DNA of 64,000 bases from Marsupella aquatica (taxonomy: Eukaryota > Plantae > Marchantiophyta), in NCBI GenBank assembly GCA_973895155.1, contig OZ316899.1, positions 10,042,287 to 10,106,286 on the forward strand, in the 5' to 3' direction. This document shows positions 1-64,000 of this stretch, in pieces. The translations under genes and the position numbers were made by a program. Every line of letters starts with the position of its first letter. Within the stretch, counting starts at the first letter, position 1. The notes beneath the pieces were generated by a model. That model had not been told where the DNA came from, ran no database searches, and was given only the letters and a program-made list of their open reading frames with translations.

Positions 1-1291
1 TAGCCCTTCATTCAGGTCCACCTCACCTCCTGACTTGGCTGTCCTATCCCTCCAAATCAGGGACTAAGTCAGCCTCCAAAGTACAGTCATCCCTATCTAC
101 CAAATAGCTCTAAAAATAGTAGAGGGATCAACTTCCAATGGCCCTCCAAGTTCCTCCAAAGTCTCCATGTAACTCAGGTCCTTAGGTACCCTCCATGTTG
201 GCTTTAAGGACTCCACTCCTTACCCTCCTTATTCCTGGACTCCAGAACCAGCCTAGGTCCCCTTGACATGAAAGAGCCCTTCTCCAGGCCTCACCCATCC
301 GATTAGGGCCTTGCGAATGACCCAAGCATGGTACCTCCTTACCGTACTGGTTAGTGGCTTGGTAATCTGGTTGTCCTCTCTGAAATGCTTGAGGTACACC
401 TTGGTGAAAGCCCTCAGATTTGAACTTCTGCCCCTCTTGTCCACCTTTGAGCAAGCTAGGTATTGGGCCAGCCAAATGTCGGGTCGGCATTTGCTCTCCC
501 ATGCTTACTCCACAAGGTGAACTTAGCCTTGTGGACCAGGGGAGGAAAATGCTGATCAGGCAGCCCTCTTGGATCAGGAACTCTGGGATCAGCCATGCAC
601 TTTGATTGTAGTCCCACTTGACCTCCTTTTAGAGCCTTACCACGATCGAAACCTCTCAAGTAGCTGGCAATATCAAACTGTTATACAACCTGACTTCCAA
701 GAGAATCTTAGTGAACTCCCAATCCTCCTAGCTTGTGCTAGCCTCTAGCCACCATCGATAGCTTTCCAATGTGTTTAAAAGTACTCCAATTGAGTCTAAA
801 CTAAGTGAGTTATTCAGGTTTCAGCAGAACCCATCGATATCGTCACTTTAAACTAGGGTCAGCCTTATCTCAAGGCTCAATTACTGGTGTAAACTCGGTT
901 TGATTGACCCTGCATGTGTAAACTCAGGTGTACAAAGCCAAACAGTAACCCCGTGAGACTACAAACGTAAAGGCCCAGTACTCCTGTGAAATATAAGCCC
1001 TGTGAAATATAAGCCCTGGTCTTGACAGTAAGTGCATGGGTGAACGGAGAGAAAGAACTCATGGAAATAGGAGAATGAATGCTTCCAATCTATGGCAGAG
1101 TCGACTGCCTGATTCAGTTTGGAGCAAGGAGAGAACTAAGCTAGAACTTAGAGAACTGAACTTGTTTGAAGGGATCGTGGGTTATTTGAAGGAAGTCTGG
1201 CCAGTGCTTCCGTTCAGACCAGCCCTTTCATTCTCACAAAAATATCTCCCTTCCATGTGTTCTTCTCTCGACTGTCGGTTGACCTTGGTAG

Positions 1292-1441
1292 CATTCAATT
1301 GCTGAAGTCCAAAGAGCAGCCATTCTAATTTCAGAATATATCTATGGACTTGATCCTACATTCAATTGCTGAAGCCCAAAGAGCAGCCATTCTAATTTCA
1401 GAATATATCTATGGACTTGATCCTGCATTCAATTCCTGAAG
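1292..1441. repeat. Tandem duplication, 67-bp unit (2 copies plus a partial)
   Basis: cattcaattgctgaag...ggacttgatcct repeated at 1292, 1359 and partially at 1426. Confidence 0.9.
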
Positions 1442-2239
1442 TTAAGGGCCACAGCTCAGATTTCTTGTCAATCGCCCTAGCTGAGGAAATGGTCTTCTAG
1501 CTGTCCACTGTGCCACCTCAAAGTTCCCCTATAGAAGGTGTAAGTTGATTTCGCCTGAAGAGCCCCCTTGTTAGCGGTCGATGACTTCTCCTTTCTGTAA
1601 AATATTCTCTCTGATTCAGAAATTTCAATCTTCTCTATTAATTTCTCTTCCAGCCTTTGCTTTCCCTTCGATCTCCTCCTTTAATTCGTGCTCCAGGATT
1701 TCCTCTTCTAGTTCAGGTCTTCTGATTCTCCTTGAGCCCAGCATTCCAGCCCAGTTCTTCTTACTTGATTTGGTGGAGTATTGGCTCTCCATTCAGCTGC
1801 AGCGTTGAGCTCCATTCTCCCTTCAATTTCACTTTGATTTTTGCTCTATTGAATTCTGGGCTCGACACCTGGCCTTAGCTAGCTCTTTTACATTGTAACC
1901 CTGCCCTTTACAGATGTAAATGAGTCCACCACGTTTCTCTACGCAGCTGAATTACCCCTTTGTATGCACAAAGAACATTCCTCCCTTTAAGTTTCCCTTT
2001 AAGTGCTACTTATGGCATTTAACATTAGCCATCTTCGCCTATAGCTCAAAACTCACTCATAAGAAAAAAAAACTATTATGAACATACTCCTGGCTTTCCT
2101 AGCCCTAGGGCTTCCTAAAACAATTCTTAGAATTGATATATAACTAAACTTGGCTTTTCTATAATTGTTCAAAGTCTGCAATCCGTCATAATTCATAGCT
2201 ACTTTTACAGAATTCGGACCACTCCCAAAAAGTATCTAT

Positions 2240-2379
2240 TGTTGTGAGACAAGGTTTTTCATCATAGTAATAGATTCTTCACTCCATTAAGGTATGGCTT
2301 TATATAGCCATTGGGTTACATCATGTAAGGTTAAAGGTAACCTTATTCTAGGGTTAAGGGTAAACTATGGTTTACAACA
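2240..2379 (-). repeat. 3' LTR of copia element 1
   Basis: Direct repeat of 8046-8185; adjoins PPT CCAAGGGGGAG (minus strand). Confidence 0.95.
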
Positions 2380-3006
2380 CTCCCCCTTGGTTAGTTTATG
2401 GGTGTATAAAGTAACCACATTTTATTTTATTTTTTTAACCCTAGATTATTTCATTGGTATTCCCATTGATGTAGCCTGATTAAAACCTTGCTGCTTTCTT
2501 CTCAAGGAAAGAGTACTACCATCATTACATATTGGGATCCAATGGTTCCGTTTTGGATATCCTAGTTTTGTTTTGACTAATATGTTTCCTATGACTATGG
2601 TTATACTGTGTCTATACTATACGACTGAGTTGGGTCTTTCGCTTTCTCCAAGATGAGTTCTTGAGGTTCGTAAGGTCTTTAGCGTAAGTCGTCGGGGTGG
2701 GAGCTTGGCGTATGAGTGGTGTATTGTTAGGATGTCCGATCAAGTCGTCAGGTGCAGCTCGATTCGTTGTGTTGTTCCGTGTCTTTGAACATCCGTCTCT
2801 CAGGTGAGTCGCCTACGCACCTTATTGTGGCCTTTTGTGGTGGTGGCTTGTTAAGTGTTGGCGATCTGCATCACAGTAACGGTGATGGACGAAGAAGGAA
2901 AGAAGATGAAGTGAAATGTATGAACGGAGTTGCGAACCTCTAGTATGGGCTGTTTATGTCGGGTCCGTTCGTCATTAGTTGGATTTTGCGTGCTGGCATT
3001 TGCAGT

Positions 3007-6000
3007 TTATGTACTTTTTGTTAAGGATTGTATGTCCTGGCTTTCTTGGAGTAATATGGATAGCTTTTTCATACCTATTCCAGCGACGTGGTCTCTATGA
3101 GTTCCAGCAGGTAGAGGTTTTGTGAATATATCTGCCCTGTTATCCTGTGATCGAATCCATTCTACTTGTATGTTCTTGCCTTGTTGTTCTTGCGTAAAGA
3201 AGAACTTGGGATCAATATGCTTGGTTCTTTCAGTTTTCATAATGCCGTTGACAATTTGGTCTATGCAGGCTTTGTTATCCTTGTAGATTATTGTGGGTTT
3301 GGTTATCTTCGACTTTCCCGTGCTGGTCCTGATGTGGTTAATGATACTTCGTAACCATAGGGCTTCTCTGCATGCCTCGTATAATGCTATGACTTCAGAA
3401 TGATTTGATGATGTGGTTGTCATTGTTTGCTTTGTGCTACGCCAGGATATTGCAGTCGTGCCTTGCAGGAAGACATAGCCTGTTTGAGATTTTGAGTCTT
3501 GGGGGTCAGTTAAGTATCCAGCGTCTGTGTATCCAATGAGGTTGTCGGGGCTGTCTTTCAGGAAGAAAAGGCCCAGGTCGGGGGTGCCTTGGAGGTACCT
3601 AAATATCCTTTTGATGCCATTCCAGTGGCAGATTGTCGGTTGTGCGCTGTGTCTTGCAAGGAGACTAACTGAGAATGAGATATCAGGCCGTGTGTGATTC
3701 GCTAGGTACATTAGCGCTCCCACAGCAGATAGATAGGGTTTTTCCGAGCCTAATATAGGTTCGTGATCTTGTCTGCGTCTGAACATATCTTTTGCTGGTT
3801 CAAGGGACCGGAGTTCCATTGGTGTGGAGACCGGGTGTGATAGGTGCATGTTAAACTGTTTGATAATCTTTTGTGTGTATGTTGATTGGTAGATAAAGGT
3901 GCCATTCTGGAGGTGCTTGAATTGTAATCCTAAGCAATATGTTGGTTCGCCCAGGTCTTTCATTTTGAACACTCCTTTCAGAGTTCTGATAGTCTCTTTG
4001 ATAATTGTGGGTGTCCCAAACAGGTTCACATCGTCGACGTACAGTGCTAATATAATGAATTCGTCGTTCCTTTGTTTGATAAAGAGACATGGGGCAATAT
4101 TGTTGTTGGTGAATCCAAGGTTGATCATCTCTGTTTTAAACTTCTTGTACCATATTTGTCCGCTCTGTTTAAGGCCATTTATGGAGCGTAATCTTTTACG
4201 GCTAATGTCGGTTTGTCAGATCTTGTATTTCCAGGGGTTTTCTTATGCTTGTCTTGTGTATGTCCACTGTGCATAAGGAGCATTTTAACCGTTTCATCAG
4301 GTATGATCTGTCGTATACCCGACTTGATATATGGGCTCAGGTTCTGGGACGTCTCCCCCTGAGTATAGTGTTTCACTCTCTGGATCAATTTGTGAGGTGC
4401 TTTCATGTAAATGTCTGTGTCCAGAGTGCCATAAAGGTACGCAGTTACCACGTCCATTAAATTGTTGATAAGTTTATGTTGTATGGAGAAAGTAATAAGG
4501 TATCTGTATGTGATCGCGTCCATGATGGGTGAATATGTGAGGTTGTAATCCCTGCCTGGTATTTGTGTATACCTTTTGGCTACTAGTCTTGCCTTGTATC
4601 TTATTACTTCTCCTTTCGCATTCCGTTTTCTAATGAATGTGAATCGGGATTCTATGTAGTTGTTACCTGGTGGTGCCGGTGTAAGTGGTCCGAAGACCTG
4701 TCTTTTGATAAGGGCGTCCATCTCCGTGTTGATGGCCTCTTGCCATTTTTGCCAATCTGTTCTTTGTTGAGCTTCTTTCATAGTAAGTGGGTCTGGTGTA
4801 TCACTTCCTATTTCTTGTGCTATATGATATACAAACTTTTTGTTTATTTCTGTGGTCTGTCGTTGGTATATCTGGCCAGTGTTTTGATATTTGATCGAGA
4901 TTTCTTCATTATCGTGGCTTTGGGAGTTTGTTGGTGCTGAGTGTACGATACTTAATGTTGTGACAGAATTCGTAGCCGGGGTTCTTTTCTGTCGTGGATG
5001 GTTGTCTTTTTCTCCTGGGGGTCTTCCCCGTTTTGCTCTCGGTGCTGTTTTGGAAGCGAGGGTCTTGGAGGTCTGCACTCGTGCAAGTACATTGGCTGCT
5101 TCTACATGTGACCTGGTCACGTTCGCTGCATCATTGAATGAGTCTGGAATTTTCTCTAGCATCTCATTGAGGTGGATGATTCGTCTGACTTCTTCATCTG
5201 CTCTTTTGGTTCTTGGGTCTTGGTGGATGAGGTTTAGATTATTCCAATTGAGGTTCTGTTGGATCTGGTTGTATAATGTTGTGTCTGTTGATAGTGTTGG
5301 GAATTTGTCTTCGTAGAAGTGGCAGTCTTGGTGTCGAGCTTTGAATAGATTTGATGTGGTAGGTTCGAGGTATCGGATAATGGATGTGGAATCAAATCCT
5401 ACATATATGTCGGGGTGTCGTTGGGGGCCAATTTTTGTCCTTTTAGGTCCTAAGGTTGGGACCATAACTTTGCATCCGAATATTTGTAAGTGTGATAAAT
5501 CCGGTGGCGTTCCTAATGCCAAATGATATGGGGTCTTTGAGTTATATGCAGACGGTCTATATTTGAGTAGTGTTGATGCATGTAGGATAGCATGTCCCCA
5601 GGCGGATAGTGGTAAGTTCGAGTGCATTAACATTGGTCTTGCAACCATCTGTAGTCGTTTAATAACCGATTCGGCTATGCCGTTTTGGAAGTGTACATGT
5701 GGGACTGAGTACTGGGTATCGATTCCAACTGCCCAGCAGAAGTCGTCAAAGGCTTTCGAAGTGAATTCTCCTGCTCCATCGACTCTTAGTATACGTGTGG
5801 GGTGCTCAGGGAACTGAGCTCTTAATTTTAAAATGTGGGCCAATATTCTTGCAAAGACCAAGTTGCGTGTTGAGAGTAGGGAGGTCTGTGACCATTTAGT
5901 TGAGGAGTCAATGAGTACTAGGAAGTACTTGAATGGGCCACTAGGAGGGTCAATAGGGCCGCAGATATCCGCATTGAGTTGTTCTAAGAAGTTGGGGATT

Positions 6001-7618
6001 TTATATTCGGTTTTCGGGATTGATGGGTGTGTTATCATTTTGCCTTGCGAGCAGGCCATACATTGTGTCTTCCTGGCATTGGGTTTGGCCATCTTGGGGA
6101 TTCCTGTGGAGTCTCTGATAATTCTATTGTACATGTTAGTTCCAGGGTGACCGAGTCTGCAATGCCAGGTATGTGTTATGTCGGATGTGTTTTGTTCGAT
6201 GTGGTATGCTTGGATAGGAGCTGCATATAGGCCAGGTGGTATTAAGGGTAATATCTCCAAAATTTGTGGTATGCCTTCCTTGTCTTGGAGTATTTGTAGG
6301 GTTTCGGTTTCACCTTGTTTTTCTATTCTCAATTGATATTGATGAGCGCGTATGTCTTGGAAGCTGATCAGGTTTCGTGTAGCTGTCGGGGCATATATTG
6401 CAGCTGCTATATCTATTTTGGTTCCTCTTGGGAGTAGAATTGTTGCTTTGCCTTTGCCTTCTTCAATTTGGTTGGGTCCGGCGATTGTAGTCAGTGTTCT
6501 CGAGGATGGGGTGATATATTCGAAGTATTTATTATGTTTCAGTATCGTATGTGAGGTTCCGCTATCGATGATGCCTATATTGGGGTCATTAAATGGTGGG
6601 TGCTGCAGGTTTGGTGTGGCTGTATGTGTTTCTATTTGAACTTCGGTTTCTTTGTATGCTGCGATGTCCTCTTCGATTTCCATGTAGTTGCCTTGTGGAG
6701 TGTGTCTCGTTTGGTTTCTTTCATTAGTATATCGTTGTGCCTCCTGGTCTGATGCTTTGCAGTCTTTCCTAATGTGGCCTATCTTGCCGCATCTATAGCA
6801 TAGTTTTTGATGGTTGCTTGTGGTCTTGTTTTGGAGGTTTCGCCATCTGCCCCTGCCTGAGTTCGGTTCGCATTTCCATGTGTTGCGAGGTGGTAGGAAT
6901 GTACGACTGCTCGATGGGTGGTATCATCCTTGTCCCCTGAATTTTCCTCTTCCTCCCCTATATGTTGTTTGGCCTCCATTGTTTCCTCGTTTGTCGTCGT
7001 TATAGCTGCCGTAATTTGCTTCTGGCTGATGGGGTGGTGGATCAGATCCTGCTGGTTTTTTTCTTGCATTATGAAGTGCTATGATTTGTTGTTTCTCTTC
7101 CACTAATAAGTGGGCTATAAGGTCCGAATAAGTCATAAAATTCATATTTCAGTATTGGGTTCCCAGTGCTATGTTGGCTTCTGGGAATGTTGACAATGTT
7201 TTGTCAATTCGGTCGTTATCGTTTACTAGGTGGCCACACATTTCAAGTTGAGATGTAATTCTAAATAATGCGCTGTTATAGTTTGCGATTGATGTGTGGT
7301 CCATGACTCGCAAGTTATGCCAGTCCCTTCGTGCTTCGGGGAGCCATATTTCTCTCAAATGATCAAATCTTGATTTGAGTTGGTCCCATAGCTTTCGTGG
7401 GTTTACCTCATTCATATATTCATTAGTTGTGGTGATAGGTGTTGTCTCAACAGGAATGCAGCTTTAGCTTTCTATTTCAGAGTTAGATTTGCATCTGTAT
7501 ATAGTGTGTCGTCCAACTCTTGGGATGCAAAATATGTTTCAACATCTGTTATCCATGTCAAATAATTTGAACCATCAACTTTTAGTGTCGGCCAGAGCAT
7601 TTTCTCGACTGTATTCAT
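3007..7618 (-). pseudogene. gag-pol: Copia gag-pol polyprotein with stops and frameshifts
   Basis: gag (LKSRFDHLR), PR (IIDSGTSHT), GAG-pre-integrase (WHCRLGHP), IN (DICGP..., VDGAGEF, NGIAE), RT (YKARLVAK, LYVDD), RH (YTDAGYL, DIFTKPL), split over ORFs 7149-7415, 6924-7145, 4179-6683, 3007-4128. Confidence 0.93.
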
Positions 7619-8031
7619 CGTTGATTATATATTGGAGGTCGACTTGATGTCTTCTATAATTGTAATATTTTGCACATTGTTGGTTGCGGATCGGAATTTG
7701 ATTTAATTTTGTCTCTGTCTTGTCTCAATCGTGTTTGATCTTGGCATTCACTTTGGATTTCTATTGGGTCTTTGATGTGCAAAAGAAAGGGATAAAAGAA
7801 ATGGAGACTATGCGTCTAAGAGATTGACTACTATGAGTAGGTAAAAAACATTTCTGGAATCTACTCGGTGGGTCAAGATTGGGTGGAATTTTTGGAAGGT
7901 GATCGGGGGCTATGGCGAGTAAAAAAAACGGTTGGGGCAGTTATTTTTGAAAAAAGTGAACCATGAAATGATATTGTCCTCGTTGAAACATCGAGGCATG
8001 TATTCTATATTTTTTGGTGTGTAGAGCATAC

Positions 8032-8045
8032 TCGTGCTGATAACG
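8032..8045 (-). other. Primer-binding site CGTTATCAGCACGA (half-tRNA-Ile type)
   Basis: Directly internal to the 5' LTR; identical 14-mer at 28594-28607 in element 2; complementary to the anticodon arm of tRNA-Ile(AAU) as recalled. Confidence 0.8.
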
Positions 8046-8185
8046 TGTTGTGAGACAAGGTTTTTCATCATAGTAATAGATTCTTCACTCCATTAAGGTA
8101 TGGCTTTATATAGCCACTGGGTTACATCATGTAAGGTTAAAGGTAACCTTATTCTAGGGTTAAGGGTAAACTATGGTTTACAACA
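8046..8185 (-). repeat. 5' LTR of copia element 1
   Basis: Direct repeat of 2240-2379; followed by TSD TCTAT. Confidence 0.95.
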
Positions 8186-11100
8186 TCTATAAGTCCAAAA
8201 CTAGGTTTAGTAATTGATAGTGTTAGGTATAGTAACACCATGGCTAGCCTTCAAAATACATTTTTTGCTCTATGGCTATTTTCCCTAGGTCTTGCAAGTT
8301 GGCTATTTTAAGATTTGTTCCACTGTAAATAGCTTCTAATTGAACAGTCGAAATGACTTGCACTTTTACAAGGGTTCTCCAGGGCCTGCCTAGAACCTTC
8401 AGAAAAAATCCCAGCCTAAATTACAAACTCTAAGGATCTGATTACCTATCTAATCCACTAATCCACTATTAAGTTAACCGTGGTTTAAACTAATGAAACT
8501 TTCTTACTCTGCTTTACTGAAGAGAGTTTGCTTCAGTTTCACTTCTACTTCCCACTCATTTACAGGCATAATATGCTTACTTAGAACAAAAAAGAAAAAA
8601 TCTAACCTAAAACTAATTTAACCCACTAATTGAGCGGCTCACATACGTATTCTGCCCGTTAGAAAAGACAAATGCACTTAGAGCTGTTCAACGTCACCAA
8701 ATTGTCTAAATGGCCATTTCATTCTGTCGACCAAGTAGGTAACGGACTTCGCCCAACGTCAGAACTGGTTGACTAGATAGTGTCAAATTGTGAAGACTCA
8801 ACTTCAACACAGTCCTGAATACCCAATATAGATGTTTGCAAGGCATGTAAGGTTTTCTATAAATGTGCCGAAGGTAGAAATCCTCACATGAACATCAAGG
8901 GAAACAGCAAATCTACACCCAATAAGAGGCAGCAATCCTCTCATGTTCATGTATTCTGATACAATATTGCTTTCCCCACACATTCCCACTCGTGACATCT
9001 CTCTTGCATACGAGTCTCATTACTTATGTTTCAGATGCTTCAATCTTCTTGTAATGTGTTTGAGTTAGATTCACTCTCTGCAAGCACTTCCTTCCATTCC
9101 TCGAGGGACATCTGAAAATTGGGTCCGCTAAATTGATCCTCTCTTGGAACAAATTCACATCGATGCGTAACTCAGACGGGGATGGTTCCTAACCTTCCCC
9201 TATCTCTCTTGTCCCAATTAGTCCTTGTTCTCTCAAGAATTGGGTCTCGCCCTTCTAAAGTTTGGTCCCTCTTGCAATGGGAAGAACGGGTGGTATATTG
9301 GGAATGTTTGAAACACCTCTTTTTGGTTGACTTTTGTGACATTTGTTGTTTGGGCAAAACCATATCTAGTCTGGATGAGGTTCTCCCATAAAAAGTCTAC
9401 ATCCTCTTACAGATATTGCGACAACTCCTTCTGGATTTGGAAACCCAATCTTCCTTACTCGATTTTGACATTCATGGTGGCTCCCTCTCCAACCAAGCGT
9501 TCCATTGCATGCAGGACCAGCACCACATTTTGAAGTTTGTTGGAGCTCCCACAAACCTGGAGCTATGTCACTTTCCATCGGGAGAAGAGATTCCTCAGGC
9601 ACGGTCTCAACTTGATGTATGACTGGAGGAACAAAAGATCTTGTCGTTTGACGTGAGGGTGTTTCAAGGACAACGACCTCCTCAAAATCTTCACTCTCAA
9701 TTTGAGACAAATTAACGACGCCACTTCCACCGGCAGCAGGGGTGGAAGACATCTTCTCAAAGTCTGTGGAATGGAGGTTTCTCCTCTTCAAACCTCTTGT
9801 ATTTGGTGAAGTCACAAGGATAGTATCATGCCTGTGAGAGTCTTGTGCTGAGACATTCCCACTTGCATTACCTTTTTGTTTCACCGATCGAGTTATGACG
9901 TCTCCATATATTCAATGGAACAGTTCTTTCCAAATCAAACTCAGCTACGTTGGAAAGAAGAAGATTGGTCGCTTCTTCAAATAGACATGGAGACCCTGTC
10001 ATGTCCATAGATCTGAAAGCCAGCTCAAAGATAGTGGGTCCAGTTCCCCTATGTAATCCACGGCCGTGTGCAGTACATAAGCTGCAATCTGAAATACGAC
10101 TCTATTTTGGTCAGTTTTGCATCCCTTCATGAGGCCAACCCGCTTCTTCATTTGCCATGCCTTCATGCCTGCATGCACTGATTCCAAACCAGTACAATTC
10201 GGAATCATACCTGCCTCCTCAGCACTCTTGCTCTGTTAGAGGAAACAAATAAATATATTTAGTGTATGAGACTAGTACGCACACTATAGTAATTCACGAT
10301 AAGTATTGGTTGTATTTACTCTATCTGGACTATGAATATTAGTAATGCTTGGCGCTATTAAATGTGTTGCATTAATGTCATGTCAATAGTTGCAAAATCC
10401 GACTTGTTTAAAGTAGTGCTTGGCGCTACTATACCGGACAAAGGAATTGGACTTCAAAGACACATTTTCCAGAGTAGCGTTGGGCGCTATCACAAAACAT
10501 TTATTCTCTTTGATTTCTAACAGACTATCGTGCATCTATGAAAAGACTTACCAGTCTTATGAAGTTCCTCCATTGTCTCCAACGGACTACCCACCATCAT
10601 GAGAGCCATCCTTGTAGCATTTGAAGATTCCCCTAATGGCAATTTCTAGCTTGCCACAAGTCGTCGATCTCTCTTGACAGACGATATGCTTCCAGAAATG
10701 TTTTTGCATTCCGAAGACCGTCTCACATCTTCTTGTGTTCTTCGAGTTTCCCTTCTTGAACACCTTCTCGTGAATGTCAATGAAATGACTGATAAAAATG
10801 AAATGCATTTGATTGCTCTTGGTTAGGATCAAGTACCCCATTGAAGAAACATTTTGCACGACATTCCAACCTGCTTGGGCATTGTCCGCCGTGAATCCTC
10901 AAATTTGAATGTTCTCTAGACCATTTTCACTCGCAACTTCTATCATCAATTGCCAAGCTCTCTCTAAGGACTTGGTGTCTTCAGCTTTCAACTCACAAGT
11001 GAAAATTGTACAAAGTGCTTGATAGTGATGATCATATACATGAACACTAAAGGTTAGCCAGTCTGCTGTAATTCTGTGCATGACGTCAAAACTCACCCAT

Positions 11101-13368
11101 GACCCCTCTAATGAACCGCCAGGTTGCATTTTCTGGAGAAGGTTGATCCCAGATCCTTTGCCTTTCACAGTCACCTTGAAGATGTGGGCACTTTTGTCTC
11201 GACATCCTTGGCCTAGAAGCAAGTACCTGTGAAGAAATGGAAGTCTCACACACTTTTGCATCCGAACCAAATATTTGAGCTCACCTTTACCTTTCTGGTC
11301 TTGCCTCACACTTCGTAGAACAGAGGCAAACTTTTGTGGGGTAGCTACAACCATGAGGGACTCCCATATCTCTTTCTCCTTTTCCAAAGACATTTCCTCA
11401 ATGGAATCCTCACAGAGGGCATTAGTTAAAGAGTCAGTAGCCGCATTTTTATCCCTGCTGGCATGGCTTGTGGATTTGCCTGGAACTCCTTTGCAAGGTG
11501 AGTCTTCGCAACCTTTTCAGCCTCTCTAGACCACACCCGACGACTAGGATGGTTGTGAAATCCCATGTGCACAGCCAGCCGGGACATGTACGCCAAATGT
11601 GTTGAATCCACTTTGGCTGAAGGATACATATAGAACATCATGGCCGAACATGACCTAGTACACATCGGAGGTTCAAAGCAGTGGTGACACAATACCACCT
11701 TGCGGGATCAGTTCTCCAACTCCAAATGGTCCTGAGAGTTTAGGTGTTCTTGCCCAAACCTGGTTGTTCCTAGTCTTTCTGTCTCTCCAAAACTAACAAG
11801 AGTTGTTCCGACATTCAAGAGAACCGGTACACTGAACCTTTCCAAAATCCCACATCTTCTTTGGTAAAACATTCAAAGATGTTTGGACAATGCATGTCCA
11901 GTAACAACAATCCTTCCCACGGTCCATGTCCTTCAGCTGTTCCCCTTTTGAATTCACGCAATCGACTGGAGGCAACTCAAACACAACATTCCCATTGTAT
12001 GTCATCGGGAGACTCGGAACTATCTCATGCGTGAAATCCTTCTCCCTAATGAACCGAGATAACTCGCTACGCCCCTTTGATTTTAGGATGGTATCCATAG
12101 CACTTTGCCAATATACAACTGGAACTTTGCGAACCTCCATCTTCACGACCAAAGGATCCACTGGGACCCTTTTTGGGACATCAAATGGAAGGGGTGAATT
12201 TCTTCCCTCGCCTTCCAAAGTGTCCAAGATATTGACAATGACACCACCGAAAACAGGCCATGGATCCACCGATGCTTCAGTATCTTCCAAAACAAAGACC
12301 TCGTATACTTTATTTGGTGACATTGTCCAAAATCTAAGACCATCAACAACATCGTAGAAGATGGTACTTCCTTTTGAATTCTTCGGGAAAAGGGACACTT
12401 AGAGAATAGACTCTTTTGCAACATCAAATTGTATCCCCAAGTATTCATCCAAAACTCTTCTTGATTGAGATTCTAGGGAAACAATAATTGTGATGACATC
12501 CCGCGTGTCTTTGCGTGTAACTACAATTGCTGACCCATTTCACCAAAAGAGAATAATGGATGCCTAACTTTGCCAATCGGTTTAAGACTAGTTTGATATA
12601 CAAGGTTAATAACAACATTATAACGGATGTGTTTGCGGAGGATGAACTGAGAGAACTGAGAACTGAGAGAACTGGCGGAGCCTTCTTGTTTTCTTTTTTT
12701 TGTGTTTCTTTTTTTAGTGTGGATTCTGCGGCCTGTCTTGGCCTGTCCTTCGTGCCGTTGATGTGCTGATGATTGCTACGTCCTTTTGGATGCGATTAAC
12801 TACGAGTGTTGAATTGATCGGCTTGTTTCCCTACATCTAAATGATGTTTCTTGTCTGCGTTAAGTGTTTTAGGGCTAAGCAGCTTGCACTTGTCTCGTTG
12901 GAATCCGGGTGCTAAACTTTTTAGACTGTGTGTTAATCGACAATTTGGGTGGGACTCCCTTGGGGCTGCAGTGACGTTATGGGCTCTACTGCCCTGGTTG
13001 TTTACCCCCTGGAGGATTGAAGCTTTTCTCCGGCAATTTGCATGCATTATCTTGTTTTGGAGATCTGGGAACTACGCTTTGGATTCGGGACCCCCACGCT
13101 GCTACCGGTTGCTAATCTCATCCCGGGATTGTTCCTGCTACCCTGAGACGACTGTTACTCCACGTTGTGTTTCTTCTGGATCGGGTGTCGGTTGTGACCA
13201 CCTTTCCAGTTGTGTTCCCTTAGGCGGTGAGTGACTCTCCGCCCTTTGTGGGTCACTGAATTTGATACTCTTTTCCTTTCCGTCTTTACTTACGCTTCGC
13301 AAACCCTTTATGGAGGACTTTATCTCTCCCCTGTGTACATCTGGGATGAATTCTAATCGTCGGGGATT

Positions 13369-15597
13369 TTGGACTTTGGCGCCCCCTTTTCTGGTCGAGG
13401 TGCACTCCTTTTTGGTCCTGCGGTCTTGAGGGAAGGCCAGGCTTTTTGTGAGGCAGCGACTTTACATGGAGATCCAAGAATGAAAGATGCTGAGGGAGGG
13501 GCAGGTCATTGGGTTGCTTCTCCGGCTCCACCGTCACTTGCTGCATTGGCTACGGGAAGGTCGCTTGCTTGTGGAGACAATCCAGACAGGAATTTTTTGA
13601 ATCAAGATGTCCGTTCTGGCCCTGGCGGCACCTCGAATGCTGGACATTACATCCTTCCTGGGAACGGGAATCCGGTCAGCAATAAACAAAGTTGGTTTGG
13701 ATTACGGGCTTCTGGTCCTGAGACGGATGGGTTCTTGCGCTGGGACCCCCCTCGACTTGAGCCTTTACCAATGGATGTGCTGGAGGACAGATTGAAGGAA
13801 CCATACGAGAATCACTTTCAGGAGGACATTGGGGACAGAATGGATGCTGATGCAACTAACAACGACTCAATTTTGGCTAGGCAACCTTCTCGTCTTCCTA
13901 GAGCGGCGCCTGGGTCTGGCCCAGGGTCTGGTGCTCGTGGTGCTCCACCCCTGATTGATCGCCCTTTTGTTGATCATCGTGCTGATGAGGCGGAAGCCTG
14001 CATTCCCATTTTGAGACGCATTGCTGACCTGTCTGTTTAGGACTGGCCTTCTAAGCTGCACACCACAATTGAGTGGTCCTTGGAGGAGGCCGCTGAGACT
14101 GTGAAGGAACTTTTCAACTGCACAATGATGTGTTACTTCACTGATCGACCCCCTTTTCTCCCGACGTTCAAATTTTGGGTGACCAAGACTTTTGTGGTTG
14201 ACTTAAAATGGCCGGTATCCCAGGTGAAGTTTGTGGGAAAGAACTTTTACATGGTTGTGTTCAAGGATCCTGCCCACCGCAACTTAGTGCTAGCTGAGGC
14301 TCCCTGGTTTCTGGATCGTAAATTTGTATTTACTTTTCCCTGGGACCCTTCCTTCGATATCAGAAGTGAATCATACACCCTTCTCCCTGTTTGGATCGAA
14401 ATCCCTTTCCGTGCTCTCGTTTTGGAGCCATGTCGCAGGAAACTTGCGGCCTCCCTGGGCGACATTTTGCATTACATTCAAGGTGATGAATTAAGCTCCT
14501 ATCCCCATGATCGTGCTTGCATTCTGTGGGACACCCAACGGGAATTGCCACTGAGTGTTGAAGTGCTGATTAAGACCAGACTCTCTATCTGGCAGCCAGT
14601 GATCTTTAAAAATATTCCTTTCCATTGCTTTTGTTGCAGCAAGAAAGGCCGCTTAGCGAGAGATTGCCGCGCACACGAGGAGGAAGAACCAGAACTTACC
14701 AAAAGTCAAGGTGCTGCCAATCTTGCTCCTGCTATGGAGACTGCCCCCCCTCTGAATGTCCCCTCGCCGGTGAACGTGATTCCCTCGTTGGACTCGGCTT
14801 TGATACCTCCTAATGAGAACTCACTGTCGATCACCACTGTGTTACATGGGGCTACCAATGATGCCCTGCCTGACAAACCTGCGATCACTGAAAGTCTACT
14901 TTTCGGAAGCTCTAGGAATCCTGATGTTGACCCTTATCCGGTTGTTACAAGTCGTGAAATTGAGGAGGCCTCCACTGGTGCTGCCCGGTACGACCCTTTG
15001 TCACTATTACTTTCTTACAACGCCAACTTCCCCAAGATCATACAGGATCTTTAGGAGGTCCAATCTGACTCTATAATTCAACCGGGACCCCAATTCTTGA
15101 ACTCTCTCCTTGCCTTGAATGCGAAGTCTGCCGCAACCGTTCCTGTCCCTCAATTGCCGCTGATGACTGTCGAAGTTGAATCTGAGGAACTTATTGCTGT
15201 TGAGGATGACATTTCGGCCTTTGACATTCCCTTCGACATGGACCTATCGGAATACGAGGGCATCATCTCTCGCTCTGCCATCAAGAAGGAACGAGCTAGG
15301 AAGCTGGCAAGGCGCTCCCCTCCCGAAGATAAAAAGAAGGACAAGGGTAAGAAAAAGGCCAGGAAGCAAAGATCCTTACAATTCGTGGATTCTAAATTGC
15401 AGGATGCGGCTGGGTGGGTGACACCGGAGAGGCGCTTGTCACGTGAACTTTGGATGCCTTCGACTGTGACTCCCAATGAAATCAATGATACTTTGGCGAT
15501 TTTGGCCGACCCTCATGCTGAGATTACAAGTAACCCTCTTCCGAGTCCAGCCTTGCCGATGCTGGAACCTGCTAAGTCACCGCTTACCCCTGTGTAG
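13369..15597 (+). pseudogene. LINE ORF1 (DUF4283-like RRM plus zinc knuckle), two in-frame stops
   Basis: PWFLDRKFVFTFPW, LPVWIEIP, degenerate knuckle CFCCSKKGRLARDC; ORFs 13369-14040, 14080-15054 and 15097-15597 share one frame. Confidence 0.85.
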
Positions 15598-15639
15598 CTG
15601 ATCTGGTTTTGCTCCCTCTGAGATGTGATATTACGGAGC

Positions 15640-18600
15640 ATGAGAATTTTCCATTTTGCCTCATGGAATGTTTGCGGACTATGTAATCTGGATCGTAAGC
15701 ACGTTGTTCTTAGGTGGGCTTCCTCTTTGCGCCCACCTCTTGATGCTCTGGCTTTACAAGAGATCAAGGCTGATGAATTCAGATTGGATAGTGCTCTACG
15801 TACTATTCTACCCTCCTTCCAACACTTTTGTTCTCCCCCTGATGATGGCCGCGGCGGGACGGCTCTTCTCATTCAACCCTCTTTCAAGGTTACAACATCT
15901 GGCGTTCTTGACGGAGGAAGAGCGGTTTGGATTCAGATTGAACATGCTATGGGGAATTTTGGGCTGGTTAGCCTTTATGCACCCAATTTGGCTGGAGAAA
16001 GATTGTTGTTATGGAACGACTTGTTGAATGTCCTGCCTCCGGACCGCTGGATAATTTGTGGTGACTTCAACATGACTGAGAGAAGCGAAGATTCTACTGG
16101 AGTATCCCCTCTCATCTGCGGCCGTGAGTTGGAATTTTGGCGCTTTCTCAAAACTAAGTTTGACCTGCTAGACGCTATCTCCGTCCTGGGCCAGGCTACT
16201 GGTGCGTCCTTTACTTGGCGTAGAGTCCGCAATGGTAGACTGTCCCAATCAAGACTTGACCGCTTCTACTTCAGCCAGGCTGGCCGCTGGACCTCTGAGA
16301 TTGTCAAGCTTAAACATGATGGAACATCAGCACTTTCTGATCACGACCCTGTACTGATTACCTTTCGTCTTAATCCCTCACCTATGATTGACTCCAACAG
16401 GAGAAGAGCGACCTACTTTAAGGCGAACCCCTCGGTACTTTGGAAGTCTGGAAATTTGGAATTATTGGCAGCTGCGTGGAAGGGGGAAGGAGCTGCTTTG
16501 ACGGACCCGCATCTTCGTTTTGCTGGGGCTTTTCAGAGATTTCGGAAATGCTACATGGAGCTTCAATCTTAGCCTGTGCCTCGCGAAGAAGAATTGGCAC
16601 TCCTGAAGAACAAACTTGGCCTCCTTAAAATTGGTATCATGGATGAGTACTCTCTGGGAGTTGTCCAGGATTTTTCCTTCATAGATAATTGCGTTCGCGA
16701 GCTAGAGCTTGAAGATGCACACTACTACCGGCGTCTTTCCCGAATCAACTGGCTTGGCCAGGGGGAAGAACCTTCTAAGTTCTATTTCTCATTGGTCAAG
16801 GCAAAGCAAGTGAGAGAAACGATGGAATGCCTAATTGGAGAGGATGGCAAAGAAATTAGGGATGAAAATATGATTATCAAGGAGGTTCAGACATTCTGTG
16901 AATCACTGTACTCTCCACCTGAACGAAGTGCTGTGGAACTTATGGAGATGAGATCTGCTTGTCGGAGGCTTTGCGAACACACTCATTTCTCCCCGTCTGC
17001 CACTGAGAACAGAAATCTAGATATGTTACCTACCTTACAGGAGGTACATGATACTCTGCTCATGCTACCCAATGACAAGGCGCCTGGGGTGGATGGTATG
17101 ACCGCCGAGGTCTTGAGGGCCTCTTGGGATTTTGTGAAAGCTGATTTCTATGATATGATCTGTGCCTTTTGGAGGACTGGTCATATTTCTTATGGCATCA
17201 AGGATGGAGTGATCCGCTTTATCCCCAAAAAGACTGACAAGCGGCATCTGAGCGACTGGAGGCCGCTGACGATGCTTACCATTACCTACAAGTTTTTGGC
17301 TAAGCTGCTTGCTCGACGACTGATGGTGCTACTGCCCCGTATGATTAGTCCACAGCAGACCGGTTTCATTCCCGGTCGACACATTTTGGAGAATATCTCG
17401 CTTACTTGGTTGGCAAGCGACTGGATTGAATATACGCAGACCCCATCTCTCTTTTTGCAACTTGACTTTGAGAAAGCTTTTGATAGGGTCGACCATCTCT
17501 ACATCTGGGAGACTATGAACCTTCTAGGTCTTAGTTCACATTTCATTCTCTTGGTACGGTCCCTCTTAAGCAACTCTTGCTCTAAAGTTCTTGTCAACGG
17601 TCTTTGGTCTGCTGATATTCACATGTGCAGAGGAGTCCGGCAGGGGTGCCCCCTCTCCCCACTTCTATTTGCTATCTCTACTCAGCCCCTAATGGATTTC
17701 TGCCAGGCGGAGATTGTTGCTGGTCGTTTGTAGGGACTCAAAATCTCCCCTTCCTTCACCCTCTGTTTTAGGTTGTTTGCTGACGATCTGGGCCTCTTTA
17801 TCCCTGCTGATGTGATAACTTTTGAGCAAGCCAGAAGCACTATTACCTGCTATGAGTGTGCTACGGGTGCTAAACTCAACCTGGCTAAATCAACCATCAT
17901 TCCCCTGGCTGGCTACAGGACACTGGCTGTACAATCAGCCCTGCTGGCACTGTGCAGAGATATTTGGGTGGACCTTTTGGATCCAATCTTACTGAGAAGC
18001 AACTACATTGCTTTTGCTTAGACCGGATTAGTGCACGTCTTGCATCCTGGTCCACTCGCTTTCTTTCCTTCACAGGTCGTCTACTGTTAATCAAGCATGT
18101 ACTTCAGGCCATCCCGGTCTATCACATGATGTTCCTACTCTCTCCCGCTGCTTTGACTAAAAAGCTGATTGCTTTAAACAGAATTTTTCTGTGGGGTTCG
18201 AACCCGCTGGGTGGAAGACGCATCCCACTTGTGGCTTGGGATAAGATGACTCGACCCAAATTTGACGGTGGACTTGGCCTAAAGGACTTCAAGAGTCACT
18301 CTGATGCCCTTCTGTGTAAGTGGTTTACTGGCGCTTTGGACCATCCTGAATCTGAATGGGCTTGCATGTTCGCGGAAAACCTTCGACTTACCAAATGGCG
18401 GAACTACAAGGCTATACGTCGAAGCTCTTACTCTATGGCTGACAAGTTGCTACTCTGTACCCCTCGTAGCTTTGGGAGACTTACGTATACAAATCAGTTG
18501 TGGAGTGCCTGGGAGAGAATGAGATCAAATTTGATTTTCTGTCCTACTGAAGCTGATCATATCCCTGGCCACTGGGGATTTGAGGATACTATCCGCTGTC

Positions 18601-19491
18601 TACAAGGATTCTACAATTTACCTGAGATCGATATTGTGCTGCTAACAAGAACGTTTGGTTCTCTGGGTATCAGGAGAATTCGGGACTTCTGGTCTACAAT
18701 TGATGGCACTTGGAAAAATGTTGAATTACATCTACCTCGTCTGAGAGGCCTTACGCTTCTCAACAGGACTTTATGCCTCTCTCTTGCTGGTGTGATCCGT
18801 GGCTCTCCCTGTGAGGGAGATGCTACTGCTACTGCTTCTCGTACCTGCATGTGGCGCTGGTTGGATCGGGAGGAGAGAATGAATCGTTTTGACTTAACGA
18901 ATGCACGTGCTTATGAGTTGCTTCGCCCAAAAGGCACTGACTCCGCCCGGCTGAACCGGATCTAGGGGGAAAATCTACCGGATGAGGATTGGAGTAGAGT
19001 GTGGAACACTGTGTGGGCTTCTGACCTCTCTACCCGTGCTAAGGTCTTTCTGTGGCGGATTATTGCGCAAGGCTTGTTCTCTGGCTCCCGTGCTCTACGG
19101 ATTGGCAAGTCGGATGGCTGTTGTGGCTTATGTGCTGGGACGATTGAAAACTATTCCTCACATTTTCTTTTCATGTCGTCATGCTTGTTGCTGTTGGCTA
19201 GAGGTCCACGGATGGATGGAGGGTGCACTCTGCGATGGATCACCAAGTTTATTCACTCTGATTTTTTCCGCTGCAAGGAAACTGCCTATTCACTCTCTTC
19301 AAATTTACACGGTTTACCAGATCCTGTGGTGCATTTGGCTAGCCCGTAATGCTCAAACTTTTGACAAAACTCGTCACAGAATCTTTGATCAATTGCTGGT
19401 GATCTCTGAGATTTTGGACCACTTGAATGCGGTTATCACATCCACTTTGGTGCTGTCTACCTCTCTGTTAAGCCGCAAACATCGATGCTAA
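15640..19491 (+). pseudogene. LINE ORF2: APE endonuclease, RT and zf-RVT, interrupted
   Basis: SWNVCGL, LQEIK, GDFN, RLDRFY, SDHDPV (EN); KAPGVDG, DFEKAFDRV, QGCPLSP, LFADDL (RT); CGLC...HIFFSC. Confidence 0.93.
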
Positions 19492-22400
19492 GGGACTGAT
19501 AGAGACAGAATGCATCAGCATTCTCAGGAGTGGGGTTAGGAGGATTGAATCCATCCTGGATGGCGGTGCTGCAGGAGGACACCCGACGCTTTGATCCTTT
19601 TTAGGCCACAAAAGCTCTTAGTTAATGGTTTACTTAGCTGCCTTTGTGTCCTTGATCATAGGCCTACTTTATATCTTTAGGATTAGGAATTTTTGCTCTT
19701 ATGCCTGCCCTTGATCTTATTACGGCATTTCGTGCTGCTTGACTACCCCCCCTTTTTTTACCCTTGCAGGCTTGGTTGACTGATGAGCCTTAGGACCATA
19801 CTCCTGACAAGACATCCGTCCCCTTGCACTGGCACTATTTTGATTCTGCTTTACTCTTAAGTTGATTAGATACAACTGTCTGAGTGCCAGTGAAAACTTG
19901 ATTCTTACTAGTTTTCAACATCTGTTGGATCTGATGTCCTTGACTTTCTTGGACTCTTATGTGTCCTATCACTCTTTTGCCCTTTGTGGCTTCTGTTGCC
20001 GTTTGGCCTGCTGGTTCCCCCCATCCGTGGGGTTCACGCGGAATAAAATTAAATTAAAAATTAAAAATTAAAATAATAAAAAAATAACAACATTATAACG
20101 AACATTGAATAATGACAAAGTAAGATACGTTAAGCATTTGGAAGATATAAATGAAGCTACTTTTGTGAAAGGATTATAGACTGGTGAACATTCATTCTAA
20201 AATATTTTTTGCGCTCACACCTCTGGTCTCAGTTGCAAAAGTTTTGTCTCGGTCTTGAGTCAGTTCAAAGTCACTTGCTTCAGTTTTCATGGCTCCACCA
20301 CAAGCAAAGGGGAAGGCAAAGGTTACAGTTATAGGTGATAGCGATGGAGAGGGTGCCGCGGAGAAGGCTCACACAAGGCCTCCGACTCAGTCCACTCAAC
20401 ATCCATCCATCCCAATTTTGGCCAAGGGGAAAGTGATCTTGAAGAGCTGACCCATTGGAGCCCCACCAGATGGATCTCTTCCGTCAAAAGCAAAAATTCC
20501 GCCCTCGCGCAGAAATCTTTGGTGTCGACGACAAAGCTCTCTACTTTGCCTCTGTCACCTGGGCAGCCCACAAGTGCTTCCAGTGAGGGCGAGGAGACCC
20601 ATGACAACTCAAAGACCAACGACGACTCTGGGTCCAACAACAACTCGTCGTGCAGTCGGGGTGGGTTTTGTTGGGGCGTTGGTTCAAGTGACTCAAACGA
20701 CAACTCTGACGCATACAAGCCAAGCTGGTGGGAAGATTGAATGAACCCAGTGACACAGCAATTGAATGAAGCTGCAGAACAAAGTAGTCCAGAGTAGATA
20801 GCCACGTCCATTTTTTGCTATCCGCTGTTGACAGCCACAACCATTTTTTGGCAGTAATGGTCACTCTTTTTGCAGCATGGTAGTGTGGAAATGTAGTGGG
20901 AGCTTACTCCCTAGCTTTTTTTACAAATCTTGAAGTGTAGACTAGGATGTTTCTACACTTGTTAGAGTAACTTTGGTGTCCTCAAATGGAGTTTGGTACG
21001 CTTTAATATCGTTCACACAAAATTTGTATGAGTCAGTTTGAGTTATTGTATGTTATGTACAATGGGAATGCGTCAATCCTAGTTGCAAATGTCTTTGGGA
21101 AGTCTTCAAATTTATTGTAGTTCATCGATGGTTTCCAATGTAGGACTCTCACCGGGTAAAAGTTCCATAATAGTGCTCGGCGCTATCATTGAAATGCTCA
21201 AAATATTCCCAGATATGCATGACTTTGTATGAGATTTGCATGATGATTAGAATTGATTTGGGCCCCTTTTATAATAGCGCCAAGCGCTAATAACATTTTA
21301 AGGAGAAAACGTTTGAAATAACATCCAGTTGCATCCTCAATGCCCAAAACCATTCTAATGGTGTAAATGCACATCTGTGGTCATCTTGTTAGCGCTCGAC
21401 GCTATTAAAACTTATAGTTTAATGTGCATTTTATGCTGTTCTTTTTTATAGCGCTTGGTGCTATCAATGAGGGCGATTTGGTCAACGATCATATTTCAAC
21501 GGTAACATGAAAGATTATCGGTCACACTGTCAAAGTTCTGCATGGTCGCTGGTCCAATGGTAACCTTCCAAGTGTTTGGCTCTGTTGGAGTTACCGTTGA
21601 ACAACATTCTGAGGTGCTAGGCACTACATCTCTTAACCCTCTACTGGGACTTGGCGCTCGTGGGAGAAACATAATCCGGCATACTTGTCTCTAGGAGCAG
21701 CCCGTTTGAACGTGACATTTTGTACCTGCCTCTGTTACTCCGTACTAGCTCAAGGGCTCACGGAGAGGCGTACAACATTGTCTGATGTTCTTCTCAACGT
21801 CGTCGCCATCTCTTTGTCGGGTAATACGAGGATGGGAGATAGTCATGCCGGTCATTCCAAGTCCTCACAGTCTTTTTCAGGCTCTATATACACCCATTGC
21901 GTGACTCGGTCGACTGCGTCTCATTCGCATTCAGACATTGGCTCAACTCTTCCAACCACACGATCAAGAAGGGGGAGAATGGACACGAATATGCGGATGT
22001 CGCACGGGTTGGATGCTTACATCTCCAAACATGTCTTGTCCTTTGGGAAAGATTTCAAAGGATTGGAGAAGGAGCCTCCATGAATTCCTCTTTGTCGATT
22101 GCTTCATATGGAAGTCGTGCGGACGTTGTAGAAGCAGAGCGCCTCCATCAAGAAGTTGAAGGAGTCATTCCGGATTTCTGGATACAATTCACGCATGGGC
22201 ATGCCATTCTACGTTCAGCCAACGAATGCAGATGGGGTTCCACAAATTTGCACTAATGAGATTTGAGCCTCTTGGGATCCAATATGGGTTGCCAAGAATG
22301 ACAAGTTCGAGGAAGAGTGTGACGTTGATCCGGATTTCAAAGTTTTGAAGGACAAGATGTTTTGTGTCTTTGATGGAAATCACCGTTTGTATTTGTGGTT

Positions 22401-23119
22401 GATTGTGACAGCAGAGCATCCTGACAGCATTAAGTACCACCCTTGTGTGACTTGCATTATTTTCAATGGAGATAAAGGTTCCCTCGTGGAGCTTGAGGCT
22501 GCCATGCACGCTGTGAACTAGTAAGTCATTGTTCAGGACAACCTCATTTAATATGATGTACAAGTTCACCATAGAGTTTTGATGTGATATTATCTTTGGT
22601 GTTGTACTAGCGCCCGGCGCTGCTAATTTCCATTTAAATTTTTCACATAGGTTGGGACAAGCTATTGTTGAGCCATCTTGGATTCTTGATGCCAACAGAA
22701 TCTCTCGGCTTTTATCACGCGACCTAGAGCACTAAAAACCCCTCATTGATAATACAAGTCATGCAAAGTTTGAAGCCATTCAAAAGAAGACTTGCAAGGG
22801 TTCTTGGTATATACACAAGATGCCACAAGACGCACTCATCTACATTTTGTGTGAGAACAAGATTAAATCTTACACATACCAGTTCAAAGTGGACATGGAT
22901 TTTGCAGTTGCGCGCCCAGGGGACTCTGTGGTCAGAAGAGGAGACGCAGAAGAGGCATGAAGCTATGATGAAGGAAGTGACAAAAGATTGGGTGATCAAA
23001 GTAACAAAGATCACTCCATTACTGCACCCTGATTTTGGTGACTACTTGGGCACATGTGCCAAAATGTTTCCCTTGACAGAGAAGAACAAAAGAGAAAAGA
23101 AACCCGATATAGTTGTTTG

Positions 23120-23316
23120 TATTCAGAGACAAGAAGATGAATAAGAACATACACCAACAACTGGAGGTTCCCTCCAACTTCCATTACCTTATAGTCCCTA
23201 AGGACTCGATCTATTACATGCGGTTAGGTTGTTACTAACAACCTAAGCTTCGGTTAGTTAGGACTAACTAACTCTACTAACATGACTCGGGTTAGTGTTA
23301 ACTTCATATTACAACA
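23120..23316 (-). repeat. 3' LTR of copia element 2 (TG...TA termini)
   Basis: Identical to 28608-28804. Confidence 0.95.
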
Positions 23317-23637
23317 CTCCCCCTTGGTTACTTGAATAGCATAATAAAGTAACCATATTGAGAGTAATACTAACCCTAGGTGGATTATTTTGGTACCCAT
23401 AAGGAGAGTGTGGTCTCATCAAAACCCCCCTTCTTTCTTCTGGGGGAAAGAGTACCACCACTCTGTACATGGCATGGGTCCATATTGAAATGTAGACGTA
23501 TAGTAGAAATGTGATTCGATGTATGCATTCTTGATAGGCGAAGGTGAACATGTTAATGCATCGTAAGTGGTAATGGTTGCGGTGTCGTCTATAATCGTGT
23601 AGAAAATGGAGTTTAGGGTTTAATCGGATCGTAATGG

Positions 23638-26600
23638 TCATATCTGTTCTGTGTGCAGTGTGGATAGGCTTCTCATGCCGATGCCGTATGAATGTTCCTT
23701 ATGCAAAAGCGGTGGTAATGGTTTTGTGAATAAGTCTGCTCGGTTGTCTCGGCTGGGTATCCATTCGACCTGAATTTGATCACCGTGCTGTTCATGTGTA
23801 TAGAAGAATTTCGAAGAGATGTGTTTAATTCTATCACCTTTTATGAAGCCATGAGCGATTTGGTCAACACAGGGGCGGTTGTCCTCGTAAATAGTAGTAG
23901 GCGCTTTAGATTGTTGGCGACCAGTGTGCTTGTGGATGTGATGGAGCATGCTTCGTAACCATACACATTCTCGGCAGGCTTCATACAAAGCTATGATTTC
24001 CGCATGATTAGAAGAGGTTGTGGTGAGTGTTTGCTTGGAGCTGCGCCACGAAATGGCGGTGCCACCTTGAAGAAAAACGTACCCTGTTTGTGATTTGGCA
24101 TCTCCAGGGTCAGAGAGGTAGCCCGCATCTGCAAATCCAATCAATTTGTCTTCAGCATCTTTCGGAAAAAATAGACCAACGTCGACTGTGCCCTTCAGGT
24201 ATCGAAAAATCCTCTTCAGCCCATTCCAATGGCGGATTGTTGGCTGAGAACTATGTCTGGCCAAGAGATTTACAGCAAAAGAGATGTCGGGACGAGTCTG
24301 ATTAGCCAAATACATAAGGGCGCCAATGGCAGAGAGGTAGGGTTTGTCGGATCCAAGAAGAGGTTCTGTTTCGCCGCGCCTTCTGAACATATCTTTGTTA
24401 GTGTCTAAGGAGCGAAGCTCCATTGGTGTGCTGACAGGGTGGGCTGTTTGCATATTGAACTGTCGTAAAATCTTCTCGGTGTAGGTAGATTGACTAATCA
24501 GAATACCATTGTGCAGGTAGTCGAACTGAATGCCGAGGCAGAAGTTAGGTGGACCAAGGTCCCTCATTTCGAATGTGCCCTTCAGAATACGGAGTGTATG
24601 GGCTGTGAGTTGTGGTGTCCCGAATATATTCAGGTCATCAACATAGATGGCTATTATGACGAATTCTTCTGCCTCAGATTTCAGGAATAGACAGGGCGCT
24701 AGCTCATCATTTATAAATCCCAAAGCTAACATTTCAGCTTGGAATCGTTTATACCACATCCGGCCACTTTGCTTTAGGCCATACATTGAACGCAAGATTT
24801 GTACGGCATATTCCATTTGAGGTCTCTTGCTGCGTGCTGGAGGCACTTGATGTGTATTATGTGGTGAGTATAGCCCACCAGAGTGGACAGTAGGTCCAGC
24901 ATTTGTAATTTGCGCAATTAAGGGTTCAGTAGGAACCATCTGGATCATGCCAGATCGTAGTGATTGGACTGATATGCCGGATTTCTCCCCCTGAATGTGG
25001 AAGGACAATCTATTGAGAAGCTCTGGAGGAGCTTTCATGTAAATTTTGGTATCTAGCATGCCATACAGGTAAGCTGTTATTACATCCAGGATGTGCATGA
25101 CTAGCTTATGTAGTAAAGCAAACGCTATCATGTAGCGGTATGTAATTGAGTCCATCACTGGAGAATGTGTCAGGTCATAGTCTTGACCTGGGATTTGGGT
25201 GTAGCCCTTCGCCACTAGTCTGGCCTTATATCTAACTACTTCGCCCTTGGCATTTCTCTTGCGGACGAAGATGAATCTGTAGCCTGTTAGATGGCTGTGA
25301 GTAGGAGCTGGAGTGATCGGTCCGAAAACTTGGTGTTTGATCAGCGAATCAAGTTCAGAGTTAATAGCCGCTTCCCATTGGGGCCAGTCTGGGCGAGATT
25401 GACATTCTGTTACTGTTAATGGGTCTGGAGTATCATTAGTTATCTCTTTTGATATCATATATGCAAATGCATCATCTATGGTAGTGGTTTCTCGTTTCCA
25501 GATTTGGCCTGAATGCATATATTGGATGGCTATTTCGTCATTGTCATTAACTAAAGTTGGTTGAGGTCCAGGGGGTGCAGGTGTGGGACTTGGTATCGTA
25601 GGTACAACAGGTGTGGTCCGGCGTTGTCTGGGTTGGCTATCTTTCGAGCCAAGTGGTCTGCCCCTTTTTGCCCTGGGGAGGGCTTCGGTAGCTAGTCGAG
25701 TGGGTTGGATCCGTGCTGGTGCATTGGCAGCGGGTGTTAAGGATTGAGTGACATTTGCAGCATCATTAAAGGCGTCTGGGAGTTTCTCTAACATTTGTTG
25801 AAGGTGGAGGATTTTCTGTACTTCTGCTTCGGTTTGGACTGTCCGTGGATCATGCTGGAAGGAGGGTTTTAACTGCCATTGTAAGTCCGGTGTATAGACT
25901 GGAGTCTGGTTCTCCATTAATTTGGGGAAATCATCTTCAATAAAATCACAATCAAGGAACCGAGCCTTGAATAGATCTGCTGTAGATGGTTCTAAATACC
26001 GAATAATTGATGGTGAGTCGAATCCTACATAAATCCCCTGTTGTCTCTGTGGACCCATCTTGGTGCGTTTGGGTCCCAAAATGGGGACCAGGACTTTGCA
26101 CCCGAAGATGCGAAGGTGAGAGACATTAGGTGGGATTCCGAACAATAAATGGTGTGGGGTATACTGATTATAGGCAGATGGTCTGTATCGGATGAGGGAG
26201 GAGGCGTGAATAATGGCATGACCCCATGCTGATATAGGTAAATTGGTCTGTAGCAGTAAAGGTCTGGCTATCATCTGTAGTCGCTTGATTAAGGATTCAG
26301 CTATTCCATTCTGGAAGTGTACATGGGGTACAGGATACTGAACATCAATCCCTGCAGTTTCGCAGTATGTGTCGAATGTCCGGGATGTGAACTCACCGGC
26401 ATTATCGACTCGAAGGGTGCAGATTGGATGATCTGGAAATTGTGATCTGAGTTTCAGTATGTTGGACAGTATCCGAGAAAATACAAGATTTCTGGTTGAT
26501 AGCAAGGAGACTTGGGACCATTTGGAGGAAGCATCGATGAGTACTAGGAAGTATCTGAAGGGGCCTGATGGGGGGTCTATAGGGCCACACACATCCGCAT

Positions 26601-28275
26601 GTAGGCGTTCAAGGAATCGGGGTATAGCGTGTATGGTTTTGTCAATGGAGGGGCGTATGATAAGTTTACCCTGGGAACATGCTGTGCAGATCTGTTTACT
26701 TTGGGACGGGTGGACGCCAAGTGGGATGCCTACTGTGTCCTGAATGATTCTGTGGTACATGGTAGTACCTGGATGACCAAGGCGAAGATGCCATCGGTCC
26801 GTAAGTGTTCTGGTTGCCTTTTCTGTGTGATATGAATATATGTGAGTGATATAGAGGCCAGGGGGATGGTTTAACAGGGTCTCTTTGATTATAAGTCCTG
26901 TATTGGTTTCGGCCAAAATGTGCAGTACTTCCTGCCGATCTTGTTTGCTGGTATGAATGTGTAGGTTGTTGTCCCGTATATCACGAAAACTTATCAAGTT
27001 TCGGGTGGCTGTAGGGGCGTATATGGCTGATTGAATACGGATGGTTGTTCCGCCAGGAAATCGGATGATTGCTGGGCCATTGCCCTCTTCAATGTGATTC
27101 TGTCCAGTGATGGTTGTGACAGGACGGTTAGATTGAAGGATCTTGGTGAAGTATTTCTTGTGGCGTAGTATCGAATGAGATGTTCCGTTGTCCACAATAC
27201 AATGTGTGGGAGCAGGATCGGCAGGGAGGTCGCTTTGTAAACTAACTGTATGAACCTCAGGTAAAGGTGAAGAGACTACGTAATGGTCAAGGTCATTGGG
27301 TGCCTCTAGGAAATTGCCGTGACGTCCGGGGCCTGGTTGATGCAAATTATCTTGATATAGCTTAACTAAGTGGGCAGGGGCTCGACAAACGTTTTGTGTG
27401 TGACCTTTAGTTCCACATCTAAAACAGGTGGGAGTGTCAAACTTATCTCTGTTATAGGTGAGGTAGTCTCGTCCTCTGCCGCGGACGAAGCTGCGGCCTC
27501 CTCCTCTGTTGCCTCTCTGGTTCCAGGTTTGTCCCGGTGGTGTTTGCCAATCGTTGCTCCTGCCCATGCCCCGGTCGAAACGGCCTCGTCCTCTTCCTGT
27601 CGAACGTCCTCTGCTGCGACTGAAACTTCTGCCTCTGCCTCTGGTGCTGCCTTCTCCTCTGTTGAAGTGGGTCTCGGTCTTGGTTGGTGGTGCAGCACTG
27701 CCGGGTGGTCGAGTTTTGGCGTTTTCAAGGAGCAAAATCTGGTGCTTTTCTGCTAATAGCATGTAAGCGATTAGTTCAGAATATTTGGTAAAGTTCATAT
27801 TACGGTATTGTGCTGAGAGTACCAGGTTTGTAGCATGAAATGTCGATAACGTCTTCTCGATTTGTTCTTCGTCGGATACAGGGTGATCGCACACTACTAG
27901 CTGTGAAGTGATACGAAATAACTCGCTGTTATAATTGGCAATTGTAGCATGGTCTTGAACTCGTAAGTTGATCCAATCATGGCGTGCTGCAGGGAGTGAT
28001 ATAGTTTTCATGTGATCGAATCGAGATTGTAGGTCCTCCCAGAGTAAGCGTGGGTTGTATTGATTCAAGTACTGTCGCTTCAATGGGGCTGCTAAGTGGT
28101 GACGGATGAGGATGAGGGCCTTCGCCTTCTCTTGAAGAGTGCATCCAGCGTCTGTGGTGATCGTGTCTTGGAGAGATTTGGAGCTGAGATGTGCTTCAAT
28201 ATCCAGGGACCACGATAAGTAATTGGCCCCATCGATTGACAGTGCCTCAAATAAGAGTTTCTCTACGGTAGTCAT
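23638..28275 (-). CDS. gag-pol: Copia Gag-PR-IN-RT-RH polyprotein, 1545 aa
   Basis: CFRCGTKGHTQNVC knuckle, IVDNGTSH (PR), WHLRLGHP, DVCGP/VDNAGEF/NGIAE (IN), KRGRP, YGLKQSGRMWY, IYVDD (RT), [15 protein letters not shown] (RH). Confidence 0.97.
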   Translation of the reverse strand: MTTVEKLLFEALSIDGANYLSWSLDIEAHLSSKSLQDTITTDAGCTLQEKAKALILIRHHLAAPLKRQYLNQYNPRLLWEDLQSRFDHMKTISLPAARHDWINLRVQDHATIANYNSELFRITSQLVVCDHPVSDEEQIEKTLSTFHATNLVLSAQYRNMNFTKYSELIAYMLLAEKHQILLLENAKTRPPGSAAPPTKTETHFNRGEGSTRGRGRSFSRSRGRSTGRGRGRFDRGMGRSNDWQTPPGQTWNQRGNRGGGRSFVRGRGRDYLTYNRDKFDTPTCFRCGTKGHTQNVCRAPAHLVKLYQDNLHQPGPGRHGNFLEAPNDLDHYVVSSPLPEVHTVSLQSDLPADPAPTHCIVDNGTSHSILRHKKYFTKILQSNRPVTTITGQNHIEEGNGPAIIRFPGGTTIRIQSAIYAPTATRNLISFRDIRDNNLHIHTSKQDRQEVLHILAETNTGLIIKETLLNHPPGLYITHIYSYHTEKATRTLTDRWHLRLGHPGTTMYHRIIQDTVGIPLGVHPSQSKQICTACSQGKLIIRPSIDKTIHAIPRFLERLHADVCGPIDPPSGPFRYFLVLIDASSKWSQVSLLSTRNLVFSRILSNILKLRSQFPDHPICTLRVDNAGEFTSRTFDTYCETAGIDVQYPVPHVHFQNGIAESLIKRLQMIARPLLLQTNLPISAWGHAIIHASSLIRYRPSAYNQYTPHHLLFGIPPNVSHLRIFGCKVLVPILGPKRTKMGPQRQQGIYVGFDSPSIIRYLEPSTADLFKARFLDCDFIEDDFPKLMENQTPVYTPDLQWQLKPSFQHDPRTVQTEAEVQKILHLQQMLEKLPDAFNDAANVTQSLTPAANAPARIQPTRLATEALPRAKRGRPLGSKDSQPRQRRTTPVVPTIPSPTPAPPGPQPTLVNDNDEIAIQYMHSGQIWKRETTTIDDAFAYMISKEITNDTPDPLTVTECQSRPDWPQWEAAINSELDSLIKHQVFGPITPAPTHSHLTGYRFIFVRKRNAKGEVVRYKARLVAKGYTQIPGQDYDLTHSPVMDSITYRYMIAFALLHKLVMHILDVITAYLYGMLDTKIYMKAPPELLNRLSFHIQGEKSGISVQSLRSGMIQMVPTEPLIAQITNAGPTVHSGGLYSPHNTHQVPPARSKRPQMEYAVQILRSMYGLKQSGRMWYKRFQAEMLALGFINDELAPCLFLKSEAEEFVIIAIYVDDLNIFGTPQLTAHTLRILKGTFEMRDLGPPNFCLGIQFDYLHNGILISQSTYTEKILRQFNMQTAHPVSTPMELRSLDTNKDMFRRRGETEPLLGSDKPYLSAIGALMYLANQTRPDISFAVNLLARHSSQPTIRHWNGLKRIFRYLKGTVDVGLFFPKDAEDKLIGFADAGYLSDPGDAKSQTGYVFLQGGTAISWRSSKQTLTTTSSNHAEIIALYEACRECVWLRSMLHHIHKHTGRQQSKAPTTIYEDNRPCVDQIAHGFIKGDRIKHISSKFFYTHEQHGDQIQVEWIPSRDNRADLFTKPLPPLLHKEHSYGIGMRSLSTLHTEQI

Positions 28276-28607
28276 TGCCTCTATCCAGGGTAGTCTATGA
28301 ATGTGAACTGTTGGAAAATCAATGTCGAATGTTCAGAATGCTATAAATGTCAGATTTAGTGACCTTGAGCATTTTCGTGTGGAGTTCGTGGATGGATGAC
28401 TGTGGCGCTCTTCCTTCGTAAAAGTGAATGTGGGCGATTTGATGGAATGCAAAGTCTCGCTGTAGGAATAATCGTTGATCAATTGGGCGTCGCTTCACAA
28501 AGTTCGGAAGAAAAAAAAATTGCGAAGATGAGAGAGGATGAGTCGTGGGTAGTGCGTCAGTGAAAAAAAAATTTTGTGCTCAGCTTTGGCAGCTCGTGCT
28601 GATAACG

Positions 28608-28804
28608 TATTCAGAGACAAGAAGATGAATAAGAACATACACCAACAACTGGAGGTTCCCTCCAACTTCCATTACCTTATAGTCCCTAAGGACTCGATCT
28701 ATTACATGCGGTTAGGTTGTTACTAACAACCTAAGCTTCGGTTAGTTAGGACTAACTAACTCTACTAACATGACTCGGGTTAGTGTTAACTTCATATTAC
28801 AACA
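28608..28804 (-). repeat. 5' LTR of copia element 2
   Basis: Identical to 23120-23316; PBS adjacent. Confidence 0.95.
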
Positions 28805-31686
28805 GTTTGCACTATGGATCGCGCTTGCCTGTTTACTACAGTGACTTATCTGGATCCAAAGTTAAGGTGCACCCTTCTCATTGCCCATTGTACTCCGGAG
28901 ATTCAAAAATAGTTCTTTCATCCGGCTAGAGTGAATGACAATTCTGTATAACAGTGGTGCCATACCTGCCATATCTGGAATTTAGTGGAGGAAATTGCTA
29001 CTGGATTGCTCCTGACCTCTTTGGAGCAGGTTTTGGACCGCATGCAAGATGATTGTCTCACGAATTCTGGTTGTGAGTCCCTGGATTTTCTCATGAAATC
29101 CATTATTGAAGAATTCAAAACATTTGGAGACCTTGTCAAGGCTAAATTTTTCAACATAATATGGCCGTCAAAGTATGCAAACAAGGAGGACTACACTGAA
29201 CGCAACCGGAAACGAGCCAAACGATACGTTTACCGTTTCTACATGTGGATGGAGTTGCAATCTCCTGAGATTTTATGGGCTTACCCAGGTGCATTTCAAA
29301 GGTGGGTGATGATCAAAGATGGTGACCATCTTGTTGATCTGTATTTGATGTACCCAACTGAGGGAGAGTTTCCACCCCGTGCCTTGTCAGAGTGAGAGAG
29401 ACTCCACTGCCCATGGTATTTAGACACTGACAAATGGGATCTGCCTTTTGACGAGGTGGAGAAAGATTCTTTCATGAAGTTGCAAAAGTCGCAAATCCTT
29501 GCAAGGTATGTCTTGGAGATGAAGCAGGGTCTTGCAATTGAAGTGGACGCTTTGACAACGGAGTTGCTGAAGAAATGCGAGACAATTGTTGTGCATGTTG
29601 ATTGGAGCCGAAAGCCAAGAGTGAAGGCCAAGAATGAATCTGTAGCTCCTAGTGAATCAACTCGCTCTCTTAAAAAAAGTAACTGTTCCCCATAGGATTC
29701 AATTAGGGATTTTTGCTCTTGTTCATATGAGAGGTTCAGATCCCAATTGTTACTAGCACCAAGCGCTACTACTAGAACTAGTTCCGTTTAGTAATGTATC
29801 TCTGTGTTTTAGGGGGAAGGAAGTCGGATGACGCTACTCCTCAGGCCTCTAAAGCTAACACAGGTGCAGAAAATACACCTGATCTGGGAACCCTGGGAGA
29901 GTGGAAAGGCAGTGGTTCCAGTGGACGCCACAAGTATGAAGAAGATGAAAAAGAGAGGACCAATTGACGACAAGCTTGGATCTTCTTCTCGTGATTCAGT
30001 TGCATCAAATGGATTGCAGAGAGATGTAGGGAATTTCAAACGATAGTGTACTCAACATTGTTTTGTCGAGTTGAGTCAAGAGTTGAGTGTTACAGAATGT
30101 TTTGATTTGCTGTTTAACAAGGGAGAAAAACCCGATTGGGTTTCTAATATTGAAGTTTGGGGGAAATAGCTGGTGAAGTCTGGGGATCGAGCAAAAGGGG
30201 TTGTCTGAGGGGGAAAGGAAAGGGCTTTTGGAGTTGATGATGGTTTCCTATATCTACCAACTGGGTTAAAACCAACCCTTGTGGAAAGGAAGGTTCCTAA
30301 ATGGAACCTCCAAGATTATACGATTCCAAGTGCCTTCTTCAGAACAATGGATCCTTTCCTGGCAGATGATGGATTGCTAGCGATTTTGCACAAGGGCGAC
30401 TTTGACCAAGTCTTTGAAGTCATTGCAGCTTGCCAAGATTCAAAGAAATTCCAGTGTATCTCGACACACAATGTTGTAATGGGCACCCCAATGTACAGGC
30501 CTCACTCAGATATTCAGGTACGATAAACATGTCTCCTATTCATACTAGTGTCGGGCGCTATTCTGGAGTTTTTGGTTGGTGTCCTCCTTTTGACAGGGAA
30601 GGTGACACTAGCGCCAAGCGCTAGTGTCGCACATCCTCTAGATGAAAGGTTTTTGTATTCTTGAAGCAGTATCTGATGTTCATTCTAAACAAAATGTGAT
30701 TCGGTGTGCAAAGTTTTACGCTTACTCTCAATGTTTTTGGGCGTGTTTTGTCCAAAGGTAGGATCCCAAATTTTGGCCTCTTTCACATATAGAGGATCCT
30801 TTGATAACCAATCTCATTGGTTTTCCCATTCCAAAAAATGATCCTCTTTCGGAGCTCTCGTTCGCTGGGAATTTAAGGCTGTCTGTGGGTTTCATGCAGT
30901 CAGTTTTAGAATTAATTACCCTTCCTGGGGATATTGTCATGGACTGGACAGTCGGGGCCGGAAGTACATTTGTTGTTGGAGATCATTGTGGGTGGTTTGT
31001 AGTCGGGATTGAAAATCGTAAAGAGTTTCTTGACACAACCACAAAAGTTTTCTTTGGACTTCTAGAGAACAAAGAAGCCTCCACGTCCACACATCGGCAA
31101 GTGGGGAGTAAGAAGCATGACAGACTCCGTGTTGACTTGGGAAAGTAAAGGCCTGAGGCTCAAAAGGGGCTCGGATAGGAAGGTTTTGAAGAACTGATAT
31201 GTCGATGACATTGTGCAAAGCAAGTATGTAGACAACAAAGCTAAGTCTACTGATAGATCACAAAGTAGTAGAACCCCTTTGAATTGTAACAACAAGACAC
31301 AAGTGGAGAATGAACTAGAAGGATGTGGTAGATTACAATTGAACCACACCCAATCAGAATCTACAAGACCCCAAATCAGGGAAGAATTCTTGCCTAACCT
31401 ACCTTCAATTGATATTTAAAATGTAGAAAAGAATTTGAATCCAAAAATTGCCCCATCCTAAAATTAAACTAATGCAAAACACCACCAATATAATCATCCA
31501 AAAACCTATAGACACTTGAAGGAGAATCCAAATCTATAGTACACTTCAGAAATTCAATAGTCATTCCAAAACCTAGGGTTCATTTAAATAACCAAATGCC
31601 CATCTAATCTATCTAGCTTGTAATCCCATGAATTGACCTGGAAACAATCAAACCAACCCAAGTTAGAACCAAATCACAAAATAGCA

Positions 31687-34600
31687 ATGACAACAATAGA
31701 AAAATTGAACTTCTAGGCATTGACCATAGACGTATCTAATTACATGTCTTGGTCACTTGACATTGAAGCACACTTAGCCGCAAAAGACATCCCAAATACA
31801 ATAATCATGGATGCAGGCCCTACCCTCCAAGAAAAAGCAAAGGCCCTGGTATTCATCCGCCACCACCTAGCGGATTCTTTAAAAACCCAGTATATGAACA
31901 AATATAATCCACGAGTATTATGGGATGACCTAAAATTGCGCTTCAACCACATGAAAACCATCTCACTGCCAGCTGCAAGGCATGACTGGATAAACCTCCG
32001 TGTACATGATAACACAACAGTGGCCAATTACAATAGTGAGTTATTCAGAATTACCTCACAATTAGCAGTGTGCGGCCACCCAGTAGATGATGCCAAGTAG
32101 ATAGAGAAGACATTGTCAACATTTCACGCAACAAATCTCATACTATCTGCTCAATACAAGAATATGAATTTTAATAAGTACTCGGAGCTAATAGCTCATA
32201 TGCTATTAGCTGAGAAGCATCAGATTTTATTACTACAAAATTCAAAGTTACGACCACCAAGTACTGCTCCAACCCCCCAGCGATTTGAAGCTCTATATAA
32301 CACTTCAAATATGAACAGACCACCTAACATCAAGGGGAGATGCGGTACCTTCAGAGGAAATCAAGGGCGTAACTTCAACTGGGGCAGAGGCAGAGGAAGA
32401 ACTGGGAATCAACCTGAAACCAGTAGGGGCCTGGGCAAAGGATGGGACAGCAGACCATCACAATGCGAAACGAATTCATATTCACCAAAATGCTTCAAGT
32501 GCGGATCAAAGGGACACCTGAGAAAGGTATGCAGGGCACCACCACACCTTGTAAGACTATATCAAGCAAGTATTAACTCTACGGATAGAACACCACGATG
32601 GAACTATTTAGAAATTGAAGAACAAATAGTCCAATATAAACAAACTCCCACCACACCAGAAGCTCACACAATCACTTATAAATCTGAGACCTTACTAGAT
32701 GACTTAGAAACATGCATCATCAACAGTGGCACTTTGCATACTATATTTAAGGGAAATAAATACTTTAAATACATTAGACCATCCCAACAACCACTAACAA
32801 CAATTACAGGAAAGGACTATATTGAAAAAGGGAATGGCCCTGCTAGGTAGTTTACCAAATGGTACACCCATTCATATTCAGTCTGCAATTTACACACCAC
32901 GAGCTACACATAATTTACTTAGTTTCAGGGATATAAGAGCAAATAACTTATACATATGTACCGCGAAAGACCCCAAAGAAGACTCTTGACAAATCCTAGA
33001 GAGAACCAATGGAGGAATGATCATCAACAAAACTTTAAATACTAATTCATCCACCTGGACTATATGTCACACAAATATTTTCATTTCACACAAAAATACC
33101 AAAACAGGCACTTACCAAACTATGGCATGACAGACTGGGACACCCTGGGACCCATATGTACCACCGGATTATAAATGATACCATAGGTATCCCCCAAGGA
33201 GTCAAACCTTCCTCATTAACCCTGCCATGCCTAGCTTGCTCCCAGGGCAAGTTAGTAATCCGACCATCAATATCTAAGACAATCTACACTATCCCAAAAT
33301 TTCTTGAACAATTAAATGCATACGGTGTGCGGCATAGAACCACCCAGTTGGCCATTCAGGTTCTTTTTAGCTATAATATACTCTTCTACCAAGTGGTCTT
33401 AGGTCTCGTTGTTCTCAACTTGTAACACCGTCTTCTCAAGGATACGGCACATATGATCAAATTAAGAGCCCAGTTCCTGGGGAACCCCATGAAGGTTTTA
33501 CGAGTGGACAACGCTGGAGAGTTTACATAAAACATTCAAAGGTTTCTGTGCCATTGCAAGCATTGATATTCAGTATCTAGTGCCATATGTTCACTTCCAA
33601 AATGGGATAGCAGAATCCCTCATAAAAAGGATATAGATGATCTCAAGACCATTGTTATTGAGAACACAACTGCCCACATCCGCCTGGGGACATGTAGTTC
33701 TCCATGTTGCGTCCTTACTCCAGCTTTGACCATCTGCATTTAACCAACAGACACCTTATCACTTGGCACATGGAATCCCACCAGACGTCTCACACTTAAG
33801 GGTATTCGGCTGCCAAGTCCTTGTCCCAATATTAGGCCCCACATGAACTAAAATGGGCCTATAGAGACACAAAGGCATTTATATTGGCCACAATTCACCA
33901 TCTATAATTTGGTACTTGGAACCAACTACAGGAGACGTCTTTAAAGCCCGGTTCCAACACTGTCATTTTTATGAGGATATATTCCCTCAACTTTTTGCTA
34001 AGGAATCATCACTGAACCTCACGAAAATACCAGAGTTACAGTGGAAATCTAAAGCTATTTTTGTCAATGATCCGAGAACTAGATAGACAGAAGAGGAAGT
34101 CCAAAGAATACTTCACCTTGTACAAATGCTAGAGAAGCTACCGGATGGAATTTAATGATGCAACAGCGGTCACTAGATCACATAATCAAAGCCGCCAATG
34201 TACCCGCCCGCTTGGCCCAGACTGAAAACCGAGCTACTGATGAAGTAACAAAAGCAAAAAGAGGACACCCACCAGGAGCAAAGGATAGACCAGACCCAGA
34301 GTGAAGCGCACTACAAGACCTATAGCAACAACCACAACATCGGAACCTGCAGAAACCAGAGAAGTACCACATGAAAATGAAGAAATTTTGATAAACTACA
34401 TGCATACAGGCAAAGTCTGGTCTAGGGCTAAAGTTGATATGAGTAATCAATTTGCATACCAAATATCTCAAGAGATTGAAAATGACACCCCAGACCCACT
34501 CACAGTCAAAGAAGCACAACACAAGGAAGACTAGCCACTCTGGGAAGCTGCAATCAATTCCGAGCTAGACTCTCTAATTAAACGCCATGTCTTTGGACCA

Positions 34601-35046
34601 ATTATTTCAGTCCCACCAGGTACACAATACACAGGATACAAATTCACTTTTGTCCAACAAAGAAATGCCAGCAAAGAAGTGATTCGTTACAAGGCCCGAT
34701 TAGTGGCTGAGAGATATACATAGATCCCTGGAAGAGACTATGACCAAACTTATTCCCCGGTCATGGATGCCATCACATATCGCTACATGATATCCTTTGC
34801 ATTGAAGCACAAATTAGTTATGCATTTGATGGATGTTGTCACCGCATACCTTTATGGCATTCTTGATACAGAAATATATATGCAGGCACCCCTCGAGTTA
34901 TTACAAAGAGTTGCATTTCTTATTCAGGGGGAGAGATTGCATGAATCACCACCAGACCTATAGTCTGACATATGGCAAATAGCTCCTACTGAGGATCTGA
35001 GAAAACAAATACTAAACTATGGCCTTTTTGGCCATAGGAGATCAGA
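31687..35046 (+). pseudogene. Copia element 3: gag-PR-IN and RT N-terminal part
   Basis: MTTIEKL..., LPAARHDWINLRV, CFKCGSKGHLRKVC, MDAITYRYMI, MDVVTAYLYG; many stops; clearly homologous to element 2. Confidence 0.9.
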
Positions 35047-35634
35047 CACTAGTACATTTTTGGCCCTTTTTCCGATCCTAACAACATCGGACCCCTTCAG
35101 AAATTTTGACGCAGAAAAATGAGGCGTCCGATGTGATTTACTTCGCAATTTCCCATACTTCACTCATCGGATATTGACAATCAGACATCCATCGGACTTT
35201 CCGTTGCTGAAACAATTGGTACATCCGTTACTGGATGTTTTGGATAATTTGTGTCCGATTCTAGTTTCATCGGATACTAAGATGCTACAGCAAGGTAATA
35301 TCCAGGGTCCAATGTATTTTATATGGGATAGTCCGACGTAAAACATATCAGAGTTTGCGTAGCAATACGTATCAGGACATCCGTAGTGGCTTGTAACGCA
35401 AATTGCAATGCTGAAAATATCGGACATTTGGGAGGAGGGGAAGAGCATGCTCAAAGCAAGGTAGTGGTTGAATTAAATATGAGGTTTTCACAATGGGGAA
35501 CACCCCAATATGTACAAAATGAAATGGGCAGATAGGCAGTAGAGCCATATGGCCGGTGACGGCTACATGAAACACCAAAATGAGGTTATAACTGGCCTAC
35601 ACTATGTGGTACCTCTAATCAAAGCTATCAGACA

Positions 35635-38171
35635 CTATGTACCACAAACCTCTAAAAAGGTGTGTTGCGTCCCTTTTCTTCTTTGGGCAAGAGCGTGGGC
35701 GGGGTACAGGTTTGGGAGCGCGAGACCCCTCATGTTGGTGGCTGCCCACAACCGTGGCAGCCACCTGCTCAGCGGATGGCGTGGGTTGGCCTGATGCCGG
35801 TCTAGACCCTGAACCACTAGATGCACCACTATGGTGCTCAGGCAAGACAGATGTCCCACCACCCCCGACACAGCAGAGTGGAAGGAGCCCTCTCCGGTAG
35901 ACCTACGTGAGTGATGGGATGCTCCACCTGCATGTGCTGTCTCTAGCCCGTGCCGTACTGTACTCCCACCAGACTCACAAGATGACGCTCGACCCCTAGA
36001 ACCACCATCCTGTATGTCACTAGTCCCTCGTCGTGGAGGGCCAGCTGGTGCACTATGTACCCCTGATCGATGGCCTGGTCCCACACGACCTCTACTACCC
36101 CCTGACGGCCCGGGCCTACCACCCCATGATGCTGCTGAATGATGGGAGCCCACACCATTAGCATCATATGAACCAGCACCCTCTGCTGATGTGGGGGCAA
36201 CATGAGGGATAGGGGTAACCGTGGCCACTCTCGCCGACCCTGCCGCATCCTCTGCATCCTCATCACCTGCATTCTCATCACCAACATCCTCATCACCAAC
36301 ATCCTCATCACCACTGTCCTCATCACCTGCCCCACCTGACTCCTCATTCGATCCTGACTCCTCCTACGCAATACATAGCTAGGATTAAATTGTTGTTAAA
36401 TTAGTTTATATAGGGCCTCCAAAACTCTAACAAATTCACCATAACCAAAAACATTTTCATAACCTAGGGGGAACACAAACCTCTCCCAACTCATCCTCAA
36501 GGTGGCGCTTAAGAGCGCGGGGTCCATTCCACTTTGCCAAATCCCTCTTGGATGGCCCAATAGGTCTACCCCACTCCCTTTCCTGGCAGTTCACAGTCCC
36601 AAACAAAATATCCCATTAGCATGAAACCAAGCAATCTTGGACCCCATAATGCACACCCTACATACCCCTCATTAAAACTGTTATCATAGTAAACCCTAAT
36701 TTAAAATAGGACCCCAGCCACATACCCATACATATCCTATACCCTATATATAAACCCCTAATCAAACTAGTTCTCAAATTTAACCCTAATTTAAAAAACT
36801 CCACAAAGTGCTACTCAATCATGAAACCCCTAAACCTAATACCCAAGTTAAACTATTGCTATAAGCCCCCTAAAAATGCCACAAAACCTGATAATTAAGC
36901 TTTCCACGAGGGGTCCGATTCTCCATCCGATTGTCTTAGCATCGGAACTGCCTCGGAACGTTAGTGGCAAAAAATGAATAACAAGAGGTCCGATGCCGGG
37001 TCCGATGCAGAAAGAATCGGACACCGGCCTATCGGAAAGCACAGGGCCGAGAGAAAATTACACCATTGGGCTGCAAAGGGTTTAAAGCATTTGTAGGCAA
37101 AAAAAACAGTCACTCTTCGCAACAGAAGGTCAGGTGGTCGGGGGAGGAGCTAGGGAGGAGGGAGAGGGGTCTTACAAATTTGGCCTTCAGTCGATTGGAG
37201 CCGCCTTGCCCCATCCGGTGAGTCACCATAGGTTGACCTTGCACTCGTTGCAAAGCTGCTATGATGTCCTTTGGTGGCTTGGGGAGTCTTACCTCTTGTG
37301 CATGCCACTGTCGTAGCATCTGTTGGAGGGGGAGGATGTCAATTTCCTCTCCAGCTTTCCTCTTCTCCTCTGCCAGGCTGATTTCAAGATTGTAGTGATG
37401 TTTTTGCAGCCAGGCTCGGACTGCTAGTTCCTCCTCAAGCCAAGCTGCCCACTCATCTGAGGAAAGCGCATCTAGGCAGCCCTGCTCCCTGACCACCTCT
37501 GCATCCATCGGCATCTCAGCAAGGTAGTTCCTGAATTTCTCTCTTTGATGGTTTTGCATGTCTGAGAGTGAGGCGGATATCCTCTTGTTCAAGAACCTAT
37601 CATCAATGTGTGCCCCGTTCTTGAATCGTTCTTTCACTTGCTCTCGAATTCTGGATTTCTCTTCCTCCTTCTTGCCCCAGTAATCTAATGGCCCCAAATT
37701 GGCCCGCATCACTTGTTTGAATTGGCTGCAAAAGAGATTGTAGCCCCTGGGTAATGGAGAGCCACCTGAGTTTAGGGGTAGCTCAGGCCTCAAAGCTCTC
37801 TCTGCTTCCTTTCGCTTGAGCTCCTCTACTCGCCCCTTCTCAGCTTCCCTAGCCTCCCTCCAAAGCTTCTTCTCTCGTTTTCGAGGAGAGAGAGACTCCT
37901 CTGCATCTGCCCTGCTTCTCTTTGCCTCCTTCTTCTTCTTCTTTGCAGCTGCAATGGCTGCTAAAGCAGCTTTCTCAGCCTCAATCTTTGAGGCATCAAA
38001 CAAGGTCTGCAAAAGCGGGACTACTCTAGCTGCATCCTCCACACTCAACCCGGCCCTAGCAACAAAAATCTCCTTCATCACCTCATCGTATGCCCGAGAA
38101 GGTCCAGCCCCATCCCCACCACCAGATTTGCCTCCCACCATCTCCCCTCCTCCTTTGAGCTCCCCTCCCAT
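35635..38171 (-). CDS. CACTA second gene, TnpA/Transposase_24-like (spliced; main exon ~37176-38171, acidic/Gly-Ser-rich downstream exon)
   Basis: Long ORF inside the TIRs ending in VTHRMGQGGSNRLKAKF followed by a GTAAGA donor, reminiscent of the HxxG motif of TnpA-like proteins; divergent from the transposase. Confidence 0.5.
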
Positions 38172-39300
38172 CCTCGGCAATAACCTAAGTGTCAAGTGCA
38201 AAGCTTGTCCCGACTCGCGGGTCTTCGCACCAGCGTCGGGACTTCTTTTTTGAAATCTGGCCTGTTGCGTCCGATGCAAATTGCTTCGGACTTTCCAAAG
38301 CCGAGAACATCGGTATTGGTATTGGACCTTCCGATATGTTTGACATTGGACCCCTCGTTGTTAATGGGTTGCCTTTTGTTTGCCAAGGTTTGTCCGTTTC
38401 TTATAGTATCGGACCCCTCGTAGAATTCTTTCGGATGCACCTTTTCTTTCCCAAAGGGGGTGTGATGTGTTTAGTTTGGGTTGAATTGGGTATGGATTCT
38501 AGAGTTTTGGGGTTTTTTGAATTTGGGTTGGGTATGGTTGTGTTAACATTTTCTTTCCATTTGAATTGACAGGTTTTTTAATGTAGGGTGATACATACCT
38601 CACTGGGAGGGTGACCGTGACGTGCATGTGACTCTTGTGCATACTAGTTCCTTCTTCAGCATTGGGTTTGTTCTTGATTTTCATTTTTTGGGGGATAATT
38701 TTACTCTGGTCGTGCATACCTAATATGTTAGGCTATAATGATGCAATTCTTATATAGTCTTGCTTGAGACATTGGTTTAGGGTTTTTATGAGGATAGTGT
38801 TGTACATTTTCTTATGATAACGTGAACCCATTGTTAGGCTAATGTTTGTGTTTGAATGTGATGTGCAGTACCTTGATTTTGGCATGGAGGGGTAGGTTAA
38901 TTAGTTTTTTTGAGGGGGGTTGGTAGTCTTTTTTGATAATGCACTATGCATAGCGTGAGACCGTGTGTCCAAGAGGTATGATGTTTCTTGGCCCATCCAT
39001 GTATTCTCCTCAAGTTGTAACATAGAGGTTTACTTTGGCAAGTTTGACACATTGTTTGCCGAGGTGTGCATGTCATGCACTTTTTTCACTTAGCTCACTA
39101 TTGAAATGCCCACCTTGTAGAGATTTTGGATATCCCACACTTTGTGTGTCGAGAATATAGCCCCATAGGCACAGCAAAGCGCAGGTATCATTGAGGTACG
39201 TAGGGCAATGTCTCTCTATGTAAATCTCCTTAATTATGTTTGTATATACATCGACACAAGAAGTTGTTTAATCTAACTTACATGTTGGATATGTATGTAG

Positions 39301-39531
39301 ATGTCTACATCCGATAGTTCCACATCGGATTCAAACTTTGACACGAGCTCGTCCAAGGGGGAGGTTCCTCCACCCCCTCCTCTTGACCGTCCTCGTGCTC
39401 CACTAGGGCCCATACCTTGCTGGTGTGTGAGATGCAAGGGACTTGTGGTTCGACATGCCTGGGAGACTTGTGAGCACATTGAGAACTATGGTCGCCATGA
39501 GGGTGATATGCCAGGTTATTTGCCTAGCCAG
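39301..39531 (+). CDS. First exon of the CACTA transposase (transposase-associated CxCxxC...H domain)
   Basis: PCWCVRC...TCEHIENYG; phase-0 donor CAG|GTAAAT at 39532. Confidence 0.7.
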
Positions 39532-39646
39532 GTAAATAATTATACATACATCCCCCCTTTCATTTCATGAAACGGCAATTGGTGAAATATTGTATAATTA
39601 GCTTGCATTCAAATAACACTACTTAATTTATTGTGTGTTGAAATAG

Positions 39647-40590
39647 GTGCCTCGTAGACCCCCACCTCCTTTGGTTGATGATGCTGTGTGGCTAGAAGGG
39701 TTTCTAGCAAGGGCAAGGGACTTGCTTGCATCCCCCCTTGCCCATCCACCTCTTAGCCCCCTACTCCTATCCCCATAGTTGAGCATGTAGAGGGTGAACC
39801 GGTCTCTCGACCAGAGGTTGGGTGTACAAGAGTCCTACGTACACGACCACGGTCTCGCAGATGTAGACGAAAATATGAGCCACTGGAACAGGTAGACAGC
39901 AGGGAGGAGGTGTTAGGCAGTGCCCAACCATCCAACAACGTAGATTATATTGGGGTTGACGGACAGTTTGGAGCATCTTATCTCACTGGTAGGGCAGCCG
40001 ACGTTTTGAAAAACTTTGATCCTAGTCTCTTCAAATTTCTAGACTACATTCCTATTAATGAACCGGTTGAGATATGGGGTCGCTCTTGGATAGTGAAAGA
40101 TTCCTCCATTGGTGCTGATATAGGATATGGTCTATATGCTTTGGAGGACATTATTGTCCCTCCAAAGCCATGGAGACGTGGCTATGATGGAGAGTACCTT
40201 TTCCCTTACATTGGAGCTATATACAACGCTAAGAGTTGGAACATTTTGTTGCGTCAACACCCAAGTTGGGGGGTGTACGCATTGAGGATGGACTCAGACC
40301 CAGACGAGGTCTTCACTAGGCCGTGGCATTGTAGGATGATTGATGGTGACCCTGTTCGGAATTGTAATTTAGCAGGGTACATCAATAGTACCACGGGTAG
40401 AGGTAGAGATTTGGAGGCTAATGTAGAGTGGATCCAGATGTTTGGTCCACCTAGAGCTCCATATTTTGTGAAACATATGGATGATCACATCATGACGGTC
40501 GCTGTTAGGACCATTAGAGCTGGTGAGGAGTTATTGTGTGATTATGAGTGGGATGCACCAAAATTGTCCCTACGTTCCCGTCCAAGATAG
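39647..40590 (+). CDS. SET-domain exon carried inside the CACTA element
   Basis: SSIGADIGYGLYALEDI, FPYIG, IDGD...NLAGYINS, NVEW, AVRTIRAGEELLCDY match SET motifs; acceptor AAATAG at 39646; one frameshift near 39750, then open to the stop at 40590. Confidence 0.85.
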
Positions 40591-40712
40591 TTTCTTGGAC
40601 TTACATATATACATATATATATATCAGATTCTTTTCCATTTTTAACATTGGATAATTGGTTGTTCACAATATTGATGTTGATGAGATTGCATGCATTGAT
40701 GTTGTATGATAG

Positions 40713-43700
40713 AATCAATATGTGGTGCCTGATATTGGGGTAATATCACGAGCTATGCGGCACCACCTTGTTGAGGCCATGGTGGCCAATGATGGGGAGG
40801 AGAATGAGGTACAACATGAGGATGATGACTCTACCCAAGATCGGCTTGAAGATGAGGAGGCCATGGATGAGCTCATGAACCAATTTTATGAAGATGATGC
40901 TGATATTGGTATGGAGGACATGGGTTTCACCGATGACAACACCACTCATCCTTCTAGGGGGGGGCCAGCAGAAGGAATAGGAAGAGGCTCAACGTCATGC
41001 TCGTACTCGCATATTTGAGGGGAGTAGGTTATCTCGGCTCTCAGCAATAATGTTATTGTTGAATGTGCAACAAAGACATGGGGCCAACAACCTACTTTTG
41101 GATGATGTTTTTCGTACCCTACATGATCGCATTTTACCACCAGGCAACAACATGCCAAGGTCTTGGAAGGAGGCTAAACAGGTGTTGAAGTCCATTGGTC
41201 TAAAGTATGAAGTGATACATGCATGTGTAAATGATTGCATTCTTTTTAGGGGTGAGCATGAAAATGCAATCATATGTCCTGAGTGTGAGAAGCCGCGGTA
41301 CCGTGATGACATGTTGACAGGGAAGGTGCCTCAAAAAGTTATGCGGTATTTTCCTCTCATCCCTCGATTGCGAAATCAATACCGTTGTGCAGAGTTGGCT
41401 GAGTATATGGTATGGCACTCACAACATCATTCTGATATGGGTACAGACTCCAGTGCCATGCGAATGATGGTGACTTTCCTGCCAATCGATTTGTAGAGGA
41501 TAGATGGGGTGAGTTCAAAACTGACCCACGACGTGTGAGACTTGGATTGGCAGCAAATGGTATTAGCCCTTTTGCATTGGCAGGTAAAGCAAAACCATAT
41601 TCAATCTGGCCAGTAGTTCTAACAAACTACAATATCCCTCCATGGATGGCCATGAAGAAAGGTCATCTACTACTCTCAATGATCATCCCCGGTCCTAAGC
41701 AAGTAAAAAAGATTGACATCTACTTGCAACCTTTGATTGATGAGCTTTTGCAACTTTGGAGGGGAGTGGATTGTTATGACGGACGTTGCAACACTGGAGG
41801 TTTATCTCGCGCATTCACCCTCAAGGCCATTCTTATGTGGACCATGCATGATTTACCAGGTAATCACAGTAAACCTTGCAATTAATTTAACCCTATTTCA
41901 TCAATCTTGCACTTAATTAAAAATTGTATTCCTTTCTCTAACCTTCTTTCATTGGCTGGCTGTCCCTTGACCAATCATAGGGTTTGGATATATCTCTGGA
42001 TTGCAAACATCAGGCTATCGAGCTTGCCCTTCACGTGGACCAGATTTGGAGGGAGTGGCAAGACGCAAGTCAACTACTTTGCGGAAGATAGTTTACATTG
42101 GTCATACCAAATATCTTCCAGCAGACCATCCTTGGAGGAGTGACCACTTCCTGTATGACACTGATGAGGGCCAACCTGATACCCGTCCTCAACCTCAACA
42201 AAAGGATCCAGCATATTGGAGAGAGGTATGGCAAAGAGTTCAAGACCCAGATGATCCATTACAATTTCTCAGATGTGGCATGACCCGTTTGTCTGCATTA
42301 TCACAGTTGCCATATTGGTCAGAGATGCCCATTAATCACTTGTTAGATCCGATGCACATTGAGGGGAATGTGGGGAGGTCATTGATTCGTCATCTATATG
42401 GGGAGAAGAACCACATTTGGAGAGAAAGTTGTGAGGAGATGGGAATGCATGGTCTTCTTGGTTTTTGGCCATCTTTGGACCCCCCTAGCATCCATCCACC
42501 TTGAGTTTTGACTAGGGCAGAGTGCACTGAGTTTTGCAGACGTATTGGGTCAATGAGGTTTCCCACAGCTTATGGCGCAAATCTTCGAAAAGCATTTGGG
42601 GGGGGATGATTCTCCAAAATGGCCATCTTACTTGAAAACACGTGATTATCATCGGTTACTAGAACATGTCATTCCAGTTGCGATTATTGGATTGGGTAGT
42701 GAGGAACTTTGTGATGCCCTTTGGTCATTGGGAAAGCTTTTGAGATGGGTATGTCAGAAGGAGGTATAGGAGGATGAAACTGCTGCAATGGAGATATTTG
42801 GAGTAGAGGTTATTTGTAAGTTGGAGAAGGCACTCCCTCCCTCTTTCTTTGATGGCCAGGTTCATTTTCTCATACATTTAGTGCATGAGGTTGCAATTGC
42901 AGGCCCAGTGCATTGTTGATGGATGTATTGGGTTGAGCGTTATATGGGGGTGATGAAGTCGTACGTCTCTAATCGCGCTAGGGTGGAAGGTAGCATTGCA
43001 GAGCGTCATCTTGGAGTAGAGAGTATGTTTTATTGTACAAACATGGTTGCCACACTAGATCCTAACGCTCCTAGGGGATGGATACATGAGGCAGCGCGAG
43101 AGGCGGACTATGAGGATGATAGACTCATTGGGGCATCAGGAGAGCGTCTCTTGAGCTCAGTGGAGCGTTTGCAGCTCACAACATTTATGTTGTATAATTC
43201 ACCAGAGGTTGTGGGGAGTGGAACAACATTTTATGAGGAGGAGAAGAAAAACAGTCGGCGACCACGATTATTTCCCAAGTTTCACCCATGCATGAAGTCA
43301 AAGATGCTAGAAGTGGATGCCTTGGTGGGTATTGGGAGAGCATATCACACTTCCCAAAGGTGATTGATAAGCTTCGTACCTTGATTCATGGTCCACTACT
43401 TATAGTCACGACTCGGACAACCATGTGGTCCAAGGGGAGACATTTTCGTGTTGGACGACTTGATGAGAAGAGGGCAGCTACACAAGATTGTGGGGTGATG
43501 GGTTGGTTCACCCAGTATTCACAGAGTAGCACATCAGACAGGAATCCCATTCGGTCCACCGTCACCCATTATGGAAAGATTGAGGAAATCCTTACCATAA
43601 AGTACCATGCACATACTACTTTGGAGGAAGGTATTAAAGTGCAAATGGTTCAAGATGAATCTTGTGGGCCACAACCGGACATGTGAAGATGATGCATGCG

Positions 43701-43927
43701 GTTTTACCCGGTTGAAGACAACCGCAAATAGTGTCATCAGCTCAAATTGGAGGTCCTCAGATCCCTTTGCGTTCCCCCATCACCTTGAACAATGTTTTTA
43801 CCTACCCTATCCAAATGACTCAGATTGGTCCATTGTCATGCCATACATTCCACGATCACGATCCATCGTCCAGGATAGACCTAACGTAGTTATAGTGGAA
43901 GATATTGACATTCCCTCCACTAGTTAG
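40713..43927 (+). pseudogene. CACTA Tnp2/TnpD transposase (Transposase_21, DUF4218 and DUF4216 regions), decayed
   Basis: IHACVNDCILF, CPECEKPRY, RYFPLIPRL, LGLAANGISPF, SIWPV, YNIPPW, IIPGPK, IDIYLQPLIDEL, WTMHDLP, LDPMHIEGNV, MYWVERYMG, EGSIAE, KCKWF. Confidence 0.93.
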
Positions 43928-44661
43928 ATCAATATCTAGTACATCAAAGGCGTAGCTAACCCCTACCATCTTATTTGTGGCTATTTTATTGGCATTACAT
44001 ATTTATTGGCATTTCATGTGTTCTCACTCTCTACCATTGCATAAACTATATTGCTACAAGTATCCATAATCAAACCATGACCACAATACAATGTCCCATT
44101 GTCAATCCCATGGAATCTACATTGCACAAGCATCGGTACTCGGCCGGAGAACTAAACCTCTTTCCGATATTGAAAGTGACAGGACACATGCGATTCAAAA
44201 CCTATCGGAACCATTTTTCCGTTCCATAAACATCGGACCCCTCGGCAAAAATGACGAAGGAGGGGTCCGATATGCTTACCTTTGGACACCTTCCGATACT
44301 TTTATTATCACACCTAGGTTCCAAAGCAATATCTTTCCCAATATTATGTCCGTTGTTTTAAATATCGGACCATGTCCGTTTGTTTTTCCAACGAGCCTCA
44401 GGTCCGAGTGTAATTGCATCAGAAGCTAAAGCCTTACTTTTGTCATCTCTTTGCGATGCTATTAATTTTGGACATTGTCCGATAGTGCTGGTATGGGATA
44501 TAGTTTGCAATGCATTTTACATCGGTACCTTTAGTTCCGATATATTTTGAATTGGAAATTATGATGGTTTTAATATCGGAATTTGTCCAATGCATTTGGT
44601 TTTGGACGGGTCAAAGAAGCTGCGATTTGAGTATCGGAAAGAGACCCAAAATGTACTAGTG

Positions 44662-45168
44662 AGAGTTGCCCAAGACCAAATTAAATGCTCACAGCAAAGA
44701 AGCTAAAAACACTCCTATAGAGTATCAACCCGGGGCAGCAAGTGGACCTACAGTCCCACCTCAAAATCCGGCCAGAAGCAATGCCAACAGTTGGTCTACA
44801 ACTGACACGACAACCAAGCATAAAACTCAGAAAGCAAAGGCATTTGCTGTACAAGTAATGAGGTCTATAAATGGCCTTAACAGAGTGGCCAAATTTGGTA
44901 CAAAATATTTAAAGAAGAGATGCTGACACTTAATTTCATTAACAAGGATATTGTCCCTTGCTTATTCCTGAAACACTTTGATCACAAATTTGTCATCCTG
45001 GCACTATATGTCAACGATATCAACATATTTGGTACGCCAGACCTCACTGCCAAAACAATTGAAACCTTAAAAAGTGTCTTTGAAATGAAAGATCTAGGAA
45101 AACCAAATTATTGCTTGGGCATTCAATTTGACCACCTAGAGGAAGGGATCTTCATTTCACAATCAACC
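44662..45168 (+). pseudogene. Copia element 3: RT middle fragment
   Basis: AVQVMRSINGL, PCLFLK, LALYVNDINIFG, FEMKDLG. Confidence 0.9.
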
Positions 45169-48100
45169 TGTGATGCCTAGACAGGAATCACTCGGCCGGT
45201 TAAGTGGGTAAAGCAGGAAGGCACCCTAGGAACACCTTAGTATAGTGACAAAACAAGGAAAATATAAACAATTAGGGGCAACCATGGAACCCGGGCAGAG
45301 GCCGGAGGTAAGGCTGAGGGTGAAAACCCGATTAGGGTTATGGCGCGTTAAGCGTCGGCGGCTAGGAAGGATCAACGGGAAGAAGGACCGGCAGAGGAGA
45401 GGGGTAAGGAGCGCTTGCAGGAGATGGTGGCTCATTTGCGAGCACGAACTAGGCAGACGACTACGGGAGGCCAACTACTGTCAGCTGCTTAGGCAAGCAC
45501 TCGGGGAGAGAGTAGATACCGACGATCAACCTAAGGAGGGTATGAGCAACGTCAATCAAGCGGCACATTTCTGGGGATGCCTGTTCGAACGGGCAACTGA
45601 GTACATCAAGACTTACGAGGACGAGGAGTCAGAAAGGGCAGCTCGAGAACGGCAGGAGCTCGCTCGATTGTGGGAGCTGCAGAAGACGGCTTTCTTAGGA
45701 GGCGAACTCATCAAGGACGAGTTCCTGTGGACGCCTACTTCCAATCAACTCGACGATCTTCTGTTTTGCAAGGACAGCGTCGTCGGCATCCGAGAGGCCA
45801 TCAAGAACTGCAACGACATACACTGGGAATTAAAGGGTAGCACGGAAAGGTGGACCCAGGCAACGGTGCTAGGAGAAACCTCCACGGCAGCAGAGATGAA
45901 GAGGAAGGGAGCCGTCAACGATGAAGCCACCCCGGCAAAAAGAACGAGGTCGACGGCACCAAAGAAGCCAGCCGAGCAGCAGAGCAGGAGGCAGGGAGAA
46001 GCCGAAGAGGAGGAGGTCGATCCCATCAAGGCCATTCCAACCAGGGATGACACCTGGAAGGGCTGGGCGGCAACCCTACCGGTGGAGGTGCAACTACATT
46101 TTGCACGGGAGGAGGATGCATGCTTTACGGCCATGCAGACCAAGAAGTACCAAGGCTTCATGGCCGGATCCGGCTTGGAGGCCTTTGTAAGATTACCATG
46201 GCTGAAGCCGGAGGTACCGGAGTCAGACCTATTAGAATTCGTGGGGTCATGGGAACCCGAGACCAATTGCACGAGGATATATGGGAAGGATTTCTATCTT
46301 ACTCCCAAGGTGATTGCCGAAGTGTTTGGCTTGCCGATGGGCAATAAGACCAAAGTTGATACCAGGAAGACCTTGCCTGACAAGGAGTTCCGGTCGTTCC
46401 CCGGGCCATCAACGAAGAATGGCTTCTTCCGGAACACCTGCACCAACCCGCACATAGGAGAGATGATCGACTTCTTGCGGGTGACCATGCATTGTAACTT
46501 GCCGAGGGCAGAGATCGGCAAGGCACAGGTCTATCTGGCAGAAAGGCCAGACCCAAGCCGGGACTACAACGGGTACCTCCTCAACCAATTGAAGAAGATC
46601 TTAAAGGAGGAGCAGCAGGTAATCGGCATGGGGAGCGTGTCGCGGCTTGGCTATCACATGCCGCTGTTGTGCCGGTATGCCAGAGGTCAGACTTTTGCCC
46701 CGGTACTTCCCCTGCAGGTAAGGGCACCCGAGGAAGCTCCAACGCCGAGGCCGTTGGCTGAGAAGCCTCAACCACCTGTTAGTCCTACGATCGAGCAGGT
46801 GTTTAGGCCCAGGAAGGAAGACTTGCCGATGCAGCAACCAGGCATGCAGAGTCTGCTGAAACTACTGGAGAAAGAAAAGAAATCGGCATCGGCAACAACA
46901 ACGGCAACGGCAACAATGCCGGACACTACTACAGAGGTAGGCCTACACCGGCTCACAAGAGAAAACCCCTTTGCTGGAGACGAGAGAATCAGGCCGGAAT
47001 CCAAGCCAGGTGTTCGAATGTACGTGGGAACCTCAAGCTCCGAATCTGAGGCAGAATTGCCTGAAGCTCCTACCGAGGAAGAGGAGAGGGAGAAGCCGGA
47101 AATCCAAGAGGTAGAGGAGGCAGTGGAGGACTGCAGCCATGATAATTCCGGCTATGGGTCGGACCATCACGTTCCAGGAGTAAGGACCTGTGGCCGGTTT
47201 GTCCCCACACTTCCAAGGGTAGTGCGAGGGGACCCCAACCAGCAGAGTAGCCCTGAGTCTCCCCCACCAGATGTTGCTCCCCCGAGCTTCGACGGCATAA
47301 AACAGACGGTGCAGGAATTTCAGGAGCGAATCAAGCAGGAGGAAGAGGCCGCCCTGGCTAAGGAAAAGGATTTACCAGGAGGAGATTGGCCGGAGGACAT
47401 CAGGCGGCTAGCCGAAAAAGGAAGCAAACCTCTAGCCACGATTGAAGAGATCCGCAGGACGGCTTGGGAGCAGAGGCCACGATGGGCGATGCCGATCACT
47501 TCTACTTACTCCACCTACGCTAAGAATAGAGCCATGGAGTATGGTGAGATGTGTGGGGAACTTGCGCTCGGCATCTTTGGAGAGGAGTTGGAGGTAGGAC
47601 CCTTTTTCCATAGGGAGCAGTTGGAGAAGCACCAATTAGAAGAAGCGGTGGCTTTAGAGAGAAGCAAGAAGGACGAGGTCATTCGGCGGCTTAGGAGGAT
47701 GGAAGCCGAGATTGAAGATCTAAGGGCGGCCAAGAAAGCCCAAGATGAACTGCGGATTAAACGACATGAGCTGAACATCATGCAGGGGCAGTTGGACGCC
47801 GCGCAGGCTGATAATCAGAATATCAAGGATAAACTGACTCAGACGCAGGAAGAGTTGGCCGACACGATCCAAGAAAGGGAAAAGTGGAAGCAAGAGCTGA
47901 AGAATACAGAGGAGGCCCACATAACAGCCAACAGCCGGGCCATGGCGGAGACCCAAAGAAAGGAATGGGCGTTGAAAGGGGAGCTCGAGAAAATCCGCGG
48001 AGCCCTTGAGCAGAAGGAGGTCGAGTTAGGGAAATCCTATCAAGGGATTATGGCGCTGCAGCAGGAGCTTGCGTCCCTGACGGCCAGCTTCAAGGCCGAC

Positions 48101-49825
48101 CTAAGGGAGAAGGACGAGATGCTCGAACAGACTTACGCCAAGATGAACCAGATGGAGTCTGTCATCATTGCAGAGCTCGACAAGGAGCTAAGAGCAACCC
48201 AGGAGGAGAGGGCTACCTTGAAGAAGGAATTGGAGGAAGCCCACAGGGAGCAGGAGGAGGCCAAAAACGAGCTGGAGGGGGCACGTAAGGACCTGGATGA
48301 AACCCAAGAGGAGTTGGAGGAAATCACGAGGAAGATGGAGAACCTACAGCGGCGGGCCGACAACCAAACAGAGCGGCTGAAGAAACAAGCCGCAGTATTT
48401 AAATGCTTAGCTGCAGCAGGTCCATCTCCTGTTGGGACAAACCAGTTACCAGGGGTGGTAATTGCCGAAGGACAAGCCGCGCCACCTGCACCAGTGCCGG
48501 AATTAAGTGGGAAGGGGAAGGGACCAGCTGCCGAGCCACCAACGAAGAAGAAGCGGAAACCTTCAGGGTCAAGGAGTAATACGACTTCACAGGCCGTGGT
48601 GATCAAGGAGGTAGACCCAGCACCGACCCCAGACAGGGTCACGGCTAAGGATCCAACTACCCTAGGGGAAGGGGAAGCCGAAGCCGAGGGAGTGGCTGAA
48701 GCCGAAGCCGTGAGAGTGGCTGAGGCCGAAGCCGTGGGTATTGCCGAGGCCGGTGTCGAGGCTGAAGCCGAAGGTGGACCCAGTCAGGCCGAGGGAGAGT
48801 TGACTCGGTCAAGGGCAGGTAATCTGTCAGTAGGCGGGCCAACGGCAGTGGCTGCGGAGGAAGTGTTGGGGGCGTCCATTGAGGATCCACCACCGGTGTC
48901 GTGACGGTGCAAGGGCGCCGTTCCTTTTAGGGAGGGCGGACGTGGAGGGAGGAGGCGTGAGTGGGCAGGGCGGGCATGGATCTCCACGTTTAGGATTAGG
49001 ATCAGAACCAGGAGCGGCCCTGACACTTAGCTTAGTGGGATTGCGGTCCCACTGGTAGGAGCAACACTTGTGCTCCTGCCTTGCTGTACATAGGTAGATT
49101 CGGGCAAGTAGATTACTGTTAAGTAGATTAGGCTTACGATGCAAAGAATGGCGGATCCACTACCAGGATAAGTACCTGGGCAGCGGGGAGCTCAGGGCCT
49201 CTTCTTTAGCAAGTTTTTAGTTTGCACCAGCCGGGCTGGGATCAAGTAGTACGAGAAGCTCTCGGTTAGTCATACAGTGACCCTTGTGTATATTCATGTT
49301 TCCTCATGCCTAAGAGCTGAATAGAGTTGGCCTCACGGCTTAGTTCGCAGAACTTGTGTATGAGATGTACTGTTTGTATGGCAAGTGCATGGTATGACTC
49401 AGTCAGAATGAGTCATTTTGCTATTTGTGTGTCGCATTAACTTGTGTGAAGAGTGCCCACATCAACAGAACGAAGGAAAGTAAGCAGGGGAGTGAGAGTT
49501 GGATGTGTCGAGCTGAGAGAGGTCTTAGCGGCTTAACCAAGCCTATTGGGGATCATTCCGGCGGCGGAATCCAAACATACCTAACAAGACGGAGGGGAAG
49601 ACAGGGGAAGACAGGGGAAGGCCTATATTAGGCCGGCTACGTATCTCATGACCCGATGAAGGATCTGTCCAGTATATGTGTGTAAAATGTTAATAGTAGT
49701 AGTAGAAGGTTAGCAGCGTCCCATGCCGCTAAGCCGCGGAAACGGCCTCGCCAAGCGCGAAACCTGCGGGAATCGGCTTGAGCTGGGGGGTTTCTTGGGT
49801 TTAGGGAGCCATGGGACGCACCACA
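45169..49825 (+). repeat. 5' LTR of the gypsy element (4657 bp)
   Basis: Direct repeat at a constant offset of 10881 bp. Confidence 0.96.
45284..48904 (+). CDS. LTR-encoded ~1206-aa protein (copy 1): Athila-ORF1/plant-transposon-domain-like region, acidic linker, long coiled coil, basic NLS-like motif, AEAE repeats
   Basis: Uninterrupted ORF from the first ATG at 45284; LLEFVGSW...IYGKDFYLTPKVIAEVFGLP; E/K/Q/L heptad-rich region; PPTKKKRK; domain identity is tentative. Confidence 0.85.
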   Translation: MEPGQRPEVRLRVKTRLGLWRVKRRRLGRINGKKDRQRRGVRSACRRWWLICEHELGRRLREANYCQLLRQALGERVDTDDQPKEGMSNVNQAAHFWGCLFERATEYIKTYEDEESERAARERQELARLWELQKTAFLGGELIKDEFLWTPTSNQLDDLLFCKDSVVGIREAIKNCNDIHWELKGSTERWTQATVLGETSTAAEMKRKGAVNDEATPAKRTRSTAPKKPAEQQSRRQGEAEEEEVDPIKAIPTRDDTWKGWAATLPVEVQLHFAREEDACFTAMQTKKYQGFMAGSGLEAFVRLPWLKPEVPESDLLEFVGSWEPETNCTRIYGKDFYLTPKVIAEVFGLPMGNKTKVDTRKTLPDKEFRSFPGPSTKNGFFRNTCTNPHIGEMIDFLRVTMHCNLPRAEIGKAQVYLAERPDPSRDYNGYLLNQLKKILKEEQQVIGMGSVSRLGYHMPLLCRYARGQTFAPVLPLQVRAPEEAPTPRPLAEKPQPPVSPTIEQVFRPRKEDLPMQQPGMQSLLKLLEKEKKSASATTTATATMPDTTTEVGLHRLTRENPFAGDERIRPESKPGVRMYVGTSSSESEAELPEAPTEEEEREKPEIQEVEEAVEDCSHDNSGYGSDHHVPGVRTCGRFVPTLPRVVRGDPNQQSSPESPPPDVAPPSFDGIKQTVQEFQERIKQEEEAALAKEKDLPGGDWPEDIRRLAEKGSKPLATIEEIRRTAWEQRPRWAMPITSTYSTYAKNRAMEYGEMCGELALGIFGEELEVGPFFHREQLEKHQLEEAVALERSKKDEVIRRLRRMEAEIEDLRAAKKAQDELRIKRHELNIMQGQLDAAQADNQNIKDKLTQTQEELADTIQEREKWKQELKNTEEAHITANSRAMAETQRKEWALKGELEKIRGALEQKEVELGKSYQGIMALQQELASLTASFKADLREKDEMLEQTYAKMNQMESVIIAELDKELRATQEERATLKKELEEAHREQEEAKNELEGARKDLDETQEELEEITRKMENLQRRADNQTERLKKQAAVFKCLAAAGPSPVGTNQLPGVVIAEGQAAPPAPVPELSGKGKGPAAEPPTKKKRKPSGSRSNTTSQAVVIKEVDPAPTPDRVTAKDPTTLGEGEAEAEGVAEAEAVRVAEAEAVGIAEAGVEAEAEGGPSQAEGELTRSRAGNLSVGGPTAVAAEEVLGASIEDPPPVS

Positions 49826-49894
49826 TTTTTGGCGCTAGATGGAGGGGGCATTTCTTAAGCCGTGAGATATGAAGTTAGAACGGAAGCGTAGGTA

Positions 49895-52888
49895 ATGACT
49901 GACCTTACGCCGAGGGAAGAAAGAGTGATTCAACGGGAGAGAGCTCGACTACAGCAGCTCGCCGGGTGGCATGATACACAGCGACTGAGAGGGGCAGAAA
50001 GAGCTGGTAGCTCCGAAACTGGAAGTGGCGTCGAAGAAGACATACCAGAAGAAGAGTCGGTAAGGAGAAGTGAGTCTCCAACCGACATGGGGGAACCAGA
50101 GGCACGGCCAGACGAGAGGCCAGGGACCAGATTGAGCCAGCGGTCGCGCATACATTACAAGGCATTTCATGGGAGAGGAGATGAGGATCCGGACGAATGG
50201 TTGGATGATTTCGAGGGAACCGCTGCAGCAAATGGAGAATCGGCCATCAAGATGCAGATTCTTCCCGGCCTGTTCAAGGGTGAGGCTAGGCCTTGGTACA
50301 GAGCATTAGATGTGGAAGATCAAGCCATCTGGGATATCTTCAAAACACTCTTTGTTAAGGAGTTTCGACCCATTGGAACTTCAGAACTAGCAGTGCTGAA
50401 GTTGGGACAACTTCGGTTCAAGGAGAACAAATCCTTCAGGAAGTTCTTGCAACGCTTTCAGAAACTGGTAAGACGTACAAAGACCAATGCATCTGAAGGT
50501 ATGCAACTTCAATGGTTGGTGAATGCTTTGCCACAGAAGATGAGTTTTGCAATTAGGAAGGAGAACCCGGAGACCTTAGCCGAAGCAATTAAGGATATTC
50601 AATTATACATTAATGCAGATATCACAAGCCGGAAGAAACAGCTTAAGTCTGAGAGTTCCTCATCAGAGGAGGGATCACCCCATAAGAAAAAAGATAAGAA
50701 GAAGAAACATTCCAAGAAGTCTAGAAGTGATAAGTCAAGCTCGAATAGTGGGAGTAGCAAGAGTGAGTCATCTTCTAGTTCTGAAGAAGAAAAAACTAGG
50801 AAAAGGAAGGGCAGAAGGAGAGGGAAGACGAAAGTCAAGATGGAGGCTAAGCCACCAGATAACATCGTAGCCCTTACCGAGCAACTTAAGACTATCATTG
50901 CAGAGGTAAAACCAAAGAAGAAGGTAGTACAGGAGGATAGCTCTGTATGGTGTGCCTTATGTTATAAAACCGGACACCATAAAGATGCTTGTCCTAAGCT
51001 TAATACTAATCATGTTCGGCATGTGGCCGAGATCAGACCATGTCAGGGAGAAGTAGAGTACTTTTTGGGAGATGCCGCTGATAGTGTTTTCGGCATCAGT
51101 GAGACTGGAGCACGAGACCTATCCAACAGACCTGCATCTCTGTGGTCAGGGTTAAGGAACAATCCAGGAGAGATGTATCCTCGGATTATTCAGAACCCGT
51201 CAGTACCTCCTAGGCCGAATGTGCAAAGATTTGCGGCGTGCTATAATTGTGGTCAACCTGGCCATTTTGCTAGAGAATGCCCGAATGCACGCAAACAGGG
51301 TGATGGACAACCAGCTCAGCTATGTATGGGATGCCGACAGGAAGGTCATATGCTAGGGCAATGTCCTACTTGGTTGGCAGGCCTGGCCGCAAATCATAAG
51401 CTTTTGCCGATCAAGATCTTACCGCCAGGTACTACCCCCGGAGGAGTTCAAATCAACCACATCGAACTAGGATGGCAAGAGGATGCCGAGGCAGAGTTCG
51501 TACCATCTGATGATGAGGCCGAAGCCCTATCAACCTTCTCAGAGGAGGATTTAGATCATGATTGCTACCGGGTCTCTACTCGATCTACCAGAAGGAAGGA
51601 AAGGTGGGATGGGCTGGCCAAAAATAAAGGGAAGGTTACGAAGGAAAGGATCGACTCTTCGTCAACATCAACAGAAGAAGAAGGGAGGGCTCCGGCAATA
51701 CAGGTAAGCCATGAGCCCACCATTGAAACCAATCCTTCACAAGATAGCGACTTCAATCGAGATCATCCTAAGTTGTTCTACCCCTCTGTTACGGCTAGTG
51801 TTAAGGAACAACTAAGAGAATTAGAAACCCTGGAGAATACCGAAGCCATTGCCAAGGATGTAAAACGAGCAAAAGCATTGTTTGCTTCGGAAGACCCAAC
51901 AGCTGTGGAGACTAGCGTGGCAAAACTGGCCGAATCCAAGATGGAAACACCACCAGAGGAGAAGCCGATTGTTCCCTATGACCTGGCTAAAGATGTACTA
52001 GAATCTAGAGTCTCGGCAACAGTAGGTCAACTATTGAAAAATAGCCCGTACTTCCGGAAGCAATTAAGGAAGGCTATTCTCGGCAAGCCGAGATTACCCA
52101 AGGTAGCAACCAGATCCGACGTACTAATGATAGAAGAAGATCAAGGAGCCCCAGCATTACCATTAATGATTCAAGGAGAATTATTACTACGGGTACCCAT
52201 CGATGGAGGATCAGGGGTATGTATTATGATTGATTCAACAGCAAAAGGGTGGGGTCTAACACCGGAGATGACTGGAAGAGTGTTGAACATGGCCAATGGA
52301 TATCAGGTCATTCCGACGGGAGTGTTAACCGGCATCAAGACAGAGATAGGAGGTATCTTCTTTAGCATTAACTATGTAGTAATGAAGCCGGTAAATCCTA
52401 CGTCATTCCGGCTATTGATTGGTAGGCCATGGCTGTACCTAGCCGAGGTAATAGAAGATTGGGGTAAAAAGCAGTTCACTTTCGGGACCCCCTCTATCAC
52501 GGTATCCTGGGACACTAAGGATGACCGTAGGAAAAGCATAAGGGAAGTAGATGGGTACGATAGTGGACTGGAGTCAGCCGATGAAGTACGTTGGTTAGAA
52601 TGCTTCACTAACCTAACCGAAGAAGGTGTCTTTGGACCAGAGGTACCCCCCAGCGGATTATGGCAAGAACCAATGGAAGGTGACTTGGAAGAAGAAGACG
52701 AAGAGGTCGAGGACTGCTTTACAATAGAATCCACCTTTTTAGCTGCAATTCCGGAGGAAGTTAAGGATGTAGACCAATTGGATGAAACGGCTAAGTGGGG
52801 AGCAATAGCAGGGACAGTGGATTTTCTGCAGGCGTTGTGGCAGAGCCGACGGGGTCCACAACGCCATCGATCATCGGCAAGGAATTAA
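49895..52888 (+). CDS. gag: Gypsy Gag plus aspartic protease (997 aa), three CCHC knuckles
   Basis: FHGRGDEDPDEWL, ARPWY, CALCYKTGHHKDAC, CYNCGQPGHFAREC, CMGCRQEGHMLGQC; PR VPIDGGSGVCIM...LLIGRPWL. Confidence 0.93.
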   Translation: MTDLTPREERVIQRERARLQQLAGWHDTQRLRGAERAGSSETGSGVEEDIPEEESVRRSESPTDMGEPEARPDERPGTRLSQRSRIHYKAFHGRGDEDPDEWLDDFEGTAAANGESAIKMQILPGLFKGEARPWYRALDVEDQAIWDIFKTLFVKEFRPIGTSELAVLKLGQLRFKENKSFRKFLQRFQKLVRRTKTNASEGMQLQWLVNALPQKMSFAIRKENPETLAEAIKDIQLYINADITSRKKQLKSESSSSEEGSPHKKKDKKKKHSKKSRSDKSSSNSGSSKSESSSSSEEEKTRKRKGRRRGKTKVKMEAKPPDNIVALTEQLKTIIAEVKPKKKVVQEDSSVWCALCYKTGHHKDACPKLNTNHVRHVAEIRPCQGEVEYFLGDAADSVFGISETGARDLSNRPASLWSGLRNNPGEMYPRIIQNPSVPPRPNVQRFAACYNCGQPGHFARECPNARKQGDGQPAQLCMGCRQEGHMLGQCPTWLAGLAANHKLLPIKILPPGTTPGGVQINHIELGWQEDAEAEFVPSDDEAEALSTFSEEDLDHDCYRVSTRSTRRKERWDGLAKNKGKVTKERIDSSSTSTEEEGRAPAIQVSHEPTIETNPSQDSDFNRDHPKLFYPSVTASVKEQLRELETLENTEAIAKDVKRAKALFASEDPTAVETSVAKLAESKMETPPEEKPIVPYDLAKDVLESRVSATVGQLLKNSPYFRKQLRKAILGKPRLPKVATRSDVLMIEEDQGAPALPLMIQGELLLRVPIDGGSGVCIMIDSTAKGWGLTPEMTGRVLNMANGYQVIPTGVLTGIKTEIGGIFFSINYVVMKPVNPTSFRLLIGRPWLYLAEVIEDWGKKQFTFGTPSITVSWDTKDDRRKSIREVDGYDSGLESADEVRWLECFTNLTEEGVFGPEVPPSGLWQEPMEGDLEEEDEEVEDCFTIESTFLAAIPEEVKDVDQLDETAKWGAIAGTVDFLQALWQSRRGPQRHRSSARN
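52819..52878 (+). promoter_or_regulatory. -1 programmed ribosomal frameshift signal (G GAU UUU plus H-type pseudoknot)
   Basis: Heptamer 52819-52825 phased in the gag frame; 5-nt spacer; stem GGCGTTGTGG (52831-40) / CCACAACGCC (52856-65); loop GCCGA (52845-49) pairs with TCGGC (52874-78); pol is in the -1 frame. Confidence 0.85.
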
Positions 52889-55800
52889 ATACCAAGGGAT
52901 CGGCATACAAGCCGATTACGAGGGCAGAACAAATTGAGGCCCTATTAGAAGCCGAGAGAGCACAGCGGCCTAACTCTCAGGAGCAAGAGGTGAATGAGAT
53001 GGACAGACACGATCCAGAGCCAAGGCAGGAAGGGGAGCCGACCACTAATTCAAAACCGAATAGACCGGTAAGGAGACCATCTATGGACACCAAGGAAGGG
53101 ACCGACTCGGCTAGTCCAGCCGAGATCCCAGTTTATGGAGGTATGAGATTAGAGAGACTGGAAGCCGAACTGGACCCGAATTTGAAGAAGCAGATTAATA
53201 TGATCCAAGCACGGCAATATCGGAAGCTCGACTTAGGAGAGGGAAGAGAACTGAACTTAGGGAGAAACCTAGCACCTGAGCTCGAGAAAGAGATCAGTGA
53301 CTTATTGATTGAATTTCAGGATGTGTTTGCATGGAGTCACCAAGATCTAAAGGGCATAGATCCAACACTAGGGGAACATCGAATTGATCTCATGTTAGGA
53401 GCCAAATCATTTCGACAACCAATTCGAAGGATGAACCCGAGGTATTCCCTGCTGGTCAAAACAGAAATCGACAAACTAGTGGAAGCTGGATTCATCACTC
53501 CAGTCCTGCATTCAGACTGGGTGTCTCCAATTGTGATAGTTCCCAAGAAAGCTGGACCCGATGGTAAACCCAAGATCCGGGTTTGTCAGGATTACAGGAA
53601 GCTGAATGAAGCAACATTAAAAGACCATTTTCCTTTACCGTTTACTGATATGGTACTAGACATGGTAGCCAGTCATGAACTATATTCATTCATGGATGGA
53701 TACTCTGGTTATAACCAAATCAGGATTCGGCAGGAAGACCAAATCAAGACGGCCTTCATCACGGAATGGGGGATCTATGTCTTCAATCGTATGCCGTTTG
53801 GACTCTGCAACGCACCAGCTATGTTCCAACGATTAATGGTGAACATTTTTCATGATTACTTGAGAAAGTTCATGGAAATCTTCATTGATGACTTTGCAGT
53901 ATTCGGGAAGGCATCGAAACATGCTAAATACCTCAGGAAAACCTTCATGAGATGTAGGGAGGTGGGTCTCAAGTTACACCCAGATAAATGTTTTTTTGCA
54001 GTAACCGAGGGGGTGCTACTAGGTCACAAGGTATCAAGGAAGGGCATTGAGATTGACAAAGGTAAGCTAGCAGTATGGCTAGATATCATGCAACCTAAGA
54101 ACATAAAGGATGTAAGATCCTTCTTGGGATGCATTGGTTACTATCGCCGGTTCATCAAGGATTTTGCCAAGCTAGCTTTACCATTAACCAATATGCTCAA
54201 GGCAGGAGCAGACTTCAAACCCACACCCGAACGAGTCACAGCGGTGGTAGAATTGAAGCAGATGTTAGTAGAGGCCCCAGTCATGATAGCACCGGACTGG
54301 AACAAAGATTTTCATGTTTTTGTAGATGTCTCGGGCTTCTGTATTGGCTCAGTACTAAGTCAGTTGGATGAGAAAAGAAGGGACCATCCCATATACTTCG
54401 CAAGCCGTCAGCTTGCCGATGCCGAACGGAACTACTCTACCACGGAAAGAGAAGCATTAGGAGTCATTTATTCTTGTAAAAAGTTTAGGCATTATTTACT
54501 AGGGTACAAGGTAATCTTTCATACTGATCATGAAAGTTTGAAGTACCTAGTCAATAAGCCGGACCTTACAGGCAGAGTAGCAAGATGGATTTTGCTATTA
54601 CAGGAGTTTGACTATGAGCTGAGGATCAAGCCAGGAAAGTTACATGCCAATGCCGACTTCTTTTCAAGGATCACAGGTAAACCTGCCACGGATTGCATCG
54701 ATGATCGATTCCCCGACGAGGAGCTATTCGTTGTGGAAATAGCTGGTACATGGTACCCTGAGATTTTACAATTTCTCAGCACTTCCAGATTACAGCCAGG
54801 ATTAAGCCGAGAGCAAGCCGCAGTCTTTGTGCGGAAGGTCAGACAGTATCAGTGCATTAAAGGCATACTGCACAAGCATGGAATCAACGGCACGATTCAA
54901 AGGTGTTTGGAGAAGAGAGAGGTAAAACGAGTCCTACGGGCCATGCATGGAGAGGAGGCCGGAGGACATTTTGCCCCAGTAACCACGTCTAAGAAGATAT
55001 TAAATGCCGGTTACTGGTGGCCCACCTTGCACAAAGATGTCTATCAGTTTATCAAACAATGCGATCCTTGTCAACGAGCGGGCGGACCAAGGGCGTCCAC
55101 CAGGCATCCACTGCACCCTATTCTACCTCTGGCACCATTCGAGAAGTGGGGTATTGATTACATTGGACCTCTGAAACCACTGACCCACCCTCGACGGAAC
55201 AAGTACATAATCCTGGCTACGGATTATGCAACTAAATGGGTAGAGGCCAAACCAACAACGAAGGATGATGCAATTACTACGGCTAGATTCATGTATGAGC
55301 AGATCTTCACCAGGTATGGAGCACCCCTAGAATTAGTTAGTGATAGAGGAACCCATTTTTTGAATGATATAATTAGTCGTTTAAATGAGCAGTATTTAGT
55401 TAAACATAGGCCTACTACTCCCTACCATCCAAAGGCAAACGGGTTGACAGAACGAGCAAACGGAATCATAGGAAAGATATTGAACAAAACAGTAGCTCAG
55501 AACAAACTCGATTGGGATGATAAATTGTTTGCTGCTGTTTTTGCTTACAATCTTGCCTATAAATCCACTACCGGTCATACACCCTTCTTCTTAACCTTTG
55601 GACAAGAAGCCCTGGTACCCATGCAACTTGAGATACCGACATTTCAAGTTACAATTGAGGAAAGAGCCTCAGCGGAGGAGAGCCTAAAGGAGCGAGAATA
55701 TAGGTTAGAAGCTTTAGAGGAAGCGAGAATGATTTCAGCCGAGAGAATAGAATATAGACAGAATATCATGAAGCAGCAGTATGATAAAAGGTTAAAAGTA

Positions 55801-56061
55801 GTTAGTATTCATACCGGTGATCTTGTGCTACTTTATGACAGTAGGTATAGTAGGTTTCCAGGAAAGCTTTACACTCGCTGGTTAGGACCCTTTAGAGTAA
55901 CCATGATGTTCCCCAATGGCTCCGTGCAATTGGCCAACATTACGGGAGAGGTATATCCAGTTCGCATCCATTATGACCGCCTCAAGAAATACTATATGGA
56001 CGAAGATGAAGTTGTTCGCGAGGACGCTTCACAATTAAGTGGGGAGCTATGTGATGCCTAG
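52819..56061 (+). CDS. pol: Gypsy Pol (RT-RNase H-integrase), no chromodomain
   Basis: WVSPIVIVPKK, DYRKLN, MDGYSGYNQI, MPFGLCNAP, FIDD; DVSG/YSTTEREAL/TDH; H...H...CDPC, GIDYIG, SDRG, TERAN, WLGPF; the stop lies inside the 3' LTR. Confidence 0.96.
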   Translation, partial: GFSAGVVAEPTGSTTPSIIGKELNTKGSAYKPITRAEQIEALLEAERAQRPNSQEQEVNEMDRHDPEPRQEGEPTTNSKPNRPVRRPSMDTKEGTDSASPAEIPVYGGMRLERLEAELDPNLKKQINMIQARQYRKLDLGEGRELNLGRNLAPELEKEISDLLIEFQDVFAWSHQDLKGIDPTLGEHRIDLMLGAKSFRQPIRRMNPRYSLLVKTEIDKLVEAGFITPVLHSDWVSPIVIVPKKAGPDGKPKIRVCQDYRKLNEATLKDHFPLPFTDMVLDMVASHELYSFMDGYSGYNQIRIRQEDQIKTAFITEWGIYVFNRMPFGLCNAPAMFQRLMVNIFHDYLRKFMEIFIDDFAVFGKASKHAKYLRKTFMRCREVGLKLHPDKCFFAVTEGVLLGHKVSRKGIEIDKGKLAVWLDIMQPKNIKDVRSFLGCIGYYRRFIKDFAKLALPLTNMLKAGADFKPTPERVTAVVELKQMLVEAPVMIAPDWNKDFHVFVDVSGFCIGSVLSQLDEKRRDHPIYFASRQLADAERNYSTTEREALGVIYSCKKFRHYLLGYKVIFHTDHESLKYLVNKPDLTGRVARWILLLQEFDYELRIKPGKLHANADFFSRITGKPATDCIDDRFPDEELFVVEIAGTWYPEILQFLSTSRLQPGLSREQAAVFVRKVRQYQCIKGILHKHGINGTIQRCLEKREVKRVLRAMHGEEAGGHFAPVTTSKKILNAGYWWPTLHKDVYQFIKQCDPCQRAGGPRASTRHPLHPILPLAPFEKWGIDYIGPLKPLTHPRRNKYIILATDYATKWVEAKPTTKDDAITTARFMYEQIFTRYGAPLELVSDRGTHFLNDIISRLNEQYLVKHRPTTPYHPKANGLTERANGIIGKILNKTVAQNKLDWDDKLFAAVFAYNLAYKSTTGHTPFFLTFGQEALVPMQLEIPTFQVTIEERASAEESLKEREYRLEALEEARMISAERIEYRQNIMKQQYDKRLKVVSIHTGDLVLLYDSRYSRFPGKLYTRWLGPFRVTMMFPNGSVQLANITGEVYPVRIHYDRLKKYYMDEDEVVREDASQLSGELCDA

Positions 56062-59000
56062 ACAGGAATCACTCGGCCGGTTAAGTGGGTAAAGCAGGAA
56101 GGCACCCTAGGAACACCTTAGTATAGTGACAAAACAAGGAAAATATAAACAATTAGGGGCAACCATGGAACCCGGGCAGAGGCCGGAGGTAAGGCTGAGG
56201 GTGAAAACCCGATTAGGGTTATGGCGCGTTAAGCGTCGGCGGCTAGGAAGGATCAACGGGAAGAAGGACCGGCAGAGGAGAGGGGTAAGGAGCGCTTGCA
56301 GGAGATGGTGGCTCATTTGCGAGCACGAACTAGGCAGACGACTACGGGAGGCCAACTACTGTCAGCTGCTTAGGCAAGCACTCGGGGAGAGAGTAGATAC
56401 CGACGATCAACCTAAGGAGGGTATGAGCAACGTCAATCAAGCGGCACATTTCTGGGGATGCCTGTTCGAACGGGCAACTGAGTACATCAAGACTTACGAG
56501 GACGAGGAGTCAGAAAGGGCAGCTCGAGAACGGCAGGAGCTCGCTCGATTGTGGGAGCTGCAGAAGACGGCTTTCTTAGGAGGCGAACTCATCAAGGACG
56601 AGTTCCTGTGGACGCCTACTTCCAATCAACTCGACGATCTTCTGTTTTGCAAGGACAGCGTCGTCGGCATCCGAGAGGCCATCAAGAACTGCAACGACAT
56701 ACACTGGGAATTAAAGGGTAGCACGGAAAGGTGGACCCAGGCAACGGTGCTAGGAGAAACCTCCACGGCAGCAGAGATGAAGAGGAAGGGAGCCGTCAAC
56801 GATGAAGCCACCCCGGCAAAAAGAACGAGGTCGACGGCACCAAAGAAGCCAGCCGAGCAGCAGAGCAGGAGGCAGGGAGAAGCCGAAGAGGAGGAGGTCG
56901 ATCCCATCAAGGCCATTCCAACCAGGGATGACACCTGGAAGGGCTGGGCGGCAACCCTACCGGTGGAGGTGCAACTACATTTTGCACGGGAGGAGGATGC
57001 ATGCTTTACGGCCATGCAGACCAAGAAGTACCAAGGCTTCATGGCCGGATCCGGCTTGGAGGCCTTTGTAAGATTACCATGGCTGAAGCCGGAGGTACCG
57101 GAGTCAGACCTATTAGAATTCGTGGGGTCATGGGAACCCGAGACCAATTGCACGAGGATATATGGGAAGGATTTCTATCTTACTCCCAAGGTGATTGCCG
57201 AAGTGTTTGGCTTGCCGATGGGCAATAAGACCAAAGTTGATACCAGGAAGACCTTGCCTGACAAGGAGTTCCGGTCGTTCCCCGGGCCATCAACGAAGAA
57301 TGGCTTCTTCCGGAACACCTGCACCAACCCGCACATAGGAGAGATGATCGACTTCTTGCGGGTGACCATGCATTGTAACTTGCCGAGGGCAGAGATCGGC
57401 AAAGCACAGGTCTATCTGGCAGAAAGGCCAGACCCAAGCCGGGACTACAACGGGTACCTCCTCAACCAATTGAAGAAGATCTTAAAGGAGGAGCAGCAGG
57501 TAATCGGCATGGGGAGCGTGTCGCGGCTTGGCTATCACATGCCGCTATTGTGCCGGTATGCCAGAGGTCAGACTTTTGCCCCGGTACTTCCCCTGCAGGT
57601 AAGGGCACCCGAGGAAGCTCCAACGCCGAGGCCGTTGGCTGAGAAGCCTCAACCACCTGTTAGTCCTACGATCGAGCAGGTGTTTAGGCCCAGGAAGGAA
57701 GACTTGCCGATGCAGCAACCAGGCATGCAGAGTCTGCTGAAACTACTGGAGAAAGAAAAGAAATCGGCATCGGCAACAACAACGGCAACGGCAACAATGC
57801 CGGACACTACTACAGAGGTAGGCCTACACCGGCTCACAAGAGAAAACCCCTTTGCTGGAGACGAGAGAATCAGGCCGGAATCCAAGCCAGGTGTTCGAAT
57901 GTACGTGGGAACCTCAAGCTCCGAATCTGAGGCAGAATTGCCTGAAGCTCCTACCGAGGAAGAGGAGAGGGAGAAGCCGGAAATCCAAGAGGTAGAGGAG
58001 GCAGTGGAGGACTGCAGCCATGATAATTCCGGCTATGGGTCGGACCATCACGTTCCAGGAGTAAGGACCTGTGGCCGGTTTGTCCCCACACTTCCAAGGG
58101 TAGTGCGAGGGGACCCCAACCAGCAGAGTAGCCCTGAGTCTCCCCCACCAGATGTTGCTCCCCCGAGCTTCGACGGCATAAAACAGACGGTGCAGGAATT
58201 TCAGGAGCGAATCAAGCAGGAGGAAGAGGCCGCCCTGGCTAAGGAAAAGGATTTACCAGGAGGAGATTGGCCGGAGGACATCAGGCGGCTAGCCGAAAAA
58301 GGAAGCAAACCTCTAGCCACAATTGAAGAGATCCGCAGGACGGCTTGGGAGCAGAGGCCACGATGGGCGATGCCGATCACTTCTACTTACTCCACCTACG
58401 CTAAGAATAGAGCCATGGAGTATGGTGAGATGTGTGGGGAACTTGCGCTCGGCATCTTTGGAGAGGAGTTGGAGGTAGGACCCTTTTTCCATAGGGAGCA
58501 GTTGGAGAAGCACCAATTAGAAGAAGCGGTGGCTTTAGAGAGAAGCAAGAAGGACGAGGTCATTCGGCGGCTTAGGAGGATGGAAGCCGAGATTGAAGAT
58601 CTAAGGGCGGCCAAGAAAGCCCAAGATGAACTGCGGATTAAACGACATGAGCTGAACATCATGCAGGGGCAGTTGGACGCCGCGCAGGCTGATAATCAGA
58701 ATATCAAGGATAAACTGACTCAGACGCAGGAAGAGTTGGCCGACACGATCAAAGAAAGGGAAAAGTGGAAGCAAGAGCTGAAGAATACAGAGGAGGCCCA
58801 CATAACAGCCAACAGCCGGGCCATGGCGGAGACCCAAAGAAAGGAATGGGCGTTGAAAGGGGAGCTCGAGAAAATCCGCGGAGCCCTTGAGCAGAAGGAG
58901 GTCGAGTTAGGGAAATCCTATCAAGGGATTATGGCGCTGCAGCAGGAGCTTGCGTCCCTGACGGCCAGCTTCAAGGCCGACCTAAGGGAGAAGGACGAGA

Positions 59001-60706
59001 TGCTCGAACAGACTTACGCCAAGATGAACCAGATGGAGTCTGTCATCATTGCAGAGCTCGACAAGGAGCTAAGAGCAACCCAGGAGGAGAGGGCTACCTT
59101 GAAGAAGGAATTGGAGGAAGCCCACAGGGAGCAGGAGGAGGCCAAAAACGAGCTGGAGGGGGCACGTAAGGACCTGGATGAAACCCAAGAGGAGTTGGAG
59201 GAAATCACGAGGAAGATGGAGAACCTACAGCGGCGGGCCGACAACCAAACAGAGCGGCTGAAGAAACAAGCCGCAGTATTTAAATGCTTAGCTGCAGCAG
59301 GTCCATCTCCTGTTGGGACAAACCAGTTACCAGGGGTGGTAATTGCCGAAGGACAAGCCGCGCCACCTGCACCAGTGCCGGAATTAAGTGGGAAGGGGAA
59401 GGGACCAGCTGCCGAGCCACCAACGAAGAAGAAGCGGAAACCTTCAGGGTCAAGGAGTAATACGACTTCACAGGCCGTGGTGATCAAGGAGGTAGACCCA
59501 GCACCGACCCCAGACAGGGTCACGGCTAAGGATCCAACTACCCTAGGGGAAGGGGAAGCCGAAGCCGAGGGAGTGGCTAAAGCCGAAGCCGTGAGAGTGG
59601 CTGAGGCCGAAGCCGTGGGTATTGCCGAGGCCGGTGTCGAGGCTGAAGCCGAAGGTGGACCCAGTCAGGCCGAGGGAGAGTTGACTCGGTCAAGGGCAGG
59701 TAATCTGTCAGTAGGCGGGCCAACGGCAGTGGCTGCGGAGGAAGTGTTGGGGGCGTCCATTGAGGATCCACCACCGGTGTCGTGACGGTGCAAGGGCGCC
59801 GTTCCTTTTAGGGAGGGCGGACGTGGAGGGAGGAGGCGTGAGTGGGCAGGGCGGGCACGGATCTCCACGTTTAGGATTAGGATCAGAACCAGGAGCGGCC
59901 CTGACACTTAGCTTAGTGGGATTGCGGTCCCACTGGTAGGAGCAACACTTGTGCTCCTGCCTTGCTGTACATAGGTAGATTCGGGCAAGTAGATTACTGT
60001 TAAGTAGATTAGGCTTACGATGCAAAGAATGGCGGATCCACTACCAGGATAAGTACCTGGGCAGCGGGGAGCTCAGGGCCTCTTCTTTAGCAAGTTTTTA
60101 GTTTGCACCAGCCGGGCTGGGATCAAGTAGTACGAGAAGCTCTCGGTTAGTCATACAGTGACCCTTGTGTATATTCATGTTTCCTCATGCCTAAGAGCTG
60201 AATAGAGTTGGCCTCACGGCTTAGTTCGCAGAACTTGTGTATGAGATGTACTGTTTGTATGGCAAGTGCATGGTATGACTCAGTCAGAATGAGTCATTTT
60301 GCTATTTGTGTGTCGCATTAACTTGTGTGAAGAGTGCCCACATCAACAGAACGAAGGAAAGTAAGCAGGGGAGTGAGAGTTGGATGTGTCGAGCTGAGAG
60401 AGGTCTTAGCGGCTTAACCAAGCCTATTGGGGATCATTCCGGCGGCGGAATCCAAACATACCTAACAAGACGGAGGGGAAGACAGGGGAAGACAGGGGAA
60501 GGCCTATATTAGGCCGGCTACGTATCTCATGACCCGATGAAGGATCTGTCCAGTATATGTGTGTAAAATGTTAATAGTAGTAGTAGAAGGTTAGCAGCGT
60601 CCCATGCCGCTAAGCCGCGGAAACGGCCTCGCCAAGCGCGAAACCTGCGGGAATCGGCTTGAGCTGGGGGGTTTCTTGGGTTTAGGGAGCCATGGGACGC
60701 ACCACA
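56050..60706 (+). repeat. 3' LTR of the gypsy element (4657 bp)
   Basis: Preceded by the PPT; followed by TSD CAACC. Confidence 0.96.
56165..59785 (+). CDS. LTR-encoded ~1206-aa protein (copy 2)
   Basis: Same as copy 1 except two amino-acid changes seen (Q>K, E>K). Confidence 0.85.
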   Translation: MEPGQRPEVRLRVKTRLGLWRVKRRRLGRINGKKDRQRRGVRSACRRWWLICEHELGRRLREANYCQLLRQALGERVDTDDQPKEGMSNVNQAAHFWGCLFERATEYIKTYEDEESERAARERQELARLWELQKTAFLGGELIKDEFLWTPTSNQLDDLLFCKDSVVGIREAIKNCNDIHWELKGSTERWTQATVLGETSTAAEMKRKGAVNDEATPAKRTRSTAPKKPAEQQSRRQGEAEEEEVDPIKAIPTRDDTWKGWAATLPVEVQLHFAREEDACFTAMQTKKYQGFMAGSGLEAFVRLPWLKPEVPESDLLEFVGSWEPETNCTRIYGKDFYLTPKVIAEVFGLPMGNKTKVDTRKTLPDKEFRSFPGPSTKNGFFRNTCTNPHIGEMIDFLRVTMHCNLPRAEIGKAQVYLAERPDPSRDYNGYLLNQLKKILKEEQQVIGMGSVSRLGYHMPLLCRYARGQTFAPVLPLQVRAPEEAPTPRPLAEKPQPPVSPTIEQVFRPRKEDLPMQQPGMQSLLKLLEKEKKSASATTTATATMPDTTTEVGLHRLTRENPFAGDERIRPESKPGVRMYVGTSSSESEAELPEAPTEEEEREKPEIQEVEEAVEDCSHDNSGYGSDHHVPGVRTCGRFVPTLPRVVRGDPNQQSSPESPPPDVAPPSFDGIKQTVQEFQERIKQEEEAALAKEKDLPGGDWPEDIRRLAEKGSKPLATIEEIRRTAWEQRPRWAMPITSTYSTYAKNRAMEYGEMCGELALGIFGEELEVGPFFHREQLEKHQLEEAVALERSKKDEVIRRLRRMEAEIEDLRAAKKAQDELRIKRHELNIMQGQLDAAQADNQNIKDKLTQTQEELADTIKEREKWKQELKNTEEAHITANSRAMAETQRKEWALKGELEKIRGALEQKEVELGKSYQGIMALQQELASLTASFKADLREKDEMLEQTYAKMNQMESVIIAELDKELRATQEERATLKKELEEAHREQEEAKNELEGARKDLDETQEELEEITRKMENLQRRADNQTERLKKQAAVFKCLAAAGPSPVGTNQLPGVVIAEGQAAPPAPVPELSGKGKGPAAEPPTKKKRKPSGSRSNTTSQAVVIKEVDPAPTPDRVTAKDPTTLGEGEAEAEGVAKAEAVRVAEAEAVGIAEAGVEAEAEGGPSQAEGELTRSRAGNLSVGGPTAVAAEEVLGASIEDPPPVS

Positions 60707-61650
60707 CAACCTATACTAAGAAAATCTTGAAACAATTCAATATGCATAATGCACACCCATGGAATTGAGGTCACTCAACCCAGGAAAAGACATGATCAGG
60801 AAAAGATTGGAAGTAGAACCAATACTAGGCTTAGAGAAGCCTTACCTTTCAACAGTGGGGGCCCTAATGTATTTAGCAAATCAGACGAGACCAGACATCT
60901 CGTTTGCAGTAAACCTCCTTGCATGCCATAGTGCCCAGCCGACGATCCGACACTGGAACGGGATAAAACAAGTGTTCAAATACCTGCAAGGAACAAGTGA
61001 CATGGGTCTCTATTTCCCAAAGGAAAACAATCCAACATTAATCGAGTACATAGATGTGGGCTACTTATCAGACCCGGACAATGCAAAGTTGCAGATAGGG
61101 TTCTTACAAGGCTCAAAACAATATCATGGAAGATTACAAAACAGACACTCAACCACCTCATTGAATCACTCTAAAATCATAGCTTTATGAGGCCAGTTGG
61201 GAATGCATTTGGGTAAGACAGATGATACATCACATCCACAAGAATACAAGATGCCCTACACTGCAAGAGCCCATGACTATTTATGAGGACGATTGTCCCT
61301 AAGTAGACCAGATCTCCTAGGGAATGCATTTGGCTGAGATATAGATGATACATCACATCCACAAGAATACATGATGCCCTACATTGCAAGAGTCCATGGC
61401 TATTTATGAGGACAATCGTCCCTACGTAGACCAGATCTCCTAGGGATTTATCAAAGGTGAAAGAACAAAGCATATAGCTCCTAAATGTTTCTACACACAT
61501 GAGCAGCATGGTGACCAAATCAGAGTAGAATGGATTCCAACATCATTGAACAGAGCAGACCTCTTCACAAAGCCGCTACCACCGGCCCTACACAATCAAC
61601 ATGTACATGGAATCGGGATGAGAACACTATCAATGTTGCTGCAAAGCTCA
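60707..61650 (+). pseudogene. Copia element 3: RT C-terminus and RNase H
   Basis: [49 protein letters not shown]. Confidence 0.9.
61199..61442. repeat. ~121-bp tandem duplication within the copia RNase H
   Basis: gggaatgcatttgg...gtagaccagatctccta at 61199 and 61320, moderately diverged. Confidence 0.9.
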
Positions 61651-62725
61651 TGAAAAACGCAGAGTACTTATTTTGGTTCCACATAGGAATTGCTAGAAGA
61701 AATACGAGACCAGCAGTGGAGTTCACACTGGATGAGATAGACAAACTGACTTTCAGACTCCAGAACACGGGTACAGAGGTCGTGGAGGAAAAGGCTGGTG
61801 CAGGGTATTTCACTCTTTTGATGGCTTATGCCGCAACAAGATCTGCGTGATCCAGACATTTTTGAAAGCAGAGCTAAAAGGTAGCATAAAAAAGGGCCTC
61901 AACATTGTCAACAAGCAGCCACAACCGTCTATTAAGTACATACACAATATCTCACTCATTCAAACATGAGGGAAATGAAATAAGGCTCCAATTTTCACTC
62001 ACAGGCAAAATCTCCTCTCTCCCGTCTCTTTTTCTTTGTATCTTTCCTTAGACTTGATTACCAATTTCCCCTGATATGTTCTAGCAAATTCAATTGATAA
62101 GCTTTAGCAATGCAGCACAACAAAAGGAAGATGATAAGCGTTATACCCTGCAAGACGTCGCCTCCCCTCAAGCGAGAGATGCTGCCAATTATGCAGATAG
62201 AGCAAGCAATGATGAATGAATACAAAGATGGAGCAAGATCCTCCAGAAGTAGCAAGGCAGCCCGACCCTGAATAAGCGATCACCAACTTCAACCTCATTG
62301 CAAATCTCATAGCCAAGCTCTGCTTCAGTAGCAAGCACATCGATTCACAATTCCTATCCTACAAGTATGCGCTCCATAGAAAATTAGGCAAAAGAACTGC
62401 CCAAAAAATACTACAAACCTGATCACCCTTAGATGTTTTTTTTGACAAGTATTCGACACTACAGTATAACCAAATGATTACATTACACTCAAACTCAAGT
62501 TAAACTTGATTTAGATTAGGTTACATTATACCAATCACCATTTATGCCCTTTATTTACCCTGGTTCTCCAACATAAGTATGGTTGTGGCACTCTCCCTCC
62601 ATGAAGAAAGTAAGGAGGGTTTTAAGGAGACCAAACCAGCATATGTTAAACCAGACCAACCTAAGGTTAAGCTTTAACCAATTGTGGTTGATTTCTTTTC
62701 ACTAACCCAATCAACCAAGGGGGAG

Positions 62726-62894
62726 TGTTAAGAATTAAAAACTAACCCTGGTTGAGTAGACTAGATAGCGGTTACACAACCACCTATCCACTATCCTATA
62801 TGTAAGAGTGCATGATCAATGGAAAGACAACTTGTTGGGTGCATCTTCTCTTGGCTATGGTGTTGTGTCATAACAGTAACTATAATTCTTAACA
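62726..62894 (+). repeat. 3' LTR of copia element 3
   Basis: Follows the PPT; 12-bp inverted termini TGTTAAGAATTA / TAATTCTTAACA. Confidence 0.75.
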
Positions 62895-63314
62895 AGCTCA
62901 AACAATTAGCTAATAACCCTATGTGACACCTTTCAGGGGGCGCACATAATCCCAGGTTCAACGTGTGAACGCCTTGAGAGCACTCTATGTCCAAGCCCAC
63001 TCTTGGAAGGAATGCCCTAGATCATAGTACTTTCTCACTCTAGAACCATCAACCCTGGTTGGCAACTCCTCTCCATCTAGAGTAGCCAAAGACAAAGAAC
63101 CATTCTCAAAAATAGAAGCACTTGAAATGGACCAAGCCAACAAGTGTGCAACTTCCCTGGGAACTTCTGCTGTTGGTTGTCATACATCACCACCAGGTCT
63201 CCTTCTTCCACGGGGTCATGCTTGATCTTCTTATCAAGCCTCTTTTTCCTTTGTTCTTCGACTACTTGAGTCCTCTCCAAAGCAATCTCTCTCTCCTCAT
63301 CCACAACTACATTT
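62895..63314 (-). pseudogene. Decayed gypsy integrase C-terminus and probable start of its 3' LTR (TGTCACA at 62928, minus strand)
   Basis: GDLVVMYDNQQQKFPGKLHTCWLGPF resembles GDLVLLYDSRYSRFPGKLYTRWLGPF of the intact element. Confidence 0.75.
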
Positions 63315-64000
63315 CACTACGTCGTGACTTCCTTTCGCGTCATGTGACACGACGTTACTCCCCAGTACATCTCCCTCTACGTCGTAACCCAAAATGGGTT
63401 TACCCATTTGACTTTCCTTCCCATTTTACGTCGTCTAGAGGGTCTTTAATTTAACGTATCTCCCAATAGGGCTATTTACGTCTTTTATAACGAGGCAAAC
63501 ATGTAGACGTCGTCCCAGACGGTGTAACAGAATAGGGTTGGGTCGACGTATAGATGTACGTCGTTTCAGACGTGGCTATAACGGATACTATGCTATGACG
63601 ACGTATAATGGATGTTGGGCGATGTTAGACGTATATGACCAATGTGGGAAACGACGTTAATGGAATCCAATTGGCATGCGTAAGGTTTTTTGCGGGAGTT
63701 TTTGGGGCAAGGCTACTGGGACCTCACTGCACAGGTCATTCGTGATTTCAGATGTCCTACGGGTACGATAGTGCACAAAATTTGCAGAGTGAGATTGAAA
63801 GTCTTCAACTATGGTACGTAAGATATTCAAGGATGTCCACTGTTGTTTTCTTCCGCTAGGTGAAGAAGACAAGACTGTTCGTGGCTTTTTTTGTCGTGGA
63901 GGTGTGATAGACAAGTTTTGTAACTCAAAGACGGAATACTTGCTTGCCAATACCTGGAAACAAGTCACAGAGCACTTCAGTGACTATCCTGGATTGATCG
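63315..64000. mobile_element. Terminus of a second CACTA-type element, running off the window
   Basis: Starts CACTACGTCG exactly where the integrase homology stops; about 10 subterminal ACGTCGT/ACGACGT repeats in both orientations at 63318-63660. Confidence 0.7.

Follow-up and report, generated by a model that had tools for sequence, protein, structure and literature searches.

A Ty3/gypsy retrotransposon of Marsupella aquatica with a 1,206-codon accessory gene inside its LTRs

Why would an LTR retrotransposon carry a gene of 1,206 codons within each of its LTRs, how might the gene have come to lie there, and what could its product do? Extra ORFs are common in plant LTR retrotransposons, and the available text of two studies treats their function as an open question (PMC7264820, PMC6317226). 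Our literature search for LTR-located ORFs in plant retrotransposons gave no precedent among titles and abstract openings. The element described here lies in a stretch of 64,000 nucleotides of M. aquatica contig OZ316899.1, referred to below as the window.

Results

The element is a young and intact Ty3/gypsy retrotransposon of 15.5 kb (Table 1). Its two LTRs, which start with TGTG and end with CACA, are 99.87% identical, with 6 substitutions and no gaps, and five of these six differences fall within the ORF (3 silent and 2 missense). The 5-bp TSD CAACC stands on either side of the element, which is inserted into a decayed copia RT whose frame resumes past the element. A PBS-like TGGCGCTAGATGGAGGGGG, which we take to be of the tRNA-Arg type, starts 5 nt past the 5' LTR, and the polypurine tract (PPT) AAGTGGGGAGCTA directly adjoins the 3' LTR. 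TG...CA direct repeats, TSD, PBS and PPT are thus all present, as expected of a Ty3/gypsy LTR retrotransposon. Pfam matches, and for the protease a motif in the translation, place gag, protease, RT, RNase H and integrase in Ty3/gypsy order. RNase H is directly followed by integrase in the pol translation, and neither a chromodomain nor an extra RNase H was matched by Pfam at E up to 1, as in the Athila lineage. A classic slippery heptamer was looked for in the gag/pol overlap and none was found. Since the pol stop lies 12 nt into the 3' LTR, the PPT is inside the pol coding sequence and the internal region has no room for an extra gene.

Table 1. Features of the element and its flanks, in window coordinates
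Feature	Position	Strand	Basis or remark
TSD CAACC, left copy	45164..45168	+	flanking comparison
5' LTR, 4,657 bp, TGTG...CACA	45169..49825	+	repeat alignment; a contig of run X6 begins at 45169; joints in run X2 leave at 49825
TATAAA, candidate promoter of the LTR gene (putative function)	45263..45268	+	21 nt before Met1, 279 nt before Met87
Accessory ORF, 5' LTR, 1,206 codons	45284..48904	+	alternative start Met87 at 45542
N-terminal conserved block, aa 87-202	45542..45889	+	matched by P0125, P0127, P0129
Core globular domain, aa 263-474	46070..46705	+	predicted VANC21-like fold; PF20167/PF03078-like by embedding
Long charged, likely coiled-coil region, about aa 780-1040	47620..48400	+	sequence reading only
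NLS-like PPTKKKRK, aa 1084-1091 (putative)	48533..48556	+	translation
LTR non-coding end, 921 nt; likely main promoter, R and U5	48905..49825	+	TATA-like TATATT at 49289 and 49624; weak PPT-like tract at 48915-48940
Primer-binding site TGGCGCTAGATGGAGGGGG	49830..49848	+	sequence
gag-protease ORF, 997 aa	49895..52888	+	Retrotrans_gag, CCHC knuckles
pol ORF (RT, RNase H, integrase), 1,088 codons	52795..56061	+	overlaps gag in a different frame; stop in 3' LTR
Motif A (GTTCGCG...CAC), conserved, with polypurine tract	56014..56049	+	within pol coding sequence
3' LTR, 4,657 bp	56050..60706	+	repeat alignment
Accessory ORF, 3' LTR, 1,206 codons	56165..59785	+	2 residues differ from 5' copy
TSD CAACC, right copy	60707..60711	+	flanking comparison

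The ORF begins at LTR nt 116 and occupies 3,621 of the 4,657 nt (78%). Both copies are open, and each of the remaining five frames of the 5' copy is interrupted by 24-57 stops. The original prediction, namely true LTRs that each hold one uninterrupted ORF of about 1200 aa whose product has an NLS-like PPTKKKRK and no TM segment, is borne out in all these points. Indeed, the best 19-residue hydropathy of the protein is 1.04, indicating that there is no TM segment, and an env-like role was dropped on this ground. By contrast, TATA-like candidates had been reported only near 49620-49680, which overlooked TATAAA at 45263, the single strict TATA(A/T)A of the window LTR and upstream of the ORF. A motif scan found no AATAAA in the LTR. 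Translation of about two thirds of the ORF gives acidic, low-complexity or coiled-coil-like sequence. The true start codon may be Met87 rather than Met1; codons 1-86 have codon-usage scores between coding and non-coding in trained windows that are biased upward, so that codon usage does not fix the start.

The ORF had no Pfam family match except a chance QLQ at E 0.19, and PF20167, PF03078 and PF10536 matched neither the window ORF nor seven ORFs from related loci at E up to 1. A word-indexed homolog search with the ORF returned none of 6,126 candidates of 663-2,111 aa and none of 2,763 candidates of 1,379-3,935 aa, the latter range being too long to be useful. There was no match in a PDB sequence search, and viral contigs contained neither a relative nor a match to motif A.

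A first model, made from a shallower alignment (A1), had a pLDDT of 43, and a viral-library search with it gave nothing at E < 0.001. The core domain (aa 263-474) was subsequently modelled at pLDDT 86. In a search of 48,161 chains, DNA-bound VANC21 was the sole chain with Z > 5 (Z 8.2; next 2.3), although the tool cautions that models lacking any clear match often have a best Z of 7-8, and helical ones up to about 13-14. The two structures superpose with an rmsd of 4.3 over 204 of 212 residues, at 8% identity, and VANC21 also had the top TM-score (0.47) among the Foldseek matches listed, at E 2.8. By embedding, the core domain lies at 0.87-0.89 to PF20167/PF03078-type clusters and L003, one of the related loci, at 0.92, with PF20167 making up 26 of its 30 listed matches; both are leads without an E-value. 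The Athila-ORF1-like block predicted earlier therefore stands as an embedding likeness (0.87-0.92 to PF20167/PF03078) and, with no Pfam family matched, not as an HMM match. Because the best match of the core model is DNA-bound VANC21, the model suggests that the protein may be a nuclear anti-silencing factor, and the predicted fold fits the earlier idea of a nuclear trans-acting factor. In the available text of the sources, VANC is described as demethylating its own transposons in a sequence-specific manner (PMC5735166) and as a structural homolog of MAIN, and coiled-coil pentamers are modelled both for VANC and for Athila-domain proteins (PMC13547354). Unlike in many VANC targets, no tandem arrays of short target-like motifs stand out in the non-coding part of the LTR.

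The position of the gene was compared among 78 related metagenome loci, none of whose contigs contains both LTRs. In 8 of the 78, the PPT and LTR start come directly after pol and are followed by a homologous ORF. Motif A occurs on the + strand in 10 of the 78 loci, adjoining the pol stop in nine of them and lying about 90 nt past the extra ORF in L001. Hence the conserved motif-A/PPT precedes the gene in LTR-borne elements and comes after it in L001. In the sister clade represented by L001, the same gene is internal, upstream of a 1-kb LTR and between two PPT-like tracts, one of which, immediately past pol, is nearly identical to the working PPT. The full internal layout is that of L001 only, as the contigs of L009 and L053 end too early; in L009, TG comes next after the post-pol tract. 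The TGTGGGAG start in L002 and L005 is matched by the LTR end (C/T)TCCCACA ahead of the PBS, and the PBS of L001, L002 and L005 is of the tRNA-Asp type, one base off the FIDEL tRNA-Asp PBS. A TATA-like box is found within the LTR, 162-311 nt upstream of the ORF start, in five relatives. The ORFs of L009 and L010 are broken, and the protein library represents many of the ORF homologs by short fragments. The LTR-borne layout is a lineage trait. A hairpin at motif A is possible, but compensatory changes are absent in 10 sequences and we therefore treat motif A as a sequence motif only.

A profile built from the seven locus ORFs matched 11 loci, 4 of these outside the training set, and on its own recovered both window ORFs at E 0.0013. 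Profile-profile comparison of the window family with the locus ORFs gave 96.4% and E 1.1e-9, and ORFs of the internal and LTR types can be aligned with 18 invariant columns. These profile comparisons show the ORF to be homologous to ORFs downstream of pol, which one clade has in the internal region and others have within the LTR. A relic PPT past the window ORF is a borderline candidate: of the four tracts used as queries, two were matched as well by 5-7 of 100 shuffles and the other two by at least 90.

The pol forms a separate clade with bryophyte sequences, in trees whose angiosperm members were unclassified matches. Matches to pol include Calypogeia and Riccia sequences (P0054, P0084, P0036, P0038). 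A tree of RT-RH-INT groups the window clade with the LTR-borne clade (85/97; node unstarred), and its grouping with the internal clade is rejected at p-AU 0.015, the AU groups having been named after the trees were seen. The integrase-only tree retains a polytomy.

The family is abundant. Read depth over the ORF, relative to the internal region, was 4.16x in run X1 and 3.91x in run X2, resembling the rest of the LTR, whose non-coding end stood at 3.4x (X1) and 4.7x (X2), and the LTR-end junctions are present in other read runs. Location of the gene within the LTR is accordingly family-wide (ORF/gag-pol depth ratio about 4) and is shared by related elements. The 14 ORF differences listed among family reads (5 silent and 9 missense) are uninformative for dN/dS.

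Discussion

The account that we favour, at slightly better than an even chance, is that this young, intact Ty3/gypsy element gained a U3 gene by a switch of PPT, and that the predicted VANC21-like product is a nuclear DNA-binding protein, which probably works against the silencing of the family to which it belongs. Since sister elements have the same gene inside or outside the LTR, the choice of PPT emerges as a route to kilobase growth of LTRs and to gene capture. An Athila-ORF1-type gene would originally have been internal, 3' of pol. Most likely, plus-strand priming then shifted to a PPT upstream of this post-pol gene, drawing it into U3, and the switch would have run from internal to LTR. 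With the ORF in U3, genomic RNA would begin and end within the last 0.9 kb of the LTR and a separate ORF mRNA would start from the TATA box near the LTR start. Each reverse transcription would copy the gene into both LTRs and solo LTRs would retain it, while the protein would bind family DNA sequence-specifically and oligomerise via its coiled coil.

How far do other readings account for the same observations? An assembly artefact, named at the outset as a ground for refutation, or a one-off duplication in the window copy, is extremely improbable. No contig among those listed spans the whole element, but the artefact is largely ruled out by the LTR differences, the TSD, the read depth and the layout of distant relatives, and the interrupted host-element frame and the junctions in other runs likewise oppose either version. 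It is quite unlikely that the ORF lies in R/U5 rather than U3, with TATAAA at 45263 as the main promoter, the ORF as first cistron and gag expressed via splicing. The only strict TATA of the window LTR is indeed upstream of the ORF, relatives have a clear TATA and a pyrimidine-rich leader at the same place, and the LTR has no AATAAA. However, the L001 homolog follows pol and its entire 1-kb LTR is about the size of the 921 nt past the window ORF, L007 has TATAAA and a pyrimidine-rich stretch downstream of its ORF, and minus-strand strong-stop DNA of about 4.5 kb would be required. The switch could also have run in the opposite direction, the LTR-borne state being ancestral in the bryophyte clade and the L001 clade having shortened its LTR via a new PPT behind the gene, with the old PPT after pol as a relic. 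The near-identity of the L001 post-pol tract to its working PPT, the LTR-borne layout of two of the three clades of known layout and the weak basal nodes of the tree would fit this, but we hold it to be unlikely: the LTR-borne clades form a group that excludes L001, and the more distant Athila lineage is described as having internal 3' extra ORFs in the available text of PMC6317226 and PMC7264820.

The function of the protein and the fate of the solo LTRs each allow another reading, and we regard both as having a real, though minor, chance. With the same architecture, the protein could have the RNA, the particle or the integration complex of the element as its target instead of silencing marks, for example in nuclear import, export, targeting or scaffolding via the coiled coil. 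A common fold does not show function, and acidic, low-complexity or coiled-coil-like sequence makes up about two thirds of the ORF; the available text of PMC13547354 describes Athila-domain proteins as little-studied accessory factors for which numerous host contacts are predicted, and the fold-mate MAIN as promoting rather than opposing silencing. Against this, the one match with a solved structure is an anti-silencing factor bound to DNA, and the NLS-like motif is present while a TM segment is absent. Alternatively, the location may be a neutral by-product, in which case full elements would use the gene solely from their 3' LTR and the copies in solo LTRs would be silent and decaying. The broken ORFs of L009 and L010 and the many fragmentary homologs point that way, but the layout persists among elements that share only about 50% integrase identity, and five relatives have kept the TATA-like box upstream of the gene.

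Athila is among the closest known comparisons. Like the window element, it is a non-chromovirus Ty3/gypsy lineage without extra RNase H; its 3' extra ORFs (ATHILA ORF1, PF03078; Transposase_32, PF20167) are the families nearest the window core domain by embedding, and a sense post-pol accessory gene is shared with relatives of the window element. A second PPT has been ascribed to Athila elements, but a literature search gave no confirmation of it. In Athila the gene lies between pol and PPT, whereas here it is inside the LTR, and its families lack an HMM match to the window ORF. The Athila PBS is predominantly tRNA-Asp (72%; Neumann 2019); the window PBS differs, and relatives L001, L002 and L005 are of the Asp type. 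A sunflower Athila 3' aORF is described, in the available text, as carrying PF20167 and a predicted NLS (PMC11728184).

VANC21 of the Mutator-like DNA transposon VANDAL21 (PDB 9lnk/9lnj) and MAIN/PMD resemble the window protein in its predicted core fold, and VANC21 is likewise an accessory transposon gene with a coiled coil, which for the window gene is predicted. Yet it belongs to a DNA transposon, while its counterpart here is encoded in a retrotransposon LTR, at 8% identity, and its DNA binding and demethylation are putative. Among retroviruses, MMTV sag is a U3 gene, and HIV nef and foamy-virus bel overlap U3. There, a protein gene is duplicated with the LTR at every replication, as proposed here, but the proteins are unrelated and much smaller than the window protein of 1,120-1,206 aa, which has a plant host and a putative U3 position. 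Ogre, Retrosat2/RIRE3 and Grande/Retand also combine LTRs of 3-5 kb with a conserved extra ORF, but as far as the available text goes these ORFs are internal, upstream of gag or antisense after pol (PMC6317226, PMC3485330, PMC7264820); gene23 of Grande is described there as nuclear with its own promoter (PMC7264820). Ogre and Retand have an extra (archaeal-type) RNase H, which is absent from the window pol. Phygy and Selgy, moss and lycophyte non-chromoviruses, resemble the window element in their non-seed-plant hosts and in having PPT and LTR closely after pol. They differ in a 4-bp TSD, a tRNA-Trp or tRNA-Ala PBS and a size of 4.4-10 kb, with no extra ORFs listed in the available text (PMC6317226), and the window element, with its 5-bp TSD, 15.5 kb and extra ORF, falls outside both groups.

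Given a gene in the LTR and a predicted VANC21-like fold, even lone LTRs would probably disseminate a gene protecting the family against host silencing. Solo-LTR formation is the usual way in which hosts disarm LTR retrotransposons, and in this case the accessory gene would come through it intact. In a further, improbable extension, the LTR of an entire bryophyte lineage of gypsy elements is a self-contained mobile gene with its own promoter, a poly(A) signal and a VANC-fold protein that opposes silencing sequence-specifically. The PPT switch would double this gene at every cycle and each solo LTR would keep it, so that host removal of elements by LTR recombination would scatter sources of trans-acting protection for the family, as a retrotransposon analogue of VANC. 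The predicted fold ties one extra-ORF family to a solved anti-silencing structure and thereby offers a direct test. On the practical side, such elements would be taken for gag-pol plus a host gene by any LTR finder whose maximum LTR length is set low.

An accessory gene inside the LTRs of a gypsy element

Self-comparison of the window reveals a single long direct repeat (4,657 bp, 6 substitutions, no gaps), both copies of which run from TGTG to CACA. CAACC lies on both sides of the element, four T separate the 5' LTR from a PBS-like tract (TGGCGCTAGATGGAGGGGG) that we take to be of the tRNA-Arg type, and a purine tract directly adjoins the 3' LTR, so that the repeats are true LTRs, as the original prediction held. 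Its claim of a complete gene of about 1,200 aa per LTR is likewise borne out, as a 1,206-codon ORF is open in each copy; the remaining five frames carry 24-57 stops. The internal region consists of gag-protease and pol only, without a Pfam match to a chromodomain or extra RNase H, and pol stops 12 nt into the 3' LTR. The gag and pol frames differ where they overlap by 94 nt, and the classic slippery heptamer was not found there. The insertion site is a decayed copia RT, whose reading frame gives GIFISQST to the left of the element and YTKKILKQF to its right. At about 1e-8 substitutions per site per year, the LTR divergence of 0.13% corresponds to a very young insertion, tens of thousands of years old.

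Is the gene also LTR-borne in other copies? We compared the window with four of 13 listed read runs (X1, X2, X4 and X6), none recorded as RNA. Summed depth over the element, which by the caution attached to the method is no copy number, reaches hundreds of thousands in X1 and X2. Relative to the internal bins, depth is 4.16x (X1) and 3.91x (X2) over the ORF, and 3.4x and 4.7x over the non-coding LTR end. Were the ORF internal in most copies, its depth would be expected to follow that of gag-pol, which it does not; ratios greater than 2 point tentatively to solo LTRs or deleted copies. Moreover, 45169 is precisely where an X6 contig begins and 49825 is where several joints in X2 depart, so that other insertions have the same ends. 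The gene is therefore LTR-borne beyond this one insertion, as had been anticipated. Among 12 of the 22 indel rows, the non-coding LTR end of 921 nt has seven single-base indels. In the ORF, one row adds 3 nt in frame and another, at 48831 and 24 codons ahead of the stop, lacks 1 nt in a minority of depth. Among the 40 of 1,148 substitution rows listed (38 in ORFs, two outside), 5 of 14 are silent and 9 missense in the ORF, with 8/12 silent in gag and 6/12 in pol, tallies that are no measure of selection. Near-identical pieces of 45000-56045 (0-9 differences per 270-610 nt) occur in all four runs, each with a different organism label, and their depth ranges from tens to hundreds of thousands; this could be due to close species, contamination or horizontal transfer.

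Related elements and the origin of the LTR-borne gene

The nearest named pol relatives by identity, among 120 listed, are from liverworts (Calypogeia, 64-66% over partial length; Riccia, about 53%), which makes a bryophyte the likely host. An integrase scan of metagenome contigs provided 78 retained loci (L numbers below), from the top 80 among 97 confirmed stretches; 15 of the loci were inspected in detail. A profile of the window family matches long sense post-pol ORFs in seven loci (E <= 0.05). Seven such ORFs align well with one another, and their own profile reaches 96.4% probability against the window-family profile versus 77.7% against the window sequence alone, and recovers both window ORFs (E 0.0013) plus 4 further loci. 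A conserved GTTCGCG...CAC (motif A) stands ahead of the purine tract, after which the LTR opens with TG. Ten of the 78 loci contain motif A; nine of them (L002-L007, L010, L011 and L042) have it where pol ends, which is also its place in the window, and a homologous ORF follows in eight of these nine, the L011 sequence ending too soon. Where measured, the ORF begins 450-770 nt into the LTR. In L002 and L005, the LTR start (TGTGGGAG) agrees with the LTR terminus found ahead of the PBS, in support of the boundary. L003, L006 and L007 contain the entire ORF, which measures 632-853 codons between stops; the 218, 876 and 1,106 nt beyond it, respectively, contain neither a further motif A nor a PBS.

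L001 is arranged differently: pol is followed by a PPT-like tract lacking motif A and then by an ORF of 745 codons; motif A with PPT comes next, ahead of a 1-kb LTR, a PBS of the Asp type and gag. L008, L009 and L053 share its tract type and clade, and their sequences end before the layout becomes visible. Neither ORF profile matches in the more distant L012-L014, near Marchantia pol, nor does either match a 252-codon post-pol ORF of this Marchantia-like clade (L014:7076-7831).

A quick integrase tree (66 rows) unites the window, Riccia, L001-type and L002-type (LTR-borne) elements in one clade (100) whose base is open. In a 22-row RT-RH-INT tree, cut down from 28 rows for speed, the window and L002-type clades group together (85/97), and a topology forcing the window clade together with that of L001 fails the AU test (p-AU 0.015, for groups named after the trees were seen). 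The simplest reading of these sequences would be that the LTR-borne state was gained once. It is conceivable that the change ran in reverse, the LTR-borne state being first and the L001 layout derived. As for a gain, reverse transcription turns RNA downstream of the priming PPT into the U3 of both LTRs, and Athila4 is reported to have two PPTs. Given purine tracts flanking a post-pol gene, as in L001, priming from the upstream tract would suffice to place the gene in U3. At 921 nt, the stretch behind the window ORF is about the size of the entire L001 LTR, and a weak PPT-like tract follows the ORF stop, its score reached by 5-7 of 100 shuffles at best. Once in U3, the gene would be made in two copies per replication cycle, be transcribed from a promoter close to where the LTR begins, and stay whole in solo LTRs.

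The LTR-borne accessory gene is real, lineage-wide and unusual. It is of a known type, and what is new is its location inside the LTR; both its origin and its function are testable. Retroviral genes in or overlapping U3 include MMTV sag, HIV nef and foamy bel. The literature covered, to which subscription papers mostly did not belong, yielded no case of a plant retrotransposon gene lying within the LTR. In that literature, extra ORFs are grouped by their position relative to the polyprotein, 5' or 3', 16% of Athila elements have PF03078 and LTRs reach about 5 kb (PMC6317226, whose per-element data could contain LTR-located cases), extra ORFs are placed in the internal region (PMC7264820) and ORF0 lies upstream of gag-pol (PMC3485330).

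The accessory protein

An Athila-ORF1/plant-transposon-like block had been proposed. The Pfam scan of the window ORF returned no genuine family match, and the proposal persists as a lead from Atlas embeddings, in which the core domain (aa 263-474) is near PF20167 and PF03078 clusters (0.87-0.89) and the L003 ORF reaches 0.92 to the same cluster types. A full HMMER scan with aa 88-480 matched 21 proteins at E <= 0.001; library protein P0131 was excluded as a repeat-protein false match. Two blocks are conserved (aa 87-256 and about 250-470). The ten homologues inspected are mostly unnamed Logan proteins; Calypogeia fissa CAM6090539.1 (744 aa) has a similar layout (basic, domain, acidic, helical). 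The N-terminus of another homologue, P0127, is in register with Met87 (45542). TATAAA at 45263 is 21 nt from Met1 and 279 nt from Met87, and since the latter spacing falls inside the 162-311 nt between TATA-like box and ORF start in five relatives, the product may comprise 1,120 aa from Met87. The leader before Met87 contains two out-of-frame ATGs, one of which is AGG in all four runs. Donor-like GTAAGG and acceptor-like CTGTCAG sites (45308-45487) form a candidate intron that would remove codons 9-68 in frame, along with both of these ATGs.

A first structure model of the core domain failed; a later one, from an alignment of 19 sequences including locus ORFs, reached pLDDT 86 and pTM 0.85. 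Foldseek returned nothing at E < 0.001 for this model; among the matches listed, DNA-bound VANC21 (9lnj), a plant transposon anti-silencing factor, has TM 0.47 and the remaining rows 0.18 or less. Exhaustive alignment to 48,161 chains gave VANC21-DNA (9lnk) a Z of 8.2, near the tool's caution level in absolute terms (rmsd 4.3, 204/212 residues); the second-best row has 2.3. This margin and the coverage of the full domain speak for real kinship of the modelled domain with VANC21. Given the predicted fold, the coiled coil and an NLS-like motif, a VANC-like anti-silencing role would be the best single guess.

Neighbouring elements

Features of the window, in order of position
Feature	Coordinates	Strand	Remarks
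Second copia, split polyprotein	2240-8185	-	near-identical 140-bp repeats 2240-2379, 8046-8185
Two ORF pieces	10899-12398	-	without Pfam match
LINE	13357-18965	+	DUF4283, endonuclease, RT; interrupted by in-frame stops
Direct repeats of intact copia	23119-23316, 28607-28804		198 bp, identical
Copia polyprotein	23638-28332	-	intact, 1,545 aa
Likely CACTA/En-Spm element	35000-44300
GGGTCCGAT-type inverted repeats	near 35070-35430, 36900-37020, 38330-38430, 44230-44280		CACTA/En-Spm candidate
Divergent 416-codon ORF	38360-37110	-	no family; inside CACTA/En-Spm candidate
SET-domain ORF	39757-40590		E 1.7e-5; inside CACTA/En-Spm candidate
Transposase_21 match	41971-42501		in CACTA/En-Spm candidate
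LTRs	45169-49825, 56050-60706
Accessory ORFs	45284-48904, 56165-59785	+	one per LTR
gag-protease	49895-52888		internal region
gag/pol overlap	52795-52888
pol	52795-56061		RT, RNase H, integrase; internal region
Related gypsy integrase C-terminus, short fragment	63024-63286	-	42-47% identity; no motif A behind

The SET domain may derive from a chromatin gene captured by the transposon, and the intact copia element is a very young insertion. The two ORF pieces give the impression, and only that, of a decayed DNA-transposon transposase.
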